Shown: in pieces, positions 1 to 50,810 of the stretch
How the letters are laid out: every line of letters starts with the position of its first letter
Position numbering within the stretch: the first letter of the stretch is position 1
From: Phaeovulum sp.
GTDB lineage: Bacteria > Pseudomonadota > Alphaproteobacteria > Rhodobacterales > Rhodobacteraceae
Assembly: GCF_041596715.1 (NCBI RefSeq)
Contig: NZ_JBFHIA010000001.1
Coordinates: 1-50,810 of the forward strand
Direction: 5' to 3'
Length of the DNA stretch: 50,810 nucleotides
Position numbers and translations under genes: made by a program
The notes under the pieces: model-generated
Seen by the model: the letters and a program-made list of their open reading frames with translations, nothing else
Told to the model about the DNA's origin: nothing
Databases searched by the model: none

Positions 1-1
1 A

Positions 2-511
2 ATGGCCGAAATCCTTGCCGCGTTCCGGCCGGGGCGTTCGGGGCGGCTGGCGCGGCTGATCGGGCTCAAACGGATCGACCGTATCCTGTTTGCCGCCACC
101 AAGGCCGACCATCTGCACCATTCGCAACACCCGCAACTGACCGCGATCATGCAGGCGATGCTGCGCGAGGCGCGCGACCGAGCCGACTTTGCCGGCGCGC
201 GCACCCAGGCGCTGGCAATTGCCGCGCTGCGCACCACCACCGAAGAAACGCTGTCCCACAACGGCGCGCCGCTTGACGCCGTGCGCGGCACGCTGGCAAG
301 CGGGCGACAGGCCGCGTTTTATCCGGGCGCGCTGCCAGACGATCCGGCGCAATTGATGACCCCCGCGCGGCAGGGGGCGGCCAAATGGCTTGATGCCGAT
401 TACGCCATGATGGCTTTCAGCCCGGCGCAAGTGCGGCTGAAGCCCGGCGACGGGCCGCCGCATATCAGGCTAGACCGCGCTGCCGAATTCCTTTTGGGCG
501 ACAAGCTGTGA
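2..511 (+). CDS. YcjX-like protein (DUF463 family), C-terminal part; 5' end outside window
   Basis: ORF is open to the window edge. A YcjF-like membrane gene follows 10 nt later, the usual ycjXF pairing. The sequence resemblance to YcjX is from memory only. Confidence 0.5.
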   Translation: MAEILAAFRPGRSGRLARLIGLKRIDRILFAATKADHLHHSQHPQLTAIMQAMLREARDRADFAGARTQALAIAALRTTTEETLSHNGAPLDAVRGTLASGRQAAFYPGALPDDPAQLMTPARQGAAKWLDADYAMMAFSPAQVRLKPGDGPPHIRLDRAAEFLLGDKL

Positions 512-521
512 GGATGCGCCG

Positions 522-1541
522 ATGACCACCCCCCGCCGCGGCCCCGTGTTGATCGAACTCGAAGGGGCTGCACCCACGCCCGCCGATGCGCCTCCGGTGC
601 CCGATCTTGGCGCGCTGCCCCCGCCACAGGGGCGCGCCATGCAGATTGCCACGCGTCTTGCGGCGCGGCGACCCTCGCGGCTGACACGGTTTTTCTGGCA
701 GGCGGCTATGGCGCTGGTGGGGTTTCTGGTGTCGGTCGCGGCGTGGAACTTTATGACCGGGCTGATCGCCGCGCATCCGATTCTGGGGTGGCTGGGCACC
801 GGGCTTTTGGGCGCGTTTCTGCTGGCCGCAGCACTGGTGGCGCTGCGCGAACTGGCCGCGTTGGCGCGGCTGGCGCGGCTTGACCGGGTGCACCGCGCCG
901 CAACCGCCGCGATCGTCTCGGGCGATCTTGCAGCGGCGCGCGAGGTGGTGGCGCGGCTTCGCACTCTATACGCCGCGCGCGAGGAACTGGCATGGCCGCG
1001 CGCCCGCCTGCAAGAGCGCGAGGCGGAAATGCTTGATTGTGCAAGCCTTCTAGCGCTGACCGAAACCGAGCTTTTGACACCCCTTGATGCCGCGGCCCGC
1101 GCCGAGGTGCAGGCAGCGGCGCGGCAAGTGGCGGCCGTAACCGCGCTGGTGCCGCTGGCGCTGGCCGATGTGGTGGCGGCCCTGACCGCCAACCTGCGCA
1201 TGATCCGCCGCATCGCCGAGGTATACGGTGGCCGGGCGGGCACCTTTGGCTCGTGGCGTCTGGCGCGCGCGGTGATGATGCATCTGGTGGCCACCGGGGT
1301 TGTGGCAGCGGGCGATGATCTGGTCGAAACGATGGCTGGCGGTGGCCTCATGGCCAAGCTTTCGCGCCGCTTTGGCGAAGGCGTGGTCAATGGCGCGCTG
1401 ACTGCCCGCGTCGGAATTGCCGCGATGGAGGTGTGCCGCCCGCTGCCCTTTACCGCGCTGCCGCGCCCCAAGGTGCGCTCGCTGGTCGGCGGTGCGCTAG
1501 CGGGGCTGTTCGAACGGTCTGCGGAAAAGGGTGCCGATTAG
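522..1541 (+). CDS. YcjF-family (UPF0283) inner membrane protein
   Basis: 339-aa ORF with a hydrophobic stretch (FFWQAAMALVGFLVSVAAWNFMTGLIAAHPILGWLGTGLLGAFLLAAALVAL) and position directly after the ycjX-like gene. Confidence 0.5.
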   Translation: MTTPRRGPVLIELEGAAPTPADAPPVPDLGALPPPQGRAMQIATRLAARRPSRLTRFFWQAAMALVGFLVSVAAWNFMTGLIAAHPILGWLGTGLLGAFLLAAALVALRELAALARLARLDRVHRAATAAIVSGDLAAAREVVARLRTLYAAREELAWPRARLQEREAEMLDCASLLALTETELLTPLDAAARAEVQAAARQVAAVTALVPLALADVVAALTANLRMIRRIAEVYGGRAGTFGSWRLARAVMMHLVATGVVAAGDDLVETMAGGGLMAKLSRRFGEGVVNGALTARVGIAAMEVCRPLPFTALPRPKVRSLVGGALAGLFERSAEKGAD

Positions 1542-2446
1542 GCTTCGTCCGGGCAGACAGCGGCCGCAGCCTTCAGCGCCCGAACTGCGGCCTGCACCTT
1601 GGGGGTGCGGTGCAGATCGACATGCGTGACCAGCCAGAGTGCAGCCGACCATTCGGGGCGCGGCGGCATCACCTCGACCAGCCCCGCGTCAGCGCGCGCC
1701 TCGGTCACCGGCAAGAAGCCAAGCCCGATACCTGCACGCACCGCCCCCAGTTGTGCGTCAAACTCGTTGGACACAAACACCATCGCTTCGCTTGGCACAT
1801 GCGCGGCCAGCCAGTGATGATAGGGCGCGCGGGATTTGCCCGGCTCGGCCCCCACAAATACGTGCTCTGCAAGTTCGGCGTCGCTGCGGGGCACACCATG
1901 CGCGGCGATATAGGCGGGCGTGGCGTAGAGTGCGCTTTCGCGCGCGCAAAGCAGCTGCACCACATTGTCGGGTTCGGTCGGGCGCGCGCCAGCGCGGATA
2001 GCCACATGCGCTTCGCCGTATTCCAGCCGGTAGACGCGCAGATCGGTGATATAGCGCAGCCGCACAGCGGGGTGCTCGGCCGCCAATTGCGCCAGCGCTG
2101 GCAGCACCATCTGCGACAGGTTCGGCAGCGACGTAATGATCAACTCGCCCGAGACATCTTCGCCCACGCCAGCGATGCGCGCGCCAAGTTGGGCAAACTG
2201 GTCATCGGTCGCCTGCGCTACCGCCAGCAGCAACTGCCCAGCCTCGGTCGGGGTGTAGCCGCGCGGGTGGCGCTGAAAAAGCCGCGCGCCCAGCCGCCCC
2301 TCCAGCGCGTCGATATGGCGGATGACGGTTGCATGGTGAACGCCCAGCACCTCGGCTGCGCCGCTGACCGTGCCGGCGCGCGCCACCTGATAGGCGGTGC
2401 GGATTTCATCCCAATTGTCAAAGCCCATCTGTGCACCCATAAACAA
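1538..2446 (-). CDS. LysR-family transcriptional regulator
   Basis: N-terminal HTH typical of LysR regulators (VARAGTVSGAAEVLGVHHATVIRHIDALEGRLGARLFQRHPRGYTPTEAG). About 300 aa. Alternative starts at 2440 and 2428. Confidence 0.85.
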   Translation of the reverse strand: MFMGAQMGFDNWDEIRTAYQVARAGTVSGAAEVLGVHHATVIRHIDALEGRLGARLFQRHPRGYTPTEAGQLLLAVAQATDDQFAQLGARIAGVGEDVSGELIITSLPNLSQMVLPALAQLAAEHPAVRLRYITDLRVYRLEYGEAHVAIRAGARPTEPDNVVQLLCARESALYATPAYIAAHGVPRSDAELAEHVFVGAEPGKSRAPYHHWLAAHVPSEAMVFVSNEFDAQLGAVRAGIGLGFLPVTEARADAGLVEVMPPRPEWSAALWLVTHVDLHRTPKVQAAVRALKAAAAVCPDEA

Positions 2447-2704
2447 TCCTCACCCATATTGCGCGTTTCCGTTCGTTTTCGCAATGTTGATCTCTGCGCC
2501 TTGGCCGCCGGGCGGTCAGTGGCGCGGTTTGGCGCGGCGGCAAGGCGCGCCCCCGTTGACTCGGGCGCGCTTTGCCACTAATTCCAGCGCAATTCCCGGA
2601 AGTACTTTGCTTCCGGTCCCTTTGCTTATTGCAGGGATCGCCGTCAGTCAGCGCGTTGCGCCCACTGGCGCCAACGGTCTTTGCCGCTGCCCGGAGGGCG
2701 CGCG

Positions 2705-4210
2705 ATGTTCGAGAACCTATCTGAACGCCTTGGCGGCGTGTTCGACCGGCTGACAAAGCAGGGCGCGCTGAGCGAAGCCGATGTGGCCACCGCGCTGCGC
2801 GAAGTGCGGGTGGCGCTGCTGGAAGCAGACGTTTCGCTGCCAGTCGCGCGCGACTTTATCAAGGCGGTCGAGGCCAAGGCCAAGGGTCAGGCGGTTACGA
2901 AATCCATCACCCCCGGCCAGCAGGTCGTAAAGATCGTCCATGACGAACTGATCCGGGTGCTGGCAGGCGACGGCGCGCCCGATGCGCTGAAAATCGACAA
3001 CCCGCCCGCACCGATTCTGATGGTCGGCCTGCAAGGCTCTGGTAAAACCACCACCACCGCCAAGCTCGCCCGCCGCCTGAAGGAAAAGCAGGGCAAGCGT
3101 GTGCTGATGGCCTCGCTTGACGTGAACCGCCCGGCGGCCATGGAACAGCTGGCGATCCTTGGCACGCAGATCGGCGTCGATACGCTACCGATCGTGGCGG
3201 GGCAAAAGCCGGTCGATATTGCCAAACGCGCGCGCCAACAGGCAACGATGGGCGGCTACGACGTTTATCTGCTCGACACCGCTGGCCGCTTGCACATCGA
3301 CGATGTGCTGATGGCCGAAGTGCAAGCGGTGCGCGATGCCACGAACCCGCGCGAGACGCTGCTGGTGGTCGATGGTCTGACCGGGCAAGACGCGGTCAAC
3401 GTCGCAACCGAGTTCGAGGCCAAGGTCGGCATCACCGGCGTCGTGCTGACGCGGATGGATGGCGACGGGCGCGGTGGTGCCGCACTTTCGATGCGCGCCG
3501 TCACAGGCAAGCCGATCCGCTTTGTCGGCCTTGGCGAAAAGACCGACGCGCTAGAGACCTTTGAAGCCGACCGCATCGCGGGCCGTATTCTCGGCATGGG
3601 CGACATCGTGGCGCTGGTGGAAAAGGCGCAGGAAACGTTCGAAGCCGAGCAGGCCGAGCGGATGATGCGGCGCTTCCAGAAAGGTCTGTTCAACATGAAC
3701 GACCTGCGCGGCCAGCTAGAGCAGATGCTGAAGATGGGCGGGATGCAGGGTGTCATGGGGATGCTGCCGGGCATGGGCAAAATGGCCAAGGCCGCAGAAG
3801 CCGCCGGTTTCGACGACCGTATTCTGCGCCGCCAGATCGCGTTGATCGGGTCGATGACCAAAAAGGAACGTGCCAACCCCGATCTGCTGCAAGCCAGCCG
3901 CAAAAAGCGCATCGCGGCCGGTGCCGGGCTTGAAGTGGCCGAGTTGAACCGGCTTCTCAAGATGCATCGCCAGATGGCCGACACCATGAAGAAGATGGGC
4001 AAGGGCGGAATGCTCAAGCAGGCGATGAAGGGCATGATGGGCGGCAAGGGCGGTATGCCCGACCTGAAGAACATGGACCCCGCGCAACTGGAAGAAGCCG
4101 CGCGCGCAATGAAGGCCGCAGGCGGCATGGGTGGCGGCTTTCCCGGTGCGCCGGGCGGGATGAAGCTTCCGGGCGGGCTTTCAGGTCTGGGGCTTGGCCG
4201 CAAGAAATGA
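2705..4210 (+). CDS. ffh: Signal recognition particle protein Ffh
   Basis: MFENLSERLGGVFDRL N-terminus, GLQGSGKTTT P-loop, DTAGR, methionine-rich M domain at the C-terminus. GGAGGG lies 6 nt before the ATG at 2705; the track ORF starts upstream at TTG 2681. Confidence 0.95.
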   Translation: MFENLSERLGGVFDRLTKQGALSEADVATALREVRVALLEADVSLPVARDFIKAVEAKAKGQAVTKSITPGQQVVKIVHDELIRVLAGDGAPDALKIDNPPAPILMVGLQGSGKTTTTAKLARRLKEKQGKRVLMASLDVNRPAAMEQLAILGTQIGVDTLPIVAGQKPVDIAKRARQQATMGGYDVYLLDTAGRLHIDDVLMAEVQAVRDATNPRETLLVVDGLTGQDAVNVATEFEAKVGITGVVLTRMDGDGRGGAALSMRAVTGKPIRFVGLGEKTDALETFEADRIAGRILGMGDIVALVEKAQETFEAEQAERMMRRFQKGLFNMNDLRGQLEQMLKMGGMQGVMGMLPGMGKMAKAAEAAGFDDRILRRQIALIGSMTKKERANPDLLQASRKKRIAAGAGLEVAELNRLLKMHRQMADTMKKMGKGGMLKQAMKGMMGGKGGMPDLKNMDPAQLEEAARAMKAAGGMGGGFPGAPGGMKLPGGLSGLGLGRKK

Positions 4211-4722
4211 TCGCGCCCACGCTTCATACAGCGCGCTTGACGCTAGGCCCGGCCTCGGCCGCGCACGCAGAGGCTTTCATCGCCTTTTGCGCCAGCGATG
4301 CGTCACGCTTTTTGGGCGGGCCCGTTGGGCCACGCGATGCGTGGGAAGGTGTTGCGATCGTTGCAGGGCTTTGGACGCTTCGGGGATATGGTCCGTTTTG
4401 GATGACCGAATCCGCAACCGGCGCGCCGGTTGGTCGCGTTGGCATCTATTACCCGATCTGGCGCGACGAGCCGGAACTCGCGTGGCTGGTCTACCCCGCC
4501 TATCAACGGCAAGGTTTTGGCTATGAGGGCGCTGTTGCCGCGCGCGACTGGGCCTATGCAACGCTTGGCCTTGCGCCGCTGGTCAGCCTGATCGACCCAA
4601 AGAACACCGCCTCGATCCGCCTTGCCGAAAAACTGGGCGCGGTCTGTGAAGGCCCGCAAAACCCCGAGGACGCCGATTCCACCCTTTGCTGGCGCCACCC
4701 CGCGCAGGCGGTGGCGCAATGA
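4207..4722 (+). CDS. GNAT-family N-acetyltransferase (RimJ/RimL-like), paralogue 1
   Basis: LHTARLTLGP N-terminus and YQRQGFGYEGAVAARDWAY acetyl-CoA motif. Start overlaps the ffh stop (ATGA). Confidence 0.75.
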   Translation: MIAPTLHTARLTLGPASAAHAEAFIAFCASDASRFLGGPVGPRDAWEGVAIVAGLWTLRGYGPFWMTESATGAPVGRVGIYYPIWRDEPELAWLVYPAYQRQGFGYEGAVAARDWAYATLGLAPLVSLIDPKNTASIRLAEKLGAVCEGPQNPEDADSTLCWRHPAQAVAQ

Positions 4723-5249
4723 TCGCGTTGACCGGCACCCCGGTTTTGCAGACCGAGCGGCTGACGCTGCGCGCGCCCTGCCCGGCCGACTTCCCACAGT
4801 GGCTGGCGTATTTCGCCACCGCACGGTCAGAGTTTTCGGGCGGCCCGCTGACGGATGACCGGGCGTGGCGGGCGTTTTGCCACCACATCGGGCACTGGGT
4901 GATGCGTGGCTACGGCTCTTTCATCGTTACGCGTAAAGGCGTGGATAAAGCGATCGGCCTTATCGGCCCCTATCACCCGATCGACTGGCCCGAGGCCGAG
5001 CTTGGCTGGGCGCTCTGGGATGTCGCGGACGAGGGCAAGGGCCTTGCCTATGAGGCCGCCGCAGCCACCCGCGACCATGTGTTCCGCGATCTCGGCTGGT
5101 CCACCGCAGTCAGCTACATCGACCCGAACAACGCCCGCTCGGCCGCGCTGGCCAAGCGGCTGGGGGCAGTGCTGGACCCCGCCGCACGCGGGCCGCACCC
5201 CGACGATCTGGTGTTCCGTCATCCCGCGCCCGAGGGGAGTGCCGCATGA
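4719..5249 (+). CDS. GNAT-family N-acetyltransferase, paralogue 2
   Basis: MIALTGTPVLQTERLTLRAP..EGKGLAYEAAAATRDHVF. The ATG at 4719 overlaps the preceding stop (ATGA). Clear paralogue of the neighbouring genes. Confidence 0.75.
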   Translation: MIALTGTPVLQTERLTLRAPCPADFPQWLAYFATARSEFSGGPLTDDRAWRAFCHHIGHWVMRGYGSFIVTRKGVDKAIGLIGPYHPIDWPEAELGWALWDVADEGKGLAYEAAAATRDHVFRDLGWSTAVSYIDPNNARSAALAKRLGAVLDPAARGPHPDDLVFRHPAPEGSAA

Positions 5250-5776
5250 TCACGCTCACCGGAGCCCCGGTTCTGCACACCGCTCGCCTGACGCTGCGCG
5301 TTCCGGCGATGCGCGATTGGGAAGCGTTCGCCGCCTTTCTCACCTCGGATCGCGCGAGCTATGTCGGCGGCCCCGTCACGCGCGAGCGCGCATGGCGCGC
5401 CTTTGGCCACCTTGTCGGCCACTGGGTGCTGCGCGGCTACGGCATGTTCGCAGTAGCGCAAAAGGGCACGGATGAAGCCTTTGGCATGGCCGGCCCGTGG
5501 TTCCCCGAGAACTGGCCCGAGCAAGAGTTGGCCTGGAGCATTTGGTCCCCCGAGGCCGAAGGCAAGGGCTATGCATTCGAAGCTGCCCAAGCCGCACGCA
5601 ACTATGCTTTTGGCGTGCTCGGCTGGGCCACTGCTGTCAGCTACATTGACCCCGAAAATGCGCGCTCTATCGCGCTGGCTAAACGCCTTGATGCAGTGAT
5701 TGAACCCGGCGCGGCGCATCCCGGCGACGAGCCGACGCTGGTGTTTCGCCACTCAAGACCGGAGACCCTCGCATGA
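5246..5776 (+). CDS. GNAT-family N-acetyltransferase, paralogue 3
   Basis: MITLTGAPVLHTARLTLRVP..EGKGYAFEAAQAARNYAF. ATGA overlap with paralogue 2. Confidence 0.75.
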   Translation: MITLTGAPVLHTARLTLRVPAMRDWEAFAAFLTSDRASYVGGPVTRERAWRAFGHLVGHWVLRGYGMFAVAQKGTDEAFGMAGPWFPENWPEQELAWSIWSPEAEGKGYAFEAAQAARNYAFGVLGWATAVSYIDPENARSIALAKRLDAVIEPGAAHPGDEPTLVFRHSRPETLA

Positions 5777-6069
5777 CCGATGCGATCGCCCGCGCAGCCG
5801 CGCTTTTGAAAGAGCATCGCGACAGCATCGACCGGCTGGATGCGATACTCGTCTACACCCTGGCCGAGCGTTTCAAACGCACGCAGGCCGTGGGCCAACT
5901 GAAGGCACAGCACGATCTGCCGCCTTCCGACCCCTTCCGCGAGGCCGAACAGATCACGCGGCTCGAAGAATTGGCGCGCGAGGCGGACCTCGACCCCGTA
6001 TTCGCCAAGAAGTTCCTCACCTTCGTGATTTCCGAAGTGATCCGGCATCACGAGCAGTTTCAGAAATAG
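5773..6069 (+). CDS. Chorismate mutase (small AroQ-type)
   Basis: 98 aa. [26 protein letters not shown] and [15 protein letters not shown] are typical of monofunctional chorismate mutases. ATGA overlap with GNAT 3. Confidence 0.8.
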
Positions 6070-6109
6070 CGGCACCGCCGCGCACAACCAAACCCAAGGA
6101 GATACTGAA

Positions 6110-6457
6110 ATGTCGATGAAAATCCGTCTGGCCCGTGGTGGCTCTAACAAGCGCCCGCACTACTCGATCGTGGCTTCGGATTCGCGCATGCCGCGCGATG
6201 GCCGCTTCCTCGAAAAGCTGGGCATCTATGACCCGCTGCTGGCCAAAGACAACGAGAACCGCGTCAAGATGAACGTCGAGCGCGTGCAATACTGGCTGAG
6301 CCAAGGCGCGCAGCCGACCGACCGCGTCGCGCGCTTCCTCGAAGCCGCTGGCCTGATCGCAAAAACCACGCGGTCGAACCCCAAGGCCGCAGTGCCGGGC
6401 GAGAAAGCCAAGAAGCGCGCCGAAGAAAAGGCCGCCAAGGCCGCAGTCACCGAGTAA
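6110..6457 (+). CDS. rpsP: 30S ribosomal protein S16
   Basis: [40 protein letters not shown]. The start may be 6116. Confidence 0.95.
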
Positions 6458-6482
6458 TCTGCGCCTTTAAGCAGACAGTATC

Positions 6483-6507
6483 GGGCCGGGCAGCACTTGC
6501 CCGGCCC
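6483..6507 (+). terminator. GC-rich hairpin between rpsP and rimM (possible attenuator)
   Basis: GGGCCGGGCA-gcact-TGCCCGGCCC, a perfect 10-bp stem with no clear T tract after it. Confidence 0.3.
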
Positions 6508-6527
6508 CCATTCGTGGAGCGTGGCCG

Positions 6528-7037
6528 ATGAGCAGCCCAGAGTTGATCTGCGTTGGTGCCATTGCGGGCGCCTTTGGCGTGCAGGGCGAGGTGCGGCTGA
6601 AAAGCTTTTGCGCCCGGCCCGAGGACATCGCGCGCTACGCTCCGCTATATAGCGAAGACCGCGCACGCACCTTCAGCGTCAAGATCACGCGGCCCGTGAC
6701 GGGCGGCTTTGGCGCGCGGCTGGGTGGGATTGCGACGAAGGAACAGGCCGATGCGCTGAAAGGTGCCACGCTCTGGGCCGAAAAGTCGAAACTGCCTTCG
6801 CTGCCCGATGATGAGTTCTACCACGCCGATCTGATCGGCCTTGAGGTGGTCGATACCGGCGGGCAACGGTTGGGTGAGGTGCGCGCCGTGCACAACCACG
6901 GCGCAGGCGACATTCTCGAAGTGTTCGTACCCGGCGCAAGGTCGGCATTGCTGCTGCCCTTCACGCGCGCCATCGTGCCGACTGTGGACCTTGCCACGCG
7001 CCGCATCGTGGTGAACCCGCCCGAGGAGGTCGAATGA
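6528..7037 (+). CDS. rimM: 16S rRNA processing protein RimM
   Basis: [32 protein letters not shown], in the conserved position between rpsP and trmD. Confidence 0.9.
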
Positions 7038-7876
7038 CCGACGAAGGCACCGCCAAGACAAAATCGCATGGCCGCGTGGCCATTTCCGCCTCGCTCAAGC
7101 CGCGCGAGTTGATGGCCGATTCCACGCGCCTTGCGGGTGCGTGGACAGCGCGGATCGTGACGCTGTTCCCAGAGGCCTTTCCCGGCACGCTCGGCCTTTC
7201 GCTGACCGGCAAAGCACTGGCCGAGGGGCTCTGGGCGCTTGAGACAATCGACCTGCGCCCCTTCGGGATCGGCAAGCACCGCAACGTAGACGACAATCCC
7301 GCAGGTGGTGGCGCGGGCATGGTGCTGCGCGCCGATGTTGTAGGCGCAGCGCTGGCCGAGGCCACCATCGGCACGCCGCCCGATCGCGCCAAGTGGCCGG
7401 TCATCTACCTGTCACCGCGCGGGCGGCCCCTTACCCAAGACATGGCGCGCAGCTATGCCAAGGCCGATGGCATGACCCTGCTTTGCGGCCGCTTCGAAGG
7501 CGTTGATCAGCGTGTGCTTGACCATTTCGGGGTCGAAGAGGTCAGCATTGGCGATTTCGTCCTGACCGGCGGCGAGATCGCTGCACAGGTCTTGATTGAT
7601 GCAACCGTCCGCCTTATACCCCGCGTGCTTGGGAATCAGTCGTCCACCGAGGAGGAATCCTTTTCGCATGGGCTGCTGGAACACCCGCACTACACTCGAC
7701 CGACCGAATGGGAAGGCCGCGCGATACCGGAACTGCTTCAATCCGGCCATCACGCGAAAATTGCCGACTGGCGGCGGACCACGGCCGAAAGGCTGACCAA
7801 GGAAAGACGACCTGATCTCTGGCGGGCTTATTGTGCAGCGCACAACAGGGACCCGAATGAAGACCAAGAGCTCTGA
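7034..7876 (+). CDS. trmD: tRNA (guanine37-N1)-methyltransferase TrmD
   Basis: [57 protein letters not shown] overlap with rimM; an alternative start is at 7112. Confidence 0.93.
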
Positions 7877-7926
7877 GGCCGCGCACATCTTCACGGGGAA
7901 ACCGTGGGCACAAGAAAGGACATGCG

Positions 7927-8304
7927 ATGGACATTATCGCGCAACTCGAAGCCGAGCAGATCGCTGCGCTCGGCAAGACCATTCCCGATTTCAGAGCCGG
8001 CGACACCGTTCGCGTTGGCTACAAGGTGACCGAAGGTACGCGTTCGCGTGTGCAGGCCTATGAAGGCGTCTGTATCGCCCGCAAAGGCGGCAACACGCTT
8101 GCTGCCAGCTTCACCGTGCGCAAGATCTCGTTCGGCGAGGGCGTCGAACGCGTGTTCCCGCTCTATTCGACCAACATCGCCAGTGTTGAAGTAGTGCGTC
8201 GTGGCCGTGTGCGCCGCGCCAAGCTCTACTATCTGCGCGACCGCCGCGGCAAATCGGCGCGTATCGCAGAATTGGGCAACTACAAAGCCAAAGACGAAGC
8301 GTAA
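7927..8304 (+). CDS. rplS: 50S ribosomal protein L19
   Basis: [56 protein letters not shown]. Confidence 0.95.
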
Positions 8305-8315
8305 GGAGCGGCGCC

Positions 8316-8537
8316 ATGAAAAAAGACATTCACCCGACCTACCACTTCATCGACGTGAAGATGACCGACGGCACCGTGTTCCGCACCCGCTCCACCTGGG
8401 GCAAGGAAGGCGAACAAATGTCGCTGGAAATCGATCCGTTGGTGCACCCGGCATGGACCGGCGGCTCGGCCAAGCTGATGGATACCGGCGGCCGCGTCTC
8501 GAAGTTCAAGAACAAATACGCGGGCCTCGGTTTCTGA
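8316..8537 (+). CDS. rpmE: 50S ribosomal protein L31
   Basis: [42 protein letters not shown]. Confidence 0.93.
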
Positions 8538-8577
8538 TCCGCTTGCGCTTTCGCAATCGAAGCGCACAAGATATAGT

Positions 8578-8606
8578 CAAGGCGCGCCCCGTTCGGCGCG
8601 CCTTTT
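8578..8606 (+). terminator. Rho-independent terminator after rpmE
   Basis: AAGGCGCGCC-ccgttc-GGCGCGCCTT followed by TTTAGTTT. Confidence 0.75.
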
Positions 8607-8630
8607 TAGTTTCATCCCGGAGGCAGACCC

Positions 8631-9440
8631 GTGGCGCATATCATCGTGATGGGCAATGAAAAGGGCGGCACCGGCAAATCGACCACATGCATGCATGTGG
8701 CGACAGCACTGGTGCGCATGGGGCACCGGGTCGGTGCGCTTGATCTGGATCTGCGCCAGCAAAGCTTCGCGCGCTACATAGAGAACCGCCGCGTATTTTT
8801 TGCCCGCGAGAACCTAGATCTTCCCAGCCCGAGCTTTCACGAGTTGCCCGAGATTGACGCGGCCAGCATTGGCCCAAACGAAAACGTCTTTGACCACCGG
8901 CTTTCAGCAGCGGTTTCGGCGCTGGAAACCGAAGTCGATTTCATTGTCATCGATTGCCCCGGCAGCCACACGCGGCTCAGCCAAGTGGCCCATTCGCTGG
9001 CCGATACGCTGGTGACGCCGTTGAACGACAGCTTCATCGACTTTGATCTGCTGGCCCGAATCGACCCTGAAACTAGCCGCGTTACCGGCCCCTCGATCTA
9101 TTCCGAGATGGTTTGGGCTGCGCGGCAATTGCGGGCGCGGGCGGGCTTGAAGCCGATCGACTGGGTGGTGCTGCGCAACCGGCTTGGGGCGCAACAGATG
9201 CACAACAAGAAGAAGGTCGGCGCGGCGCTGGAACAGCTTTCACGGCGCATCGGCTTCAGAGTGGCCCCCGGTTTTTCCGAACGCGTGATCTTTCGCGAAT
9301 TGTTCCCGCGCGGCTTGACCCTGCTTGATTTGCGCGATGTCGGGGTCGAAACGCTCAACATCTCCAACGTCGCGGCGCGGCAAGAGCTGCGCGAGCTGAT
9401 GCAGGCGCTGCGGCTGCCGGGGGTCAAGGTCAACTTCTGA
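8631..9440 (+). CDS. mipZ: ParA-family division-plane positioning ATPase MipZ
   Basis: GNEKGGTGKST, DLDLRQQSFARYIENRR, TPLNDSFIDFD, VLRNRL, RIGFRVAPGFSERVIFRELFPRGLT, AARQELRELM. These match the Caulobacter MipZ pattern as I recall it. GTG start, with GGAGG 8 nt upstream. Confidence 0.9.
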   Translation: MAHIIVMGNEKGGTGKSTTCMHVATALVRMGHRVGALDLDLRQQSFARYIENRRVFFARENLDLPSPSFHELPEIDAASIGPNENVFDHRLSAAVSALETEVDFIVIDCPGSHTRLSQVAHSLADTLVTPLNDSFIDFDLLARIDPETSRVTGPSIYSEMVWAARQLRARAGLKPIDWVVLRNRLGAQQMHNKKKVGAALEQLSRRIGFRVAPGFSERVIFRELFPRGLTLLDLRDVGVETLNISNVAARQELRELMQALRLPGVKVNF

Positions 9441-9534
9441 GCGCGCGGCATAGTGCTTGCCGCGTGCCTTCGTGCCGTTTCAACACAGAGTGAATCAGGC
9501 ACCCGCGGTGCGCCGATTCACCAAGGCAACGATT

Positions 9535-9562
9535 CCGGCGCTATCCGCGGCGCCGGCTTTTA
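9535..9562 (+). terminator. Candidate terminator downstream of mipZ
   Basis: CCGGCGC-tatccgcg-GCGCCGG followed by CTTTTAC. Confidence 0.4.
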
Positions 9563-9703
9563 CCCTTCCGATCAGTAGTTCTTAGCGCAAGGGGCAACAT
9601 TTGCCGCGCGCCATGCTGCGCGCGATCATTCGCGTGCTTGCTGCCTGCACGCGCCAAGGCCATTCCGGCCCTCATCGCCCGAGTAACAGCGCAGGTTTCG
9701 GCC

Positions 9704-9744
9704 ACGAAAAAGCAAAGGGCTCAGGCGTTTCCGCCTAAGCCCTT
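9704..9744 (-). terminator. Rho-independent terminator on the minus strand, directly after the tRNA 3'-end remnant
   Basis: 13-bp stem with 12 pairs (9715-9727 / 9732-9744). On the minus strand it is followed by TTTGCTTTTTC. Confidence 0.6.
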
Positions 9745-9752
9745 GTGTTTAT

Positions 9753-9769
9753 TGGTGCGCCGGAGAGGA
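9753..9769 (-). other. 17-nt tRNA 3'-end remnant (T-stem 3' strand + acceptor + ACCA); candidate att core at the left island junction
   Basis: Minus strand reads TCCTCTCCGGCGCACCA. No D arm, anticodon arm or 5' acceptor strand lies upstream. A terminator lies 8 nt downstream. Confidence 0.45.
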
Positions 9770-9829
9770 TGAAACTGGGAACTCGTATGTGATTGTTTCT
9801 GAGCTGTAATTCTTGAGACGATTACAATC

Positions 9830-10438
9830 TCAGTCGGTCTCTTCGCCCAATTCTGGTGAAAAGGTATCGAGCCACAAGGGACACGCGACGACGATCTCGC
9901 AGTCCTCCCGGAGTCCGTTTTCCCTAAGGACTCCAGTAATCGCGGCTGCGGTCGTGCCTCTGGTGAATGTATCATCCACAATTATCAAGCGTCCGATGTC
10001 TCTCTCTTGCCCGGTTTGCACATATTGCAGCTGCGCGGTGATTTGGGCGAGTGTCGCTTCTTCACCGGCGAGCGCGTTGCCCGTGCGCGTAAACTGCGGT
10101 GTCAAATCGATTGCAGACGGATTTTTCCGACATATTGCTCGACGATACGGTTCTGCCTGCCATGCCATACGGCTTGGCGGTGAAACCACCGCATCAAATT
10201 CCGCCGGCAGCTTGTCTGCCAGCATTCTCTGATAACAGCCTTCTTTACGGCGATACCCCATGGCCGCTTCGGTCTTCTCGGGATCAGGATTCAGTATTTT
10301 CAGGACGCCAGAGCGCATGCCTTGAAGGAATGCGAAGGGGCCGGGCTCCTTTCCCTTAAACAGAGTAACTACCCGTACCGACAGGCTCGGATTGTTCAAT
10401 GGGATCATTACCACGTCTTCCGGCAACATGGATGTCAT
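9830..10438 (-). CDS. Phosphoribosyltransferase-domain (ComF/PRTase-like) protein
   Basis: PRPP-binding-type motif RLIIVDDTFTRGTTAAA near the C-terminus. The ATG at 10438 overlaps the upstream stop (ATGA). The track ORF extends to 10504. Confidence 0.7.
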   Translation of the reverse strand: MTSMLPEDVVMIPLNNPSLSVRVVTLFKGKEPGPFAFLQGMRSGVLKILNPDPEKTEAAMGYRRKEGCYQRMLADKLPAEFDAVVSPPSRMAWQAEPYRRAICRKNPSAIDLTPQFTRTGNALAGEEATLAQITAQLQYVQTGQERDIGRLIIVDDTFTRGTTAAAITGVLRENGLREDCEIVVACPLWLDTFSPELGEETD

Positions 10439-11610
10439 CGCCGAGTCCATCCTTCCACCAGCTTCTCCAGCACCTTTTCGTACCAGTGCTCGTACCAGTA
10501 CCACGTCTTGGCGACCATCACGCCGTAGCCCTTGGCGGGCTTGCGGGCATCAAGCTGCTTTGCCAGCAACGTGTGATCGTGCATGTTAAAAGCGCCATGC
10601 CCGGCGGTCTGGACCTTGGTGACGATCTCGGACGGCAGGTATTTCGGCCGCTCGACTTCCTTGAGCAGCACCCGCTCGACGGCTTCGGCCTCCGGCGAGC
10701 CGGGCTTGATGAATTCGACAGCCAGGTCGGACTTTGAAGCTTTGCCGGACACCTTGGGGACGAAGGCAACGCGATAGCGGAATTTCAAGTCGCGTTGCTC
10801 CGCCTCAGAAAGCGAGTTGTGGAAATTGTCCATCGCGGCAGCGATATGCCCTGGCAGGTCCGCGCCGACCAGCCCCGCCCTTTGCGCCCCGTCGAAGGTT
10901 ACGAACTGCAGCGCGATCGGCAGGCGCTTCTCCAGCGCAAATTCCTTGCCGAAAAGCGCCTTGATCGCATCATTGAAGTTGATGCAGCAGGCCTGAAGCT
11001 TGGCGCTCAGGGCATCGTCGATCCGGTTCGTGGAGCGATGCTCGATTTCGTGGCGTATCTCGGTCAGGAAGTTCAGGTTGTTGATGACGCCTTTGTCTAG
11101 CGGGCACTTGCCGTGGGCAAGGCACTGGCCCAGCTCCCAGTATTTGTCTGCTCCCGTGGGTGTCTTTTCAACCGCTCCACCCTTCTTGTAACGGTAGTCG
11201 ATGCCTTCGCGCTTGTAGAAAGCATGGAGGAGGTAGGTCCATGCGATGATACTAGTCACGATGAAGAGCTCAGCCCGAAAATGCAGCCCGGCACTGTTGA
11301 ACGTATGAACGGCGGCGATCATTGCTTCGCGTGCCTTGACCAGCAACTCGTCCCCTTGCAGGTGCAGGCCCGTCGTCGGATCGATGTTCGGCCAAGCCGC
11401 GAGAAAGGCGTCCAGTTCGGCGTCTGTGGCGGGCTTTACCGCCTTGTGCTTCGTGCCGTCCCGGATTTCGGAGACGCGGGCATGATTGATTGATCGTGTG
11501 GGTCGCGAAAAATAGGACTGAATGTCTTGCGGAATGTACTTCCGGGCCAACATGGTCTTGACGAGAGCCACCTCCCATTTCTCAAGGGTATTACCGGGCC
11601 GACGTGCCAC
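10435..11610 (-). CDS. Conserved hypothetical protein, DUF3644-like
   Basis: 391 aa. Core AMIAAVHTFNSAGLHFRAELFIVTSIIAWTYLLHAF resembles DUF3644 as I recall it. GTG start preceded by AAGGGGG. Same strand as res, 39 nt downstream of it. Confidence 0.6.
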   Translation of the reverse strand: MARRPGNTLEKWEVALVKTMLARKYIPQDIQSYFSRPTRSINHARVSEIRDGTKHKAVKPATDAELDAFLAAWPNIDPTTGLHLQGDELLVKAREAMIAAVHTFNSAGLHFRAELFIVTSIIAWTYLLHAFYKREGIDYRYKKGGAVEKTPTGADKYWELGQCLAHGKCPLDKGVINNLNFLTEIRHEIEHRSTNRIDDALSAKLQACCINFNDAIKALFGKEFALEKRLPIALQFVTFDGAQRAGLVGADLPGHIAAAMDNFHNSLSEAEQRDLKFRYRVAFVPKVSGKASKSDLAVEFIKPGSPEAEAVERVLLKEVERPKYLPSEIVTKVQTAGHGAFNMHDHTLLAKQLDARKPAKGYGVMVAKTWYWYEHWYEKVLEKLVEGWTRR

Positions 11611-11649
11611 GCTGCCCCCTTAGACGATTCCCACGGGCCTGTCTTTGCA

Positions 11650-14646
11650 TCATTTGGCATGCTCATACTTCAAGACATCGTCGACCGAGGTGGCTTTAAC
11701 AAACCGCGCCGTACCTTCTTGTTGCGACAGCACCGCAAAGTGGGCTTTCCCGCACGCGATCTTCGCTCCTTCCTTATGCCGGAGGTCGTCCCACCAGCTG
11801 CTGCCTTTTGTCTCCACGACAAAGTACAGCTTTTCTTCGCCATCAATCTCGACCAGGATAGCCCAGTCGGGATTGTAAGTGCCTAGGGGGGTCGGCACCT
11901 TGAACCAACCCGGCAGCTTCGCGTAAATCTTGATTGCCTCGTTGGCTTCAAGCTCTTCGGCGAAGCGCTTCTCCACGCCGGCCGAATCGTAGACGACGTG
12001 CTCGTAGACGGACTTCTGCGTCTTGACCGTATTCTTCAGGTAACCGGTCAGCTCTTCCTGCCTGAATAGTTCTTGCGCGTAATAGTGTTCGTCGCCGATC
12101 CGCTGGTAACGAATGCCATCCACAAGAGCGAGGCGCTTTGTGCGGTTGATCGCCTCGACTGCCAGCTCGATGAATTCCTGAGGGTTCTTCTTGAAGTCGT
12201 TCAGCCGACGGCTTTCCGTAAGAATCTTGACCAGACTGTGCCGCGTCAGCTGCGTTTTGTCTTGAAGGTCGGTGAGCAGGTCGGGCAGTTGGATGTCTGT
12301 CTCATTGATCGCCGTGAATCCGGAAGCCGATGTCTCCCGTGCTTCGACGCCCCCCTTGCCGATCGCAATATCCGCCAGACGGAACTGCGCGCGCGTCTTG
12401 GTGATCGGCGGCCCATCGGTGATCGCCCGGGCGCAATCCTCAATCAGTTTCGCGTTGTCGAACTCGACGCGGTAGGTGGTCTTGTGCTTGATCCTCTCCC
12501 AGAGTGCCTTGAAGTCCTCACTCTCCAGAATGGCTTCACGGGTACGGATCGTGATCCGCTCGTCGGCGTTCTTGATTTCCAGCTTCCCGGCAAGTTTGCG
12601 TAGGATCGCTTTGATGCCGTCTTCCTGCTCCGCGAACTCCTTGGGCAATTCCAAGGTGTCCTCCTTCAGGGCGGTCCGGAGGGTATCCATCACCTTACCC
12701 CTGCCATCGAGGAAAGCTTTGTCCTTAAGGTATTTCCAGACCTCTTCCGATTTCTCCACGCCCAGTGGCGATGTCGTGCCGTCGGTTGCGGTCACTGTGA
12801 GGGCGGCAAACTGGTGCTTCTCGACCACGCCGAAACGTATGCCGGTGTCGGCCTCGATTTCTTTTTGAAGGTTCTCGGCGAACTGTTCGTAGCTCTCCGT
12901 CGCAATGACGGTCAACGTGTTGATATCAAAGCCGCGCAGTCGCTGACCGCTCTGATTGACGCAAAGACGTAGGCCCCGGCCGAGAGTCTGGCGCCGCTCG
13001 CGTTCGGTGCCAATGTCGCGCAAGGCGCATATCTGGAATACGTTGGGGTTGTCCCACCCCTCCTTGAGCGCCGAATGCGAGAAGATGAATTTCAGCTTCG
13101 AATCAAAGCTGAGCAGCTTCTCCTTTTCCTTCATAATCAGATTATAGGCGCGCTCGGCATTGTCGCGACCGGCCTGATTGCCGTCCTCGGTTTCAGTCCA
13201 GCCGCCCTTTTTGTCGATCGAGAAATAGCCGTTGTGGACCTCGTCGGCCTCGACATCCAGATCGACCTTTTCGAACAGGGTCTGATAAGCGGGCTGTCGA
13301 GCGAGTTTGCGATACTCCTCCTCGAACATCAGGGCATATTTGCCCTTCACGATATTTCCGCTCTTGTCATACTGACGGTAGAACTCGACGCTATCGATGA
13401 AAAAGAGGCTGAGCACCTTCACCTCGCGCTTCTGCGCGGCGAAACGCATCTCCTTGTCCAGGTGCTCTTTGATTGTCCGGCGGATCATCAGTCGTTTCAG
13501 GTCATCAGGATTGACGCCGCCAACTTCTTCACCGGGCCTCAGCAGGACCTCCCCTCCCGGCATGCTGAGTTCCATTGACTGGTTGTCTCTGCCGCAGGTG
13601 ATCGTCCCAATCCGGAAATTCTCGTAGAGGGCGCGCCCTGTTTCCTGCTCCAGGTCGTCGCCATCCTCCACGGTGAAGACTTCGCGGTGCGCCTTGCCAC
13701 CGCGCAGCACATCGGCCTCGATCTTCGCACTGATCGATCCCCGGACGTTCTGGGTTGATATCAGCTTTACATAGGACTTGTTGTTGCCGCCCTCGACCTC
13801 CAGAGATGCGACCTCGATCTGCTTGACCAGCTCACGCTCATAAGCGTCCAGGGCATCCAGACGATAAAGCATGTGGTGTTTGTTCACATGCGTCGCCGAA
13901 TAGCGCAGCGTGCAAAGCGGGTTCATGGCGTCTAGGGCTTCCTTGCCCTTCCCACTGAGACCGCCGTCAACGCTTTGCGGCTCGTCCACGATAATGATCG
14001 GATGGGTGGCGCGCACCAGGTCGATGGGTTTTTCGCCACCGGTCTTCTCGCTCTCCTTGTAGAGGTTGTTCACGTCCTTCTTGTTGATCGCACCGACGGT
14101 CACCACCATTATCTGGACGTTCGGGTTGGTGGCGAAGTTGCGCACAGTACCAGGCTTCGAGGAATCGTACTGGAAGTACTCATAGCCCTTGGCCATGGGG
14201 TACAGACTTTCAAAGTGGTCGCGGGTGATATCAAGAGTTTTGTACGTACCCTCCTTGATCGCAACCGACGGCACGACAATGACGAATTTGGTGAAACCGT
14301 AGCGCTTGTTCAGCTCAAAGATGGTCCGCAGATAGACGTAGGTCTTGCCCGTCCCCGTCTCCATCTCCACGGTGAAGTCGCCACTTGTGAGTGAATCCGA
14401 AGGGCGCAAACCGTTGCGGAGCTGAATCTCCCGCATGTTGTCCAAAATCTCATCGTCTAACAGCTCCAGCTTGTTGCCGATGCCAAGCTCACTTTCGGTT
14501 ACGCCGAAAGTCCCCTGCCGGTCATCGCCTGAGCGGTAGGTGACGGTGAATTCGGTGCGGTTGATCTCCTGGCCTTTGAACAGGTCAACCACAGACTCGA
14601 TGGCGGTCTGCTGATAGTCGAGGTTGTCTTCAAAATGCAGCTTCAT
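11650..14646 (-). CDS. res: Type III restriction enzyme Res subunit (helicase + PD-(D/E)xK nuclease)
   Basis: METGTGKT (motif I), IIIVDEPQS (motif II), and C-terminal NPDWAILV..FVVETKG nuclease motif. 998 aa. GGAGGAGG precedes the ATG. Confidence 0.92.
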   Translation of the reverse strand: MKLHFEDNLDYQQTAIESVVDLFKGQEINRTEFTVTYRSGDDRQGTFGVTESELGIGNKLELLDDEILDNMREIQLRNGLRPSDSLTSGDFTVEMETGTGKTYVYLRTIFELNKRYGFTKFVIVVPSVAIKEGTYKTLDITRDHFESLYPMAKGYEYFQYDSSKPGTVRNFATNPNVQIMVVTVGAINKKDVNNLYKESEKTGGEKPIDLVRATHPIIIVDEPQSVDGGLSGKGKEALDAMNPLCTLRYSATHVNKHHMLYRLDALDAYERELVKQIEVASLEVEGGNNKSYVKLISTQNVRGSISAKIEADVLRGGKAHREVFTVEDGDDLEQETGRALYENFRIGTITCGRDNQSMELSMPGGEVLLRPGEEVGGVNPDDLKRLMIRRTIKEHLDKEMRFAAQKREVKVLSLFFIDSVEFYRQYDKSGNIVKGKYALMFEEEYRKLARQPAYQTLFEKVDLDVEADEVHNGYFSIDKKGGWTETEDGNQAGRDNAERAYNLIMKEKEKLLSFDSKLKFIFSHSALKEGWDNPNVFQICALRDIGTERERRQTLGRGLRLCVNQSGQRLRGFDINTLTVIATESYEQFAENLQKEIEADTGIRFGVVEKHQFAALTVTATDGTTSPLGVEKSEEVWKYLKDKAFLDGRGKVMDTLRTALKEDTLELPKEFAEQEDGIKAILRKLAGKLEIKNADERITIRTREAILESEDFKALWERIKHKTTYRVEFDNAKLIEDCARAITDGPPITKTRAQFRLADIAIGKGGVEARETSASGFTAINETDIQLPDLLTDLQDKTQLTRHSLVKILTESRRLNDFKKNPQEFIELAVEAINRTKRLALVDGIRYQRIGDEHYYAQELFRQEELTGYLKNTVKTQKSVYEHVVYDSAGVEKRFAEELEANEAIKIYAKLPGWFKVPTPLGTYNPDWAILVEIDGEEKLYFVVETKGSSWWDDLRHKEGAKIACGKAHFAVLSQQEGTARFVKATSVDDVLKYEHAK

Positions 14647-14658
14647 GTGCGCCTCCTC

Positions 14659-16731
14659 CTACAGGCTGCGCACATGAGCAATGCCGTTCTGCTCTAGAAT
14701 GGCAGCCATGTTCGTCTTGGCAATATCGTCAGCAAAGGCACTGTCGCGGAACACGACCTGCGTGTCCGCCTCCGGTGCCAACTCCTTGTGCCAGTCCACG
14801 ATTCCCTGTCCAAGTGCCTCGATCTCGTCCTTGCTAATCGAGGTGTCGAGACAGGCGAACAGTGCGCCGTAGCCGATAGCATGGACCGATTTGCCCAAGA
14901 TTTTTCGCTCTTCAATCGGAACGGTCAGATCTACACCGCGCTTGAGCAGAAGCTCATAGAGTACATCCTGTTCACTCCGGCCCTCGACAACATGCTCCGC
15001 ATGATCGAGCAGGCTCTTCTCAAGGTCAGCAACATCCGGGTTCCAAGCGCGAATGTTGCTGCCGTCGAGTTTGAAGACTTTGAAGCCAAAGTCACCAGCA
15101 TAGCTGACGCTCTCACGAGAAATCCTTGCAGCGGCTCTACGAACTCGCTCTTTACCAATCTCCGCGAGATTAGCGGGAAGTCTTCGGCCAAGACAAAATT
15201 CGTAAGCCGCTTTTTGTTCCTTCTTCGTAGGCTCCAAGTTTTCAGGCAGCTGAACCATCATAAATTTGCGATGCTTACCTTCTTCAGCATTAAGCTCTAG
15301 AACTGCTTCTGCCATCGTAGCGGAACCAGCAAAAAAGTCTAAAATCAGTCCGTCTTTGTTTTCACATCCTATTTGAACAAGGTACTTCATCAGGTTGACT
15401 GGCTTGGGGTAGTCGTAAAAAACCCCTAACCTTCGCAGATATGTTTTCGACTTTTCTGTCGTCCCCATGCCTCGCAGGACGGACAATATATTTCGGGGAA
15501 ACTCGTTTTGCTTGCGATATCTGACCGCCGCATTTGAGTTAATATAAAACGAAATAGGAACGCCATCCTCAATAACCGGCCTGCAGTCATTTGCGATAAA
15601 CTCAAGAAGTTTATTCTTATTAGCCATGCCAACATAGATTCTGCACGGTTGAGTAAGTTTATAGTCATTAACTACCATATCATCGAGCTTAACGGGCAAG
15701 CCAGATTTATTTTCTAAACCATAAGTAGATTTTATTTCATCAGAAATAAACTTTTCATTCTGCGTAACGTCAAAGAAATTCTGATCCAATTTTTTCGATT
15801 TGTATTGCAAGCTTTCTTCAGAACTAGGAAAGCCGACCGGTAGCTCAACAATCGAGGGTGGGTTCTCAGGATTGTTCTTATTTATATTATTATCAGCATA
15901 ACCTTTCCTCAAGTTGCTGTCTTCAGGTGTATTGGGATCAATCACGCGACCAACTGCGTCATTGCTGTGTTCGACATTCTTATAGTATGCAAGTATATAC
16001 TCGTGATTTACTTTAATCTTATACTGATTGTCTGTATTTCCTTCGGTATTCCAAATAAATCGTGCACAAAAGTTTTCTTCGCCGAAAACTTCATTCATAA
16101 GTATCGAAAGGTTATGCTCCTCGTCATCGCCAATTGAGACAAAGATAATTCCATCGCTGCGCAGAAGTGTACGAGCCACCTTTAAGCGCGGCAGCATCAT
16201 ATTGAGCCAGTTCGTATGATAGCGCCCGGAGCCCTCCGAATTCGATGTCGTCTTGAAGCCATCGACTCCGCGTTGACCGGTGTATCGGAGGTAGGTGTCA
16301 AGGTTTTCTTGATACCTGTCCGGATAGATGAACTCGTTTCCAGTGTTATATGGCGGATCAATGTAGATCAGTTTTACTTTTCCCGCGTAGCTCTTTTGTA
16401 AAAGCTTCAGGACCTCAAGGTTGTCGCCCTCGATGAAGAGATTTTTTGTCGTATCCCAATCCACGCTCTCCTCTGGGCAAGGGCGCAGTGTTCCCGTCGA
16501 AGGGGTAAGCGCAATCTGTCTTGCCTTTTTCTTGCCGTGCCAATTGAGGCCATACTTCTCGTTGCCCTCCGCAACCTCGTCTCCTAGCAACTGACGTAAG
16601 GCCTCGAAGTCGATCCCATCCTCACTGAACGCGTCCGGCAAAACGGCTTTCAACGCCTCGATGTTTTCCTCGACGATGTTCAGGCTCTCGCCGTCCTTCT
16701 TGTTCAGTGCGTCCATGGCTCGCCCCCTCAT
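14659..16731 (-). CDS. mod: Type III Mod DNA methyltransferase (beta-class N6A/N4C)
   Basis: LIYIDPPYNTG (motif IV) lies upstream of LILDFFAGSATMAEA (motif I). The ATG at 16731 overlaps the DUF4391-like stop (ATGA). An alternative ATG at 16716 has a GAGGGGG SD. Confidence 0.92.
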   Translation of the reverse strand: MRGRAMDALNKKDGESLNIVEENIEALKAVLPDAFSEDGIDFEALRQLLGDEVAEGNEKYGLNWHGKKKARQIALTPSTGTLRPCPEESVDWDTTKNLFIEGDNLEVLKLLQKSYAGKVKLIYIDPPYNTGNEFIYPDRYQENLDTYLRYTGQRGVDGFKTTSNSEGSGRYHTNWLNMMLPRLKVARTLLRSDGIIFVSIGDDEEHNLSILMNEVFGEENFCARFIWNTEGNTDNQYKIKVNHEYILAYYKNVEHSNDAVGRVIDPNTPEDSNLRKGYADNNINKNNPENPPSIVELPVGFPSSEESLQYKSKKLDQNFFDVTQNEKFISDEIKSTYGLENKSGLPVKLDDMVVNDYKLTQPCRIYVGMANKNKLLEFIANDCRPVIEDGVPISFYINSNAAVRYRKQNEFPRNILSVLRGMGTTEKSKTYLRRLGVFYDYPKPVNLMKYLVQIGCENKDGLILDFFAGSATMAEAVLELNAEEGKHRKFMMVQLPENLEPTKKEQKAAYEFCLGRRLPANLAEIGKERVRRAAARISRESVSYAGDFGFKVFKLDGSNIRAWNPDVADLEKSLLDHAEHVVEGRSEQDVLYELLLKRGVDLTVPIEERKILGKSVHAIGYGALFACLDTSISKDEIEALGQGIVDWHKELAPEADTQVVFRDSAFADDIAKTNMAAILEQNGIAHVRSL

Positions 16732-17498
16732 AATTCGTTGCGGATCGCCTCGATGCGATCACTCAGTTGCTTGATCCGGGTGTTCAGGCCGACCTGCGTC
16801 CCCAGGTTCTTCTCCTTCTTCAGCTTGTTGCGGGTTTCCACTCGCTCCTGCTGAAGCTTGTCCATCTGTCGCAAAGCCTCAAGCCTAACGGCTTTCGGCT
16901 TCTCGCCCGCTCCAGTCACGTATCGACCCGAATGGGCACCGCAGTTGAGCGCGATGATGCGGCTCACCGCGTCCTGATAGAAGTCATGCAGGTTGCGGTA
17001 GCTGAAATTGGTGATTCGGAAGTCGGCCAGAAACGCCGCCTCGACCGGTAATACTGCAGCCGTGTCGATCCAGCCCGTGTCGTAGGTTGTCTCCACCACG
17101 ATCTTGTTCGCGTCCGCACGGTTGATGCGCTTGTCGGCGGCGCTCAGCGCCAGGCGGGTCCCGCTGACGAAAAAGATCAGCAACGGATAAGGGATAGCTT
17201 TCTGGATCACCGTTGCGATCCGCGTATGCCGTTCGATGGCGCTCAGCACGACCTGAAGGACGGCAATCTCAAGATACTCGTGGGTGTCGTCTTCCAGCTT
17301 GGGAATGTTGATGGTGGACGGCTTAAGGGTGAAGCGCCATTCGATGCTCTCGATGTCTTCGACGAAGGCCTTCTTGTCCGCCGCCCCCAGTTGGCCGTGC
17401 TCATAGAACTGCTTTTTGAAGATGCGCTTGCCGAGGACGCAGGCCTCAGACACGGCCATGTTCTCGTAGAAATCTTCGACGCTGCGGATCACGGTCAT
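16728..17498 (-). CDS. DUF4391-like protein with C-terminal coiled coil
   Basis: 256 aa between the SNF2 helicase and mod, with ATGA overlaps on both sides. Family call is from memory of this gene context. Confidence 0.6.
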   Translation of the reverse strand: MTVIRSVEDFYENMAVSEACVLGKRIFKKQFYEHGQLGAADKKAFVEDIESIEWRFTLKPSTINIPKLEDDTHEYLEIAVLQVVLSAIERHTRIATVIQKAIPYPLLIFFVSGTRLALSAADKRINRADANKIVVETTYDTGWIDTAAVLPVEAAFLADFRITNFSYRNLHDFYQDAVSRIIALNCGAHSGRYVTGAGEKPKAVRLEALRQMDKLQQERVETRNKLKKEKNLGTQVGLNTRIKQLSDRIEAIRNEL

Positions 17499-20400
17499 GG
17501 CGCGTTCACCACCATGTAGCTGACCACCTCAAAGTCCTCCATGCCTTGGAAGCTGTCCTTGGTCAGGTTGGTGCCGCCCCGGGTGAACAGGCTTTCGACG
17601 CCCTTTTCCTCCGATTTGCCGACAATGCTAGCGACGGCCACCTCCAGCAGCGTGCGGTAATGGCTCATGTCCTTGCCGTTCCTGGTCACGGCGTTCTTGC
17701 GTGCTATGGCCGCGCTATCGGGACTGCGCTTGCCGTGCCCCTGCTTCTTCAGGATGTCGAGGATCTTCTTGGACTGCACAAAGTTAAGCGGCACGGCACC
17801 GTCATCGGCCACATAGGTCAGATAATACGGGGCGAGCGCGTAACCGTCCTCGCGGTTTAGGGGCTTGCCGATATTCTTCAGGCAGAAGATCACGCCGGGC
17901 GGCACGCCGTCGAGCTTGAGGGCGGCATCCAGTGAGGCTGCGGCATGCAGACCGGTCGGTGCCCGCTCCAACAGCTGGAGATGATCCTTCATGAAGGCGG
18001 ACAGGTCCATGCGGAAGTCGTTGAGCGTCAGGTCTGTGATAGAGACGCCGCCCGACAAATCCTCAAGATCGACGACCGTGCTCTGGAGCTGGTGAAGCTG
18101 CTTGCGACGGTATTCCAGGTCATTCATTGCCCCGGCCGCGTCCTGTTCGATCACGTTCTCCTCGCCTGTGGCGGAGATATCGAGCAGGACCATCCGGCCG
18201 CTCACACGCGCTTCAAGGTTGATGTACTCGTCCAGCTCCATATTGGGCCAGAAGTTGACGAGCTGGATCACCTTGTTTTTGGAGCCAAGCCGATCGATGC
18301 GGCCAAAGCGCTGGATGATACGGACAGGGTTCCAGTGGATGTCGTAGTTCACAAGGAAATCGGCATCCTGAAGATTCTGACCTTCAGAGATGCAGTCGGT
18401 CGCGATCAGGAGGTCGATCTGATCTATTGCAGACGGGTCGATCTTGTTCCGCTCCTTGGAAACCGGTGAGAATGCAGCGAGCAGACTGTCGAAATGCGTG
18501 CTCTGGCCCGGCAAGGTCGTTTTGTTGGTACCGCTGCCGGTGATTTGCGCGGCGTAGATTCCCAGCTCGTCCCGTGACCACGCGGCGATATTGTCGTAGA
18601 GATAGGCCGCCGTGTCGGAGAAGGCCGTGAAGATGATGATCTTACGGTTGCCCTGATTGATGGGCGCAGCGCATTTATCGGCGATGAGCTGCCGCAACCT
18701 ATGAAGCTTGGCATCACGCTGCGCTTCGATCTTGCGGGCCTCGTCGAGCAGCATTTGCAGCTTGGCCCGGTCGTCCTCCAAATCCTGCCGCCAGCGATGC
18801 TCATCCATGTCCTTGATGAGGACCTTGACCTTGCGGCCGATCAGATAGTCATCGAACTCCGGCGCGTCGGTTTCGATATCCTCGATCCCCAGCTCTTCAA
18901 GGTCCGACGCGCTGTGGTTCTCCAGCTTATCAATAAGCTTCTCGACCTCGGCGAGAAGCTTGCCAAGCGTGATGGCAAAGGAATTGATTGAGCTTTCCAT
19001 GCGTTTCAGTAGGTTGACGCGCATCAGGTGGATGAGGCTCTGCTCACGATCCACCTGGCGGAAGACGGAGGAGCCGCCCTTCACGGTGATGTCGTATTTG
19101 CGGCTGTACTCCTCGCGCTTGTCTGCCCGAACATACTTGAGGGGCGCGTAAGCGCTGAGGTTCAGCTTGCGGATGGTCCTGTTGATCTCGCGCAGCGCCG
19201 GAAACTGGTTTTCTGTGTCGATATCTGACTTGATGTTGATCGGCCGCAGGCGTTCGGGAAAGGAACCAATCTCGGCGATGTCGTAATATTTCTCGATATG
19301 CTTGCGCGACCGGGCGATCGTTAAAAGGTCCAAAAGCTTGAAGTAGTCGAAGTTCATACTGTCGAGCAACGAATCGACAGTGCGCGCCTCATCGCCGAGG
19401 CGCAGCCAGCTGTTAAACCGTGTTTGGGCCTTGCGCAGCGTCTCCTCGATGCTGTTGATCCCCTGATCGGCATAGGCACGATCGATCCCTTCCGTAATGA
19501 AAGCGACCTGGTTCTTGAGGTCGTTCATCCGGTTGTTCACCGGCGTTGCAGAAAGCATCAGCACTTTCGTCTTCACGCCTGAGCGGATGATCTCATCCAT
19601 CAGGCGCGAGTAACGGGTCAGACCTTCCTTGGCGGAGCTGGCGTTGCGGAAATTGTGAGACTCGTCGATGACAACGAGGTCGTAATTGCCCCAGTTCAGG
19701 GATTCGAGAATGATTTCTCCGGAACGTCCCTGAAGGCGGGTGAGGTCCGTATGGTTCAGGACATCATAATTAAAGCGGTCCGATGCGAGCAGGTTACGCC
19801 GGTCATTGATCGTATAGACTGTCCAGTTATCACGTAGCTTTTTTGGGCACAGAACCAGCACGCGGTCGTTGCGGAGCTCGTAGTATTTTATGACCGCGAG
19901 GGCCTCAAATGTTTTCCCAAGACCCACGCTGTCCGCGATAATGCACCCATTGTATTTTTCGAGTTTGTCGATAGCGCCGAGGACGCCGTCACGCTGGAAT
20001 TTATAAAGCTTGCTCCAGATGGTCGTGTCTTTGAATCCGGTCTTGGATTTGATGATATTTTCCTCGTCGATATCTTCGAGGAAATCCTTGAATAGGTTGT
20101 AGAGCGTCAGAAAATAGATGAACTCAGGCGATTGATCGTCCACGAGCATGTCAAGCTGCTTCAGGAGCAGGTCTTTTGCGTCTATGGTGGCAGCGGGATC
20201 GCTCCAGATACTCTCAAACCAATCGAGCATTGCCTGCGTGCTGGGCGCGTCCGTCGCGCACATGTTCATGTGATGTCGGTCAGAATCCGAGTACCCCAAC
20301 CCCGTGCTTGTGAACGATGAGCTGCCCTGAATGCCCACCGCAGCACCGTTCGAGCCGCGCGCCAGAATCACATTTTGCCCGAAGGCGCGCGGGTTGCGCG

Positions 20401-20752
20401 CCAGCCGAATATCCGCCTTCTCGCGGAGCCACTTCGCACATTCCTTGGCGACCTGCGTCTGATTGAGCTGGTTCTTGAAGCGCAGCTCAAACTCGTCACC
20501 CGCTAGCGCCGTGAAGCGTGGCGTGCTTTCTGCATTATCCTGATCGGGACAGAGAAGGAGGCGCGCACCCTCGACGGACCGCAATTCCTTCTTGAGCGTT
20601 TCGAAGCCGTAGATGGAAAAGAGCGCCGATACGACGGAGAGCTTTGTGCCGTCCGTGAGGTATTTCCGCAACTCGTCGCCCACTTTCCCATTTTTCTTAT
20701 TATCCAGGATCATGGGTTTCCAACTTTTTCCCTGTTCCCTGGGCCTCGACAT
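17495..20752 (-). CDS. SNF2-family helicase with N-terminal PLD-like (apparently HKD-less) domain
   Basis: [75 protein letters not shown]. N-terminus [28 protein letters not shown] resembles PLD-type nuclease domains. An alternative start is at 20713. Confidence 0.88.
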   Translation of the reverse strand: [1085 protein letters not shown]

Positions 20753-20870
20753 AGCGGCGCATGAAGTCGCGGAGGACCTGCGCCGCAGGCTTATCCTCGG
20801 CGCGACAGGCCTGAAGGAAGCGCTCGCGCAGCTCCCGATCGATCCGAATTCGTAACCCAGCGTCTTTCAT
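20700..20870 (-). CDS. Ribbon-helix-helix (CopG/Arc-like) protein, candidate operon controller
   Basis: MKDAGLRIRIDRELRERFLQACRAEDKPAAQVLRDFMRRYV has a beta-strand/helix/helix pattern. Its 3' end overlaps the helicase start. Confidence 0.6.
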   Translation of the reverse strand: MKDAGLRIRIDRELRERFLQACRAEDKPAAQVLRDFMRRYVEAQGTGKKLETHDPG

Positions 20871-21183
20871 GGCGAGGAGTGTAGCCAATGGATACACCTC
20901 ATTCCAGCACAATCAACGGCGGTTGAGCTGCCTATGCCTGGTTCGTCCGGAGCCGTCCGTCGCCTTCACCAGCTGACGGGCGACGGCGGAGCCGGCGAAG
21001 CCAAGCCCATCCAGTTACTCCGCGCGAAGGATCGTCACCCGCTTGGGCCGAGACTCTGAAAAGCCCGGCGAGGCAGGCGCTCGGGACTTGGCCTAGAGCC
21101 TGACCCGCCGCTCTGCAGGCGGGGCGACCGATAGGAATACGTCCTCCTTGGCGCCCTAACCGACGATAGGCTATGTTCTATAT

Positions 21184-21501
21184 ATGTTCTCAAGCAATCG
21201 AACGGACAAAATCGCCTATTTCGGCGTCTGGGCCGATAGCGCCCGAGACCGCTCTTACCTGAAGGAGGCCCTGCGCATCTGCGGCGCAGCGGTCGAGCGT
21301 TGCGTCGAACAAGACCTGCGCACCTGCCAAGAGACTCAAGCCGCCCTGAACTGGCTGGCTGGGAACGGTCACAGGAGCGCCGTTGTCAAGTTCCGCCGCG
21401 CCCTTACGCTCCATAATCCTTTGGACAGAGAAGCGGCCGTCTCTCAGGCACTTGCTTATCTCGCCCGCCAAGCCTCTCGACAAAGCCGCCCAACCACATG
21501 A
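21184..21501 (+). CDS. Hypothetical protein
   Basis: 105-aa ORF with GC-rich third positions. No SD and no recognisable motif. Confidence 0.3.
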   Translation: MFSSNRTDKIAYFGVWADSARDRSYLKEALRICGAAVERCVEQDLRTCQETQAALNWLAGNGHRSAVVKFRRALTLHNPLDREAAVSQALAYLARQASRQSRPTT

Positions 21502-21506
21502 CCGTG

Positions 21507-21603
21507 ATACGCACTCGCGTATAGCATGCCTTTATACGCGCTCACGTATATTTTCGTTTCATACGCGAACACGTATATTGACCTTTAATACGCACTCGCG
21601 TAT
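21507..21603. promoter_or_regulatory. Four phased palindromic operators upstream of hipB
   Basis: ATACGC-N4-(G/A)CGTAT at 21507, 21534, 21561 and 21588, exactly 27 bp apart. Copies 1 and 4 are identical (ATACGCACTCGCGTAT). Confidence 0.75.
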
Positions 21604-21606
21604 ATT
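21578..21606 (+). promoter_or_regulatory. Sigma70-like hipBA promoter
   Basis: TTGACC (21578-21583), 17-nt spacer, TATATT (21601-21606). Operator 4 fills the spacer. Confidence 0.55.
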
Positions 21607-21624
21607 TGCATCATGGAGGCTGCC

Positions 21625-21879
21625 ATGACTGACCAGATTGCCCGCAACGAAAAACAGCTCGGCGCTATTCTGCGTCGTGCCCGCAAACAAGCCGGCTTTA
21701 CACAAGGCGCGCTCGGCGACCATATCCACCTGCGCCAAGGTACAGTCTCCCGCCTGGAGGCCGGGGAGCCCGCCGTCCAGCTGCGCACGCTGATGGCGGC
21801 CTTGTCCGCCCTCGACCTTGAACTCGTGGTCCGCAAGCGCAGCAAAACCAGCGCTGCCGACATCGAGGACATGTTCTGA
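21625..21879 (+). CDS. hipB: HipB-like XRE-family antitoxin
   Basis: HTH LRRARKQAGFTQGALGDHIHLRQGTVSRLEAG. GGAGG lies 5 nt before the ATG at 21625; the track ORF starts at 21613. Confidence 0.85.
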   Translation: MTDQIARNEKQLGAILRRARKQAGFTQGALGDHIHLRQGTVSRLEAGEPAVQLRTLMAALSALDLELVVRKRSKTSAADIEDMF

Positions 21880-23207
21880 TGGCACGCCGTCGGGCGCACG
21901 CGCCCCTCAATGTCTTCATGAACGGTCGCCTCGTGGGAACCCTACGCCGCGAATCCACCGGCGCGATCGACTTTCAATATGCACGCGAATGGCTTGCCTG
22001 GGAGAATACCTTTCCGGTTTCGCTCTCTCTGCCTTTGCGCGAAGATCGCTATATCGGCGCGCCCGTCATCAACGTCTTCGATAACCTCCTCCCGGATAGC
22101 GACGCTATCCGCAAGCGCGTCGCCGAACGCGTCGGCGCGGGCGGCACGGACGCCTACAGCTTGCTCACCGCTCTTGGTCATGACTGCGTCGGCGCGCTCC
22201 AGTTTCTCCCGGAAGGCATCAACCCCAGTAAGGCCGGCACAGCGGACGGCAAGCCCGTCTCCGACGACGAGATTGCCGCCATCATCAACAACCTCGTCAA
22301 CGCCCCTCTGGGGATGGGTGAGGATCAAGATTTTCGCATCTCGATTGCTGGCGCACAGGAAAAAACTGCCCTGCTGCGCAAGGACGGACAATGGTTCAAA
22401 CCTACAGGCACCACCGCCACCACCCATATCCTCAAGCCGCAGATCGGCCAGCTGCCGAACGGCATCGATCTCTCAAACAGCGTTGAGAACGAGTATCTTT
22501 GCCTGAAGCTGCTCGCCGCCCTCGGCATGCCGACCGCGCATACCGAGATTGCGGATTTTGGCAACCGCCGGACCCTCATCGTTGAACGCTTCGACCGCCG
22601 CTGGACGAATGACGGCCGCCTGCTGCGCCTGCCGCAGGAAGATATCTGCCAGGCTCTCTCCGTGCCGCCCACGCGCAAATACCAGTCCGATGGCGGACCG
22701 GGGATGCGTGACATCATCCAGCTCTTAAAGGGCAGCGACACACCGGACCAGGACATCGCCACCTTCATGCGTGCTTGTATTCTGTTCTGGATGCTGGGCG
22801 CCACTGATGGGCATGCGAAGAATTTCAGCATCACCCCGGGCCCTGGCGGACGCTTTCGCCTGACTCCTCTCTACGATGTTCTAACTGCACAACCGAGTCT
22901 CGACGCCGGCCAAATCCAGCAGAAGCAATTCAAGCTGGCCATGTCCGTCGGCAAGAACCGCCACTACCCCGTCGACAACATTGTGCCGCGTCATTTCATG
23001 CAAACAGCCGAGCTGGCGGGGGTCGGCTTACCGCTGATGCGAATGATCTTCGAAGACCTTGCCGCGAGCGCCGAAAAACAAACCGATGCCGTTTTAGACG
23101 CGCTGCCTACAGGGTTTCCCGATCAACTCGCTACGTCAGTCAGGGCAGCAGTCAAGAGCCGCACCCGACTTCTTGGCGATCTGTCTGAGGAGCCTGTAAA
23201 TGCATAA
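21879..23207 (+). CDS. hipA: HipA-family serine/threonine kinase toxin
   Basis: LNVFMNGRLVGTL, FDNLLPDS, ISIAGAQEKTAL, GATDGHAKNFSI catalytic loop, TPLYDVL. Start overlaps the hipB stop (TGATG). Confidence 0.93.
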   Translation: MARRRAHAPLNVFMNGRLVGTLRRESTGAIDFQYAREWLAWENTFPVSLSLPLREDRYIGAPVINVFDNLLPDSDAIRKRVAERVGAGGTDAYSLLTALGHDCVGALQFLPEGINPSKAGTADGKPVSDDEIAAIINNLVNAPLGMGEDQDFRISIAGAQEKTALLRKDGQWFKPTGTTATTHILKPQIGQLPNGIDLSNSVENEYLCLKLLAALGMPTAHTEIADFGNRRTLIVERFDRRWTNDGRLLRLPQEDICQALSVPPTRKYQSDGGPGMRDIIQLLKGSDTPDQDIATFMRACILFWMLGATDGHAKNFSITPGPGGRFRLTPLYDVLTAQPSLDAGQIQQKQFKLAMSVGKNRHYPVDNIVPRHFMQTAELAGVGLPLMRMIFEDLAASAEKQTDAVLDALPTGFPDQLATSVRAAVKSRTRLLGDLSEEPVNA

Positions 23208-23814
23208 TCCGGGACGCAGAATCGCTCTTCTCGGGTGGGGTTCGTTATTGTGGGACGAACGGCCCGATTTCGATGAATACCATGAGCCCTGGCAACTCGA
23301 CGGACCGGAGCTACCGCTGGAATTCAGCCGTGTCTCGTCCTCACGCAAAGGCGCGCTGACGCTCGTCGTCGACAATGTGAATGGCGCGCTTTGCCGCTGC
23401 GCCTACGCTCTTAGTAAACGCGGCGACCCCGTCGATGCCATTGCCGACTTACGCTCCCGGGAAGCGACTGTGATGCGGCACATGGGAATCTATTTCCGCG
23501 ACGGCACGCGGGAGGGAGAACCCGAGGTGCCAGCAACCATTCCGCCTTGGGCCAATCGGCTGGGTATTGACGTTGTGATTTGGACAGGCCTGCCCAGCAA
23601 CTTCGAGGAGGTGGTGGGAAGCCCATTCTCCGTCGAAAACGCAGTCCGGCATCTTAAAGAGCTGCCAGCCGAGACAATGACCGGCGCCGCGAAATATATC
23701 TGCCTGGCGCCGGCACTAGTAGACACGCCGCTGCGTCGCGCGCTCCAGGCCGAGTGGTGGTTCGTCAATCAATCCACCGCAGAGACCCCGGGCGCTCCTG
23801 TTCAAAGCGAATGA
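23200..23814 (+). CDS. ChaC/gamma-glutamylcyclotransferase-like protein, coupled to hipA
   Basis: IALLGWGSLLWDERPDF resembles the ChaC FGYGSLMWNP motif, and DLRSREAT resembles the ChaC LWxRE catalytic-Glu region. Start overlaps the hipA end by 8 nt. Confidence 0.55.
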   Translation: MHNPGRRIALLGWGSLLWDERPDFDEYHEPWQLDGPELPLEFSRVSSSRKGALTLVVDNVNGALCRCAYALSKRGDPVDAIADLRSREATVMRHMGIYFRDGTREGEPEVPATIPPWANRLGIDVVIWTGLPSNFEEVVGSPFSVENAVRHLKELPAETMTGAAKYICLAPALVDTPLRRALQAEWWFVNQSTAETPGAPVQSE

Positions 23815-23829
23815 GCAGAGAGACGTGCC

Positions 23830-24243
23830 TCATCGACCGAACCATCTGCCGATCTTCGTCGCAATAGCACCCACCATGCGGGCGAAGAAGCCCTGCGGCT
23901 GAGGGGCCATCGCCTCGACGTCACGTCGATCGCGAGATTTCACCGCCGCAATCCGCTCCGCCGACATTACTGCCGCCCACTGCACGCGGTTACCGCTGAT
24001 CCAATAGTGAGACCGGCAGGGAAAGCTCCAGCTGCCGACCGAAGGACTGAGGGATATGGCTCCGTCACTCTCAATAAGCCGCCACTTCGCAGGGTTCAGG
24101 GGCGTGACCACCTCCAGCCCACAGCCACAGCAGCACAGATGCGAGGCCGTCGAATATCGCTTAGAAATGTACAGGACGCCCGGCGCAAGATTTTCGGGAA
24201 TGAATTCTACAAATTCAGGTTTTATCTGGCCGAGCCGCGTCAT
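23830..24243 (-). CDS. Cys-rich small protein, DUF6527-like
   Basis: 137 aa with HLCCCGCGLEVV and FPCRSHYW Cys/His clusters. ATGA overlap with the E1 gene stop. Confidence 0.55.
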   Translation of the reverse strand: MTRLGQIKPEFVEFIPENLAPGVLYISKRYSTASHLCCCGCGLEVVTPLNPAKWRLIESDGAISLSPSVGSWSFPCRSHYWISGNRVQWAAVMSAERIAAVKSRDRRDVEAMAPQPQGFFARMVGAIATKIGRWFGR

Positions 24244-25415
24244 TTGCTGCCTTCATAAATTATACTGCCTGCAGCGATGCTGAACCCGGTGTAATGTTGT
24301 TCGCGCGTATCCTGATAGAAGCCAAACAGCTTTTTCCACTGGATGACCGCGATTGCCGCATTAAACGCGTTCAACTCGGCGATCTGGATGTTGCTGGCGT
24401 ACTCGTTCGCCCCACCATCCCCGTCCGCGTATGAGATATGCGGCGCCGCCTTCTCATGCGTCTTCGCTGTGCAAGTTGTCGCACGGACGATCCCGCCGAG
24501 CCGTCCTTCGACAAGCACGACGCCCATCCCTACCTCGACAAATGGAGTGTCGTTGGCAACGAGGCGTTCGACGATCTTCTCCTTGATCGGCCCGCGATCG
24601 GCGCAAAGGAAGATAAAGTCGAGGCCGTCCAGCAGGGGGAGGTTATCTTCATCCATATAGACGTCATGGGCGATAATGCCGTTCCGCATCTTCTCGTAGA
24701 TACCCCGGAAGTACGCGACCTTCGCAGGCTTGGTCGCTAGATCTTCCTGCCCCGGCGCGCCCGGGGATCGGAACGCGTTGTGTTGCGAGAAGACGTCGCC
24801 ATCGAATAGATGTAACTCCGCCACGGGCGTCTTGGCTACGAGGTCCAGGACATAGCTTCCAGTGCCACCAAGGCCGATGATTCCGATCTTCTGGCCGGCG
24901 ACCTTTTCGTTAACCGCACCGATGCCGGCCCGGCTCGTGGCCGTATCGACATACTTAAAGACCTCGCCGTCCCCGTCCGCGAGAATCGTTGGAAAGGTCT
25001 GCGCCGTGGCATTCGGATCAATCTTCGTCGCTTCGCCGGTGATGCGTCCGAGATAGGTAGTGATCTTATGGTGATAGTCGCGGTACTTCGCCTTGGCGGA
25101 AAAGGTGAAGTCGGCCTTAACGCCGCTGCCAAACTGCTGGGGTGCCGCGCCATTTTCGATGGACGCTATTTTCCGACCGTCGCTGTGGCACGGGTGTTCT
25201 CCAGTCCAGAACGCCCGGTGATCGCCGGGCGTTCTGGTGACGTCGTCGGACATTTCCAGGGTGGAGATAAGGATGCCGTCATAGCGGACGACAGCCTGGG
25301 ACGTGACATAGGGCACGTTACGAATGAGAAGGTATCCGCCCCAGATTTCGAGGTCGTAGCCTTCGTTCTGAAGGCGGAGCAAGTCCGCGCTACGAGCGAT
25401 TGGTCGGCGTGACAT
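24240..25415 (-). CDS. ThiF-family E1-like adenylyltransferase with a ~170-aa N-terminal extra domain
   Basis: KIGIIGLGGTGSYVLDLV Rossmann GxGxxG and DFIFLCADRGPIK. The N-terminal domain contains GEHPCHSDG. Confidence 0.85.
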   Translation of the reverse strand: MSRRPIARSADLLRLQNEGYDLEIWGGYLLIRNVPYVTSQAVVRYDGILISTLEMSDDVTRTPGDHRAFWTGEHPCHSDGRKIASIENGAAPQQFGSGVKADFTFSAKAKYRDYHHKITTYLGRITGEATKIDPNATAQTFPTILADGDGEVFKYVDTATSRAGIGAVNEKVAGQKIGIIGLGGTGSYVLDLVAKTPVAELHLFDGDVFSQHNAFRSPGAPGQEDLATKPAKVAYFRGIYEKMRNGIIAHDVYMDEDNLPLLDGLDFIFLCADRGPIKEKIVERLVANDTPFVEVGMGVVLVEGRLGGIVRATTCTAKTHEKAAPHISYADGDGGANEYASNIQIAELNAFNAAIAVIQWKKLFGFYQDTREQHYTGFSIAAGSIIYEGSK

Positions 25416-25668
25416 CGAACTCCATGCCCTCCTTGGCCTTTACGGATTGGCCCTCGACAAGAGAACCGGCCGGTTTATTGTCATTGCCGCGCGTGTACTG
25501 GATGGTGAACTGCACGCCGTCGCCGTTGGGCGGGTTTTCGAAAGCAAGCGCGATGACTTCCGCGAAGGTCAGGTCGTCGTTCTTGGGAACCGTCTTCTCG
25601 CGCCCGTTCACGACGATCGTCACGGTCTTCGGTTCGGGCTTGGGGTGTTCTTCAGGCTTGGCCATCAT
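25390..25668 (-). CDS. Ubiquitin-like beta-grasp protein (single multiubiquitin-type domain)
   Basis: TVTIVVNGREKTVPKNDDLTFAEVIALAF..GSLVEGQSVKAKEGMEFDV. AAGGA lies 5 nt before the ATG at 25668. The longer track ORF runs into the divergent promoter. Confidence 0.6.
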   Translation of the reverse strand: MMAKPEEHPKPEPKTVTIVVNGREKTVPKNDDLTFAEVIALAFENPPNGDGVQFTIQYTRGNDNKPAGSLVEGQSVKAKEGMEFDVTPTNRS

Positions 25669-25703
25669 TGATCCTTTCTGGCTAGAGCGCCGGTTGAGAG
25701 GCC

Positions 25704-25777
25704 GATTGCGAATCTGCAACTGGTTTGATAATATCAAGAGACCAAGTGAATTGCAAGTTCGCAATTGATTGCGAACT
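25704..25777. promoter_or_regulatory. Divergent overlapping promoters and palindromic operators between the Ubl operon and the XRE gene
   Basis: Plus strand: TTGCGA (25706) -17- TAATAT (25729). Minus strand: TTGCAA (25751-25756) -17- TATTAT (25733-25728). Palindromes: TTGATAATATCAA at 25725-25737 and AGTTCGCAAT-TG-ATTGCGAACT at 25756-25777. Confidence 0.5.
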
Positions 25778-25792
25778 CTCAACGGAGGGGAC

Positions 25793-26137
25793 ATGACCGA
25801 CAGGTTCGACAACGAGGCTTTTTTTGCGGCCCTTAACGCCGCGCGACTCAGCCGTCAGAAAACGTGGAAGGAGGTGGCGGCCGAAGCTGGCATTAATGCA
25901 TCCACCCTGACCCGCATGAGTCAGGGTGCTAAGCCAGATGTGAACGGGCTCGCGGCGCTTTTGGCGTGGTCGCATCTAAAGGCCGAGATGTTTATCAGGG
26001 GCACCGACGCGACCGAATCTGAGCCCATCGCCAGGATTACAGCGCTACTACGTGCCGACCCCAAACTAACTTCTGACAAAGCCAAGCTTATGGAAGATAT
26101 TGTCGTTAGCACTTACAACAGACTGAAGGATAGCTGA
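25793..26137 (+). CDS. XRE-family HTH regulator (CapH-like position)
   Basis: RLSRQKTWKEVAAEAGINASTLTRMSQGAKP HTH. GGAGGGG lies just before the ATG at 25793. Confidence 0.8.
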   Translation: MTDRFDNEAFFAALNAARLSRQKTWKEVAAEAGINASTLTRMSQGAKPDVNGLAALLAWSHLKAEMFIRGTDATESEPIARITALLRADPKLTSDKAKLMEDIVVSTYNRLKDS

Positions 26138-26138
26138 A

Positions 26139-26708
26139 TTGGGGTTTCGGCGGGGGTTCAAGGCGGAAGCAAACCGCATCGCACTGCGAGTTCGTCAACA
26201 GATGGACTTGGCGGCACATGCGCCGATTGATCCCGCCGCTGTCTGCGCTCATTTCGAGATAGAGCTAATCGACCTGAGCGAACTGGAACCCGACAGCCCT
26301 TTTCTTGGTAAGCATCAAGATGCCTTCTCCGCGGTCACCGTGCCGCGCGGCCTTGCCACTGCGATCGTCCATAATGACCGCCATCACCCGTACCGGCAGC
26401 GCAGCAACATCTGCCACGAGCTGGCCCATTGCTTTCTGGGCCATGAATATGCGGCCCCTCTTCTCGAGAACGGTGACCGCTCGCGCGATAGTGGCATCGA
26501 GGCGGAGGCAAATTTCCTTGCAGGGGTGTTGCTGATTACCAATGAAGCCGCCAATAAGATCATGCTCGATGGCCTGTATCATCAGGCCCAAAACCTCTAT
26601 GGAGTTAGCAAGCCGATGCTGGATTTCCGCTTGCGTGTGAGCGGCGCACAAACAATCCACCAGCGTCGCATGGGCAGTGCTCGGAGATCGTCACACGTGG
26701 GGTCCTGA
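26139..26708 (+). CDS. ImmA/IrrE-family zinc metallopeptidase (CapP-like position)
   Basis: HELAHCFLGH HEXXH motif. TTG start 2 nt after the XRE stop. Confidence 0.8.
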   Translation: MGFRRGFKAEANRIALRVRQQMDLAAHAPIDPAAVCAHFEIELIDLSELEPDSPFLGKHQDAFSAVTVPRGLATAIVHNDRHHPYRQRSNICHELAHCFLGHEYAAPLLENGDRSRDSGIEAEANFLAGVLLITNEAANKIMLDGLYHQAQNLYGVSKPMLDFRLRVSGAQTIHQRRMGSARRSSHVGS

Positions 26709-26801
26709 TCGGGCTCCAAGTCGCCAAGTCAGTCCATCTTTGACCGGCTCTCCCCCGGCCATGGCCTGAACCGAAATAGAGGACTTCAAGAGCAACGGCA
26801 A

Positions 26802-28682
26802 TCATCGCTCCCGCTCAAAATCATCGTCCCGCCCACGTCGCCGCGAGCGCGTGTGCTCGCTCCTGCGCTCGGCACGAGAAATGCGTTTCGGCTCGACGGT
26901 TCCCTCATCTCCGCCGTTATCCCCGTCACCCCCATCACGCGCCGCCTCGCGAAACTGATCCGCGAGCGGCAATTCCGTCCAGTGGGGTTCGGGCGCTGCC
27001 TGGGATCGCGCAGCCGTCGTCTCATCCGCCGACACCTCGGCTTGGCGTTGTCGGGTGCGCTGCCGACGGCGCACGGTATCGTCACCACCACGGCGCCCGC
27101 CACGAGTGCTCTCACCTTTGCCGTTCTTCTCAATGATCGTCCCCTCTGAAGAATTCGTTACGGCCGCCCCGAACGCTTTACGCAAGGCACCGCGATCATC
27201 AGCATCCTGCCGATCGACTGTGACGTTGCTCTCCTGATCCTGACGACGATCATCATGACGATCACGCGCACGGTAACGATCCTTTGCTTTGTGCGGCACA
27301 GCCGATCGACCCTTCGGCTTCAGCGCCAGATTGAGTGCCGGCATATGGTCATGCCCCTGGCGCTGCTGAATGCGTTCTTGTTTGTGCTGCGCCACCTCAT
27401 AGCTTTTCAGTTCCCGCGCCTCGATTTGCGCCAGTGCCCGGACCTCCCGCGCCGCATCGATCGCCTGCAAGGTATGCCGATGCTCCAGTACGCGCCGTGC
27501 CTCCGCCTGCGTCTCTCGGAGCGCCTCTTTCTCCTGTTGGAAGACGGCATGGCGTTGCGCATCACGATGTTTGTGAAGCTTGTTAATGACGAAACTGACG
27601 CCCGTGACCCGGCCTAGAAACGCCGCAAGACCTGTCGGCTTCGCAGCGGCGCGGGCCTGTTTCACCCGTCGGGCATCATCCAGATAGCGCGTGCGCAACT
27701 GTCGCCGCGCCGCCAGCTGCCCTTGCAAAAGCGCGCCAACCTCCTGCCGATGCCGCGCCTGCATCGTGGCCTGCGCCGCCTCGATCTTCTCCCTACGGCT
27801 TGCTTGCGCTGCTTTCAGAAGGTCGAGCTTCTCGGCGTCGCGTCCGGATTTGACAAAATCCTCCCGCGCCTGGCGGTGTGATGCCACCAAAGCCTTGGCC
27901 TCATCCACGGTGGGCAAAGTCTCCGGCGGGAAATCCCGCTCCAGGAAAGCGCGGATGTCTTTCGTGCGGATGCTACGGTCATCGATCAGTTTCGGCAGCG
28001 CATTCATGTTGCCGTAGAGATCGACCAGCACATAGGGCCGGCTCCCAGTGGCGAGCACGTAGCCCATTTCTTCCAGCGCCCGCACAAACGCGCGCGGACT
28101 GTCGCTGCGCTTCCACGCAGCGGTGACGGCAGCCATGCGATCTTCTTTGGTGAGGCCGGAATTGCGCTCCTGCTGCGTCTCGTAGAGCGACTTCTTGCGC
28201 CTAGCATCACCGCCGTGCTCATAGCCGGCAGGAAGGGTCAGCCCATGATCGCGGGCGAACTCCCGCGTGACCATCATCAGCTTGTCATGATCGAAGGGCT
28301 GGTGGATGGCCTTGCCAGCCTGCGCATCGATGCGGGACCAGACGATATGACAATGCTCGCGCCCCTCCTTGATGTGGAACACCAGGGCGCGGGGCTGACC
28401 CGTCAAGCCGAGGGCTTTTTCAACGCGCTCGGCATAGTCGCGGTACTGATCGCGGCTGAGCTGCCCCTGACCGAGATCGGGATTGACCGACAAGCTGTAG
28501 AGGTAATTCCGGCACTTGGTTAGGGAATGCGCGATCGCCTCCCATTCGGCGAACGCGCCGTGCAGGTCGTCGGCGACCGCGCCGCGCACCTCTGCCAGCT
28601 CGACATATTCATTGTCGTGCGCGTTGAGCAGATGGGTGGCGAGATCCTGCCCGCCGGCACGCTGGCTCGCCTTGGGGATCAT
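26802..28682 (-). CDS. Relaxase/mobilization nuclease (MobA/VirD2, MOBQ-like)
   Basis: MIPKASQRAGGQDLATHLLN..YLYSLSVNP..REHCHIVWSRID. The C-terminus is an Arg/Asp-rich low-complexity tail. Confidence 0.88.
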   Translation of the reverse strand: MIPKASQRAGGQDLATHLLNAHDNEYVELAEVRGAVADDLHGAFAEWEAIAHSLTKCRNYLYSLSVNPDLGQGQLSRDQYRDYAERVEKALGLTGQPRALVFHIKEGREHCHIVWSRIDAQAGKAIHQPFDHDKLMMVTREFARDHGLTLPAGYEHGGDARRKKSLYETQQERNSGLTKEDRMAAVTAAWKRSDSPRAFVRALEEMGYVLATGSRPYVLVDLYGNMNALPKLIDDRSIRTKDIRAFLERDFPPETLPTVDEAKALVASHRQAREDFVKSGRDAEKLDLLKAAQASRREKIEAAQATMQARHRQEVGALLQGQLAARRQLRTRYLDDARRVKQARAAAKPTGLAAFLGRVTGVSFVINKLHKHRDAQRHAVFQQEKEALRETQAEARRVLEHRHTLQAIDAAREVRALAQIEARELKSYEVAQHKQERIQQRQGHDHMPALNLALKPKGRSAVPHKAKDRYRARDRHDDRRQDQESNVTVDRQDADDRGALRKAFGAAVTNSSEGTIIEKNGKGESTRGGRRGGDDTVRRRQRTRQRQAEVSADETTAARSQAAPEPHWTELPLADQFREAARDGGDGDNGGDEGTVEPKRISRAERRSEHTRSRRRGRDDDFERER

Positions 28683-29014
28683 GGTTTTCGCCCCAAGGCA
28701 GCGAGACAGGCGGCGCGGATTTCGCGAAGGTCGCGAAGGGCTTCTTCGAGCAGCGCGGCGTCGAGATCAGCATCGACGCCGACCGCCCCCAGGCGGTCAT
28801 GCAGGCGCGCGGTTTCGGCAAGAAGGCGCGCGACTGTCTGCTGCTCGACGGGAGCCCGCCGGGTCTGGCGCGGCGCATCCTGGTCGAAGACGGCTTGGGT
28901 GATGAAGGCATTGACGGACAGGCCGGAGGCCTCGACACGCGCGCGAAACGCCTCCCGCAACGCGGTGGGCGGGCGATAGGATATCGGTGCAGCGCGTGTC
29001 TCTTTCTCCGTCAT
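28679..29014 (-). CDS. MobC-like relaxosome accessory protein
   Basis: 111 aa directly upstream of the relaxase, overlapping it by 4 nt. ISYRPPTALREAFRARVEASGLSVNAFITQAV is RHH-like. Confidence 0.7.
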   Translation of the reverse strand: MTEKETRAAPISYRPPTALREAFRARVEASGLSVNAFITQAVFDQDAPRQTRRAPVEQQTVARLLAETARLHDRLGAVGVDADLDAALLEEALRDLREIRAACLAALGRKP

Positions 29015-29442
29015 GCATCAACACGTAGCCGCATTGATCGGCACCAGACCGCGCGCAAACCGCGCTTGCCGATCCGTCTTCGACTGGCGACACACCTGTC
29101 GCAGCCGCCGCCGGGTCCAGGGGCGCAGCCATGCCCCTGGTCGATGGGATCGCAAAGGGAGAGCAGACATCTCGCCTTTGCTCGAAGCCGGTGCCGAAAC
29201 ACCGGTCGTGGTTCAGGACACGAAAGTCCTGGCCGTGGTTGCAAGGGGCGCGGATAGCCCTTTGCGCGATGGGTCCAGGGAGAGCGGCAGTCTCCATGGT
29301 CGTGATGCAACGCCGAAATCGTTGCGCTCAGCCGGGATGGGTTCGACACCCAAAAGCGCCAGCGCCCGGCTGAAAGCATCCGTTGGACCGAATACGCCAC
29401 AAGCGGATTCGCAGCCTTACGGGTGCCCTGAGGGGGGTCTGC

Positions 29443-29497
29443 GGGGGACTGGAGAGTCCCCCCAGCAAGGTGCGCGTGGTAGTACCATGCACACCTT
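29443..29497. other. Candidate oriT inverted repeats
   Basis: GGGGGACT-ggag-AGTCCCCC (29443-29462) and AAGGTGCGCGTGGTA-g-TACCATGCACACCTT (29467-29497, 13/15 pairs), in the 745-bp gap upstream of mobC. Confidence 0.3.
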
Positions 29498-29758
29498 GTA
29501 CTCATCTCTATCTGGGATTGCCCCTCATACTATAATTGTAGCAGAGCAGCGAGGCGGAATGGAAATGTGCATCCACTCAATCTGACGATGTGACTGGAGT
29601 GTACATCACACTATTTCTGGCCACAACAGCGCGCGGTTTTGACGAGGAAAGCGCCATCAATATTGCACGACATTCATCGCCATCACGCAATGGCACCCTG
29701 ACCTTTCCTGGAATGTACATCACAAACCAACAAAGGCGGTGCAGAAGGATGGTTCACG

Positions 29759-30439
29759 ATGAACATGCATTCTGCTCCGGCGCTCCTGCCGATCAAACCC
29801 ACCCGCGACACCTATGATCGATTCCAGCAGGCATACGAGCATTTCAACAAGGCGCTGTTTGGCAACGAGTTGCCAAACGCGCTGATTACCCTCCAGCGCC
29901 GCAAGGGTACGTTCGGCTATTTCTCCGGCGATAGATTCAACAATAACGAGGGCCGGGCTGCCGATGAGATCGCGCTCAATCCTGCCCGCTTTGGTGATCG
30001 CTCCCTGATCGAAATCCTCGGCACGCTGGTCCACGAGATGGTGCATCTTTGGCAGCATCATCAAGGGACCCCAGGACGCGGGCGCTATCATAACCGCGAG
30101 TGGGCCGACAAAATGAAGAGCGTCGGCTTGCAGCCTACCGACACCGGCGAAGAAGGTGGGAAAGAGACCGGTGAGACGGTCACTCATATCATCGTTCCCG
30201 GCGGCGCGTTCGAGAACGCCGCCCAGAAGTTGATGGCGAGGGATTTCGCGATCACTTGGAAGGAAGCGCCGGCTGCGCTGCTTCCAAATTCCAATGGCGG
30301 CGACGAAGCTGCCGCGACGCAAAAGAGCGGCAAGCGACTGCGCTACACCTGCCCGGACTGCGCGCTAAAAGCCTGGGCAAAGCATGATGCCCGGCTTGTC
30401 TGCGGCGAACACATGGTACCCATGTTGGTCAGCGCCTAA
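29759..30439 (+). CDS. SprT-like zinc metalloprotease domain protein
   Basis: LVHEMVHLWQHH HEXXH motif. C-terminal YTCPDCALKAWAKHDARLVCGEH is zinc-ribbon-like. Confidence 0.8.
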   Translation: MNMHSAPALLPIKPTRDTYDRFQQAYEHFNKALFGNELPNALITLQRRKGTFGYFSGDRFNNNEGRAADEIALNPARFGDRSLIEILGTLVHEMVHLWQHHQGTPGRGRYHNREWADKMKSVGLQPTDTGEEGGKETGETVTHIIVPGGAFENAAQKLMARDFAITWKEAPAALLPNSNGGDEAAATQKSGKRLRYTCPDCALKAWAKHDARLVCGEHMVPMLVSA

Positions 30440-30459
30440 AGCAGCCAAGCCAAAAACTC

Positions 30460-30489
30460 GGGCGCGAACCTCCGGTCCGCGCCCTTTTT
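30460..30489 (+). terminator. Rho-independent terminator between convergent genes
   Basis: GGGCGCGAACC-tcc-GGTCCGCGCCC with one mismatch, followed by TTTTT. An A-run upstream suggests it could work in both directions. Confidence 0.7.
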
Positions 30490-30507
30490 CATGTCCGCAG
30501 CACGCGG

Positions 30508-30783
30508 CTAGAAAAGCGTCATCTGCCGCGCTTTTTCCAGCTGATCCTTCCATGATTTTGTCTCAGCGGCTTGGTCGAGCCAGCCCCGCACGAACGCGAC
30601 CGGCCCACCGGCCTCCGCGATCGTTTCCGCGTCGATGAACCGGGACCGGTATCCTGTTTCGGTTATCGGTAGAGGGTCATTCTCCGGCTCAACGGTACTC
30701 ACCTGTAGATGCGCCGTACTGAAGGACCCTCGGTTCCTAACCAGTTCTGCTCGTAGCGCACTTCGATCGAGAAGCCGCGCCAA
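30508..30783 (-). CDS. Hypothetical protein (island backbone)
   Basis: 91-aa ORF in a same-strand run of small genes. No motif recognised. Confidence 0.45.
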   Translation of the reverse strand: MARLLDRSALRAELVRNRGSFSTAHLQVSTVEPENDPLPITETGYRSRFIDAETIAEAGGPVAFVRGWLDQAAETKSWKDQLEKARQMTLF

Positions 30784-30811
30784 AGGATGGTGTGGGTTTC
30801 AAGGGAGCGCG

Positions 30812-31096
30812 TCATGACGCGCTCCCGTTCATACAATCGATTTCTGAATCCCCTTTCGCAAGAACGAGTGCTTCACGCGCACCCTCGAAGTCCATGGCGT
30901 AGAGATCACCATCGGCATCGAGCATATGTTCAAGTGCCTCAAAGAGACGATGAGATGCGGCAAAAAGACGGGCGGCTTTTTCCTGATCGCCTCTGGACCA
31001 TTCTCCGTTCGTTGATGCGATGGGCACGCCGTTAAGGTGGATCGAAAAGTGAGGCAGTTCGGCACCTGGTTCGTATTGGTATTGCAAATCGTACAT
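30812..31096 (-). CDS. Hypothetical protein (island backbone)
   Basis: 94-aa ORF. No motif recognised. Confidence 0.45.
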   Translation of the reverse strand: MYDLQYQYEPGAELPHFSIHLNGVPIASTNGEWSRGDQEKAARLFAASHRLFEALEHMLDADGDLYAMDFEGAREALVLAKGDSEIDCMNGSAS

Positions 31097-31141
31097 GTCT
31101 GACGACCTCGGTTTGGGGTGGTGAGGAAGATGAGGGGGCGC

Positions 31142-31381
31142 TTACGCGCCCGCCTCCTGATCGGTGTTGTCCTCGGCCGGAACCCGGAGGATGACGCGTC
31201 CGCCATTGACGGGGACCAGATCGAGTTGAAGGGTGTAACCTTCGCCGTCCTTGTGATCCCAGGCGGCGCCGATGCGGGTCCAGAAGGACTTCTCGCCTTT
31301 CTCGTCGACGTGCCAGGCTATAAACGCCGGGGTGCGGGACTCGCGGGCCGGTTTGCGGTTCGGGGTGTTGTTGCGTGCCAT
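31142..31381 (-). CDS. Small conserved island protein, possibly DUF736-like
   Basis: AAGGAG lies 8 nt before the ATG at 31381. RIGAAWDHKDGEGYTLQLDLVP loosely resembles DUF736. Confidence 0.45.
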   Translation of the reverse strand: MARNNTPNRKPARESRTPAFIAWHVDEKGEKSFWTRIGAAWDHKDGEGYTLQLDLVPVNGGRVILRVPAEDNTDQEAGA

Positions 31382-31826
31382 GATGTAAGCTCCTTTCGCT
31401 TGGGTTTTCCTCGACACGCCTCACCTAGGAGCGGGCGGAGAAGCGACGGGTTCACGGCCGATACGCGGGAGGGGGATCGCCCGCCTTGCAGGTTTGCCGA
31501 AAGGCGGGGACACCCGCGTATCACCCCAGGGGCCGAAGGGCCTTGAACCCGGTGCGCGCCCGATCAGGTTTGGCGTGTTCAGTCGAGGGAAATCCCAAAG
31601 CGAAAGGTCGAAGCGTTTCAGGCATGCTCATCCCGGTCGCAGACAAGCCCTGTCCACCACTCCTGCGCAAAAGCCACATGAAGTAGAGACGGCCACCGGT
31701 CGTGTGGCCGCAGCGTCCGCTGGGATCATTACGGCGACCACCTCTCGGCCTCGTCCCGATGGACGCGGTTTGTGCGCGGAATCCAAGCGCGAAGCCCTGC
31801 GATAGTCGGAGCATCTCCAAACAAGG

Positions 31827-33362
31827 ATGGCGCCGATGGACGACTTCTTTACCGACTTCTCCCGCGATATCGCACGCGGCGTGTCCACTCGCTTCCTGCA
31901 CCAGCAGACGGTGCCGCAGGCGCGCTGGCTGGAACCGGCCAAGCTCGCGCACCATGCGGCCATTGCCTATGACCCGGCAAATCCTGGTCGCAAGATCATG
32001 GTCGGAGCACTTGGCTCAAAGCTGATCGGAATCGAAGATAACCGGCATATGATGACGGTGGCGGGATCGCGCACCGGCAAGTCGGTCACGCTGGTCGGCA
32101 ATTTGATGTTCTATCCCGGTTCTGTTCTGGCGCTCGATCCCAAGGGTGAGCTCGCCAACCTGACCGCGCGCCGCCGGGCAAAACTAGGACAGACCATCCT
32201 TGTCCTCGACCCGTTCAACACCTGTGCACCGCATGCGGCCAGGTTTCGCAAGCGCTATAATCCGCTGGCGGTTTTAAAGCCCGACAGCGAAACGATCATC
32301 GAGGATGCGGGCATGATCGCGGATGCGCTGATCGTCCCGGCGGGCAAAGACCCGCATTGGGACGAAAGCGCGCGCAACTTTCTCGAAGGTCTTATCCTGC
32401 ATGTGGCCACTGCGCCGCAGTTCGAAGGCGAGCGCACGCTGATCGCTGTGCGCAGCCTGCTGCGCGACGCGCTATTGGGCGATGAAGGTGAGGAAGACGG
32501 TTTCACGCTAGAATTGGCGATGTTCGCCAATGCGGAGCGCTTGCAGGACGACGCCGATAAAGCTGACATCGCAAACGCGATCGAAAGCGCGGCGCGCGAG
32601 TTTTACGAGAAGCCGGTCAATGAACGCGCGAGCGTTCTGTCGACCACGCGTCGCCACACTAAGTTTCTGGACTACCGTGCGATGCGCAGCGTGCTGTCAG
32701 GACATGATTTCGATCTCTCTGATCTAAAATCTGCCACTGCCAGCGCGACCCTCTATCTCTGCCTTCCCGCCACACGGATGGGTCTGTGCAATCGCTGGCT
32801 GCGCTTGTTCGTCAATCAGCTGATTGACGCGATGGAGCGCACGTGCGTGAAACCGGCGGCACCCGTGCTGGTCTGTCTCGATGAGTTTCCGGTATTGGGT
32901 CATATGCGGCAGCTCGAAGATGCGGCCGGTCAGATCGCTTCTTTCGATGTAAAGCTCTGGGTGTTTCTGCAGGACTGGGGTCAGGGCAAGGCGCTGTATG
33001 GCGACCGTTGGGAGACCTTTGCCGGCAATGCCGGTGTCATGCAGTTCTTCGGCAACAACGACATGATGACCATGGAGTATGTGTCCGGCAGGCTCGGCAA
33101 GACCACCGTCAGCGTCACGCGCGACGGCGAGGTCAGCCCAGAACAAGGCGCTATGGGCCTGGCCGGGCGCTCGACCAGTATCGAGCTGCACCCGCTACTG
33201 ACCCCCGAAGAGGTGAGCCGCCAGTTCGCCCGCAGTGACCGGCTTAAGCGGCAGCTAATCATCTGGGCGGGCCACCACCCGATGATGCTGCAACGTGTCG
33301 AATATTTCGATACGAGCAGTCCGCTGCATGCCGTGTTTGCCTGCAAGTTTGATGCGGACTAG
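31827..33362 (+). CDS. Type IV coupling protein-like ATPase (TraG/VirD4 family) lacking N-terminal TM helices
   Basis: Walker A TVAGSRTGKS and Walker B-like VLVCLDEFPVLG. 511 aa with no hydrophobic N-terminal segment. Confidence 0.85.
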   Translation: MAPMDDFFTDFSRDIARGVSTRFLHQQTVPQARWLEPAKLAHHAAIAYDPANPGRKIMVGALGSKLIGIEDNRHMMTVAGSRTGKSVTLVGNLMFYPGSVLALDPKGELANLTARRRAKLGQTILVLDPFNTCAPHAARFRKRYNPLAVLKPDSETIIEDAGMIADALIVPAGKDPHWDESARNFLEGLILHVATAPQFEGERTLIAVRSLLRDALLGDEGEEDGFTLELAMFANAERLQDDADKADIANAIESAAREFYEKPVNERASVLSTTRRHTKFLDYRAMRSVLSGHDFDLSDLKSATASATLYLCLPATRMGLCNRWLRLFVNQLIDAMERTCVKPAAPVLVCLDEFPVLGHMRQLEDAAGQIASFDVKLWVFLQDWGQGKALYGDRWETFAGNAGVMQFFGNNDMMTMEYVSGRLGKTTVSVTRDGEVSPEQGAMGLAGRSTSIELHPLLTPEEVSRQFARSDRLKRQLIIWAGHHPMMLQRVEYFDTSSPLHAVFACKFDAD

Positions 33363-33727
33363 CGCGCGCGCCGCCCTGCATCCTCGTCGGGCTGCCTCTC
33401 CGGTATCTGCTTGAACTGAAGGTCGTAGAGATAGCGGCCAAGAACAGGATTGTCGGCAACCTCGATGGCGAGGGTCGCCGCAGTGCGTCCCATACGATCG
33501 CGTATCCGCCCATCGCAGTTCCCGGTGCGCAAAAGGAGTTTGATAATGGGCACGGCATTACGGGCGGCGGCGTAATGCAGGGCGGTCATGCCGGTCCCCG
33601 CCTCCTGATAGTTGATCTTGCTGTAGCCACCCTCCAGCCACTCGGCGATGCGCTCGGCATTTCCCTGGCGCACAGCTTCAAGAAACGAGTCCGGCATGAC
33701 AAGGTTAGGGCCGGGCGGTGTCGCCAT
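33359..33727 (-). CDS. Ankyrin-repeat protein
   Basis: GMTALHYAAARNAVPIIKLLLRTGNCDGRIRDRMGRTAATLA. Its stop overlaps the T4CP stop in a shared CTAG. Confidence 0.75.
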   Translation of the reverse strand: MATPPGPNLVMPDSFLEAVRQGNAERIAEWLEGGYSKINYQEAGTGMTALHYAAARNAVPIIKLLLRTGNCDGRIRDRMGRTAATLAIEVADNPVLGRYLYDLQFKQIPERQPDEDAGRRAR

Positions 33728-33728
33728 C

Positions 33729-34574
33729 TCAGGCTTCCTCCTGCCGACTAAAATGCCAGATCATCTGACTCAGAAAGCCCGGCACCGGGGTTTCAGCCTC
33801 CGCACTCTCCTGCCGACCTAACGGCACGATCCGTGCCCCGCCTGCAATCGGCACGGGCCGCAGCATATGCATATTATGCGCGGCGTTCGCGCCCCCAGCC
33901 TCTCTGTCATCGGCGACGACGGTATAGACGTTGGCCTCACCATTGAGCCGGTCACGAATGAAGATGATGACCTGGCCGCGCGGGGCTTCAATCATCCAGC
34001 CATCGCGCTTTTCCATCGCGGTGCTGGCCACCTTCAAGAAACGGCGCAACTCCGCCGGATTGCGAGTGTGAGTGACCGCACTGGTGTTGTGCTCTGTCTC
34101 CTCAACCTGCAGGGCATTATTCCCGACCGGCGAAACGTCGAGCAGAACGTATTTCTTGCGCCCGCCGTCTGTCCGCACGGCCAGGAACTGGCCGCATAGC
34201 GCGTCGCGTGCCGGCAGGTGGCGCGGCGCAGCCTCCCCGAAGAAAGCCGCGAGCTGTCGGGCAGCGTCCAGAGGCGCTTGCGCTTCGCCGAGATCGGTTT
34301 TGCTCAGATAATGTTGCTCGGTCAGGAAGGCGGTGATGGCGTCAAGCCGCTCGACAGTCGGCGTCTGCAGACCAGCGGCGAACCGGCGCAGTGCCTCGCC
34401 CAGTATCTCTGAGCTTCCTTCTTTCTCGTTATAGGCGGGAGAGACGGATTCTGCGTCGAGAATATCCATCGCCACGCGGTGCCAAGGGCGCTTGCGCCCA
34501 TTGGTGCGCGCCTCGCTGCGGTAGCGGATCAAGCGGTCCCGTAGCCGCCGCAGGACCGGATCGGTGTACTCCAT
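33729..34574 (-). CDS. Hypothetical protein coupled to the ankyrin gene
   Basis: 281-aa ORF whose stop lies 1 nt before the ankyrin ATG. Confidence 0.55.
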   Translation of the reverse strand: MEYTDPVLRRLRDRLIRYRSEARTNGRKRPWHRVAMDILDAESVSPAYNEKEGSSEILGEALRRFAAGLQTPTVERLDAITAFLTEQHYLSKTDLGEAQAPLDAARQLAAFFGEAAPRHLPARDALCGQFLAVRTDGGRKKYVLLDVSPVGNNALQVEETEHNTSAVTHTRNPAELRRFLKVASTAMEKRDGWMIEAPRGQVIIFIRDRLNGEANVYTVVADDREAGGANAAHNMHMLRPVPIAGGARIVPLGRQESAEAETPVPGFLSQMIWHFSRQEEA

Positions 34575-34674
34575 CAGATGCGCTTTCTACGGACGCGGTT
34601 TGCGCGCGGTTTTACGAGCGCGACAGGCCTTACTTTCATTTCAGAACAGTCAAAGCGCAAGCTGATTTGAAAGG

Positions 34675-35385
34675 ATGAGAACAATGGAGAATTTGAAGCA
34701 GCCATTCGAAGGTGAACCGCAGACCCGCGAAATATCTGCAACCGATGGACAGGGAGGATATCATGTCACCGTGAAAGTTCTGACGCCACGGCGGGCGTGG
34801 GCGGCCGATATTGCGGACGTCCTGACCAGCCTCTATGTGGCTTTAATCCTGATCGGGCTGACGCTGAACGCGCCAGTCCTAGATTGGGCACATTGGGCGG
34901 CGACGGCCCTGTTCCTTGGCCTCTATTACGGGGCGCGGCCCGGCTTGCGCGACATGTGGCGCAAGACGACAAAGCTGCGCCTCGACGGGCAGCATATCGC
35001 CATCTGGCAGGATGGCCACTGGGTCTGTTTCGACCGTAAGCTTCCCCATCGTTTCGGCATCCTGCAGCACGACTATGCGCCGATGGAGAAGCTGAAGGAC
35101 GAGTTTGAACGGCAGAAAGCGCAGATGAAGCGCAAGGTGCTGTTTCGCAAGCCCTACTATGGCGACTCCTTCATCGTTTGCCTGGAATATCTCGGCCAGC
35201 GCCATGACCTCGTGACGGTCTATAGCCGCAAAGAAGCGTCTGCGGTGGTGGCACGGCTGCAGGCTTGCGGTGAGATCATCGAATCCCGCCTGCGGCAGGG
35301 GCGCGGTGCGCCGATTGATCCCGCCGATCAGTGGGGTCATCAGCCCGGCGACCTGGAGACTCCCGCGTCTTCGACCCTTCACTAA
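34675..35385 (+). CDS. Hypothetical membrane protein
   Basis: 236 aa with two hydrophobic segments (VLTSLYVALILIGLTL, WAATALFLGLYY). Confidence 0.5.
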   Translation: MRTMENLKQPFEGEPQTREISATDGQGGYHVTVKVLTPRRAWAADIADVLTSLYVALILIGLTLNAPVLDWAHWAATALFLGLYYGARPGLRDMWRKTTKLRLDGQHIAIWQDGHWVCFDRKLPHRFGILQHDYAPMEKLKDEFERQKAQMKRKVLFRKPYYGDSFIVCLEYLGQRHDLVTVYSRKEASAVVARLQACGEIIESRLRQGRGAPIDPADQWGHQPGDLETPASSTLH

Positions 35386-35462
35386 GTCCAGCGCCCGCTA
35401 TGCGGGTGCGGAAAATGCCGCCAGGGGAACCGCCCGGACCGAAAGTCCGGGCGGTTTTATGT

Positions 35463-36365
35463 TCAGGCTGCCATGGCGGTGCTCTCTGACTCTGCTTGCG
35501 TGCCCGCCAGAAAATCGGCAGCGCGCTGCGCGTGCGCGGCGGCGCTGAAGATCGCGCGCTTGTCACCCTTCAGGACTTCCAGCCATGAAGCGATATAGGC
35601 GGCATGATCGGCGCGCAGTTCCGGCGTCAAAGCTAGATCGGCACAAACAAACGCCGCGCCCAGTTCGGCGACCAGTTCCTCCATGGCGTAACCTTCATCA
35701 CCCCAGCGCTTGCGACCGAAATCACGGTCCAGCCGCGAAGGGTGCCGGGTCCAGTGAGTCAGTTCATGCGCAAGGGTGGCGTAATAGCTTTCCGCATCGC
35801 GGAAGGCTTCAAAGGGCGGCATCTGCACCCGGTCGAGCGCCACGCTATAGCAAGCCCGATCCCCGCCATGCGTGATCTGCGCGCCAACGCTGGCAAAGAA
35901 CCGCTCCGCCGGTTCAATCCGTGCCACCGGATCAAGAACCGGCTCCTGCAGCGCGTAAAAATGCGCGGGCAATCCTTCGACCTGCTCGGCATTGAAGACG
36001 GTGTATCCCTTCATGAATGGGATATCGCGCTCGGTCTCCTCGCCGGTGCTTTCGTCTTTTTCGGACCGGGTGACGGTGTTCGCATAGACAACGGGCGATC
36101 CCTTTTCCCCCTTGCGGACCTGCCCACCCAGCTCCTGCGCCTGTTTGTAAGTCAGCCACAACGGGGCGGCAAAACCCTTCTCCACAGCAGACGCCCACAG
36201 CATCAGAACATTGATCCCGCGATAAGCGATGCCGTTAGAGCGCAGCGGGCGCGTGATCCGCCCGGCGGCATGTTCGGCGCTCCATGGTTTGAGCCAAGGG
36301 CAGACGCCCTTTTCCAGCTCCACCACGATCTGGTCGGTCACTCGTTGATAAATATCGGAAGTCAT
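35463..36365 (-). CDS. ardC: ArdC-like antirestriction protein (ssDNA-binding N domain + zincin)
   Basis: PWLKPW, NGIAYRGINVLMLW, TYKQAQELGGQVRKGEKG, and HELTHWT metalloprotease motif. AAGGAG precedes the ATG at 36365. Confidence 0.85.
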   Translation of the reverse strand: MTSDIYQRVTDQIVVELEKGVCPWLKPWSAEHAAGRITRPLRSNGIAYRGINVLMLWASAVEKGFAAPLWLTYKQAQELGGQVRKGEKGSPVVYANTVTRSEKDESTGEETERDIPFMKGYTVFNAEQVEGLPAHFYALQEPVLDPVARIEPAERFFASVGAQITHGGDRACYSVALDRVQMPPFEAFRDAESYYATLAHELTHWTRHPSRLDRDFGRKRWGDEGYAMEELVAELGAAFVCADLALTPELRADHAAYIASWLEVLKGDKRAIFSAAAHAQRAADFLAGTQAESESTAMAA

Positions 36366-36824
36366 TTGCCTTTCTCCTTTGGAAACGGGTTGCGCATGCA
36401 ACCCGACTAGCCAAAGCGGCAATGAGCGGGGGATCGGCGGTCAGGACCGCTGCCGGGGAAAGGGGGATCACCCGGCCTGCACAAGCCCCCTTCGGGGCGC
36501 GGAAGGCAGGGGAACGCCCCGGCAGCGCCCGCAGCCAAAGCGCAGGGCTTGGTCTTGACGGCTGTGGGGCCGCAGGCCCCGACTCTCTTAGGTGCTGCGC
36601 ACATCGTGCGCGGCGGACCGCAGGCCCTATCTTCTTTGAAAAGCTGCGCGCGCCACTTCTGCGCCAGGGATCGTCACCGGATGGCCGAGACGCGCAAGCG
36701 GCTCGGGGCAAGCCAATGGCGCAGCGTAGAGCCCGACCCGCGCATGCGGGGGCGCTACAAACTGACTCGTGTCACCAAACGAAAAACGTCAGTATCGGCA
36801 AAACCAGGCCACGGGAGCACAGCC

Positions 36825-37109
36825 ATGAACTTTGATACATGGAAAGACCTGCCAACAAGGAAGAAGGCTATCTGGCCAGCGGCCGCCAAAGGCTACTTGG
36901 AACCCCAACAGATGGTGATGATAAGCCTGGATGATGACCTTGCCGCCTGGCTGGTCAATCACCTTGTGGGACAGAGCTCGTTTTCGAATGATCTTGAAGA
37001 GACGCTAATTACGGCACTACGGGTTATCAAGGGAGATCTGAGCCTGGATCATTTGTCCGAGCTAAAAGCACTGGCACAGGCCCGCGCCGCTATCGTGAAG
37101 CAACGGTAA
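36825..37109 (+). CDS. Hypothetical protein
   Basis: 94-aa ORF from MNFDTWKDL with GGGAG upstream. The longer track ORF upstream is GC-rich non-coding-looking sequence. Confidence 0.35.
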   Translation: MNFDTWKDLPTRKKAIWPAAAKGYLEPQQMVMISLDDDLAAWLVNHLVGQSSFSNDLEETLITALRVIKGDLSLDHLSELKALAQARAAIVKQR

Positions 37110-37303
37110 TAACGGCAGCAAACGGGCCTCAACATACCCATAAACTTCAAGTGGTCTTGCCACAAACTCGCCACAAGCCGACAAAGACCAAGCCGGACAA
37201 TCGAGGATTTCTGCGGGTTACAGCGGACTGATATTTTGTGGCAAGTTTCGCTTTTCGGACCGTTTTCTTCCCATAAGAATCGTGTAAGTCTTTGATTTAT
37301 TTA

Positions 37304-37353
37304 TGGCGCACCCGGCAGGACTCGAACCTGCGACCCTTGGTTTCGGAAGCCAA
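37304..37353 (-). other. tRNA 3' fragment (anticodon-loop to CCA; would read Arg-CCG); att-like junction
   Basis: Minus strand: TTGGC-TTCCGAA-ACCAA-GGGTC-GCAGG-TTCGAGT-CCTGC-CGGGTGC-G-CCA. No D arm or 5' acceptor strand upstream. Confidence 0.6.
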
Positions 37354-37377
37354 TTAAAACCCTAGGGTTTCTGCGGC

Positions 37378-38592
37378 TTACAGAGGATTTGCCACAAATT
37401 TGCCACATGGATTTTTGGTCATTCTGGCAATTAGCCCCGTTGAGCGTTCTGCGCGAATTTCTGCACGCTCAATCAGGTGTCCATACACACTTAACGTCGT
37501 CTGAATATCGCGGTGCCCCATGAGATACTGGATCATCTTCAGATTGACGCGCTGCTCGATCAGCATCGACGCGTAGAAGTGACGTAAATCGTACGGCTTG
37601 AACTTTGGCTTGATGATTTCATCACCGTCATCGCTCTCTGTCACTTCCATCAGGCCCGCTTTTTCGCAGGCAGCGGCGAAACCGCGCTGACGCCAGTTTT
37701 TCACGCTTTGCCATTTCCCTGTCGATGTGGGGAACAGCAGATCATGTTTGTTCGTGGCGGCGAGTTCGTCTGCGTAGTGCATGACCATATCGAAGGTCTC
37801 GGGGCTGAGATCGATCACGCGCCGGCCTGCGGCTGACTTCGTGACGCTGATCTTGTGACCGCCGCCGTCAAGAGCGCGGTCTACTTCGATCGTTCCATCC
37901 CTGAGGTTCCCCCGCGCCGCCACGAGATATTCCTGTGGGCGCATCCCGGTATCTGCAGCAAGGTACAGCATCGGGCGATAACGCTGCCAGGTGCGGGCAG
38001 TCTGTCGATTGCGCGAGTTGGCAAGCTCGTCCGCCGCCGCTAGCAGATCACGAACTTCCTTTTCCGACGGAACCGTGACCGGCTCGTCATAACGGGAGCC
38101 GCCGCGAATACCCACGCCTGAGGCGATGTCATGCGCGAGCACGCCCCGATTTACCATTTCCAGAACCAGGGAGTGAAACGACGACAGGACTTTGCGGGCC
38201 TGGTCCCTGCTGCGGCTCTGTAAGAGCCAAGAGCGGAAGGCGATGATATCGGGGGCTGTCAGGGCGTGGATCGACTTCGGCCAACTGTATTGTTTGATAA
38301 TCTCCGCCCGGTGTCGATAGCCCACCATTGTGTACTCAGTGACCGGATCGCGCCCATCGCGCCCTTCCTTCTCACAGATATCCAGCCATTTCTGAACCGC
38401 ATCCGCCACGCTGTCGATTTCACGCGACCGGGGCGTGCTGCTCGTCCTCATGCGGGAATCCTCACGAAAGGCGCGCGCTTCCTTTGCCGTTTCGAAGGTC
38501 GCGTAGGCGTAGCCCGTTTTCGAGCCGGGGTCGGGATAACGAACTTGATACGTCGTTCCTTTACTGCCTGTGCGCTTGCGTATATCTGCCAT
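37378..38592 (-). CDS. int: Tyrosine recombinase/integrase
   Basis: N-terminal arm-binding-like MADIRKRTGSKGTTYQVRY. C-terminal YDLRHFYASMLI and GHRDIQTTLSVYGHL (R..H-x-x-R..Y). Confidence 0.92.
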   Translation of the reverse strand: MADIRKRTGSKGTTYQVRYPDPGSKTGYAYATFETAKEARAFREDSRMRTSSTPRSREIDSVADAVQKWLDICEKEGRDGRDPVTEYTMVGYRHRAEIIKQYSWPKSIHALTAPDIIAFRSWLLQSRSRDQARKVLSSFHSLVLEMVNRGVLAHDIASGVGIRGGSRYDEPVTVPSEKEVRDLLAAADELANSRNRQTARTWQRYRPMLYLAADTGMRPQEYLVAARGNLRDGTIEVDRALDGGGHKISVTKSAAGRRVIDLSPETFDMVMHYADELAATNKHDLLFPTSTGKWQSVKNWRQRGFAAACEKAGLMEVTESDDGDEIIKPKFKPYDLRHFYASMLIEQRVNLKMIQYLMGHRDIQTTLSVYGHLIERAEIRAERSTGLIARMTKNPCGKFVANPL

Positions 38593-38654
38593 AAATACAT
38601 AAATCTGTAAGAAGTCTAATAAGTAATCACTTAAGCAAATGCGGATTCGCTAAG

Positions 38655-38894
38655 TCAATCTCTATTTCTGAACTCATTTTCTGCCTTGTTTTGCAGTCGC
38701 TTGTATATTTCGACTAACGTATCTTTCTCGATCTTCAGTGTGCCCTCGATCGGGTCGACGAAGAATGGCAGTCGGCGCTGCCCTGTCGCGTCCTTGTCTG
38801 CCGCCCGCTTCATCTGTCGAGCGTTCAGCTCAACGCCCATCTCTGCCAACACCTGGCGGGCCTGCTCCAGCCCGATGTAATGCGGGATTTTCAT
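38655..38894 (-). CDS. Small protein upstream of int (possible directionality factor)
   Basis: 79-aa ORF, same strand as int and 62 nt upstream of it. AT-rich surroundings. Confidence 0.4.
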   Translation of the reverse strand: MKIPHYIGLEQARQVLAEMGVELNARQMKRAADKDATGQRRLPFFVDPIEGTLKIEKDTLVEIYKRLQNKAENEFRNRD

Positions 38895-38921
38895 CCGTCC
38901 CTCCCAGCCATATCAATCAGC

Positions 38922-39158
38922 TCAGGGGCAATATTCGTCCGCAGCCGAGCGATACGGCCCCTTTTTCGTCACCTTGGAAATCACACGTCCCCGCCGGCGC
39001 GCGACGACATTTTCGTCGAGACCGTCCGTGGGGTTGATGAACAGAACCGCGCCCCGCGAATAGCGGATCGCAAACTCGTCCTCGATTTCATTGAGAGCTT
39101 CGAAAAGGGCCTGACGCATTTCGGCGAAGCTGACTTCGCCCAGCAATCTGATCTGCAT
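38922..39158 (-). CDS. Hypothetical small protein
   Basis: ORF from MQIRLLGEVSF on the same strand as int. Confidence 0.35.
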   Translation of the reverse strand: MQIRLLGEVSFAEMRQALFEALNEIEDEFAIRYSRGAVLFINPTDGLDENVVARRRGRVISKVTKKGPYRSAADEYCP

Positions 39159-39254
39159 TGCCAATATCCACCACATAAAAATCAGTAATAAAAACAGTAC
39201 TCAATATAGTTCCATTATATCGTCTTCAGCCCACATTCCGCAAATTTGAAACCC

Positions 39255-39277
39255 GGAAAAACCGCAGAAGTCTGCGG
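39255..39277 (-). terminator. Terminator-like hairpin on the minus strand
   Basis: CCGCAGA-ct-TCTGCGG followed by TTTTTCC on the minus strand. It is not obviously attached to a supported gene. Confidence 0.4.
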
Positions 39278-39475
39278 CTTCCAGCGCTATGAACTGATCC
39301 GCATGCCTAAACAATCAGCATTCACGACCATCCCCACCGCCTTAGGCAACGCCGTGCCTTTCCTTCATCTTCTTCTTTTCTCCAGCCCGTCCACCGGGAC
39401 CATCCCCCGATGATGCTGTGTGTCCGGGGCCGCAAGGCCCCGATGGACGGGGCCTCCGAACGAAGGAGGAATACA

Positions 39476-39670
39476 ATGTCTCGTCTAATCACCATCGCCG
39501 ATCTGCAAAGTCGCTCTCTGGCTGACCTGCACGTCATGCAGCATCACGTTCAATGCGCGCTGGCGCAGACCCAGCCGGGCACAGAGGCCCACCGCCACGC
39601 GGTTGCAGGCCTGGATGCCATCCGCCGGATGATCCGGCAGAAGCAGCAGGCTCTTGCCCCACGTTTCTAG
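39476..39670 (+). CDS. Hypothetical small protein
   Basis: AAGGAGG lies 7 nt before the ATG at 39476. 64 aa. Confidence 0.5.
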   Translation: MSRLITIADLQSRSLADLHVMQHHVQCALAQTQPGTEAHRHAVAGLDAIRRMIRQKQQALAPRF

Positions 39671-39721
39671 GCCGGGCCCGGCGCGGCGGTGCCGAGCTCA
39701 AGCTTAAATGTGTGAGACGGG

Positions 39722-39931
39722 TCAGGACCCGTCCTGATCCAGATGAACGGCACCGACGGCCTGATAAAGGGTCTCAAGGGATCGCCCGGCTTCATCGGCA
39801 AGGGCGAGCCATTCCGGGTTGGCTTTGACCTGCGGATGTTCGGCGAGTTCGCTGGCAACTATCCGCGCCAGGAACGCGGCCATGTGCAGTACTTCATGTC
39901 GCCCGAACTCGTCAGTCTCTGACATTGTCAC
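39722..39931 (-). CDS. Hypothetical small protein
   Basis: 69-aa ORF. No motif recognised. Confidence 0.3.
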   Translation of the reverse strand: MTMSETDEFGRHEVLHMAAFLARIVASELAEHPQVKANPEWLALADEAGRSLETLYQAVGAVHLDQDGS

Positions 39932-40037
39932 CTCCGCTCCATACGCGAAGGCTCCAGCATGAACCCGCTAAAGCAAACCTCGTGGTTTCCACGCGGCTTA
40001 GCGCGCGGCATCGCCTTCATATTGATCCCATCACCAA

Positions 40038-40367
40038 ATGATGGAGATCGCAATGAAAGATAGACCGGACCATCCCCCGCTTGAACTGGATGTTTTTGTG
40101 CCCGTCCGAATGCCAGAGGAGTTTGTCATTTGGGCGATGGAGTATTTGAGCGCCAACAGCACCAAGCCCATCAGCGAAACTGACATCTACGCGATGTTCC
40201 AGGCTGTAGGGATCGTGATGATGGGAGGCGGGACTTTCCCCGGCACGCGGGAGCAGTCGTACGAGTTCGCCTACGCGACCTACTGCAACACGATGGAAGC
40301 CGTCTGCCGCGAGCGCGGTTACGCCAAGCATCCGCATCATCATCTGCGCCCGGCGAATGATGACTGA
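40038..40367 (+). CDS. Hypothetical protein
   Basis: ORF with GGAG 7 nt before an internal ATG at 40053. Confidence 0.4.
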   Translation: MMEIAMKDRPDHPPLELDVFVPVRMPEEFVIWAMEYLSANSTKPISETDIYAMFQAVGIVMMGGGTFPGTREQSYEFAYATYCNTMEAVCRERGYAKHPHHHLRPANDD

Positions 40368-40430
40368 GCAATAACTGGCGGCACCACCTGCCGCCGGTTC
40401 CTTCTCTCCAATATATTGAGGATTTGATCG

Positions 40431-40673
40431 ATGCGCGGACAATCGTCCAGCGATCGCAGGACTCTGTTACCGCCAGCCGGTCAAACTCCTGACGAGGCAT
40501 GCGAGCAATTCGTCCTCGATGATTTCGGCGATGACTTTCCGGTCACAGATGCCGAACTGGATGTCCTTGAGTCGTTCCTCATGAGCGAACTTTCCGCCAT
40601 GCTAAAGTACGCCTCAAAAACCGACTCGAAAGAGCCGCAAAGATCGGCCAACGATAACTGGCAAACTTCATGA
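40431..40673 (+). CDS. Hypothetical acidic small protein
   Basis: 80-aa ORF immediately upstream of the serine recombinase. Confidence 0.3.
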   Translation: MRGQSSSDRRTLLPPAGQTPDEACEQFVLDDFGDDFPVTDAELDVLESFLMSELSAMLKYASKTDSKEPQRSANDNWQTS

Positions 40674-40687
40674 TCGGATAACCCGCC

Positions 40688-42352
40688 ATGACCCTGGACA
40701 CGCTCAACAACAATCTTCCCGATGCGCAGACTCGGGTGGCGTTGTACTTGCGTGTCTCGACGGGGCGGCAGGCCGAGCATGATCTCTCTATTCCCGATCA
40801 ACGGCGGCAGGCCATTGCCTACTGCGAGGCGCGGGGTTGGACGGTCGCTGCGGAGTATGTCGAGCCCGGTGCTAGCGGCACGGATGATCGCCGACCTGAG
40901 CTTCAGCGCATGCTCGATATGGCCACGACCGACGGCGCGCCATTCGATGTGGTTCTCGTCCACTCCTTCAGTCGCTTCGCACGCGACCACTTCGCGCTGG
41001 AGTACCATGTCCGGCGCTTGCGAAAGCACAATGTGCGTCTGGTCAGCATCACCCAGGATTTAGGGGATGACCCGATGAGCGTCATGGTGCGGCAGGTCTT
41101 TGCGCTTTTTGATGAATATCAGTCCAAGGAAAACGCCAAGCATACGTTGCGAGCGATGCAGGAAAATGCCCGCCAGGGCTTCTGGAACGGCGCGAGAGCC
41201 CCTTATGGCTACAAGGTTGTCGCCGCCGAGCAACGCGGCTCGAAGACCAAAAAGCGTCTGGTCGTCGACCCCGTCGAAGCAGAGACTATTAGGCTGATTT
41301 TCAAACTCTTCACCACCGGCGACGGCACGACCGGCCCCATGGGTGTCAAAGCCGTCGCGACCTGGCTCAACGATCATGGCTACCGCACGCGCCAAGGCGC
41401 GCAATGGGGCATTGGCCCTTTGCATAAGCTAATTACCAGCACCGTCTATAAGGGCGAATACCGCTTCAACCGCAAAATCTGGAAGACCAAGGAGGACAAG
41501 CCGGCTGCCGAGCAGATCATGGTCGCGGTGGAGCCGATCATTGACGCCAAGACCTTCGACAATCTGCAGGCTGCACTCAAGGCCCGAAACCCCAAAGCTA
41601 CCCCACCGCGCACTGTAACCGGTCCCATTCTGCTGACCGGCCTTGCGACCTGTGCCAGTTGCCATGGCGGCATGACGCTGAGAACCGGCAAGTCCGGTCG
41701 CTATCGCTACTACGCGTGTGCCACATGCGCCCAGAAGGGCAAGAGCGCCTGTAAGGGCCGCTCAGTCCCAATGGATAAGCTCGACACGATCGTCACCGAG
41801 CGCATTGCAAACCAACTCCTTAGGCCCCACCGCGTCGAAAAGCTCCTGACTGGCTTGATTGAACGCCAGACCAGCCGCAGCGCCGATTATACCGACCGCA
41901 TCACCAACCTTAGAAAGAACCTCAGCGACACAGAGGCGCGCCTTAAGCGCCTCTACGACGCCATCGAAAACGGCATCGCCGACCCCACCGATGACACCCT
42001 CAAAGACCGCATAGCCGCGATCAAGACCGAGCGCGACATCGCCCAGGTCGCCCTCGACCGCGCACTGATAGAACTGCGTCCCGAGGCCCGGATCACGCAA
42101 GACAAGATCGCCGCCTTCACGACCATCATGCGCGATAATATCCAGAACGGCCCTATCCCGTTCCGCCGCTCCTATCTCCGCGCCATGATCGACAATGTCG
42201 ACGTCGATGACACAGAAATCCGTATCCACGGACGAAGAACGATTTTGGAAAGGCTGGTAATGGGCGGCGGGGCCTCTCCCGCAGGAGTGCCCAGTTTTGT
42301 TCGTAAATGGCGCACCCGGAGCGATTCGAACGCCCGGCCCTCAGATTCGTAG
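40688..42352 (+). CDS. Large serine recombinase (resolvase domain + recombinase domain + zinc ribbon)
   Basis: VALYLRVSTGRQ catalytic Ser motif, VLVHSFSRFARD, and CASCHGGM..YYACATC zinc ribbon. The last ~16 codons are read out of the tRNA fragment. Confidence 0.9.
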   Translation: MTLDTLNNNLPDAQTRVALYLRVSTGRQAEHDLSIPDQRRQAIAYCEARGWTVAAEYVEPGASGTDDRRPELQRMLDMATTDGAPFDVVLVHSFSRFARDHFALEYHVRRLRKHNVRLVSITQDLGDDPMSVMVRQVFALFDEYQSKENAKHTLRAMQENARQGFWNGARAPYGYKVVAAEQRGSKTKKRLVVDPVEAETIRLIFKLFTTGDGTTGPMGVKAVATWLNDHGYRTRQGAQWGIGPLHKLITSTVYKGEYRFNRKIWKTKEDKPAAEQIMVAVEPIIDAKTFDNLQAALKARNPKATPPRTVTGPILLTGLATCASCHGGMTLRTGKSGRYRYYACATCAQKGKSACKGRSVPMDKLDTIVTERIANQLLRPHRVEKLLTGLIERQTSRSADYTDRITNLRKNLSDTEARLKRLYDAIENGIADPTDDTLKDRIAAIKTERDIAQVALDRALIELRPEARITQDKIAAFTTIMRDNIQNGPIPFRRSYLRAMIDNVDVDDTEIRIHGRRTILERLVMGGGASPAGVPSFVRKWRTRSDSNARPSDS

Positions 42353-42355
42353 TCT
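42308..42355 (-). other. tRNA 3' fragment (anticodon loop CTACGAA, would read Arg-ACG, to CCA); att-like junction
   Basis: Minus strand: ..AGA-CTACGAA-TCTGA-GGGCC-GGGCG-TTCGAAT-CGCTC-CGGGTGC-G-CCA. Pairing is lost in the outer anticodon stem, and there is no D arm or 5' acceptor strand. Confidence 0.6.
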
Positions 42356-42507
42356 TGGGGTTGCTGTATTTCCTGCAATTGCATCGGATAGCAGCAAGCC
42401 ACATTTCCCCTTGTTTCATTGCTGATAGGCTCCTATCTTCCTTGCATGGGGTTGCGCCAAGTTTCCGTTTCGGTGGTAGCCCGGTGGTAGCCCGAGGGGA
42501 AGTTGAT

Positions 42508-43779
42508 ATGTCAGAGGGCGTGAAGCTCACCAAGCGCACGGTCGATGCTCTCAAGGTTACGGGCACCCGCTACGTTGCTTGGGATACCGAAGTGCCGGGC
42601 TTTGGCGTTCGCGTTGGGCCTACTGGCAGCCGAACCTATGTCTTGAAGTATCGTGTTGGCGGCGGTCGGGCAGGCCGAGTGCGCTGGGGCGTTATCGGAA
42701 CCCACGGTGCCGTGACGCCAGATCAAGCGCGCGAAACCGCCCAGCGCTGGGCCGCAGAAGTGGCGGCGGGCGGCGATCCGGCGGGCGACAAGATCGATAA
42801 GCGCAAGGCCCCCACTGTGGCCGAGCTCATGGCGCAATACCTAGAAAGTCATGTGAAGGTGAGGAACAAGGCAAGCACCGCCGCATTTGTCATTGACCTT
42901 GTGAATCGGGTGATCTGCAAAGATGCGCTGGCAAAGTTGAAAGTGTCTGATGTGACCGCAGCGGATTTGGCCCGCTTTCATTCGCGCCTTGCCAAGACGC
43001 CGACCACGGCAAACCGGGCGCGTTCCGCGCTTTCCAAGGCATTTGCCCTGGCTGAAACGTGGGGCTACCGGGACCGCCACTCGAACCCTTGCGTCGAGGT
43101 GGAGAAATACCGGGAAACTTCACGTGAGCGGTTCTTGTCGCCTGCTGAATTTGCCGCGCTGGGCGAAGTCCTGGCGAAAGCAGAGCGGGGCGAGCTAGTG
43201 ATTGAAGAGGGCGGCAAGCCCAAGGCCGTGCGGGTGAGCAAGTCAGCCGTGGCTGCAATCCGCCTCTTGATCTTCACGGGCGCGCGGCGCGGCGAAATCC
43301 TTGGGCTGCGCTGGGAATGGATAGATTGGCAGGCGGGCCGCGCAAACCTGCCCGACAGCAAGACTGGCCGAAAGCCGTTGATGCTGCCCCCGGCTGCGCT
43401 CGAGGTGTTGCGCGGGCTCGATATGCCCGAGAGCGGCAAGGGCTACGTGATCCAGGGCGGTGATTACAGCGACCCAGAGGTGCCGCTAGTGAACCTGAAA
43501 AGCCCTTGGGGTGTGATCCGCACGGCGGCGGGCCTGCCGGACGTGCGGCCTCATGATCTGCGCCATTCCTTTGCCTCTGTCATGGTGGCTGGCGGCGCAT
43601 CCCTTCCGGTGATCGGCGCGCTACTGGGGCACCGCGATGTAAAGACAACCGCGCGCTATGCGCACCTTGCCACCGATCCATTGAAAGCCGCTGCTGACCA
43701 GGTGGGCGGGGTTCTGGCCGGGCACCTGAAAGGACCGGAAGGCGGCGCGGAAATTGTGCCGCTGCACCGCAAAGGCTAA
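42508..43779 (+). CDS. int: Tyrosine integrase with P4-type (DUF4102-like) arm-binding N-terminus
   Basis: LTKRTVDALKVTGTRYVAWDTEVPGFGVRVGPTGSRTYVLKYRVGG, HDLRHSFASVMV, LGHRDVKTTARYAHL. GAGGGGAAG precedes the ATG at 42508. Confidence 0.92.
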   Translation: MSEGVKLTKRTVDALKVTGTRYVAWDTEVPGFGVRVGPTGSRTYVLKYRVGGGRAGRVRWGVIGTHGAVTPDQARETAQRWAAEVAAGGDPAGDKIDKRKAPTVAELMAQYLESHVKVRNKASTAAFVIDLVNRVICKDALAKLKVSDVTAADLARFHSRLAKTPTTANRARSALSKAFALAETWGYRDRHSNPCVEVEKYRETSRERFLSPAEFAALGEVLAKAERGELVIEEGGKPKAVRVSKSAVAAIRLLIFTGARRGEILGLRWEWIDWQAGRANLPDSKTGRKPLMLPPAALEVLRGLDMPESGKGYVIQGGDYSDPEVPLVNLKSPWGVIRTAAGLPDVRPHDLRHSFASVMVAGGASLPVIGALLGHRDVKTTARYAHLATDPLKAAADQVGGVLAGHLKGPEGGAEIVPLHRKG

Positions 43780-43860
43780 GCCGCCGGGCGCTGGGCAGCT
43801 ACCACATATTGTGGTGCCTCTGTCGGTCTCTCGCGTTTGCTCTTTCTCTCTATACCCTGA

Positions 43861-43989
43861 AACGCTGTTACCTCTGTTACCTTGTTACCGAATGGCGCAA
43901 CTAACTGACAAAGCTCGCTTATTAAGGTAACAATCTGATTGTGTGCAGGTAACAGAAAACGCGGGCTTGTTACCTTTTTACGGTGGTAA
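43861..43989. repeat. Iteron cluster 1 ((C/T)TGTTACC and its complement)
   Basis: CTGTTACC at 43865 and 43874; TTGTTACC at 43882 and 43967; GGTAACAA at 43926; GGTAACAG at 43948. Confidence 0.65.
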
Positions 43990-44235
43990 TGCATTCGAGT
44001 GAAGCCCAGCGCAAGCTGGTGCAAGTCTGCCTCGGGGTCAAGCCTTGCAGAGAACGCCTCAAATCGGCCCCATTCGCGCAACCTCCGAACACAACATATA
44101 GTGTTGCGCCTTGCTTTTTCGCGGTGCCAAGGTCTATCCTTGTGCCGCGCGGCTAGGTTGATCCCCGAACGCGGGCGAACTCGCACCCCGCTGCCGCGCG
44201 TCTTTCCTGTGCGAGTGCCTTGCGAGGGGCGCGGA

Positions 44236-45141
44236 ATGAGTGCGAAGAAATGGGCCGATCGGCTGCCCTTGGACGATATTCGGGGCATCATTGCTTGGGG
44301 CAGCGCGCTCTATCATGCCTATACTAGGCTCGCCATCGGTGCTGGCCCGTATTCAGATCATGTTGCGGCGCGGATAGCTGACCTCTTTGAGCGCGCGCCG
44401 GATTTGAAGCCAAGCGCATCCAGTGTAAATGCGGCCTCTGCCGCACGGAATCTGGCGAGCCAGCTTGACGTGTTGGGGGCCTCAGAAAGTGCCATTGAAG
44501 CGGCGAGGGACGCGCGATTCGGAGATTTCCAATACTTTGCGGAAGATCTTCACCCTCGCCCCAATGTGACTTGGCATGTTATCCCGATCGTGGCCCAGTT
44601 TTCCCCACCCATAGACCAAGAGTGCCCCATAGCGCTCAACCAAGGTGTGGATTTGGAGGAATGCAGAAGCCTCTTTGAGCGCTGGTATGCTTGGCACACT
44701 GCCCCGACTGAGCAGCTTCGGAACCAAGCTTGGCCTCTTTCCTATCACTGGCCGAATCGCCCTGAGCACTACCATTTCGTGAATTATGTAGCGCCTGCCT
44801 GCGAAGCTCCGCGACCTGCCCAGCGCCCTAAAGGATCAGGGTATTCGGATGCTGCCCAAGACGCGACAACACGTGCTTGGTGTTTGCTCCGCGATGCTTA
44901 CTTGAACGGCGAGAAGCTCTCTGAAGCTGAGGCGATAAGGCAATCCCTTCTCTGCTTCAGGGTCATAACCCCGAAAGAAAGTGAGTGGCGTCTGCCTGCT
45001 TGGCAGAGGGATAAGGGGCTAATCCGCCAGTATTCTGAGGGTGGAGCGGAAAAGCGCATTCGCAAACTTCTCGATGAGATCAATGAGAAAGAGCCTTATT
45101 GGGAACCCGAGCAGCTCGAGCCTTTGAGCGTGTTCGACTAG
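44236..45141 (+). CDS. Hypothetical protein (cargo position between int and alpA-like gene)
   Basis: 301-aa ORF from MSAKKWADRL. Lower G+C (48-53% in two hand-counted lines). No motif recognised. Confidence 0.5.
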   Translation: MSAKKWADRLPLDDIRGIIAWGSALYHAYTRLAIGAGPYSDHVAARIADLFERAPDLKPSASSVNAASAARNLASQLDVLGASESAIEAARDARFGDFQYFAEDLHPRPNVTWHVIPIVAQFSPPIDQECPIALNQGVDLEECRSLFERWYAWHTAPTEQLRNQAWPLSYHWPNRPEHYHFVNYVAPACEAPRPAQRPKGSGYSDAAQDATTRAWCLLRDAYLNGEKLSEAEAIRQSLLCFRVITPKESEWRLPAWQRDKGLIRQYSEGGAEKRIRKLLDEINEKEPYWEPEQLEPLSVFD

Positions 45142-45240
45142 CTTAACAAAACTTCCCCGAAAGTAGCCCAGTTAAAGGGAAATGACGCGGGGCGAAAGCT
45201 GCGGCATGCCCGTAAGTGCAGAAGCACAAACGGAGCTTGC

Positions 45241-45459
45241 ATGATGCAACAAACACTAACAGACGAACGCCTTATGACCCGCGCCGAGGTGCAAACCCAC
45301 TTCGGCCTGACCCAGCGTTTCCTCGAGGTTTCGGCCGTTCGCGGCGATGGCCCGCCGATGGTGAAAATCGGCCGATCGGTTCGCTATCGCGTGGCCGATC
45401 TGCGCGACTGGATTGCAGCCCGGCGCGTCAACTCCACCTCGGAAGAGGTGCGGCAATGA
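45241..45459 (+). CDS. AlpA-family HTH DNA-binding protein / excisionase-like
   Basis: LMTRAEVQTHFGLTQRFLEVSAVRGDGPPMVKIGRSVRYRVADLRDWI. Confidence 0.7.
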   Translation: MMQQTLTDERLMTRAEVQTHFGLTQRFLEVSAVRGDGPPMVKIGRSVRYRVADLRDWIAARRVNSTSEEVRQ

Positions 45460-45719
45460 CGGCAGAGGGATGGGAAGGCAAGTCCGTGAGGTATCACGTC
45501 GAGGTGGCTGATGGTGTGGCGCATGATGCTTACGAGCTGGCGCTGGGCAATGAGGAAAAGTTAGACAACCTGATTGCCGAAGTTGGCTTGGTCCTAAGGA
45601 ATACCGTCAATATTCTGGCGGCGCTCGATCGGTCTGCAAAGCAATCGAGGCGTGACCCAGATTCGGTGGACCCAGAGCAAGCCGTCGCGACTTCCAAGGC
45701 GGAGCGCCGCCATGACTGA
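45456..45719 (+). CDS. Hypothetical protein
   Basis: The ATG at 45456 overlaps the alpA-like stop (ATGA). 87 aa. Confidence 0.45.
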   Translation: MTAEGWEGKSVRYHVEVADGVAHDAYELALGNEEKLDNLIAEVGLVLRNTVNILAALDRSAKQSRRDPDSVDPEQAVATSKAERRHD

Positions 45720-46611
45720 GGGCGAAACCATCACGCGGGCGCTGGGTGGTGACTGGCACGGCAACTCTGGCCTTGCCCCCTGCCCGATATGCCAGCCCGA
45801 GGGGCGGCGCGATCAGCGCGCCTTGTCCATTGCCGATAGCGCCGGGCGTTTGCTGGTGCATTGCCACAAGAGCGGTTGTGCGGTGCTGCCTGAGTTGCAG
45901 CGCCTCGGACTTATCGAGGGCCGCGGCCAGCGCCAAGCCGCGCCCGATCCGGCAGAGGCAGAGCGGCGGCGGGCCGAGGAACGCCAAAGGGAAGCCCAGC
46001 GCCTGCAATCAGCCCATGCCCTATTCGCAGCGGGCGTGAGCTGCGAGGGCACCCCAGCTCAGAGCTACCTCGAGGCGCGCGGCATACATGGCCTGCGCTT
46101 TGCCAAGATGCGCAACACGCTGCGCTTTCACCCCGGTGCGCTACACACACCTAGCGGTCTACACCTGCCCGCCATGTTGGTGCAGATCAGAGGGCCAAAG
46201 GGCGAGGCGCTGGGCGTGCACCGCACGTTTCTTCGGCCTGACGGGTCAGGCAAAGCGGACGTGAGCCCGGCAAAGATGATGCTGGGGCCAGCGGCGGGCG
46301 GTGCCGTGCGCTTCGGTCCTGACGGGCGGGTGATTGCCTTGGCCGAAGGGGTTGAAACGAGCCTTTCAGTTTCACGCGCGTCGCGGTTGACCGTATGGGC
46401 AACGCTTTCGACCTCTGGCCTTAAGGCGGTGATCCTGCCCCCGCTGCCTTAGGCAGAGGTGGTGATAATCGCCGCCGATCACGACGATGCCGGGCTTGCT
46501 GCCGCTGAGGCAACTGCGGCCAGACTTGAGGCCGAAGGCCGGGCGGTTTCGATCATCGCCCCTCGAGCGGCGGGCGCCGATTTCAACGATGTTCTGCGGG
46601 GTGACGCATGA
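45712..46611 (+). pseudogene. Zinc-finger + Toprim primase-like gene interrupted by an in-frame TAG at 46450-46452
   Basis: CPICQ..HCHKSGC zinc motif and LAEGVETSLS (Toprim Glu) precede the stop. Same-frame AEVVIIAADHDDAG..ADFNDVL (Toprim DxD) follows it and ends in an ATGA overlap with the helicase gene. Confidence 0.65.
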
Positions 46612-48482
46612 GCGGCGAAACCGAAATTGCCGCACAGGTGGCAGAGGCGAAACAGGCGGCAGAAGCGAAGAAAGGCGGCGCTGGGCAGACCGGGAAGGCC
46701 CAGCGCAAACGTGCCAGGCCCTTTCCGTTCAAGGTTGAAGGTGGGCAAGTCTGGCGAGAGGTGGAAGCCGAAGGCCAAGACGGCGCGACCCGCAAACGCT
46801 GGGTGGCGTTTGGGTCCGAAGTCAACATTCTCGCCCGCACCAGAACGTCAGAGGGCGAGGATCACGGCAGGTTGCTTGAGGTGGTTGACTGCGACGGGGT
46901 GCGCCACCTGTGGCCGATGCCCGCTGCCTTGCTTGCCGGATCGGGTGAAGGCATCCGGGCTGAGCTTTTGCGGCTGGGTTTCGAGCCCGTGCCCAGCGCT
47001 GGGCGCAAATGGCGCGACTGGCTCTTTGAATATCTGATTTCGGCAGAGCCTGACGCCCGCGCCCGCTGTGTATCAAGTATCGGCTGGCACGGTGCGGCCT
47101 ATGTGTTCCCCGATGAAACCATAAGTGCTGAGGCCAGCGCCGAAATGGTGATCCTGCAGAGTGTCGAAAAGCTCGAGCACGCCTTGAACGTTGCCGGAAC
47201 GCTAGCTGACTGGCGCGACAGTGTTGCAGCGCTGGCGATGGGCAATTCCCGCCTGGTGCTGGCTGTGTCTGCAGCCTTCGCGGCGCCCCTTCTGGCGCTC
47301 ACAGGCGAGGATGGCGGCGGCTTCCACTTCCGGGGCGGATCTTCCTCTGGCAAATCAACGGCGCTGGCTGTGGCGGGCTCTGTATGGGGCGGCGGTGGTG
47401 TTCGCGGCTACGTGCAGAGCTGGCGCACAACTGACAACGCGCTAGAGGCATTGGCGGCGATGCACGATGACGCCTGCCTGTGCCTGGATGAACTTAGCCA
47501 AGTGGAATCGAAGGCGGCAGGAGCTGCCGCCTACATGCTAGGCAATGGCGTTGGAAAGGCGCGCGCTGGGCGCGAGGGGCAGGCGCGGAAGAGCCATGAG
47601 TGGCGGTTGTTATTCCTTTCGAGCGGCGAAATGGGGCTTGCTGACAAGATCAGGGAAAGCGGCGGCCGAATAGCCGCTGGCATGGAAGTGCGGGTTATCG
47701 ACCTTCGGGGCGATGCTGGCGCGGGCTTGGGCTTGTTCGAGGACATTCACGGCGCGGAGAATGCAGCGGCCTTCGCCCAGTCGCTCAAAGCGGCAGTCGG
47801 GCGAAGCTTTGGAACGCCTGCCCGTGCCTTCCTTCGCCAGATCGTAGCGGACCCTGCCGCAACTCGAGACGGCATTGCCGAGCTTCGCCGGGGCTTCGTC
47901 GCAGCGGCTCTGCCGCCCAGCGCTGACGGGCAAGTGCGGCGCGTGGCCGATCGGTTTGCGCTTGTCGCTGCGGCAGGTGAGTTGGCTTCGTCTATAGGCA
48001 TCACTGGCTGGCCAGAAGGCATGGCGGCAGAGGCAGTGTTGCGTTGCTTCGGTGACTATCTGGGCGAACGCGGCGGCAGTGGTGCGGGCGAAGTGGCAGA
48101 CGCGCGGGCGCGGATCAGGCAGGCTGTTGAGGTTGACGGGCACAGCCGGTTTGTTTCATGGAAGCCAGACTCGCGCCGGGCCGTCATAACGAAGGCGCTG
48201 GGCTACGTGCAGCGCGGCGACGAAGAAATGCCCGATGCCGCCCCGGTGTTTTACCTTCACGCTTCTGGCATGCGCGAGCTGCTTGCGGGCCTCGATCTCA
48301 AGTCCGTTCTTGCCGGGCTGGCGGATTTGGGCGTGATCGTTCGCCATGAGATAAGTCAGAAGGGGGCCACGGTTTCGGCTCTCACCAAACCTTTCAAGGT
48401 GCCAAGCGAAAAGACGGCGCTGCGTCTCTACCAATTGAACCTTGCGGCGCTCTTGGGCGAAGAGGCTAGCGCCGATGGCTAA
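46608..48482 (+). CDS. DUF927-type (P4 alpha-like) replicative helicase/NTPase
   Basis: FHFRGGSSSGKSTALAVAGSVWG Walker A and ACLCLDELSQV Walker B. 624 aa. Confidence 0.8.
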   Translation: MSGETEIAAQVAEAKQAAEAKKGGAGQTGKAQRKRARPFPFKVEGGQVWREVEAEGQDGATRKRWVAFGSEVNILARTRTSEGEDHGRLLEVVDCDGVRHLWPMPAALLAGSGEGIRAELLRLGFEPVPSAGRKWRDWLFEYLISAEPDARARCVSSIGWHGAAYVFPDETISAEASAEMVILQSVEKLEHALNVAGTLADWRDSVAALAMGNSRLVLAVSAAFAAPLLALTGEDGGGFHFRGGSSSGKSTALAVAGSVWGGGGVRGYVQSWRTTDNALEALAAMHDDACLCLDELSQVESKAAGAAAYMLGNGVGKARAGREGQARKSHEWRLLFLSSGEMGLADKIRESGGRIAAGMEVRVIDLRGDAGAGLGLFEDIHGAENAAAFAQSLKAAVGRSFGTPARAFLRQIVADPAATRDGIAELRRGFVAAALPPSADGQVRRVADRFALVAAAGELASSIGITGWPEGMAAEAVLRCFGDYLGERGGSGAGEVADARARIRQAVEVDGHSRFVSWKPDSRRAVITKALGYVQRGDEEMPDAAPVFYLHASGMRELLAGLDLKSVLAGLADLGVIVRHEISQKGATVSALTKPFKVPSEKTALRLYQLNLAALLGEEASADG

Positions 48483-48720
48483 GCAGGGGCCAGACTGGGC
48501 GGCGCTGGGCCGGGTGTTTTCGCGCCTGGGAAAGATCCCCGAGGCTCCGCCCAGCGCGGCTGGCCCGCTGCCGCGTGGTGCCGATGATTGGCGCAATGAC
48601 CCGGAACTTGCACGCGATCTAGCCGAAGAGCGCGCGGCAATCATGGAGTTTGACGGCGGGCTAACTCGGGAAGAGGCAGAGGCGCGGGCGTTTGCCGCCT
48701 ATGGGGTCAAGCTGCCATAA
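48475..48720 (+). CDS. Hypothetical protein
   Basis: 81-aa ORF overlapping the helicase end by 8 nt. Confidence 0.4.
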   Translation: MAKQGPDWAALGRVFSRLGKIPEAPPSAAGPLPRGADDWRNDPELARDLAEERAAIMEFDGGLTREEAEARAFAAYGVKLP

Positions 48721-48780
48721 AGCAGGACGCCATTGCGAGGTTGCAGCATGCGCCACTTTGCCAGGCGCGCGGGTTGGGTT

Positions 48781-49062
48781 CTATGGCGTGTTGCCCTTCG
48801 CAGCAAATGCCACGCCCGGCCCGGCCGAAACATGCCCGCCTTCAAGGAACTGAATGCCTTGGGCTTCAAGGGCCAGGCGGATTGCCTCAATCGTTTCGTA
48901 GCGCCCGGTAACTGGCCCGCGCGTTGCGTCGATCCGCTGCATGGTCGGATAACTGATTCCCGCGCTTGCGGCCAGATCGGCGGCAGACCATCCCAGAAGG
49001 GCACGCCCAGCGCGTATTTGCTCACCATTCATTGCAGACACTTTCATAGATAATCTACGCAA
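48781..49062 (-). CDS. XRE/Cro-CI-family HTH regulator
   Basis: IRAGRALLGWSAADLAASAGISYPTMQRID. Start is ambiguous (49062 TTG, 49047 or 49032 ATG). Confidence 0.7.
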   Translation of the reverse strand: MRRLSMKVSAMNGEQIRAGRALLGWSAADLAASAGISYPTMQRIDATRGPVTGRYETIEAIRLALEAQGIQFLEGGHVSAGPGVAFAAKGNTP

Positions 49063-49115
49063 ACAGATAGAAAACCTATTGATAGGTGATCTGTCCTATG
49101 CTATAGATAATCTAT
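49046..49115. promoter_or_regulatory. Operator-like palindromes between the XRE gene and the divergent 49138 gene
   Basis: ATAGATAATCTA(C/T) at 49046 and 49103; the second is a perfect 13-bp palindrome. A nested palindrome CAGAT..CCTATTGATAGG..ATCTG lies at 49064-49093. Confidence 0.5.
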
Positions 49116-49137
49116 CGAAAGAGAAAGGGCAACTGCT

Positions 49138-49434
49138 ATGGCCATCGACCGCGCCAAGATCATGACGGAAGCATGGGTAATCGTTCGCCGCTTCAAAGGG
49201 AATGGCGAGCCCCTGCGGTCGGTGCTCTCGCGGGCACTGCGCGTCGTATGGGACAATGTGAAAGTGGCCGCCCGCGTGGCATCGGAAGTCGCCGCTCGCT
49301 TCGCACGCCCCGCGCGCGCTGCCGAGACCATCCGCCGCGAAATCTACTCTTTCGAGTGCAAAGATACTTTGCGCGGTAATGATTGGAACACGCTGCGCGA
49401 GCTGAATGACGAACTGCGCCGCGCTGCGGCCTGA
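49138..49434 (+). CDS. Hypothetical protein
   Basis: 98-aa ORF with GAGAAAGGG upstream. Confidence 0.45.
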   Translation: MAIDRAKIMTEAWVIVRRFKGNGEPLRSVLSRALRVVWDNVKVAARVASEVAARFARPARAAETIRREIYSFECKDTLRGNDWNTLRELNDELRRAAA

Positions 49435-49446
49435 CTACCGCCCACG

Positions 49447-49731
49447 ATGACCTGGAAGGACAAACAAATGAACGCCTACACAAACCCGCTCCGTATGCAC
49501 GGATCAGTTGTAGCCACATCGCCCGAAGTGATCGAGGATCACCTGGACGCGGTCTATAACTGCACCTGCCTACTTAGAAACCGAGTCGACGCGCTTCTGT
49601 CTTTCGAGGAAGATTTGGCGGGCTTTGGCATTACCGCACCTGACCTAAAAAGCTTTGGGTCTGCCCTTATGGGCGTGATCGACGCAATCAACGACAAGGT
49701 GAAGAATCTCGAGGAACTCACGGCGCGCTGA
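49447..49731 (+). CDS. Hypothetical protein
   Basis: 94-aa ORF. An alternative start is at 49468. Confidence 0.45.
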   Translation: MTWKDKQMNAYTNPLRMHGSVVATSPEVIEDHLDAVYNCTCLLRNRVDALLSFEEDLAGFGITAPDLKSFGSALMGVIDAINDKVKNLEELTAR

Positions 49732-49764
49732 GGCAGAGCGGAGCAAGTTGAAACATGCGGCGTT

Positions 49765-49795
49765 AGAGCCCGGCAATGCTGCCGGGCTCTTTCCA
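49765..49795 (+). terminator. Rho-independent terminator
   Basis: AGAGCCCGGCA-atgc-TGCCGGGCTCT followed by TTCCATT. Confidence 0.55.
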
Positions 49796-49799
49796 TTCC

Positions 49800-49950
49800 G
49801 CCCGGCGCTGGCCCCCTCGCCTCAGTCCTTCAGCTCGAGGCGCTGCCTGCAGCGGTGCTGGCCCCTTGCCACCACTACCCAGCGCTGGGCCACCTCGCCC
49901 TGGTCCTGCAGCTCAGGGCGCCGCCTGATGCGGTTTGCCCCCGCGCCCCG
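49800..49950. repeat. GC-rich repeat family, two tandem ~77-bp units
   Basis: CCCGGCGCTGGCC..CAGCTCGAGGCGC at 49801 and CCCAGCGCTGGGCC..CTGCAGCTCAGGGCGC at 49878. Related to the unit at 50680-50790. Confidence 0.5.
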
Positions 49951-50186
49951 GCATGGGCAGGGAACCTGTCGCGCGGGTTGCACTGGGCGCAGCGCTTCGC
50001 CTTTGACCTAACGGTGCCTTGAAAGAATGAGGCATCCCGGCTCTGCGGCTGCGATCGGGCGGCGGCTTAACAGTATCAACGCGGCGCGCGGTTAAGCTTC
50101 TTGACGCTTAGCAACGTTGTGGGTCCTTCCGGGTGTTAAGGCGTATACGGGGCGGCAAAGCGCATGCTTTTTCAATGGCTTACCGA

Positions 50187-50202
50187 TTAACTAAGCCTTA
50201 AC
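50187..50202 (+). promoter_or_regulatory. Full CtrA-box-like motif TTAA-N7-TTAAC
   Basis: TTAACTAAGCCTTAAC, inside a cluster of six TTAAC/GTTAA pentamers (50067-50220). Confidence 0.35.
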
Positions 50203-50311
50203 AATGCGCCGCGCCGTTAAAGTGTGCTCAATTGCACAATCGGCGGTGTTTGGCATCGTTTCTGGACCTCGTTCTGACCACCTTGGCGCGCATCGGCCTC
50301 GGGCGCGTCAA

Positions 50312-50321
50312 GGGGGGGGGG
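50312..50321. repeat. Homopolymeric G10 tract
   Basis: Direct reading: a, then ten g, then tagg. Confidence 0.9.
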
Positions 50322-50521
50322 TAGGTCCAAAGTCCCGAGCCCTCGAGCCGCTAGACCCGCGCCCCTCTCAGGCAGAGGTTTTTTTCTCTGCACCGCTATT
50401 TATCTGTAACCCCATGTTTTCGGGCCTATTTTCCGCGCGTAGGGGATCGTGATTTTCACGAGATTTCGCCACGCAGAACGCGGAATAGGTCATATTTTCC
50501 CGCCCGTCTACTTCGGCAAAT

Positions 50522-50637
50522 GGTAACAGCGCGGCGAGCGCGTGTTACCTCTTTTGTTACCTGCCATAGGATATATTACCTTTTAATAACTTATAGTTAC
50601 AAAGTATGGTTACAGGTTACAAAGGTAACAGCGTTTT
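50522..50637. repeat. Iteron cluster 2 (GTTACC/GGTAAC family)
   Basis: GGTAACAG at 50522, GTGTTACC at 50542, TTGTTACC at 50554, TATTACC at 50574, GGTTAC at 50608 and 50615, GGTAACAGCGTT at 50624-50635. The last is the exact reverse complement of 43861-43872. Confidence 0.65.
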
Positions 50638-50670
50638 TCAGCGCCTGCTTCAACTTCGGTGAACCACCCC

Positions 50671-50810
50671 GCCCCGGCTTTTGCGCCACCGCTGCCGCCC
50701 AGCGCCGGGCCGTCTCGACCTGGTGCTGCAGCTCGAGGCGCGGCTTGCAGCTTCGCGGCCCTGCCCGATCGGCAAGCGCAGGTTTCGCCCCGGCTTTTGC
50801 GCCACCGCTG
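50671..50810. repeat. Direct repeat with 116-bp period, cut by the window end
   Basis: The 24-mer GCCCCGGCTTTTGCGCCACCGCTG occurs at 50671-50694 and 50787-50810. Confidence 0.7.

Follow-up and report, generated by a model that had tools for sequence, protein, structure and literature searches.

Three candidate modules, one a Type III-derived restriction cassette, in a seven-gene locus of Phaeovulum sp.

Type III restriction-modification (RM) is usually regarded as a two-protein system. An asymmetric site is hemimethylated, and ATP-dependent cutting needs two inversely oriented unmodified sites. In the Phaeovulum sp. contig studied here, the mod and res genes lie in the middle of an array of seven. 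Are these seven genes one system, and if not, which of them belong together? In what follows, the window is the whole 50,810-nt stretch that was analysed, not the seven-gene locus alone.

An earlier note on this DNA took the locus for a Type III RM system with extra genes, and suggested that all seven genes make up one composite. The first part of that description is borne out by the domain matches of Mod and Res. The second part is not. With a probability of about 0.6, the best explanation is that the locus consists of three nested modules on a mobile element: a four-gene cassette, an exchangeable gene for a putative ribbon-helix-helix (RHH) protein, and an autonomous HEPN-PRTase-like pair, operating by the mechanism proposed below.

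The array and its junctions

Seven co-oriented, tightly spaced open reading frames are present on the minus strand at 9830-20870, as had been claimed. The ATGA junctions at 17495-17498 and 10435-10438 were also found in the sequence. A third ATGA, at 16728-16731, is there as well, but the likely true start of Mod is ATG 16716, which is preceded by the Shine-Dalgarno sequence GAGGGGG and leaves a 12-nt gap instead. The 12-nt gap before res reads GAGGAGGCGCAC, and in it GGAGGAGG overlaps the stop codon of mod. The 39-nt gap before the DUF3644 gene is real too; AAGGGGG lies 5 nt upstream of the GTG start of that gene. The RHH and helicase genes do overlap, by 14 nt, but the helicase is 1072 aa long, not 1085. 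Its start at ATG 20713 is backed by homologues and by the gene call in the related locus L039 (the frame could be extended to ATG 20752).

An intrinsic terminator on the minus strand (9715-9744; 13-bp stem, 8 G-C pairs, T-tract) closes the array just 3' of the last gene. It is the sole strong one on that strand in 9400-21900. Promoter scans of the locus gave chance-level results only, so co-transcription of all seven genes is read from the spacing only. A single transcript probably covers them, starting ahead of the RHH gene and ending at the terminator.

An integrative mobile element, inserted beside mipZ, carries the locus as cargo. All seven genes recur in L039, a near-identical relative, behind a different upstream flank. 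For the five genes with homologous alleles (SNF2, DUF4391, Res, DUF3644 and PRTase-like), dN/dS is 0.01-0.18, which shows purifying selection.

The tight spacing, the single terminator and the recurrence in L039 would all fit one obligate seven-gene system, in which a HEPN RNase and a PRTase are integral effectors triggered by the RM core. HEPN proteins inside RM operons are indeed known, for example PrrC with EcoprrI (PMC3710099). The distribution of the genes, given below, makes this reading very improbable.

The four-gene cassette

Mod (14659-16731, minus strand) is a Type III beta-class N6-adenine methyltransferase and specificity subunit. It matches N6_N4_Mtase (PF01555, 2.7e-28) and PADLOC MTase_III (8e-199). 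The motifs IDPPYN (DPPY) and DFFAGSAT (FAGSAT) stand on either side of a variable centre, so that the beta-class pattern of DPPY, target-recognition domain (TRD) and FxGxG is present. The target-recognition region spans about 15130-16300, and the TRD has a GC content of 40%. It is the sole part of the cassette that cannot be aligned with the 92%-identical L039; as judged from this alignment, the TRD has been swapped between the two relatives.

Res (11650-14646, minus strand) follows mod directly, and joins an SF2 helicase-like ATPase to a C-terminal PD-(D/E)xK endonuclease (ResIII and RE_endonuc), as is expected of a Type III Res. The invariant motifs are ETGTGKT, DEPQ and PD...ETK. PADLOC REase_III is matched at 1250 bits. 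The protein aligns over its full length to NCBIfam PRK15483 at 385 bits, under the equivalog cut-off of 564.

The SNF2-family ATPase (17495-20713, minus strand; SNF2-rel_dom and Helicase_C in Pfam) has a PLD-fold N-terminus (residues 1-200 or so), then the SNF2 motor, then a C-terminal region. The motor motifs GLGKT, DESH and QRFGRIDR are intact. Its best PADLOC match is C3a139 'HKD+Snf2' (4.5e-135). DrmD was considered and rejected as an equivalog: the PADLOC match is just 8.5e-40, and NCBIfam DrmD (NF038317) gives 162 bits against a cut-off of 610. There is also a weak match to the PADLOC DrmA model (5.7e-26); both the DrmA and DrmD matches lie in the shared helicase core.

The earlier note had given this helicase a PLD-like N-terminus. 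The fold is confirmed. An AF2 model of residues 1-220 (pLDDT 87.4) matches SauUSI in Foldseek (E 4.8e-7, TMq 0.54), followed by NgoAVII (1.6e-4) and Zucchini (5.7e-4), with NucT also matched. Profile matches to PLDc_2 and Zucchini are weak, and PF13091 is recorded on 5 homologues. The catalytic motif HxK(x)4D...GSxN is lost, however, and the domain is dead: in 27 of 27 aligned homologues both His and Lys have given way to other residues (G/Q-Q-N), and GSxN has Phe in place of Asn. Given these replacements, Res holds the sole predicted nuclease of the four-gene core.

The DUF4391 protein (16728-17498, minus strand; 256 aa) matches PF14335 at E 6.6e-67. Its AF2 model (pLDDT 89.5) has an alpha/beta domain (1-160) and then a long C-terminal helical hairpin (170-255). 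The model has no fold relative in the PDB, where the best match has E 0.16 and TM 0.2. That it would act as an adaptor between a helicase motor and Mod is our guess.

How constant is this set? The order SNF2-DUF4391-Mod-Res is the same in 62 loci, from many bacterial phyla and an archaeal plasmid, and no class A locus examined (62, window included) has DUF4391 anywhere but between SNF2 and Mod. SNF2 is directly upstream in 26 of 26 genome loci anchored on DUF4391, with Mod and Res next wherever the contig reaches. The order also holds in phage records and on the inspected plasmids of Shewanella, E. coli (IncF), Methanomethylovorans, B. cereus, Enterococcus and Citrobacter; by tblastn, DUF4391 is on 62 plasmid records in all. 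Across the 62 loci, with their range of phyla and domains, Mod-Res accompanied DUF4391 every time. In L128 and L129 it is fused to an SF1 helicase, and is still immediately upstream of Mod-Res. The cassette junctions are coupled, and foreign genes have inserted between cassette genes without breaking the set. The cassette is overwhelmingly found on plasmids, ICEs and prophage-like elements.

Of 80 metagenome loci anchored on Res, 28 have the full cassette, 9 have a different SNF2 with Mod-Res, and 6-8 have Mod-Res only. The cassette keeps to the phylogeny of Res: in the tree, loci that have it make up a single large clade, inside which two losses are nested. The earlier note had named a lack of conservation of the extra genes with Mod and Res as evidence against its proposal. 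SNF2 and DUF4391 are in fact co-conserved with them, in the 62 loci, and a system of Mod and Res only is not what the window holds.

Judged by sequence, the four-gene cassette is a widespread, uncharacterised relative derived from Type III systems. No description of it was found in the searchable literature. The earlier note knew of no functional characterisation either, and this stands: DUF4391 is mentioned in just 2 papers, both on unrelated subjects, and PF14335 in none.

The hypothesis that SNF2 and DUF4391 act jointly with Mod and Res rests on co-occurrence, gene order and co-phylogeny. The same clade also holds Mod-Res pairs without SNF2 and DUF4391 (L069, L073 and others), so Mod-Res is probably self-sufficient, and the SNF2-DUF4391 pair may only modulate it. 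One could go further, and see an ordinary Type III Mod+Res that co-travels, uncoupled, with a separate SNF2+DUF4391 defence or maintenance system. Such solitary pairs fit this, as does the fact that other SNF2 families adjoin related Mod-Res pairs, and defence genes are known to cluster and embed in one another (bioRxiv 10.1101/2024.01.29.577857). We nevertheless find it improbable, given the unfailing company of DUF4391 and Mod-Res in constant order with coupled junctions, the sets that stay whole around inserted genes, and the helicase-fused DUF4391 that still adjoins Mod. In addition, the loss of its nuclease leaves the SNF2 protein with no evident effector.

Alternatively, SNF2-DUF4391 might be a safety or establishment device. 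It would restrain or strip Mod-Res where the DNA is the host's own, or help methylation along once the element has been transferred, and so limit the autoimmunity of a hemimethylating system. The mobile elements that carry the cassette need establishment in naive hosts. Methylation by MANTIS requires an accessory ATPase and a small protein (bioRxiv 10.64898/2026.09.23.753747), and class 1 DISARM methylates more completely when the whole system is present (bioRxiv 10.1101/2021.12.28.474362). Since related Mod-Res pairs survive without SNF2-DUF4391, this reading is unlikely, if by no means negligible.

The flanking genes

The putative RHH protein (20700-20870, minus strand; 56 aa) has a weak RHH_9 score (PF19839, 19.1 bits, cut-off 23.4). 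It matches PHROG RHH families at 1e-10 and has the strand-helix-helix sequence pattern. No operator was identified for it. It is likely the operon's controller or repressor, with MtsR (MANTIS) and the C-proteins of RM systems as analogues. RHH homologues occur upstream of the cassette in just 3 other loci (L007, L010 and L039); in other cassette loci this position is taken by HTH_17, XRE or Phd-like genes. From these neighbourhoods, the RHH gene is taken to be one among several interchangeable upstream regulators.

At the other end of the array, the DUF3644 protein (10435-11610, minus strand; 391 aa) matches PF12358 at E 2.5e-54 (184 bits, cut-off 27.6) and the PADLOC candidate PDC-S19 at 1.3e-111. 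DUF3644 is a HEPN domain (PMC3710099), and the DUF3644 protein HEC-08 gives motif-dependent defence (bioRxiv 10.1101/2024.01.29.577857). Besides the domain, the window's protein has the Rx4-6H catalytic motif of HEPN proteins, here the Rx4H motif RHEIEH at residues 186-191, which is kept in L030 and L039, making three lineages with the window. The protein is predicted to be an RNase effector.

The last gene (9830-10438, minus strand; 202 aa), coupled to the HEPN gene by ATGA, belongs to a rare family: just 32 homologues were found in 5.8 billion clusters. The earlier note called it a PRTase. In favour of this are its PRPP-loop motif LIIVDDTFTRGTT (the type I PRTase loop pattern is hydrophobic-VDD-x2-T-x-G-x-T), PF00156 on 6 of the 32 homologues, and weak matches in the PDB to amidophosphoribosyltransferases (E 0.03-0.4). 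The protein has no Pfam, NCBIfam or PADLOC match of its own, and is therefore called PRTase-like here. Its dN/dS is 0.12-0.18.

Do these two genes belong to the cassette? Of 117 loci used for comparison (cassette or Res loci), only L039 has them, and the other 116 lack both. The test of conservation with Mod and Res that the earlier note had set thus goes against this pair, and the seven genes do not form a single conserved system. In the related elements L030 and L031 the pair stands beside hipBA without RM genes, and the DNA homology to the window stops exactly at the DUF3644 start codon. Against L039, dS is 1.74 for the PRTase-like gene and 0.41-0.54 for SNF2, DUF4391, Res and DUF3644, a different allele history from that of its neighbours. 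Its partner varies as well: DUF3644 in L030, L031 and L039, DUF4238 in L027, a 612-aa protein in L032, and none in L028, L029 and L033-35. Elsewhere, unrelated genes fill the slot after res: AAA_13 ATPases, DUF262, GIY-YIG or SbcCD-like genes, or restriction enzymes. On this comparative evidence, DUF3644 HEPN and PRTase-like gene are a separately mobile two-gene module in a variable post-res slot.

Proposed mechanism and comparison with known systems

Under the three-module reading, and going by what their families do, Mod would recognise a short asymmetric site via its variable TRD and methylate one strand to mark self, while the SF2 ATPase and PD-(D/E)xK nuclease of Res would cut unmodified DNA. 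The SNF2 protein would be a second ATP-driven motor, which probably dimerises via its dead PLD, like SauUSI-type enzymes. DUF4391 would tether this motor to Mod, and the motor would load, activate or relay Mod-Res on foreign DNA. MANTIS, with its accessory ATPase and small co-factor, or class 1 DISARM, where DrmD goes with DrmMI, would then offer a parallel. RHH would be an exchangeable transcriptional controller of the locus. The DUF3644 HEPN protein would most likely be a second-line RNase effector, with the PRTase-like protein as its regulator or co-effector. The earlier suggestion that two translocases read methylation status is a reasonable idea for the four-gene core only.

A bolder claim, to which we give even odds, is that SNF2(dead PLD)-DUF4391-Mod-Res makes up an immunity class of its own, widespread and methylation-based, present in bacteria, archaea, plasmids and prophages (some 1000-2000 DUF4391 clusters at 50% identity). 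In it, a Type III Mod-Res complex would be loaded, activated or relayed only with the help of the second motor, which an adaptor of novel fold would tether. If true, the cassette would rank with BREX, DISARM and MANTIS as a restriction machine with two ATPases, and might escape the limit that site orientation sets to classical Type III enzymes.

In any case, a large Type III Mod-Res clade is inherited with a nuclease-less SNF2 motor and a protein that has no fold relative in the PDB; some of its members are on plasmids of E. coli (IncF), Enterococcus faecium and B. cereus. On plasmids of clinical relevance the cassette may hinder the transfer of plasmids and phages, and current annotation tools label just its Mod and Res. 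If the four proteins act together, they would be another case, as in MANTIS, BREX and DISARM, of accessory ATPases gating methylation-based discrimination of self and non-self; DUF4391 would gain a function, and E. coli versions exist for study. A tidy 'operon' on a mobile element can also be a stack of independently mobile defence modules.

The earlier note had set the locus apart from BREX, DISARM and Dnd, and rightly so. Among the seven proteins there are no Dnd components, no PglZ, no BrxC/DUF499 AAA+ ATPase with a PglX-type or BR methyltransferase, and no DUF1998 (DrmB), so that the DISARM core triplet DrmA-DrmB-DrmC is not there. On the BREX side, the seven show weak similarity to BrxH-type helicases and no more.

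Canonical Type III systems (EcoP15I, EcoP1I, StyLTI) share Mod class and motifs, Res domains and the mod-then-res order with the window. The window differs in its Res, which scores under the equivalog cut-off, and in its added dead-PLD SNF2 ATPase and DUF4391, co-inherited across phyla.

The RM-embedded HEPN effectors PrrC/RloC, HEC-08, PDC-S19 and Ishtar resemble the DUF3644 HEPN protein, which has an intact Rx4H and is encoded just behind an RM operon in a mobile element (PMC3710099; bioRxiv 10.1101/2024.01.29.577857; bioRxiv 10.64898/2026.07.06.735840). Unlike HEC-08, its C-terminal part has no zinc-finger cysteines. The coupling to a PRTase-like gene is not described for any of the four, and the pair is also found without RM genes.

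SauUSI, an ATP-dependent Type IV enzyme with a PLD nuclease and an SF2 helicase, is the best structural match of the SNF2 N-terminus, and has the same PLD-then-helicase order. The window protein lacks the HKD catalytic residues and has an SNF2-type motor. Since a methyltransferase is encoded alongside it, modification should block the system, whereas SauUSI depends on modification.

We read the four-gene cassette as dual-motor, methylation-based restriction, in its logic closest to class 1 DISARM and MANTIS. Class 1 DISARM (DrmD, DrmMI and DrmABC) also has the gene of an N6-adenine methylase, which marks an asymmetric site, right behind that of an SNF2 helicase. DrmD models show partial similarity to the SNF2 protein of the window, and B. 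cereus plasmids, as the only variant with DrmA-DrmB, have this pair right in front of the cassette in a single array. The window itself has no DrmA, DrmB or DrmC, its methylase is PF01555 and not PF13659, and DUF4391 and Res are no DISARM components.

MANTIS (Gao_RL, BREX-related type 2) consists of the AAA+ ATPase MtsA, the small protein MtsB, the methyltransferase MtsC and the HKD-SF2 helicase-nuclease MtsD, sometimes with the Arc/CopG protein MtsR (bioRxiv 10.64898/2026.09.23.753747). The window has no DUF499 AAA+ or DUF3870 proteins; its PLD is inactive, its nuclease is on a Type III Res, and its methyltransferase is a Type III Mod. What the two have in common is four genes, two ATPases, direction by a methyltransferase, a small uncharacterised co-factor gene, an optional regulator (in the window the putative RHH protein), and a PLD-plus-SF2 protein that resembles SauUSI.

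The seven-gene array and its surroundings

Seven co-oriented open reading frames are present on the minus strand at 9830-20870. In order of transcription they encode an RHH protein, a SNF2 helicase, a DUF4391 protein, Mod, Res, a DUF3644 (HEPN) protein and a PRTase-like protein. Judged from sequence comparison, the cassette SNF2-DUF4391-Mod-Res appears to be a widespread, SNF2-assisted derivative of Type III RM, joined here with an independent HEPN module.

The earlier note described the junctions correctly. The RHH and helicase genes overlap, and ATGA overlaps can be read at 17495-17498, 16728-16731 and 10435-10438. A 12-nt spacer precedes res, and within it GGAGGAGG overlaps the mod stop codon. 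The DUF3644 gene is preceded by a 39-nt spacer, with the ribosome-binding site AAGGGGG ahead of a GTG start. The domain labels of six genes were checked by profile searches (Pfam, PADLOC, NCBIfam) and stood, that of the RHH gene weakly. Two details need correction. The helicase reading frame is real, but its length was misjudged: going by homologues and the gene call of a close relative, the start is most likely ATG 20713 (1072 aa). Likewise the Mod reading frame holds but not its start, which is probably ATG 16716, with a GAGGGGG site ahead.

The sole strong intrinsic terminator on the minus strand lies at 9715-9744, immediately past the last gene. A promoter scan found 6 candidates where 5.2 were expected, which is chance level. 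For the genes with homologous alleles (SNF2, DUF4391, Res, DUF3644 and PRTase-like, with RHH and Mod left out), dN/dS is 0.01-0.18. The array is a probable single transcription unit in which three modules are stacked. Its neighbour is a HipA toxin kinase gene (21879-23207, plus strand), divergent from the RHH operon. A small unassigned ORF is found upstream of the HipA gene at 21184-21501, and a tandem TATGTTCT repeat occupies 21172-21190 in the intergenic region that the HipA gene shares with the RHH operon.

Left of the array lie ffh, trmD and mipZ at ~65% GC; this flank is alphaproteobacterial chromosome. From ~9.5 kb onward GC falls to 55-60%, and the genes beyond include HipA, an E1-like ThiF and an element backbone at 26802-42352: a MobA/VirD2 relaxase, a VirD4-type (type IV) coupling protein, an ArdC-like gene (about 35463-36422), a tyrosine integrase and a large serine recombinase. 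The drop in GC and these mobility genes mark the array as the outermost cargo of an integrative element, conjugative or mobilisable. A tRNA gene was looked for as integration site, and the window holds none. At 23830-25415, on the minus strand, the same element has a DUF6527 gene overlapping a DUF6791-ThiF (E1-like) gene, which may form a ubiquitin-like conjugation or defence pair. Similar ThiF genes are also found on related elements (comparison loci L033-L035).

The RHH signal itself is weak: its 19.1 bits fall short of the cut-off. The match to PHROG RHH families is 1e-10. Upstream of the cassette, RHH homologues occur only in three comparison loci (L007, L010 and L039, the last a near-identical relative with the same seven genes). 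In the closest relatives among Alphaproteobacteria this position is filled by an HTH_17 protein of 62-70 aa, and in other loci by an XRE-type, Phd-like or another CopG-like protein. The RHH gene thus looks like a replaceable controller, which matches the controller proteins of RM systems. Searching for repeats upstream of the RHH gene turned up short 8-nt repeats only, and no convincing operator.

The SNF2-DUF4391-Mod-Res core

A profile of DUF4391 homologues retrieved 26 genome loci, which span Alpha- and Gammaproteobacteria, Nitrospinota, Desulfobulbia, Bacteroidota, Bacillota, Chloroflexota and Campylobacterota. A SNF2 gene is directly upstream of DUF4391 in all 26, and Mod then Res follow downstream wherever the contig is long enough. 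The co-occurrence of SNF2 and DUF4391 with Mod and Res, which the earlier note proposed to check, is therefore found across the DUF4391-anchored loci. In tblastn, the DUF4391 protein also matches 62 plasmid records. The gene order is identical on the plasmids inspected (Shewanella conjugative, E. coli IncF, archaeal Methanomethylovorans, B. cereus, Enterococcus faecium and Citrobacter), and the cassette is also in the Erysipelothrix 'phage' phi1605 and one human-gut phage contig. The E. coli IncF version is present in 10 of 5,426 complete E. coli genomes. Counted in clusters at 50% identity, the size of the DUF4391 family is 1,039 representatives for E ≤ 1e-10, rising to 1,995 for E ≤ 1e-3.

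The reciprocal test used 80 Res-anchored metagenome loci, scanned with HMMs built for this analysis. Here the full cassette was found in 28 loci. Nine have a different, unrelated SNF2 with Mod-Res, an arrangement that plasmids of Cupriavidus and Rhizobium share; 6-8 have Mod-Res alone with sufficient upstream sequence, and one is a decayed pseudogene. The remaining loci were too short to classify. Neighbour joining of 93 Res proteins places the cassette-bearing loci in one large clade and one early-branching group, and the alternative-SNF2 loci fall with most plain Mod-Res loci in a separate clade. Two Mod-Res-only loci, L069 and L073, are nested in the large cassette clade, and are apparent losses of SNF2 and DUF4391.

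From both surveys and the tree it follows that DUF4391 implies Mod-Res, but not the reverse. An exclusive tie of the Res clade to SNF2-DUF4391 is ruled out by the Mod-Res-only and alternative-SNF2 loci. One rival explanation is that two independent systems travel together. The plain Mod-Res loci would suit this; the constant gene order around DUF4391 speaks against it. Inheritance of the cassette is as a block. In some loci foreign genes (Fic, RhuM-like, DUF262, and an ATP-dependent endonuclease with DUF2130) sit between the cassette genes, which are otherwise intact. This is the same 'embedding' pattern as has been reported for BREX, DISARM, Hma and Type I RM (bioRxiv 10.1101/2024.01.29.577857).

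Type III-like Mod-Res pairs of a sister clade have an HTH gene and a different ~950-aa SNF2 upstream, and DUF4391 is absent (L043 from Cupriavidus, L046 from Rhizobium, L098, L099, L103, L105, L111, L119, L121, L122 and L126). The recruitment of SNF2 motors to Type III systems seems to have occurred more than once. Decay is also seen. In L055 the Res gene (9959-12955) is broken by three in-frame stops and lacks a Mod, and on an Aeromonas plasmid (L040, 3370-9932) Mod is split by IS66, with SNF2 and DUF4391 lost.

Mod matches PADLOC MTase_III at 8e-199, and Res matches REase_III with 1250 bits, plus RE_endonuc. The Res motifs GTGKT, DEPQ and PD...ETK are invariant. In Mod, DPPY and FAGSAT stand on either side of a central variable region, the target-recognition region (about 15130-16300, minus strand, inside mod). 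This region has ~40% GC versus 56-59% in its neighbours. Against L039, where SNF2 and Res are 97% identical in protein, DNA identity drops from ~92% to 48-57% only across this stretch. This points to a recent swap of the target-recognition domain or the allele, which would be expected of a working specificity subunit.

The large helicase has SNF2-rel_dom and Helicase_C domains and retains the motifs GLGKT, DESH and QRFGRIDR. Its residues 1-220 were modelled with AlphaFold (pLDDT 87.4). The best match is to SauUSI, an ATP-dependent restriction enzyme, in its PLD nuclease domain (E 4.8e-7), followed by NgoAVII, Zucchini and NucT; profile searches of the N-terminus also lean weakly toward PLD. 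The PLD-like fold that was claimed for this N-terminus is therefore present, but its catalytic residues are not: the His and Lys of HxK and the Asn of GSxN are substituted in 27 of 27 aligned homologues. The SNF2 nuclease is thus predicted to be dead, and Res is the only predicted nuclease in the four-gene core. In PADLOC the helicase's top match is C3a139 'HKD+Snf2'. This label goes back to a cluster from the vicinity of type III CRISPR-Cas loci (PMC6546367) and says nothing about function.

The DUF4391 domain match is 6.6e-67. The model (pLDDT 89.5) has an alpha/beta domain and then a long helical hairpin. Foldseek against the PDB gave nothing significant (best E 0.16, TM 0.2), and nor did the profile against PDB sequences (Vps74 at E 0.033, helical tail only), so a PD-(D/E)xK nuclease was dropped as a candidate. 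A SNF2-DUF4391 fusion was sought as evidence of interaction; the 1419-aa protein P0354 turned out to be an RNase_H_2-SF1 helicase-DUF4391 fusion instead. In L128 (5649-18344) and L129, which have this 1419-aa protein with DUF4391 as its C-terminal domain, the fused gene lies directly ahead of Mod-Res, with SNF2 adjacent and divergent. The SF1-helicase fusion fits DUF4391 linking a motor protein to Mod. Public annotation calls the cassette proteins 'helicase-related protein', 'DUF4391' or 'chemotaxis protein'. DUF4391 goes under the wrong name of 'methyl-accepting chemotaxis protein', or simply 'chemotaxis protein', in L127 (12252-12965) and AP026557.1 (20401-21297).

The DUF3644 and PRTase-like genes

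The earlier note suggested that all seven genes could be one composite system. The tight junctions favour that reading; the neighbourhood survey does not bear it out for the last two genes, as L039 is the only one of 117 loci compared in which homologues of DUF3644 and the PRTase-like protein go with the cassette. L030 and L031 carry this pair (391 aa and 200 aa, 4-nt overlap) next to divergently oriented HTH and HipA genes, and RM genes are absent there. Window 9753-11609 is ~77% identical to these loci, and the homology ends at the DUF3644 start codon. L031 and the window also have an integrase and a serine recombinase in common, and L031 is therefore a related element without the RM cassette. 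That hipBA directly adjoins the pair in L030 and L031 suggests insertion of the RM cassette between the two, or its loss from there. The last two genes thus appear to be a separate module. What stands just downstream of res differs among the other cassette loci: AAA_13 ATPases, DUF262, a GIY-YIG/RAMA protein, SbcCD-like genes or a restriction enzyme. This place is a variable slot that takes additional defence genes.

DUF3644 belongs to the HEPN RNase domains and frequently occurs inside RM operons (PMC3710099). Here the domain matches at 2.5e-54 and the PADLOC candidate PDC-S19 at 1.3e-111, and the Rx4H motif RHEIEH is conserved. Phage defence by HEC-08, a DUF3644 protein, depends on this motif (bioRxiv 10.1101/2024.01.29.577857), and Ishtar, with DUF3644 or DUF4145 HEPN proteins, blocks plasmids (bioRxiv 10.64898/2026.07.06.735840).

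The PRTase-like protein has no PADLOC, NCBIfam, Pfam or PHROG match, which leaves a retron-type PRTase effector unsupported. It does have the canonical PRPP-binding loop LIIVDDTFTRGTT, and 6 of 32 homologues carry a PF00156 record. The family is rare (32 clusters). Its gene follows DUF3644 in L030, L031 and L039, DUF4238 in L027, and a 612-aa protein without assigned function in L032; on the related elements L028, L029 and L033-35 it has no partner. After the target-recognition region of mod, the gene is a second divergence hotspot (window 9830-10438, L039 16866-17474, L030 7177-7779), with protein identity of 67-72% versus 87-92% for the adjacent HEPN gene. Compared with L039 its dS is 1.74, or 3-4x that of SNF2, DUF4391, Res and DUF3644 (0.41-0.54). 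Its dN/dS is nevertheless low. This indicates that the allele was exchanged by recombination.

Proposed mechanism and known systems

From their families, Mod would recognise an asymmetric site and methylate one strand, Res would cleave unmodified DNA, the RHH protein would control expression, and the HEPN protein would be an RNase effector. The roles of SNF2, DUF4391 and the PRTase-like protein are proposals. The dead PLD domain would probably mediate dimerisation of the SNF2 protein, and DUF4391 may tether this protein to Mod. The SNF2 protein could then serve as a second ATP-driven motor by which Mod-Res is loaded, activated or relayed on foreign DNA. Since Mod-Res-only relatives exist, SNF2-DUF4391 likely modulates Mod-Res and is not strictly essential. 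A less likely rival is that SNF2-DUF4391 is a safety or establishment device; against it counts that related Mod-Res pairs persist without SNF2-DUF4391.

A full-text literature search gave no description of the SNF2-DUF4391-Mod-Res cassette, in agreement with the earlier statement that no functional characterisation was known. It is also not BREX, with no BREX or BREX-related hallmark proteins among the profile matches, and not DISARM, as the core is absent and SNF2 is far below the DrmD cut-off. On the B. cereus plasmid pMRY14-0057_1 (L041, 1-11970), DrmA and DrmB (DUF1998) come directly before an orthologous cassette in one co-oriented array. The SNF2 there is 50% identical to that of the window over its full length, and no DrmC (PLD-domain) protein is annotated in the 21 kb retrieved. 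This arrangement is a DISARM/Type III hybrid, found on many B. cereus plasmids.

By sequence-level definitions the locus has a Type III Mod and a Type III Res, but it is not Type III RM in the sense of 'Mod and Res only'. The SNF2 protein shares its PLD-plus-helicase architecture with SauUSI and with MtsD of MANTIS (the MtsA-MtsD system), but unlike theirs its nuclease is predicted dead. MANTIS operons have an optional Arc/CopG regulator, MtsR, which the RHH protein resembles, and in MANTIS the methyltransferase depends on an accessory ATPase plus a small protein to act and to trigger a helicase-nuclease (bioRxiv 10.64898/2026.09.23.753747). The role proposed for SNF2 and DUF4391 would parallel that of this ATPase and small protein, and that of SNF2 also the DrmD helicase with the methylase DrmMI in class 1 DISARM (bioRxiv 10.1101/2021.12.28.474362).

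Follow-up and report, generated by a model that had tools for sequence, protein, structure and literature searches.

The window analysed here is a stretch of 50,810 nucleotides from a Phaeovulum species (contig NZ_JBFHIA010000001.1), in which a hipBA toxin-antitoxin module is followed by a third, overlapping open reading frame. The features of the locus, from upstream to downstream, are listed below.

21184-21501, + strand: orf105, an unannotated 105-aa reading frame that ends 6 nt before the first operator
21507-21606, + strand: hipBA control region, with operator palindromes and a sigma-70-like promoter (repeat finder and promoter scan)
21625-21879, + strand: hipB, an 84-aa XRE-type HTH antitoxin/repressor, with GGAGG 6 nt upstream; an in-frame ATG at 21613 gives a longer alternative
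21879-23207, + strand: hipA, 442 aa, a full-length E. coli-type HipA Ser/Thr kinase toxin
23200-23814, + strand: third ORF (third cistron), 204 aa, with GAGGAG 6 nt upstream; a predicted, divergent GGCT/ChaC-fold protein

The hipBA module and its control region

The three reading frames are tightly packed. The hipB stop and the hipA start share the pentamer TGATG and overlap by 1 nt, and the third gene starts at an ATG 8 nt ahead of the hipA stop (GTAAATGCATAA), so that these two genes overlap by 8 nt. The earlier note had described both overlaps and the 204-aa frame, and the ORF positions are confirmed. HipB matches the Pfam models HTH_31/HTH_3 and, below the cut-off, the NCBIfam models couple_hipB/HipB, and its relatives are also called at 84 aa. 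HipA contains both Couple_hipA (2e-26) and HipA_C (2e-52) domains in Pfam, aligns along its entire length with E. coli HipA (2wiu, E. coli residues 5-435, E 3e-99) and keeps the catalytic motifs RISIAGAQEK, DGHAKN and LYD in that alignment. By its domains, motifs, HTH partner and operators, the module is thus predicted to be a canonical long-HipA hipBA type II toxin-antitoxin.

The hipBA module of E. coli K-12 is a type II toxin-antitoxin in which HipA phosphorylates GltX. The window resembles it in the hipB-hipA order with overlapping stop and start, in the XRE HTH antitoxin, in the 442-aa HipA (about 50% identical over the full length, with the P-loop/Ser150 region, DGHAKN and YD motifs kept) and in the four operator palindromes across the promoter. 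It differs in its operator sequence (TATACGC-N4-GCGTATA) and in having a third, translationally coupled cistron after hipA. Three-gene hip operons are known as HipBST from E. coli O127 and Legionella, in which the kinase itself is split and HipS is both the equivalent of the HipA N-terminal subdomain and an antitoxin (PMC8262856, PMC10627512). Although the window also carries three genes, a HipBST-type split is ruled out, as the earlier note had argued: HipA is whole (442 aa, both domains, DGHAKN kept), and the extra gene is found downstream and has no relation to HipA; it is dispensable as described below, and encodes a protein of predicted GGCT fold that is not HipS-like.

Four palindromes of 16 nt each, ATACGC-N4-GCGTAT, start at 21507, 21534, 21561 and 21588 with a regular spacing of 27 nt, and a sigma-70-like promoter, TTGACC-17-TATATT (21578-21606), runs across the last two. 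In ten of the 11 cassettes examined (the window and nine relatives, with or without the third gene) these four operator sites recur at unchanged distances from hipB; in the exception, L199, three sites are found at three mismatches. The palindromes are probably binding sites for HipB, as the analogy with the four operators of E. coli hipBA suggests. The promoter scan detected no promoter-like site between hipA and the third gene, and no convincing terminator was detected there either. The sole terminator-like match on the + strand (23222-23238) falls within the third ORF and is at chance level (4 found versus 3.4 expected). A search of 20500-26000 against Rfam gave no matches, and comparison of hipA with the third gene revealed no compositional break. 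It is likely that hipB, hipA and the third gene are co-transcribed; when transcript evidence was sought, the sequence was found in DNA metagenome runs only. Together the three ORFs form a genuine three-gene unit in which HipA is intact. Just upstream, orf105 has no Pfam match, yet copies 79-81% identical occupy the same position before hipB in two relatives (L082 and L084), and 105-aa genes are called before hipB in four others (L196, L197, L207 and L208). It is possibly part of the mobile cassette.

Fold and motifs of the third protein

The third protein has no model match in Pfam (E <= 0.1), NCBIfam or PADLOC. A PDB sequence search returned a lone, non-significant match (E 0.86), and a PDB profile search returned none. 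Its AF2 model (pLDDT 89) was compared with known structures by Foldseek, and PDB ranks 1-8 are all of GGCT fold (ChaC2, GGACT and GGCT), with a best E of 1.4e-3 and a probability of 0.98, at a modest TM of 0.43-0.47. In BFVD, the top match and two more in the top 15 are GGCT/AIG2-like. The glutathione-specific gamma-glutamylcyclotransferases ChaC, ChaC1 and ChaC2 (PDB 6ky1, 6k95 and 5hwi) are the best structural matches, whereas the GGCT and GGACT/AIG2-like cyclotransferases (PDB 2rbh and 1vkb) share the fold class at Foldseek ranks 5-8 with weaker matches (E 0.3-0.6) and zero sequence-level signal. Profile-profile alignment by hhalign of the family with 11 bona fide ChaC sequences gave P 5e-5, and a 92-sequence profile gave P 2e-6 at a probability of 89%, as against P 0.13 for an unrelated control family.

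The profile alignment covers only the N-terminal ~90 residues, which match the YGSL-type loop, the 'LTLVxD' strand, the 'C..AYA' strand and the 'LRxRE' Glu of ChaC. The putative substrate loop is G12-W-G-S-L-L-W18, of which G12-W-G-S-L16 is invariant in the family and aligns onto F-G-Y-G-S-L of ChaC, with the loop Trp in place of Tyr. The putative catalytic residue is E88 in D83-L-R-S-R-E88, which aligns onto the LRxRE Glu of ChaC, that is, human ChaC2 E83, the residue mutated in 6ky1. E88 is conserved in at least 90% of sequences and is replaced by Asp in one hipA-linked copy (L003). Across the family, the motifs IALLGWGSLLWD and DLRSRE vary little or not at all, and 25 sequences from different phyla share 47 invariant positions, catalytic motifs included. 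All 47 are kept in the window copy (W13, S15, E41, R44, R85, R87 and E88 among them), which has Ala89, beside the catalytic Glu, where at least 90% of its relatives have Gly. Unlike the N-terminal part, the C-terminal half does not align to ChaC and has invariant motifs of its own, WTGLxSNF, AAxY..AP and TPLR.

Because the top Foldseek matches, the profile-profile alignment and the alignment of GWGSL and Glu88 to YGSL and the catalytic Glu agree, the third protein is assigned, on a modest but consistent match, as a predicted member of the GGCT/ChaC fold. The ChaC/GGCT likeness put forward in the earlier note thus holds for the fold and for both motifs; it fails for the ChaC family proper, to which the protein, lacking a PF04752 match, is judged not to belong. 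A PF04752 search of the genome found two ordinary ChaC genes elsewhere, and the third gene was not among them. The protein is a putative enzyme, and its substrate may be a gamma-glutamyl compound. GGACT is an example of a GGCT-fold enzyme that can act on gamma-glutamyl-amines, beyond glutathione.

Linkage, loss and spread of the third gene

The layout of hipB (84 aa), hipA (442 aa) and a third gene that overlaps hipA by 8 nt (ATGnnTGA/TAA) is found in at least nine other contigs in different contexts, and therefore is not a chance juxtaposition. Six of the seven closest relatives that were looked up (third protein 61-73% identical) follow a hipB-hipA pair and share the 8-nt overlap, although they lie in different islands. 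The start-stop overlap persists even where the identity of the third protein falls to ~58-61%, and the pairwise identities of HipA and of the third protein are correlated across 10 operons (r = 0.73). The hipA-linked copies of the third gene have dN/dS values of 0.10-0.21 (0.12 for the window copy versus L084), and the window copy has the longest terminal branch in its clade (0.32 versus 0.12). The trio is co-inherited within the subclade, and the third gene was probably added long ago within one alphaproteobacterial lineage.

Loss has occurred on both sides. About 17 close hipBA relatives have no third gene, and the fraction of close relatives that lack it is about two thirds. Where hipBA is intact, the third gene has an in-frame stop codon in one locus (L014) and is truncated or deleted to a relic in three others (L093, L098 and L107), and half of the hipA-linked copies are broken when viewed from the HipA side. 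Conversely, L001 has an intact third gene behind a hipA reduced to its last 38 codons, the only hipA-tail relic found upstream of unlinked family members. These losses rule out an obligate three-component toxin-antitoxin. Being dispensable in both directions, the third gene is an optional and self-sufficient addition to hipBA, and is not an antitoxin or an obligate partner; repeated loss is equally expected of a functionally unrelated passenger. In some relatives the same operon carries more cargo, namely an Apea-like HEPN gene, a UvrD-like helicase or an HNH gene, which makes operons of four to six genes, and the window operon is without such a fourth cistron. The Apea-like HEPN cargo is also found alone elsewhere. 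This additional cargo suggests that genes simply land behind hipBA, at its 3′ end. Furthermore, L003 and L018 form a mosaic with a breakpoint near hipA codon 400, and hipBA and the third gene can thus have separate histories.

Beyond this subclade, the third protein is a member of a large family without a name, with 2,232 representatives (~2,200 clusters at 50% identity). The family is patchily distributed across phyla, resides in defence islands with many different partners, and has spread by horizontal transfer. The linkage to hipA that the earlier note proposed to survey holds in the gene's own subclade (six of seven) and is rare family-wide, where it is seen in 3-4 of 80 species-level loci, with ~70 other loci lacking hipA; rare linkage was among the outcomes that the earlier note had named as counting against its reading. 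In 74 loci, the genes upstream represent 73 different Pfam families, each of which occurs in 3 loci at most, and family members adjoin QatABCD, Shedu, RM and Gabija-like genes. Neither clustering of neighbours nor Pfam and PADLOC tallies revealed a single conserved partner, the largest partner cluster being 10 of 80 loci from one subclade. Partners that adjoin or are fused to family members include HipA, Doc, an LRAT/NlpC-like protein, HNH and DUF429. The extra domains of several fused members contain Rx4-6H motifs, share no detectable homology with one another, and match an Apea-like HEPN profile weakly at best (E 0.006). In one single locus (L066), an RHH antitoxin (89 aa), a Doc/Fic toxin (127 aa) and a family member occur in that order with a 15-nt gap, an arrangement like that of the window but with a different toxin family, as a phd-doc type II toxin-antitoxin with a downstream gene.

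Two other affiliations were rejected. The third gene is not mainly a phage gene, since only 6 relatives were found in 2.9 million viral contigs. Nor does it belong to the Bub (Ubl/E1/BubE) operon, which is convergent with it and ends at a distance of 15 nt: in 160 genome and metagenome loci screened, the third gene had no homologue of BubE, E1 or multi-ubiquitin nearby, and the sole other co-occurrence seen, L195, is the same island.

Possible roles of the third cistron

We propose, with about an even chance of being right, that the locus is a HipB-autoregulated hipBA module with an added 3′ cistron for an auxiliary, dispensable GGCT-fold enzyme that is co-made with HipA. All three genes would be driven by one promoter under the four HipB operator palindromes, and the 8-nt overlap together with the internal Shine-Dalgarno sequence would link the enzyme to HipA by translational coupling. 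Little enzyme would be made while HipB represses, and it would be produced along with HipA once repression is lifted. HipA would then phosphorylate an aminoacyl-tRNA synthetase, by homology GltX, and block translation, and the enzyme in parallel would act on a gamma-glutamyl amide, releasing the glutamyl moiety as cyclic 5-oxoproline, with glutathione as the default guess for the substrate. It would be neither an antitoxin of HipA nor a HipB-dependent toxin, and may act in physiological synergy with HipA. The earlier note had proposed a second effector or a modulator, both of which are possible, and had found a gamma-glutamyl-directed enzyme suggestive beside a kinase that targets GltX. We found no evidence for the latter argument, which is chemically loose because GltX esterifies the alpha-carboxyl.

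The third gene could also be a pure passenger: a defence-island or accessory gene, independent of hipBA, that was picked up at its 3′ end and is stabilised or merely transcribed there, with no functional interplay with HipA or HipB. This is a less probable but serious explanation. The overwhelmingly hipA-unlinked family with its varied upstream neighbours, QatABCD, Shedu, RM and Gabija-like genes among those it adjoins, is what a passenger would give, as are the repeated loss or breakage of the gene while hipBA persists, its survival of hipA deletion, the unrelated cargo behind it in relatives (the HEPN gene also standing alone) and the mosaic breakpoint near hipA codon 400. However, a passenger would account less readily for a start-stop overlap that persists to ~58-61% identity, for the co-divergence of HipA and the third protein, for the failure to detect a promoter of its own, or for the independent antitoxin-toxin-ChaC-like arrangement with Doc. 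It is very unlikely that the window copy is simply decaying, heading for loss and no longer yielding an active enzyme. Its long terminal branch, the Gly89Ala change beside the catalytic Glu, the missing fourth cistron and the breakage of half of the linked copies point that way, but the ORF is full-length with every invariant residue present, the dN/dS versus L084 is low, and the Shine-Dalgarno sequence and overlap are intact.

We regard as improbable that the third protein is a modulator or second antitoxin, which would bind HipA or the HipB-HipA complex and tune kinase activity or the stability of HipB, in the way that HipS acts on HipT, with the GGCT fold as a scaffold. Translational coupling would allow stoichiometric co-production with HipA, and the several toxin-like partners (HipA, Doc, LRAT/NlpC-like, HNH and DUF429) are as in a promiscuous partner domain. 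However, hipBA is intact without the third gene in most close relatives and beside broken copies, so that HipA can be neutralised without the third protein; HipB is there, and HipA has its full length. Moreover, antitoxins usually evolve fast, whereas the 47 invariant positions, catalytic motifs included, are an enzyme-like pattern of conservation.

Returning to the auxiliary enzyme, a broader and rather doubtful extension is that the ChaC-like family is a general, horizontally mobile conflict-system enzyme. It would clear glutathione, or a different gamma-glutamyl metabolite or signal, and toxins would have taken it on several times over as their co-effector or partner. The toxins and partners listed under such a reading are HipA, Doc, HEPN-like domains, HNH, the LRAT/NlpC-like protein, proteases and membrane proteins.

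The hipBA module is a textbook persistence module, and its known variants have either a split kinase or a different antitoxin. A hipBA cassette that recurs, co-diverges and includes an enzyme cistron, here putatively under HipB control, was not described in the literature searched. If the enzyme acts with HipA, activation of the toxin-antitoxin would be linked to gamma-glutamyl or glutathione metabolism. If the family is indeed a conflict-system enzyme, derepression of hipBA would bring translational arrest together with redox or metabolic collapse, and would parallel, in bacteria, the pathway by which uncharged-tRNA stress leads to CHAC1 in eukaryotes. A very large family that had neither name nor model can now be assigned, as a prediction, to the GGCT fold, with a clear and directly testable hypothesis for its catalytic residue.

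Operon layout and control region

The three overlapping open reading frames lie where the earlier note had placed them, as is evident from ORF positions, junctions and Shine-Dalgarno sequences.

21507, 21534, 21561 and 21588, upstream of hipB: four 16-nt palindromes ATACGC-N4-GCGTAT, 27-nt spacing
21625-21879, + strand: hipB, XRE-type HTH; GGAGG 6 nt upstream; a longer in-frame start at 21613
21879-23207, + strand: hipA, Couple_hipA and HipA_C
23200-23814, + strand: third gene, 204 aa; GAGGAG 6 nt upstream

The junction of hipB and hipA is TGATG, and the ATG of the third gene is placed 8 nt ahead of the hipA stop. HipB matches HTH_31 (7e-10), with the couple_hipB and HipB models scoring below cut-off. 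HipA carries Couple_hipA (2e-26) and HipA_C (2e-52). Its alignment to E. coli HipA runs from residue 11 to 437 (E 3e-99), with the loop of the Ser150 region, the DGHAKN motif and the Mg-binding YD all retained. The kinase is complete, and this hipBA is a member of the long-HipA class, unlike HipBST, in which HipA itself is split.

A promoter-like TTGACC-17-TATATT overlaps the last two palindromes. The same four palindromes are found at equal distances in 10 of 11 cassettes (the window and ten relatives), whether the third gene is present or absent, the exception being L199 with three. A single HipB-type operator and promoter region before hipB is directly readable, as are the three overlapping cistrons, with a separate Shine-Dalgarno sequence for hipA and another for the third gene. 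Between hipA and the third gene, a promoter scan found no promoter-like site and there is no compositional break; the sole + strand terminator-like match near this junction (23222-23238) falls within the third ORF, at chance expectation. No Rfam match was found around the operon. A 105-aa frame without family match (orf105, 21184-21501) ends 6 nt ahead of the first operator; it is kept at the same position with 79-81% identity in L082, L084, L196, L197 and L207, and is not conserved in the cassettes of L199 and L203.

The third protein as a branch of the GGCT fold

The third protein has no match in Pfam, NCBIfam or PADLOC, and PDB sequence and profile searches returned nothing significant (one match, E 0.86). 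Its close homologues number more than 1,200, every one labelled "hypothetical", and a profile search (E <= 1e-3) collected 2,232 family representatives at 50% identity. Among twenty-five sequences 50-73% identical to the third protein, 47 positions never vary, including G12-W-G-S-L16, W18, E41-F-S-R44, L53-T-L55, D58, D83-L-R85, R87 and T90, and E88 is kept in at least 90% of them. An AlphaFold2 model built on this alignment is confident (pLDDT 89, pTM 0.84). In Foldseek searches of the PDB, ranks 1 to 8 are GGCT-fold proteins only (human ChaC2, GGACT and GGCT), with ChaC2 at E 1.4e-3, probability 0.98 and TM 0.43-0.47, all TM-scores to solved GGCT-fold structures being below 0.5. Against viral models, the top match and two others in the top 15 are GGCT/AIG2-like.

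When the family was compared by profile-profile alignment with 11 bona fide ChaC proteins from related genomes, P was 5e-5, and 2.3e-6 (probability 89%) with a 92-sequence family profile, versus P 0.13 for an unrelated control family. The aligned region runs from residue 6 to 92 and pairs four motifs: GWGSLLW with ChaC FGYGSLMW, LTLVVD with LVLGLD, C..AYA with C.GiA, and DLRSRE with YLRKRE. Aligning one reference ChaC to ChaC2 structures places the matched Glu at ChaC2 E83, which is mutated in entry 6ky1. A GGCT-fold protein with the substrate loop and a putative catalytic Glu in place is directly readable. The C-terminal half has invariant motifs peculiar to the family, and these are not alignable to ChaC. 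A ChaC model search of the genome did not find the third gene; two ordinary ChaC genes lie at other positions. The ChaC/GGCT-like assignment in the earlier note thus holds at the superfamily level, by motifs, Foldseek and profiles; by the Pfam definition the protein lies outside the ChaC family. Within the GGCT-fold superfamily it represents a branch that is new and has no name.

Linkage, loss and neighbors

Within the window copy's own subclade, hipA linkage is the rule. In six of seven looked-up relatives (61-73% identity) the gene follows hipB (84 aa) and hipA (442 aa) with the identical 8-nt ATGnnTGA overlap, and one is unlinked. Their surroundings vary, from a Bub/relaxase island (as in the window) to a Type I RM plus UvrD/HNH island, a prophage-like region, and AAA_21 or PLD/MZB neighbors. 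Among ten linked operons, the identities of HipA and of the third protein correlate (r = 0.73), and dN/dS of 0.08-0.21 in both genes indicates purifying selection. In the family tree, every linked copy falls inside one 13-member alphaproteobacterial clade. A convergent BubE(DUF6527)-E1(DUF6791-ThiF)-multi-ubiquitin operon (23830-26708), accompanied by a divergently oriented pair of HTH and M78 peptidase genes, begins 15 nt past the third gene; this neighbor is also seen in L195, and in no other locus was a link to the third gene observed.

Across the whole family, hipA linkage is rare: by gene calls from our own length-based heuristic, hipBA lies upstream in 3 of 80 species-level genome loci, and a hipBA relic in one. 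Upstream neighbors belong to 73 Pfam families, each in at most 3 of 74 loci. The commonest neighbor cluster, a 193-aa membrane-anchored protein, occurs at 10 loci of one subclade. In that subclade the ~193-aa protein, which ends in a transmembrane segment and matches no known family, always precedes the family member, overlapping it or spaced by 2 nt (L051-L054, L059, L068, L069, L071, L073 and L078), and is fused with it in one protein, P0172. Tightly coupled partners of some members are a 141-aa LRAT/NlpC-like protein, Sel1 plus a trypsin-like peptidase, an AAA_21/SMC-like ATPase, an Eco57I-type methylase, a TPR protein, and a gamma-glutamyltranspeptidase (L026:2997-4946, 36 nt upstream). 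In L025, L032, L033 and L037, of another subclade, the LRAT/NlpC-like protein (135-141 aa, motif NCENF, C-terminal hydrophobic tail) lies upstream across a 21-nt gap. In four related MAGs (L062, L069, L071 and L078), a gamma-glutamyltranspeptidase also lies about 2.8 kb downstream. The partners in L066 are an RHH antitoxin and a Doc toxin, an independent antitoxin-toxin-ChaC-like arrangement:

L066:4327-4596: RHH protein, overlapping the Doc/Fic toxin by 4 nt
L066:4593-4976: Doc/Fic toxin
L066:4992-5648: family member, 15 nt after the toxin

Just upstream of RHH, on the opposite strand, is an HTH plus LRAT/NlpC-like pair (3595-4262).

Some family members carry a fused HNH, DUF429, membrane or unknown helical domain, and family neighborhoods contain QatABCD, Shedu, RM, Gabija-like and DRT genes. 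Even sampling of the class gave 301 genomes, of which only 9 carry the family, and viral contigs are almost devoid of it. With such diverse neighbors and defense-gene contexts, its profile is that of a horizontally mobile defense-island gene. In Agrobacterium and other Hyphomicrobiales (L173-L175:6001-7397), a member is convergent with the QatABCD TatD gene (4-nt overlap); in Mesorhizobium L176, another comes after the Shedu SduA gene. Divergent paralogues in two ~2.5 Mb genomes of the same class (L190-L194; G080 and G251) carry a Sec-type signal peptide together with an insert of ~60 residues. They are arrayed in tandem, some of them with a fused C-terminal region of ~380 aa, and may be secreted versions.

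On the HipA side, a 28-member clade of close relatives has the third gene intact in four operons, as a truncated relic in L093, L098 and L107, and absent in about 17. In one further operon of this clade, that of Paramesorhizobium deserti (L014:5001-5546), an in-frame stop codon replaces the invariant Trp31 with hipBA intact upstream; this natural knockout comes from an isolate. Frameshifts may be assembly errors in the several linked operons known from metagenome contigs; L014 and the L093 and L107 deletions are the more secure cases. Since intact, broken and absent states are scattered across the HipA tree, the distribution is consistent with repeated loss from a cassette that originally had three genes. 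The converse is found in Tabrizicola L001, where the third gene is intact and hipA is down to its last 38 codons (4892-5005). The third gene is demonstrably optional.

The L018 operon is a mosaic: its HipA is 91% identical to that of L003, with 85-98% nucleotide identity from -315 to about +1185, dropping near hipA codon 400 to about 0.6 in the third gene, whose products are merely 58% identical; the junction also differs (TGATG). The hipA 3' end looks like a recombination junction. Sharp boundaries are also seen between L084 and L082 and in L001; the last ~40 hipA codons differ according to downstream content, and L001 retains exactly those 38 with its third gene. The window cassette seems to bear the marks of acquired DNA, partly because a close orthologue of its hipA is missing from 20 related genomes.

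A fourth cistron overlaps the third gene by 4 nt in many of these operons:

L196:5558-6499, L199:5591-6493, L207:2835-3740, L084:4912-5820, L001:5558-6496: fourth cistron, ~300 aa
L203:4603-5313: truncated
L003:5483-6274: frameshifted
L196:6496-10594, L207:3737-6838: overlapping UvrD-like helicase (898-976 aa) and HNH protein (~310 aa) after the fourth cistron

The product of the fourth cistron has a C-terminal KRSKLVH (Rx4H), and UniRef names a homologue "Apea-like HEPN domain-containing protein"; this family also occurs alone at other loci. The fourth cistron is absent from the window, L195 and L205. The six-gene string beginning with hipBA in L196 and L207 may be a larger defense operon.

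A candidate role for the third gene

We give an even chance to the third gene product being a co-regulated auxiliary enzyme. The three genes would be co-transcribed under HipB/HipA autorepression, with the enzyme made in step with HipA; upon derepression, HipA would arrest translation, by homology through GltX, and the enzyme would cyclise a gamma-glutamyl donor to 5-oxoproline, glutathione being the presumed substrate by default from ChaC only. The chemical link between GltX and gamma-glutamyl compounds suggested in the earlier note found no support, and among the gene contexts only the gamma-glutamyltranspeptidase neighborhood hints at gamma-glutamyl metabolism. Since hipBA is found in nature without a working third gene, and the third gene without a working hipA, the readings as an obligate second antitoxin and as a HipB-dependent toxin are excluded; these natural knockouts are compatible with an auxiliary co-effector and with a mere passenger. 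That the gene rides along with no functional link to hipBA is distinctly less probable, although it is frequently lost, relatives carry more independent cargo on the same operon (Apea-like HEPN, then UvrD-like helicase and HNH), and the HEPN gene is found alone elsewhere; the long-retained start-stop overlap, the co-divergence with hipA and the parallel Doc operon of L066 argue against it. Modulation of HipA or HipB by the third protein appears improbable. In the window copy, codon 89 (23464-23466), directly following the putative catalytic Glu88, encodes Ala versus Gly in at least 90% of relatives, and its terminal branch is the longest in its clade; that this copy is decaying seems more improbable still.

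Full-text literature searches returned no description of a hip operon with a GGCT-like third gene or of GGCT-like enzymes in toxin-antitoxin or defense contexts, and the text of the Gerdes survey of Hip kinase gene organizations does not mention such a gene. The hipBA plus ChaC-like cassette is real, recurrent and testable, and it points to a large uncharacterised enzyme family.

Follow-up and report, generated by a model that had tools for sequence, protein, structure and literature searches.

Does the five-gene locus at 24-27 kb of this Phaeovulum sp. contig (the window, meaning the whole 50,810-nucleotide stretch of DNA analyzed) encode a new ubiquitin-like defense system or one already described? 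A preliminary description, made from the sequence alone, had proposed a ubiquitin-like conjugation operon that resembles, without matching, the described gene sets. All five genes were found as open reading frames where it had placed them (Table 1), and the conjugation operon itself is borne out, with Pfam domains, catalytic residues and gene order that fit Type II Bub. The supposed mismatch is not, as the set corresponds exactly to that of Type II Bub (6E.2). The operon is of a kind already known and is an ordinary member of the Type II Bub family, formerly 6E/DUF6527. We consider it highly probable (roughly 0.87) that the five genes form an intact, typical Type II Bub (6E.2/DUF6527) operon together with a divergent HTH repressor/M78 peptidase pair that controls it.

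Table 1. Features of the bub locus, in window coordinates.
Feature	Coordinates	Strand	Basis
bubE	23830..24243	-	137 aa, PF20137 DUF6527 1.7e-22; start overlaps bubBD stop (ATGA)
bubBD	24240-25415	-	391 aa; DUF6791 residues 11-158 (1.8e-47), ThiF 170-363 (3.3e-11)
bubBD C-terminal E1 adenylation domain, residues 170-391	24240..24908	-	Pfam ThiF 3.3e-11, NCBIfam NF004805 2.9e-154
bubBD N-terminal domain, residues 1-158 (DUF6791)	24942..25415	-	Pfam 1.8e-47; position of E2-like domain
bubA	25390..25668	-	92-aa Ubl, Pfam Multi_ubiq 2.6e-14
Divergent promoter/putative operator region	25669..25792	.	Inverted repeats and promoter scan
CapH/ImmR-like HTH repressor candidate	25793..26137	+	Weak HTH_31/HTH_3, PHROG repressor families
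Short M78 (ImmA/IrrE/CapP-family) Zn-metallopeptidase	26139..26708	+	189 aa, Peptidase_M78 2e-13

The operon encodes BubA (a ubiquitin-like protein, Ubl), BubBD (an E2-E1 fusion) and BubE (DUF6527), and its Pfam combination of Multi_ubiq, DUF6791 plus ThiF, and DUF6527 is the published definition of Type II. The 26-nt overlap between the Ubl and E1 genes and the ATGA at the E1/DUF6527 junction, both remarked on earlier, were read directly in the DNA. Conservation of the neighborhood, which had been suggested as a check, proved strong. The order bubA-bubBD-bubE is common to 80 genome loci from many phyla; none of the untruncated loci departs from this colinearity, and the linkage is far above chance. 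Gene order and the 26-nt overlap are kept wherever both bubA and bubBD are readable (78 loci, many phyla). At least 7,943 BubBD-like proteins were present in the protein collection at E ≤ 1e-10. A blastn search against E. coli genomes returned three distant Bub operons, which provided an annotated comparator; the E. coli operon, whose BubBD and BubE are 48-50% identical to those of the window, shares the gene order and the 26-nt overlap. We also considered a programmed frameshift within the overlap that would yield a BubA-BubBD fusion, and found no support for it. The E. coli proteins are active when expressed as separate chains, which makes translational coupling the simpler account of the overlap.

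BubA consists of one beta-grasp domain with a short Pro/Lys-rich N-terminal tail and a C-terminus reading …FDVTPTNRS. That the protein ends in TPTNRS rather than in Gly had been remarked on. This is no anomaly, as serine is the family norm: the C-terminal motif is T-x-T-[DN]-[KR]-S, the last residue is Ser in all 80 loci, and the crystallized E. coli BubA (PDB 9cd2) likewise ends in Ser. BubA matched 9cd2 (E. coli ZDHYS365 BubA residues 144-222, the C-terminal ~80) with an E-value of 7.9e-9 and aligned through the final Ser; by position, the matched region is the third of three beta-grasp domains. The companion paper to the Bub paper lists single-domain Ubls as one of its classes. A 140-aa reading of bubA from a TTG start was rejected. 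The 92-aa start is preferred because orthologues measure 89-91 aa, an AAGGA box precedes the ATG at 25668, and the longer frame would cross the promoter and the start of the XRE gene.

The E1 protein had been described as carrying an extra N-terminal domain, with no stand-alone canonical E2 at the locus. That domain, of ~160 aa, is DUF6791, which sits at the E2 position of the published BubBD fusion and holds an invariant Ser, Lys and His. S106, K108 and H66 are each conserved in 71/71 relatives, and they correspond to S106 and to the lysine and histidine described for E. coli Type II BubBD; Ser106, with Lys108 and His66, is the proposed catalytic residue of the domain. R216 and Y339 are equally invariant (71/71). 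No conserved Cys was found in the E1 or E2 domain across these 71 relatives, as neither C76 (65/71) nor C271 (62/71) is invariant. An AF2 model of the DUF6791 domain (pLDDT 86) has a helix, beta-meander, long-helix topology. In a Foldseek search with this domain alone, no canonical UBC E2 fold was recovered, and the top match was Citrobacter BubB (9eae_C), at a weak E of 0.1 and TM of 0.40/0.49. Because this fold search was weak, the domain is assigned as a putative E2 from its conserved residues and from the published description of the family.

The E1 motif quoted before, GIIGLGGTGSYV, is present in the translation, and the domain holds a GxGxxG loop (181-186), Arg216 and a crossover-loop Tyr339. 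An E1 fold, which modeling had been expected to reveal, was recovered: the AF2 model (pLDDT 85.5, with crossover loop 332-342 disordered) had its best fold matches to Citrobacter BubCD structures (5.8e-12), and BubCD was also the best PDB profile match (6.9e-6). ThiF, MoeB, MccB and TcdA were among the fold and profile matches as well, and NCBIfam gave weak ThiF/MoeB matches, as would be expected if the locus, like ThiF/MoeB/MccB systems, served sulfur transfer or peptide modification, with the E1 adenylating a small beta-grasp protein for thiocarboxylation or other chemistry and no protein being conjugated. We regard that as very improbable, given that BubCD and UBA5-type E1s are the best E1-domain matches and that BubA ends without GG. 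The neighborhood has no genes for a sulfurtransferase, a rhodanese or biosynthesis, the E1 is fused to a domain with invariant Ser/Lys/His, the operon never lacks its dedicated protease gene, and the homologous E. coli proteins form covalent BubA conjugates.

The third gene supplies what the preliminary description had reported missing as a deubiquitinase. Its motifs HLCCCGCG and FPCRSHYW, noted at the time, are indeed present in the translation. DUF6527 is BubE, a Ser-His protease family that removes BubA conjugates in characterized Bub systems. The product appears to have a C4 zinc site, a Ser-His dyad and a hydrophobic/basic C-terminal tail; both site and dyad are intact, with C37, C39, C41, C76, S68 and H79 invariant in 69/69. 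The Ser-to-His spacing of 11 is the same as in E. coli BubE (S65/H76). Against PDB sequences, BubE returned only a chance antibody match.

Could the locus nonetheless be a ubiquitin-like defense system unlike all those described, lacking E2 and DUB and using new chemistry on a non-Gly Ubl? BubBD alone had no match among PDB sequences, and in PADLOC 2023, where neither the Ubl nor the DUF6527 protein is modeled, only weak matches to Cap2-type E1, RmrA and capP models were obtained. However, this release is without Bub models, so the absence of a match is uninformative about novelty. The architecture, catalytic residues, C-terminal Ser and regulator pairing all fit published Type II Bub, and the third gene has already been named, as BubE in the precomputed Pfam labels for PF20137 and as 'ubiquitination-like system serine protease' in the RefSeq annotation of the comparator E. 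coli operon. Hence a new system of this kind is very unlikely.

As had been proposed, an HTH gene and an M78 (HEXXH) peptidase gene are placed divergently from bubA. The HTH protein matched HTH_31 (E 0.0099) and HTH_3 (0.012), both under Pfam cut-offs, and PHROG repressor families at 1.6e-4. Its longest frame starts with TTG at 25769. The most likely start is the ATG at 25793, giving 114 aa, because a GGAGG box precedes it and the gene call for the orthologue in locus L082 has the same length. The peptidase has H93-E94-x-x-H97 as its HEXXH motif, with E121 as third ligand. Both proteins gave only chance matches against PDB sequences. Iterated HMM searches for the regulators drifted into ORFs >1,100 aa in loci L067-L077.

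The comparison previously drawn with CapH/CapP-type regulators stands for the gene pair and its divergent placing, and fails for the C-terminal part of the peptidase. PADLOC's capP profile matched at 5.4e-9, covering only positions 31-116 of 242. When aligned with longer Bub-associated peptidases, the 189-aa protein ends after the helical linker where the others run on for ~90-110 residues, and the C-terminal GAF-position domain of the CapP type is absent. There is also no Cys between H97 and E121 to serve as a cysteine switch, a loop found in about a third of CapP proteins and considered optional by its authors. Because it is missing the C-terminal domain, the peptidase is ImmA-like in size. 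In CapP, the C-terminal GAF domain forms half of the ssDNA groove, so the trigger of the window peptidase may differ from that of CapP. According to the Bub paper, 31% of Bub operons carry a CapP/CapH pair, and its Table S1 includes Type II rows in which CapP and CapH genes are numbered consecutively beside the Ubl gene (bioRxiv 10.1101/2024.11.21.623953).

The intergenic region holds three ATTGCGAAnnTGCAA-type boxes (25705-25719, 25751-25765 and 25768-25782) and a predicted sigma-70-like promoter on the minus strand toward bubA, with a -35 of TTGCAA at 25756-25751 and a -10 of TATTAT ending at 25728. In the orthologous intergenic regions of loci L003-L008, L013 and L038, the same ATTGC-N5-GCAAT boxes flank a TATAAT-like box. 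Both the operator boxes and the promoter are thus kept among orthologues.

The defense and mobile-element context noted earlier is confirmed, with hipB-hipA on one side, a MobA/VirD2 relaxase on the other and a Type III R-M island further out. A NikA-like gene, an SprT-like gene and a T4 coupling protein also lie near the locus. Since megablast of 21-29 kb against plasmids matched only a hipA fragment, from a Paracoccus plasmid, the surrounding element itself is absent from PLSDB. In both the window and L082 the cassette rides on a conjugative or mobilizable element. This setting, the ImmA-like size of the peptidase and the control of ICE excision by ImmR/ImmA together raise another explanation, in which the HTH/M78 pair is a transfer or excision switch of the conjugative element and a mere neighbor of the bub operon. 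We think this improbable. The pair is divergent and directly beside bubA in distant taxa, including L008 (an uncultured Alphaproteobacteria MAG), L013 (a Chlorobiaceae MAG) and L038 (a Gammaproteobacteria MAG), and in these loci the bubA-side promoter lies between the same operator boxes. In L082, an extra gene, YaaC, separates the pair from the relaxase, whereas the pair meets bubA just as in the window. Furthermore, Bub operons elsewhere hold longer peptidases at the same position. The pair occurs divergently beside bubA in loci L002-L008, L013, L018, L038 and L082.

The characterized homologues suggest how the locus could operate. The repressor would bind the palindromic boxes overlapping the bubA promoter until a stress signal activated the peptidase, which would cleave the repressor and permit transcription of the operon. 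The adenylation domain of BubBD would then adenylate the C-terminal Ser92 carboxylate of BubA, using Arg216 and the GxGxxG ATP site. BubA would pass to the crossover-loop Tyr339 as an oxyester, then to Ser106 of the fused E2-like domain, aided by Lys108 and His66, and would finally be joined to a lysine on a target or on a second BubA. BubE, through its predicted C4 zinc site and Ser68-His79 dyad, might cleave the conjugates and so limit or reset the pathway. This chemistry is carried over from proteins of the Type I system of Citrobacter and the Type II system of E. coli. The preliminary description had left the conjugation chemistry open; the Bub paper describes oxyester intermediates on Tyr and Ser, a scheme supported by mutants of the E. 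coli Type II homologue (bioRxiv 10.1101/2024.11.21.623953).

The benefit of the Bub family is suspected to be phage defense or a stress response, and the authors of the Bub work observed no phage protection by any Bub operon tested. A more speculative proposal concerns the clade formed by the window and the loci with the divergent pair listed above. In this reading, the peptidase has lost the GAF-position domain there, and the trigger is therefore perhaps not direct ssDNA sensing and is instead ImmA-like (RecA- or transfer-linked), with Bub conjugation serving element/host conflict or post-conjugation entry and establishment rather than phage defense. We consider this doubtful as a whole; if true, a role in element/host conflict would fit the lack of a phage phenotype. 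The locus is not a new kind of system; it joins a family with thousands of members as a further intact Type II Bub operon. It does sharply document two traits, the C-terminal Ser that never varies in Type II BubA and the universal 26-nt bubA/bubBD overlap. A subclade with a short peptidase and a clearly definable operator is also a simple system for finding the signal that induces Bub, and any Bub member in a tractable host could help work on the role of Bub.

How does the locus compare with known systems? Type II CBASS likewise pairs an E2-E1 fusion with a dedicated antagonist peptidase (Cap2/Cap3), although Cap2 conjugates a CD-NTase rather than a Ubl, uses Cys and is accompanied by a JAB peptidase. 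The window locus is without cyclase, effector or JAB genes, and neither the ORF list nor Pfam gave a JAB peptidase ORF in 20-31 kb of the window. Bil (bacterial ISG15-like, BilA-D) is also a pathway of Ubl and E1/E2 conjugation located in defense islands. It differs in its separate E1 (IAD-AAD-CYS) and E2 with catalytic Cys, its JAB deubiquitinase and its proven anti-phage role, none of which is found in the window, where the putative E2 domain is fused to E1 and no Cys is invariant. CapH/CapP, ImmR/ImmA and DdrO/IrrE share with the window a divergent HTH repressor and HEXXH M78 peptidase beside the operon under their control and palindromic operators that cover its promoter. Characterized CapP and IrrE have a three-domain build (peptidase, HTH-like, GAF) in which ssDNA is bound between the first and the last domain, whereas the window peptidase, ending after the linker and lacking a cysteine-switch Cys after HEXXH, is nearer ImmA in size.

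Type I Bub (6E.1) of Citrobacter sp. RHBSTW-00271 (BubAB/BubCD/BubE; PDB 9ea4, 9eae, 9eav) follows the same oxyester logic, with a crossover-loop Tyr on E1 and a Ser on E2, and has a BubE protease. Type I carries its Ubl on the E2 and its JAB peptidase on the E1, and processing of the Ubl exposes a C-terminal Gly; the window locus joins the putative E2 domain to E1, has no JAB and encodes a Ubl that already ends in a free Ser. The closest system is Type II BubA/BubBD/BubE of E. coli ZDHYS365 (Ye, Gong, Chambers & Corbett, bioRxiv 10.1101/2024.11.21.623953; BubA = PDB 9cd2), where BubA-BubA conjugates formed in vitro are lost in S106A, Y342F and R219A mutants and AlphaFold models are also given. 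The residues mutated or highlighted in that work are all present in the window, R216/Y339 being the equivalents of E. coli R219/Y342. Both loci have the same gene set and order, fusion of a putative E2 domain to E1, catalytic Ser/Lys/His, Arg and Tyr, BubE C4 zinc site and Ser-His dyad at equal spacing, BubA ending in …T-[DN]-[KR]-S, absence of a JAB peptidase and location on a mobile element. They differ in BubA, which has one beta-grasp domain in the window and three in E. coli. An adjacent peptidase and HTH pair is optional in the Type II Bub family; it is present at the window locus, with the peptidase in a short form unlike the longer ones at other Bub loci.

An ORF list made for 20-31 kb of the window contained all five genes of the preliminary description, which had read them accurately, and a Pfam profile search of their proteins matched three of the families that it had named for checking: Multi_ubiq, ThiF and DUF6527. 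The names of the Pfam families were used in a full-text search, which turned up two papers from the Corbett lab defining Bub (bacterial ubiquitination-like) operons, which were earlier named 6E or DUF6527 (one is bioRxiv 10.1101/2024.11.21.623953). The gene set in the window is exactly the published Type II Bub set of bubA, bubBD and bubE, so that the earlier view of it as unmatched by described systems is now superseded. The two junctions described before are both visible in the DNA: the Ubl and E1 genes overlap by 26 nt (25390-25415), and an ATGA joins the 391-aa and 137-aa genes. Homologues of BubBD can be aligned from Met1-Ser2 onward, which makes 25415, giving 391 aa, the correct start. 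In the public gene call (P0001), this product has 380 aa, with its start 11 codons further downstream.

Features of the Bub locus and its surroundings in the window
Feature	Position	Strand	Match or context
DUF3644/PDC-S19 gene	10435-11610	-	Defence cluster
Type III Res	11650-14646	-	Type III R-M system
Type III Mod	14659-16731	-	Type III R-M system
DUF4391 gene	16728-17498	-	Defence cluster
SNF2-type helicase, 1085 aa	17495-20752	-	PADLOC 'HKD+Snf2' C3a139 match
204-aa ORF	23200-23814	+	
bubE, 137 aa	23830-24243	-	Pfam DUF6527 1.7e-22
bubBD, 391 aa	24240-25415	-	Pfam DUF6791 (residues 11-158, 1.8e-47) and ThiF (170-363, 3.3e-11)
bubA, 92 aa (ATG 25668) or 140 aa (upstream TTG)	ends 25390	-	Pfam Multi_ubiq 2.6e-14
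HTH protein, 122 aa; 114 aa from ATG 25793	25769-26137	+	Sub-threshold HTH_31/HTH_3 and PHROG repressor matches
Peptidase, 189 aa	26139-26708	+	Pfam Peptidase_M78 2e-13
MobA/VirD2 relaxase	26802-28682		
NikA-like accessory gene	28679-29014		
SprT-like gene	29759-30439		
TraG/VirD4-type (type IV) coupling protein	31827-33362		

The published Bub pathway operates without catalytic cysteines: from the adenylate, the Ubl moves first onto a tyrosine in the E1 crossover loop and next onto an E2 serine. For the Type II system of E. coli ZDHYS365, the BubA conjugate was abolished by R219A, Y342F and S106A each. BubA conjugates are stripped off by BubE, a Ser-His protease that depends on zinc (bioRxiv 10.1101/2024.11.21.623953). 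BubBD of the window is 48% identical to an E. coli homologue of equal length (391 aa), and the operon of that homologue has the same gene order and 26-nt overlap, with a third gene labelled "ubiquitination-like system serine protease family protein" in RefSeq. Among 71 distinct relatives drawn from 80 genome loci, S106, K108, H66, R216 and Y339 of BubBD were invariant, and C76 and C271, the only cysteines that occur frequently, were not. The Bub paper mentions, for Type II, a "lysine+histidine near the E2 serine", which K108 and H66 fit. These residues support assigning the N-terminal domain of BubBD as the E2, of which the preliminary description had seen no stand-alone canonical form.

Structural kinship links the E1 domain to BubCD and BubA to 9cd2, the PDB structure of E. 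coli ZDHYS365 BubA. The best PDB fold matches of an AF2 model of BubBD (pLDDT 85.5; crossover loop around Y339 disordered) were Citrobacter BubCD structures, with UBA5, MccB and ThiF ranked behind them, and BubCD also came first in a profile search of the PDB. Modelled alone (pLDDT 86), the N-terminal domain had Citrobacter BubB as its top fold match, albeit a weak one (E 0.1). In a PDB sequence search, BubA residues 13-92 matched the C-terminal ~80 residues of 9cd2 (144-222; E 7.9e-9), which by position correspond to the last of three β-grasp domains in that protein.

The serine ending of BubA had been singled out as an oddity, but it is the Type II norm because the last residue is Ser in 80/80 loci, inside a T-x-T-[DN]-[KR]-S motif, and in 9cd2. 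The window protein ends in …VTPTNRS (Ser92, 25390-25392) and the E. coli protein in …VTQTDKS. Ser thus ends Type II BubA without exception, whereas in Type I, processing of BubA exposes a Gly; this difference goes without remark in the searched text of the Bub papers. The apparent lack of a deubiquitinase likewise dissolves, as the DUF6527 protein is BubE. Its C37, C39, C41, C76, S68 and H79 show no variation (69/69), and its Ser-to-His spacing equals that of S65/H76 in E. coli BubE.

The neighbourhood itself is conserved, with bubA, bubBD and bubE colinear in every untruncated locus among the 80. In all 78 loci with both bubA and bubBD readable, spanning many phyla, the bubBD ATG sits within the [DN]-V codons of bubA and creates an identical 26-nt overlap. 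Owing to this overlap, 8 codons at the end of bubA and 8 at the start of bubBD are read in two frames. Translational coupling is the probable reason for the arrangement, which also locks the two termini in place. The BubBD family is very large, with no fewer than 7,943 proteins at E ≤ 1e-10.

The divergent gene pair had been described as CapH/CapP-type, which holds in part. An HTH gene does lie beside a peptidase with an intact HEXXH (H93, E94, H97; third ligand E121), and boxes lie over the bub promoter. Specifically, the 124-bp intergenic region holds three ATTGCGAAnnTGCAA-type boxes and a σ70-like promoter toward bubA, with its −35 inside one box. In orthologous loci, including those of a Chlorobiaceae MAG and an uncultured Alphaproteobacteria MAG, two ATTGC-N5-GCAAT palindromes flank a TATAAT-like box. 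This arrangement supports a repressor that would act on the bub promoter.

The CapP label fits only partly. The characterised proteins CapP and IrrE combine a peptidase, an HTH-like and a GAF domain and bind ssDNA in the peptidase/GAF groove, but this three-domain architecture is absent from the window peptidase. Its match to the PADLOC capP model (5.4e-9) was limited to profile positions 31-116 of 242. When aligned with peptidases encoded upstream of further Type II Bub operons, it ended after the linker, as did its close relatives of about 180-190 aa, whereas the others (about 275-310 aa) ran on for ~90-110 residues. The short subclade without a domain at the GAF position, which the longer peptidases have, includes the window peptidase and those of related loci L002-L008, L013, L018, L038 and L082. 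Given the missing architecture, an ssDNA trigger cannot simply be assumed, even though the pair would, by analogy, work like CapH/CapP or ImmR/ImmA.

The gene set, intact catalytic residues, conserved order, overlaps and operators are evident from the sequences compared. From homologues, we infer that the BubA C-terminus would be adenylated, carried as a Tyr339 and then a Ser106 oxyester, and transferred to lysine; BubE would deconjugate it, and repressor cleavage would lead to derepression.

As described previously, the locus lies between hipB-hipA and a relaxase, which is of the MobA/VirD2 type. Upstream lies a defence cluster (10435-20752) of Type III R-M, DUF4391, SNF2-type helicase and DUF3644 genes, with GC content falling to 0.43 at 15-16 kb within Mod; downstream is a conjugative/mobilisation backbone (26802-33362). 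A search for tRNA genes in the window found none. The 204-aa ORF looks like a third gene of the hipB-hipA operon because it overlaps the hipA stop by 8 nt; it had no match in Pfam, NCBIfam, PADLOC, PHROGs or the PDB. In the closest related element (L082), a 190-aa ORF occupies the equivalent position beside hipA. This element shares the backbone, and its BubBD is 87% identical to that of the window. The five-gene bub cassette and its hipA-side neighbours are unchanged, but L082 carries an extra YaaC-family gene (4546-5541) between relaxase and peptidase, which points to cargo turnover at this junction.

This context is the mobile-element and defence-island setting that the Bub authors describe. 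An adjacent CapH and CapP pair occurs in 31% of 544 Bub operons (bioRxiv 10.1101/2024.11.21.623953), and in many Type II rows of Table S1, several from Rhizobiales, the CapP/CapH gene IDs run consecutively into those of Ubl, E1 and DUF6527. Phage protection has so far been shown for no Bub operon. The locus is an ordinary, already known member of a described family, and its only small deviation, the short peptidase, is common to a subclade.
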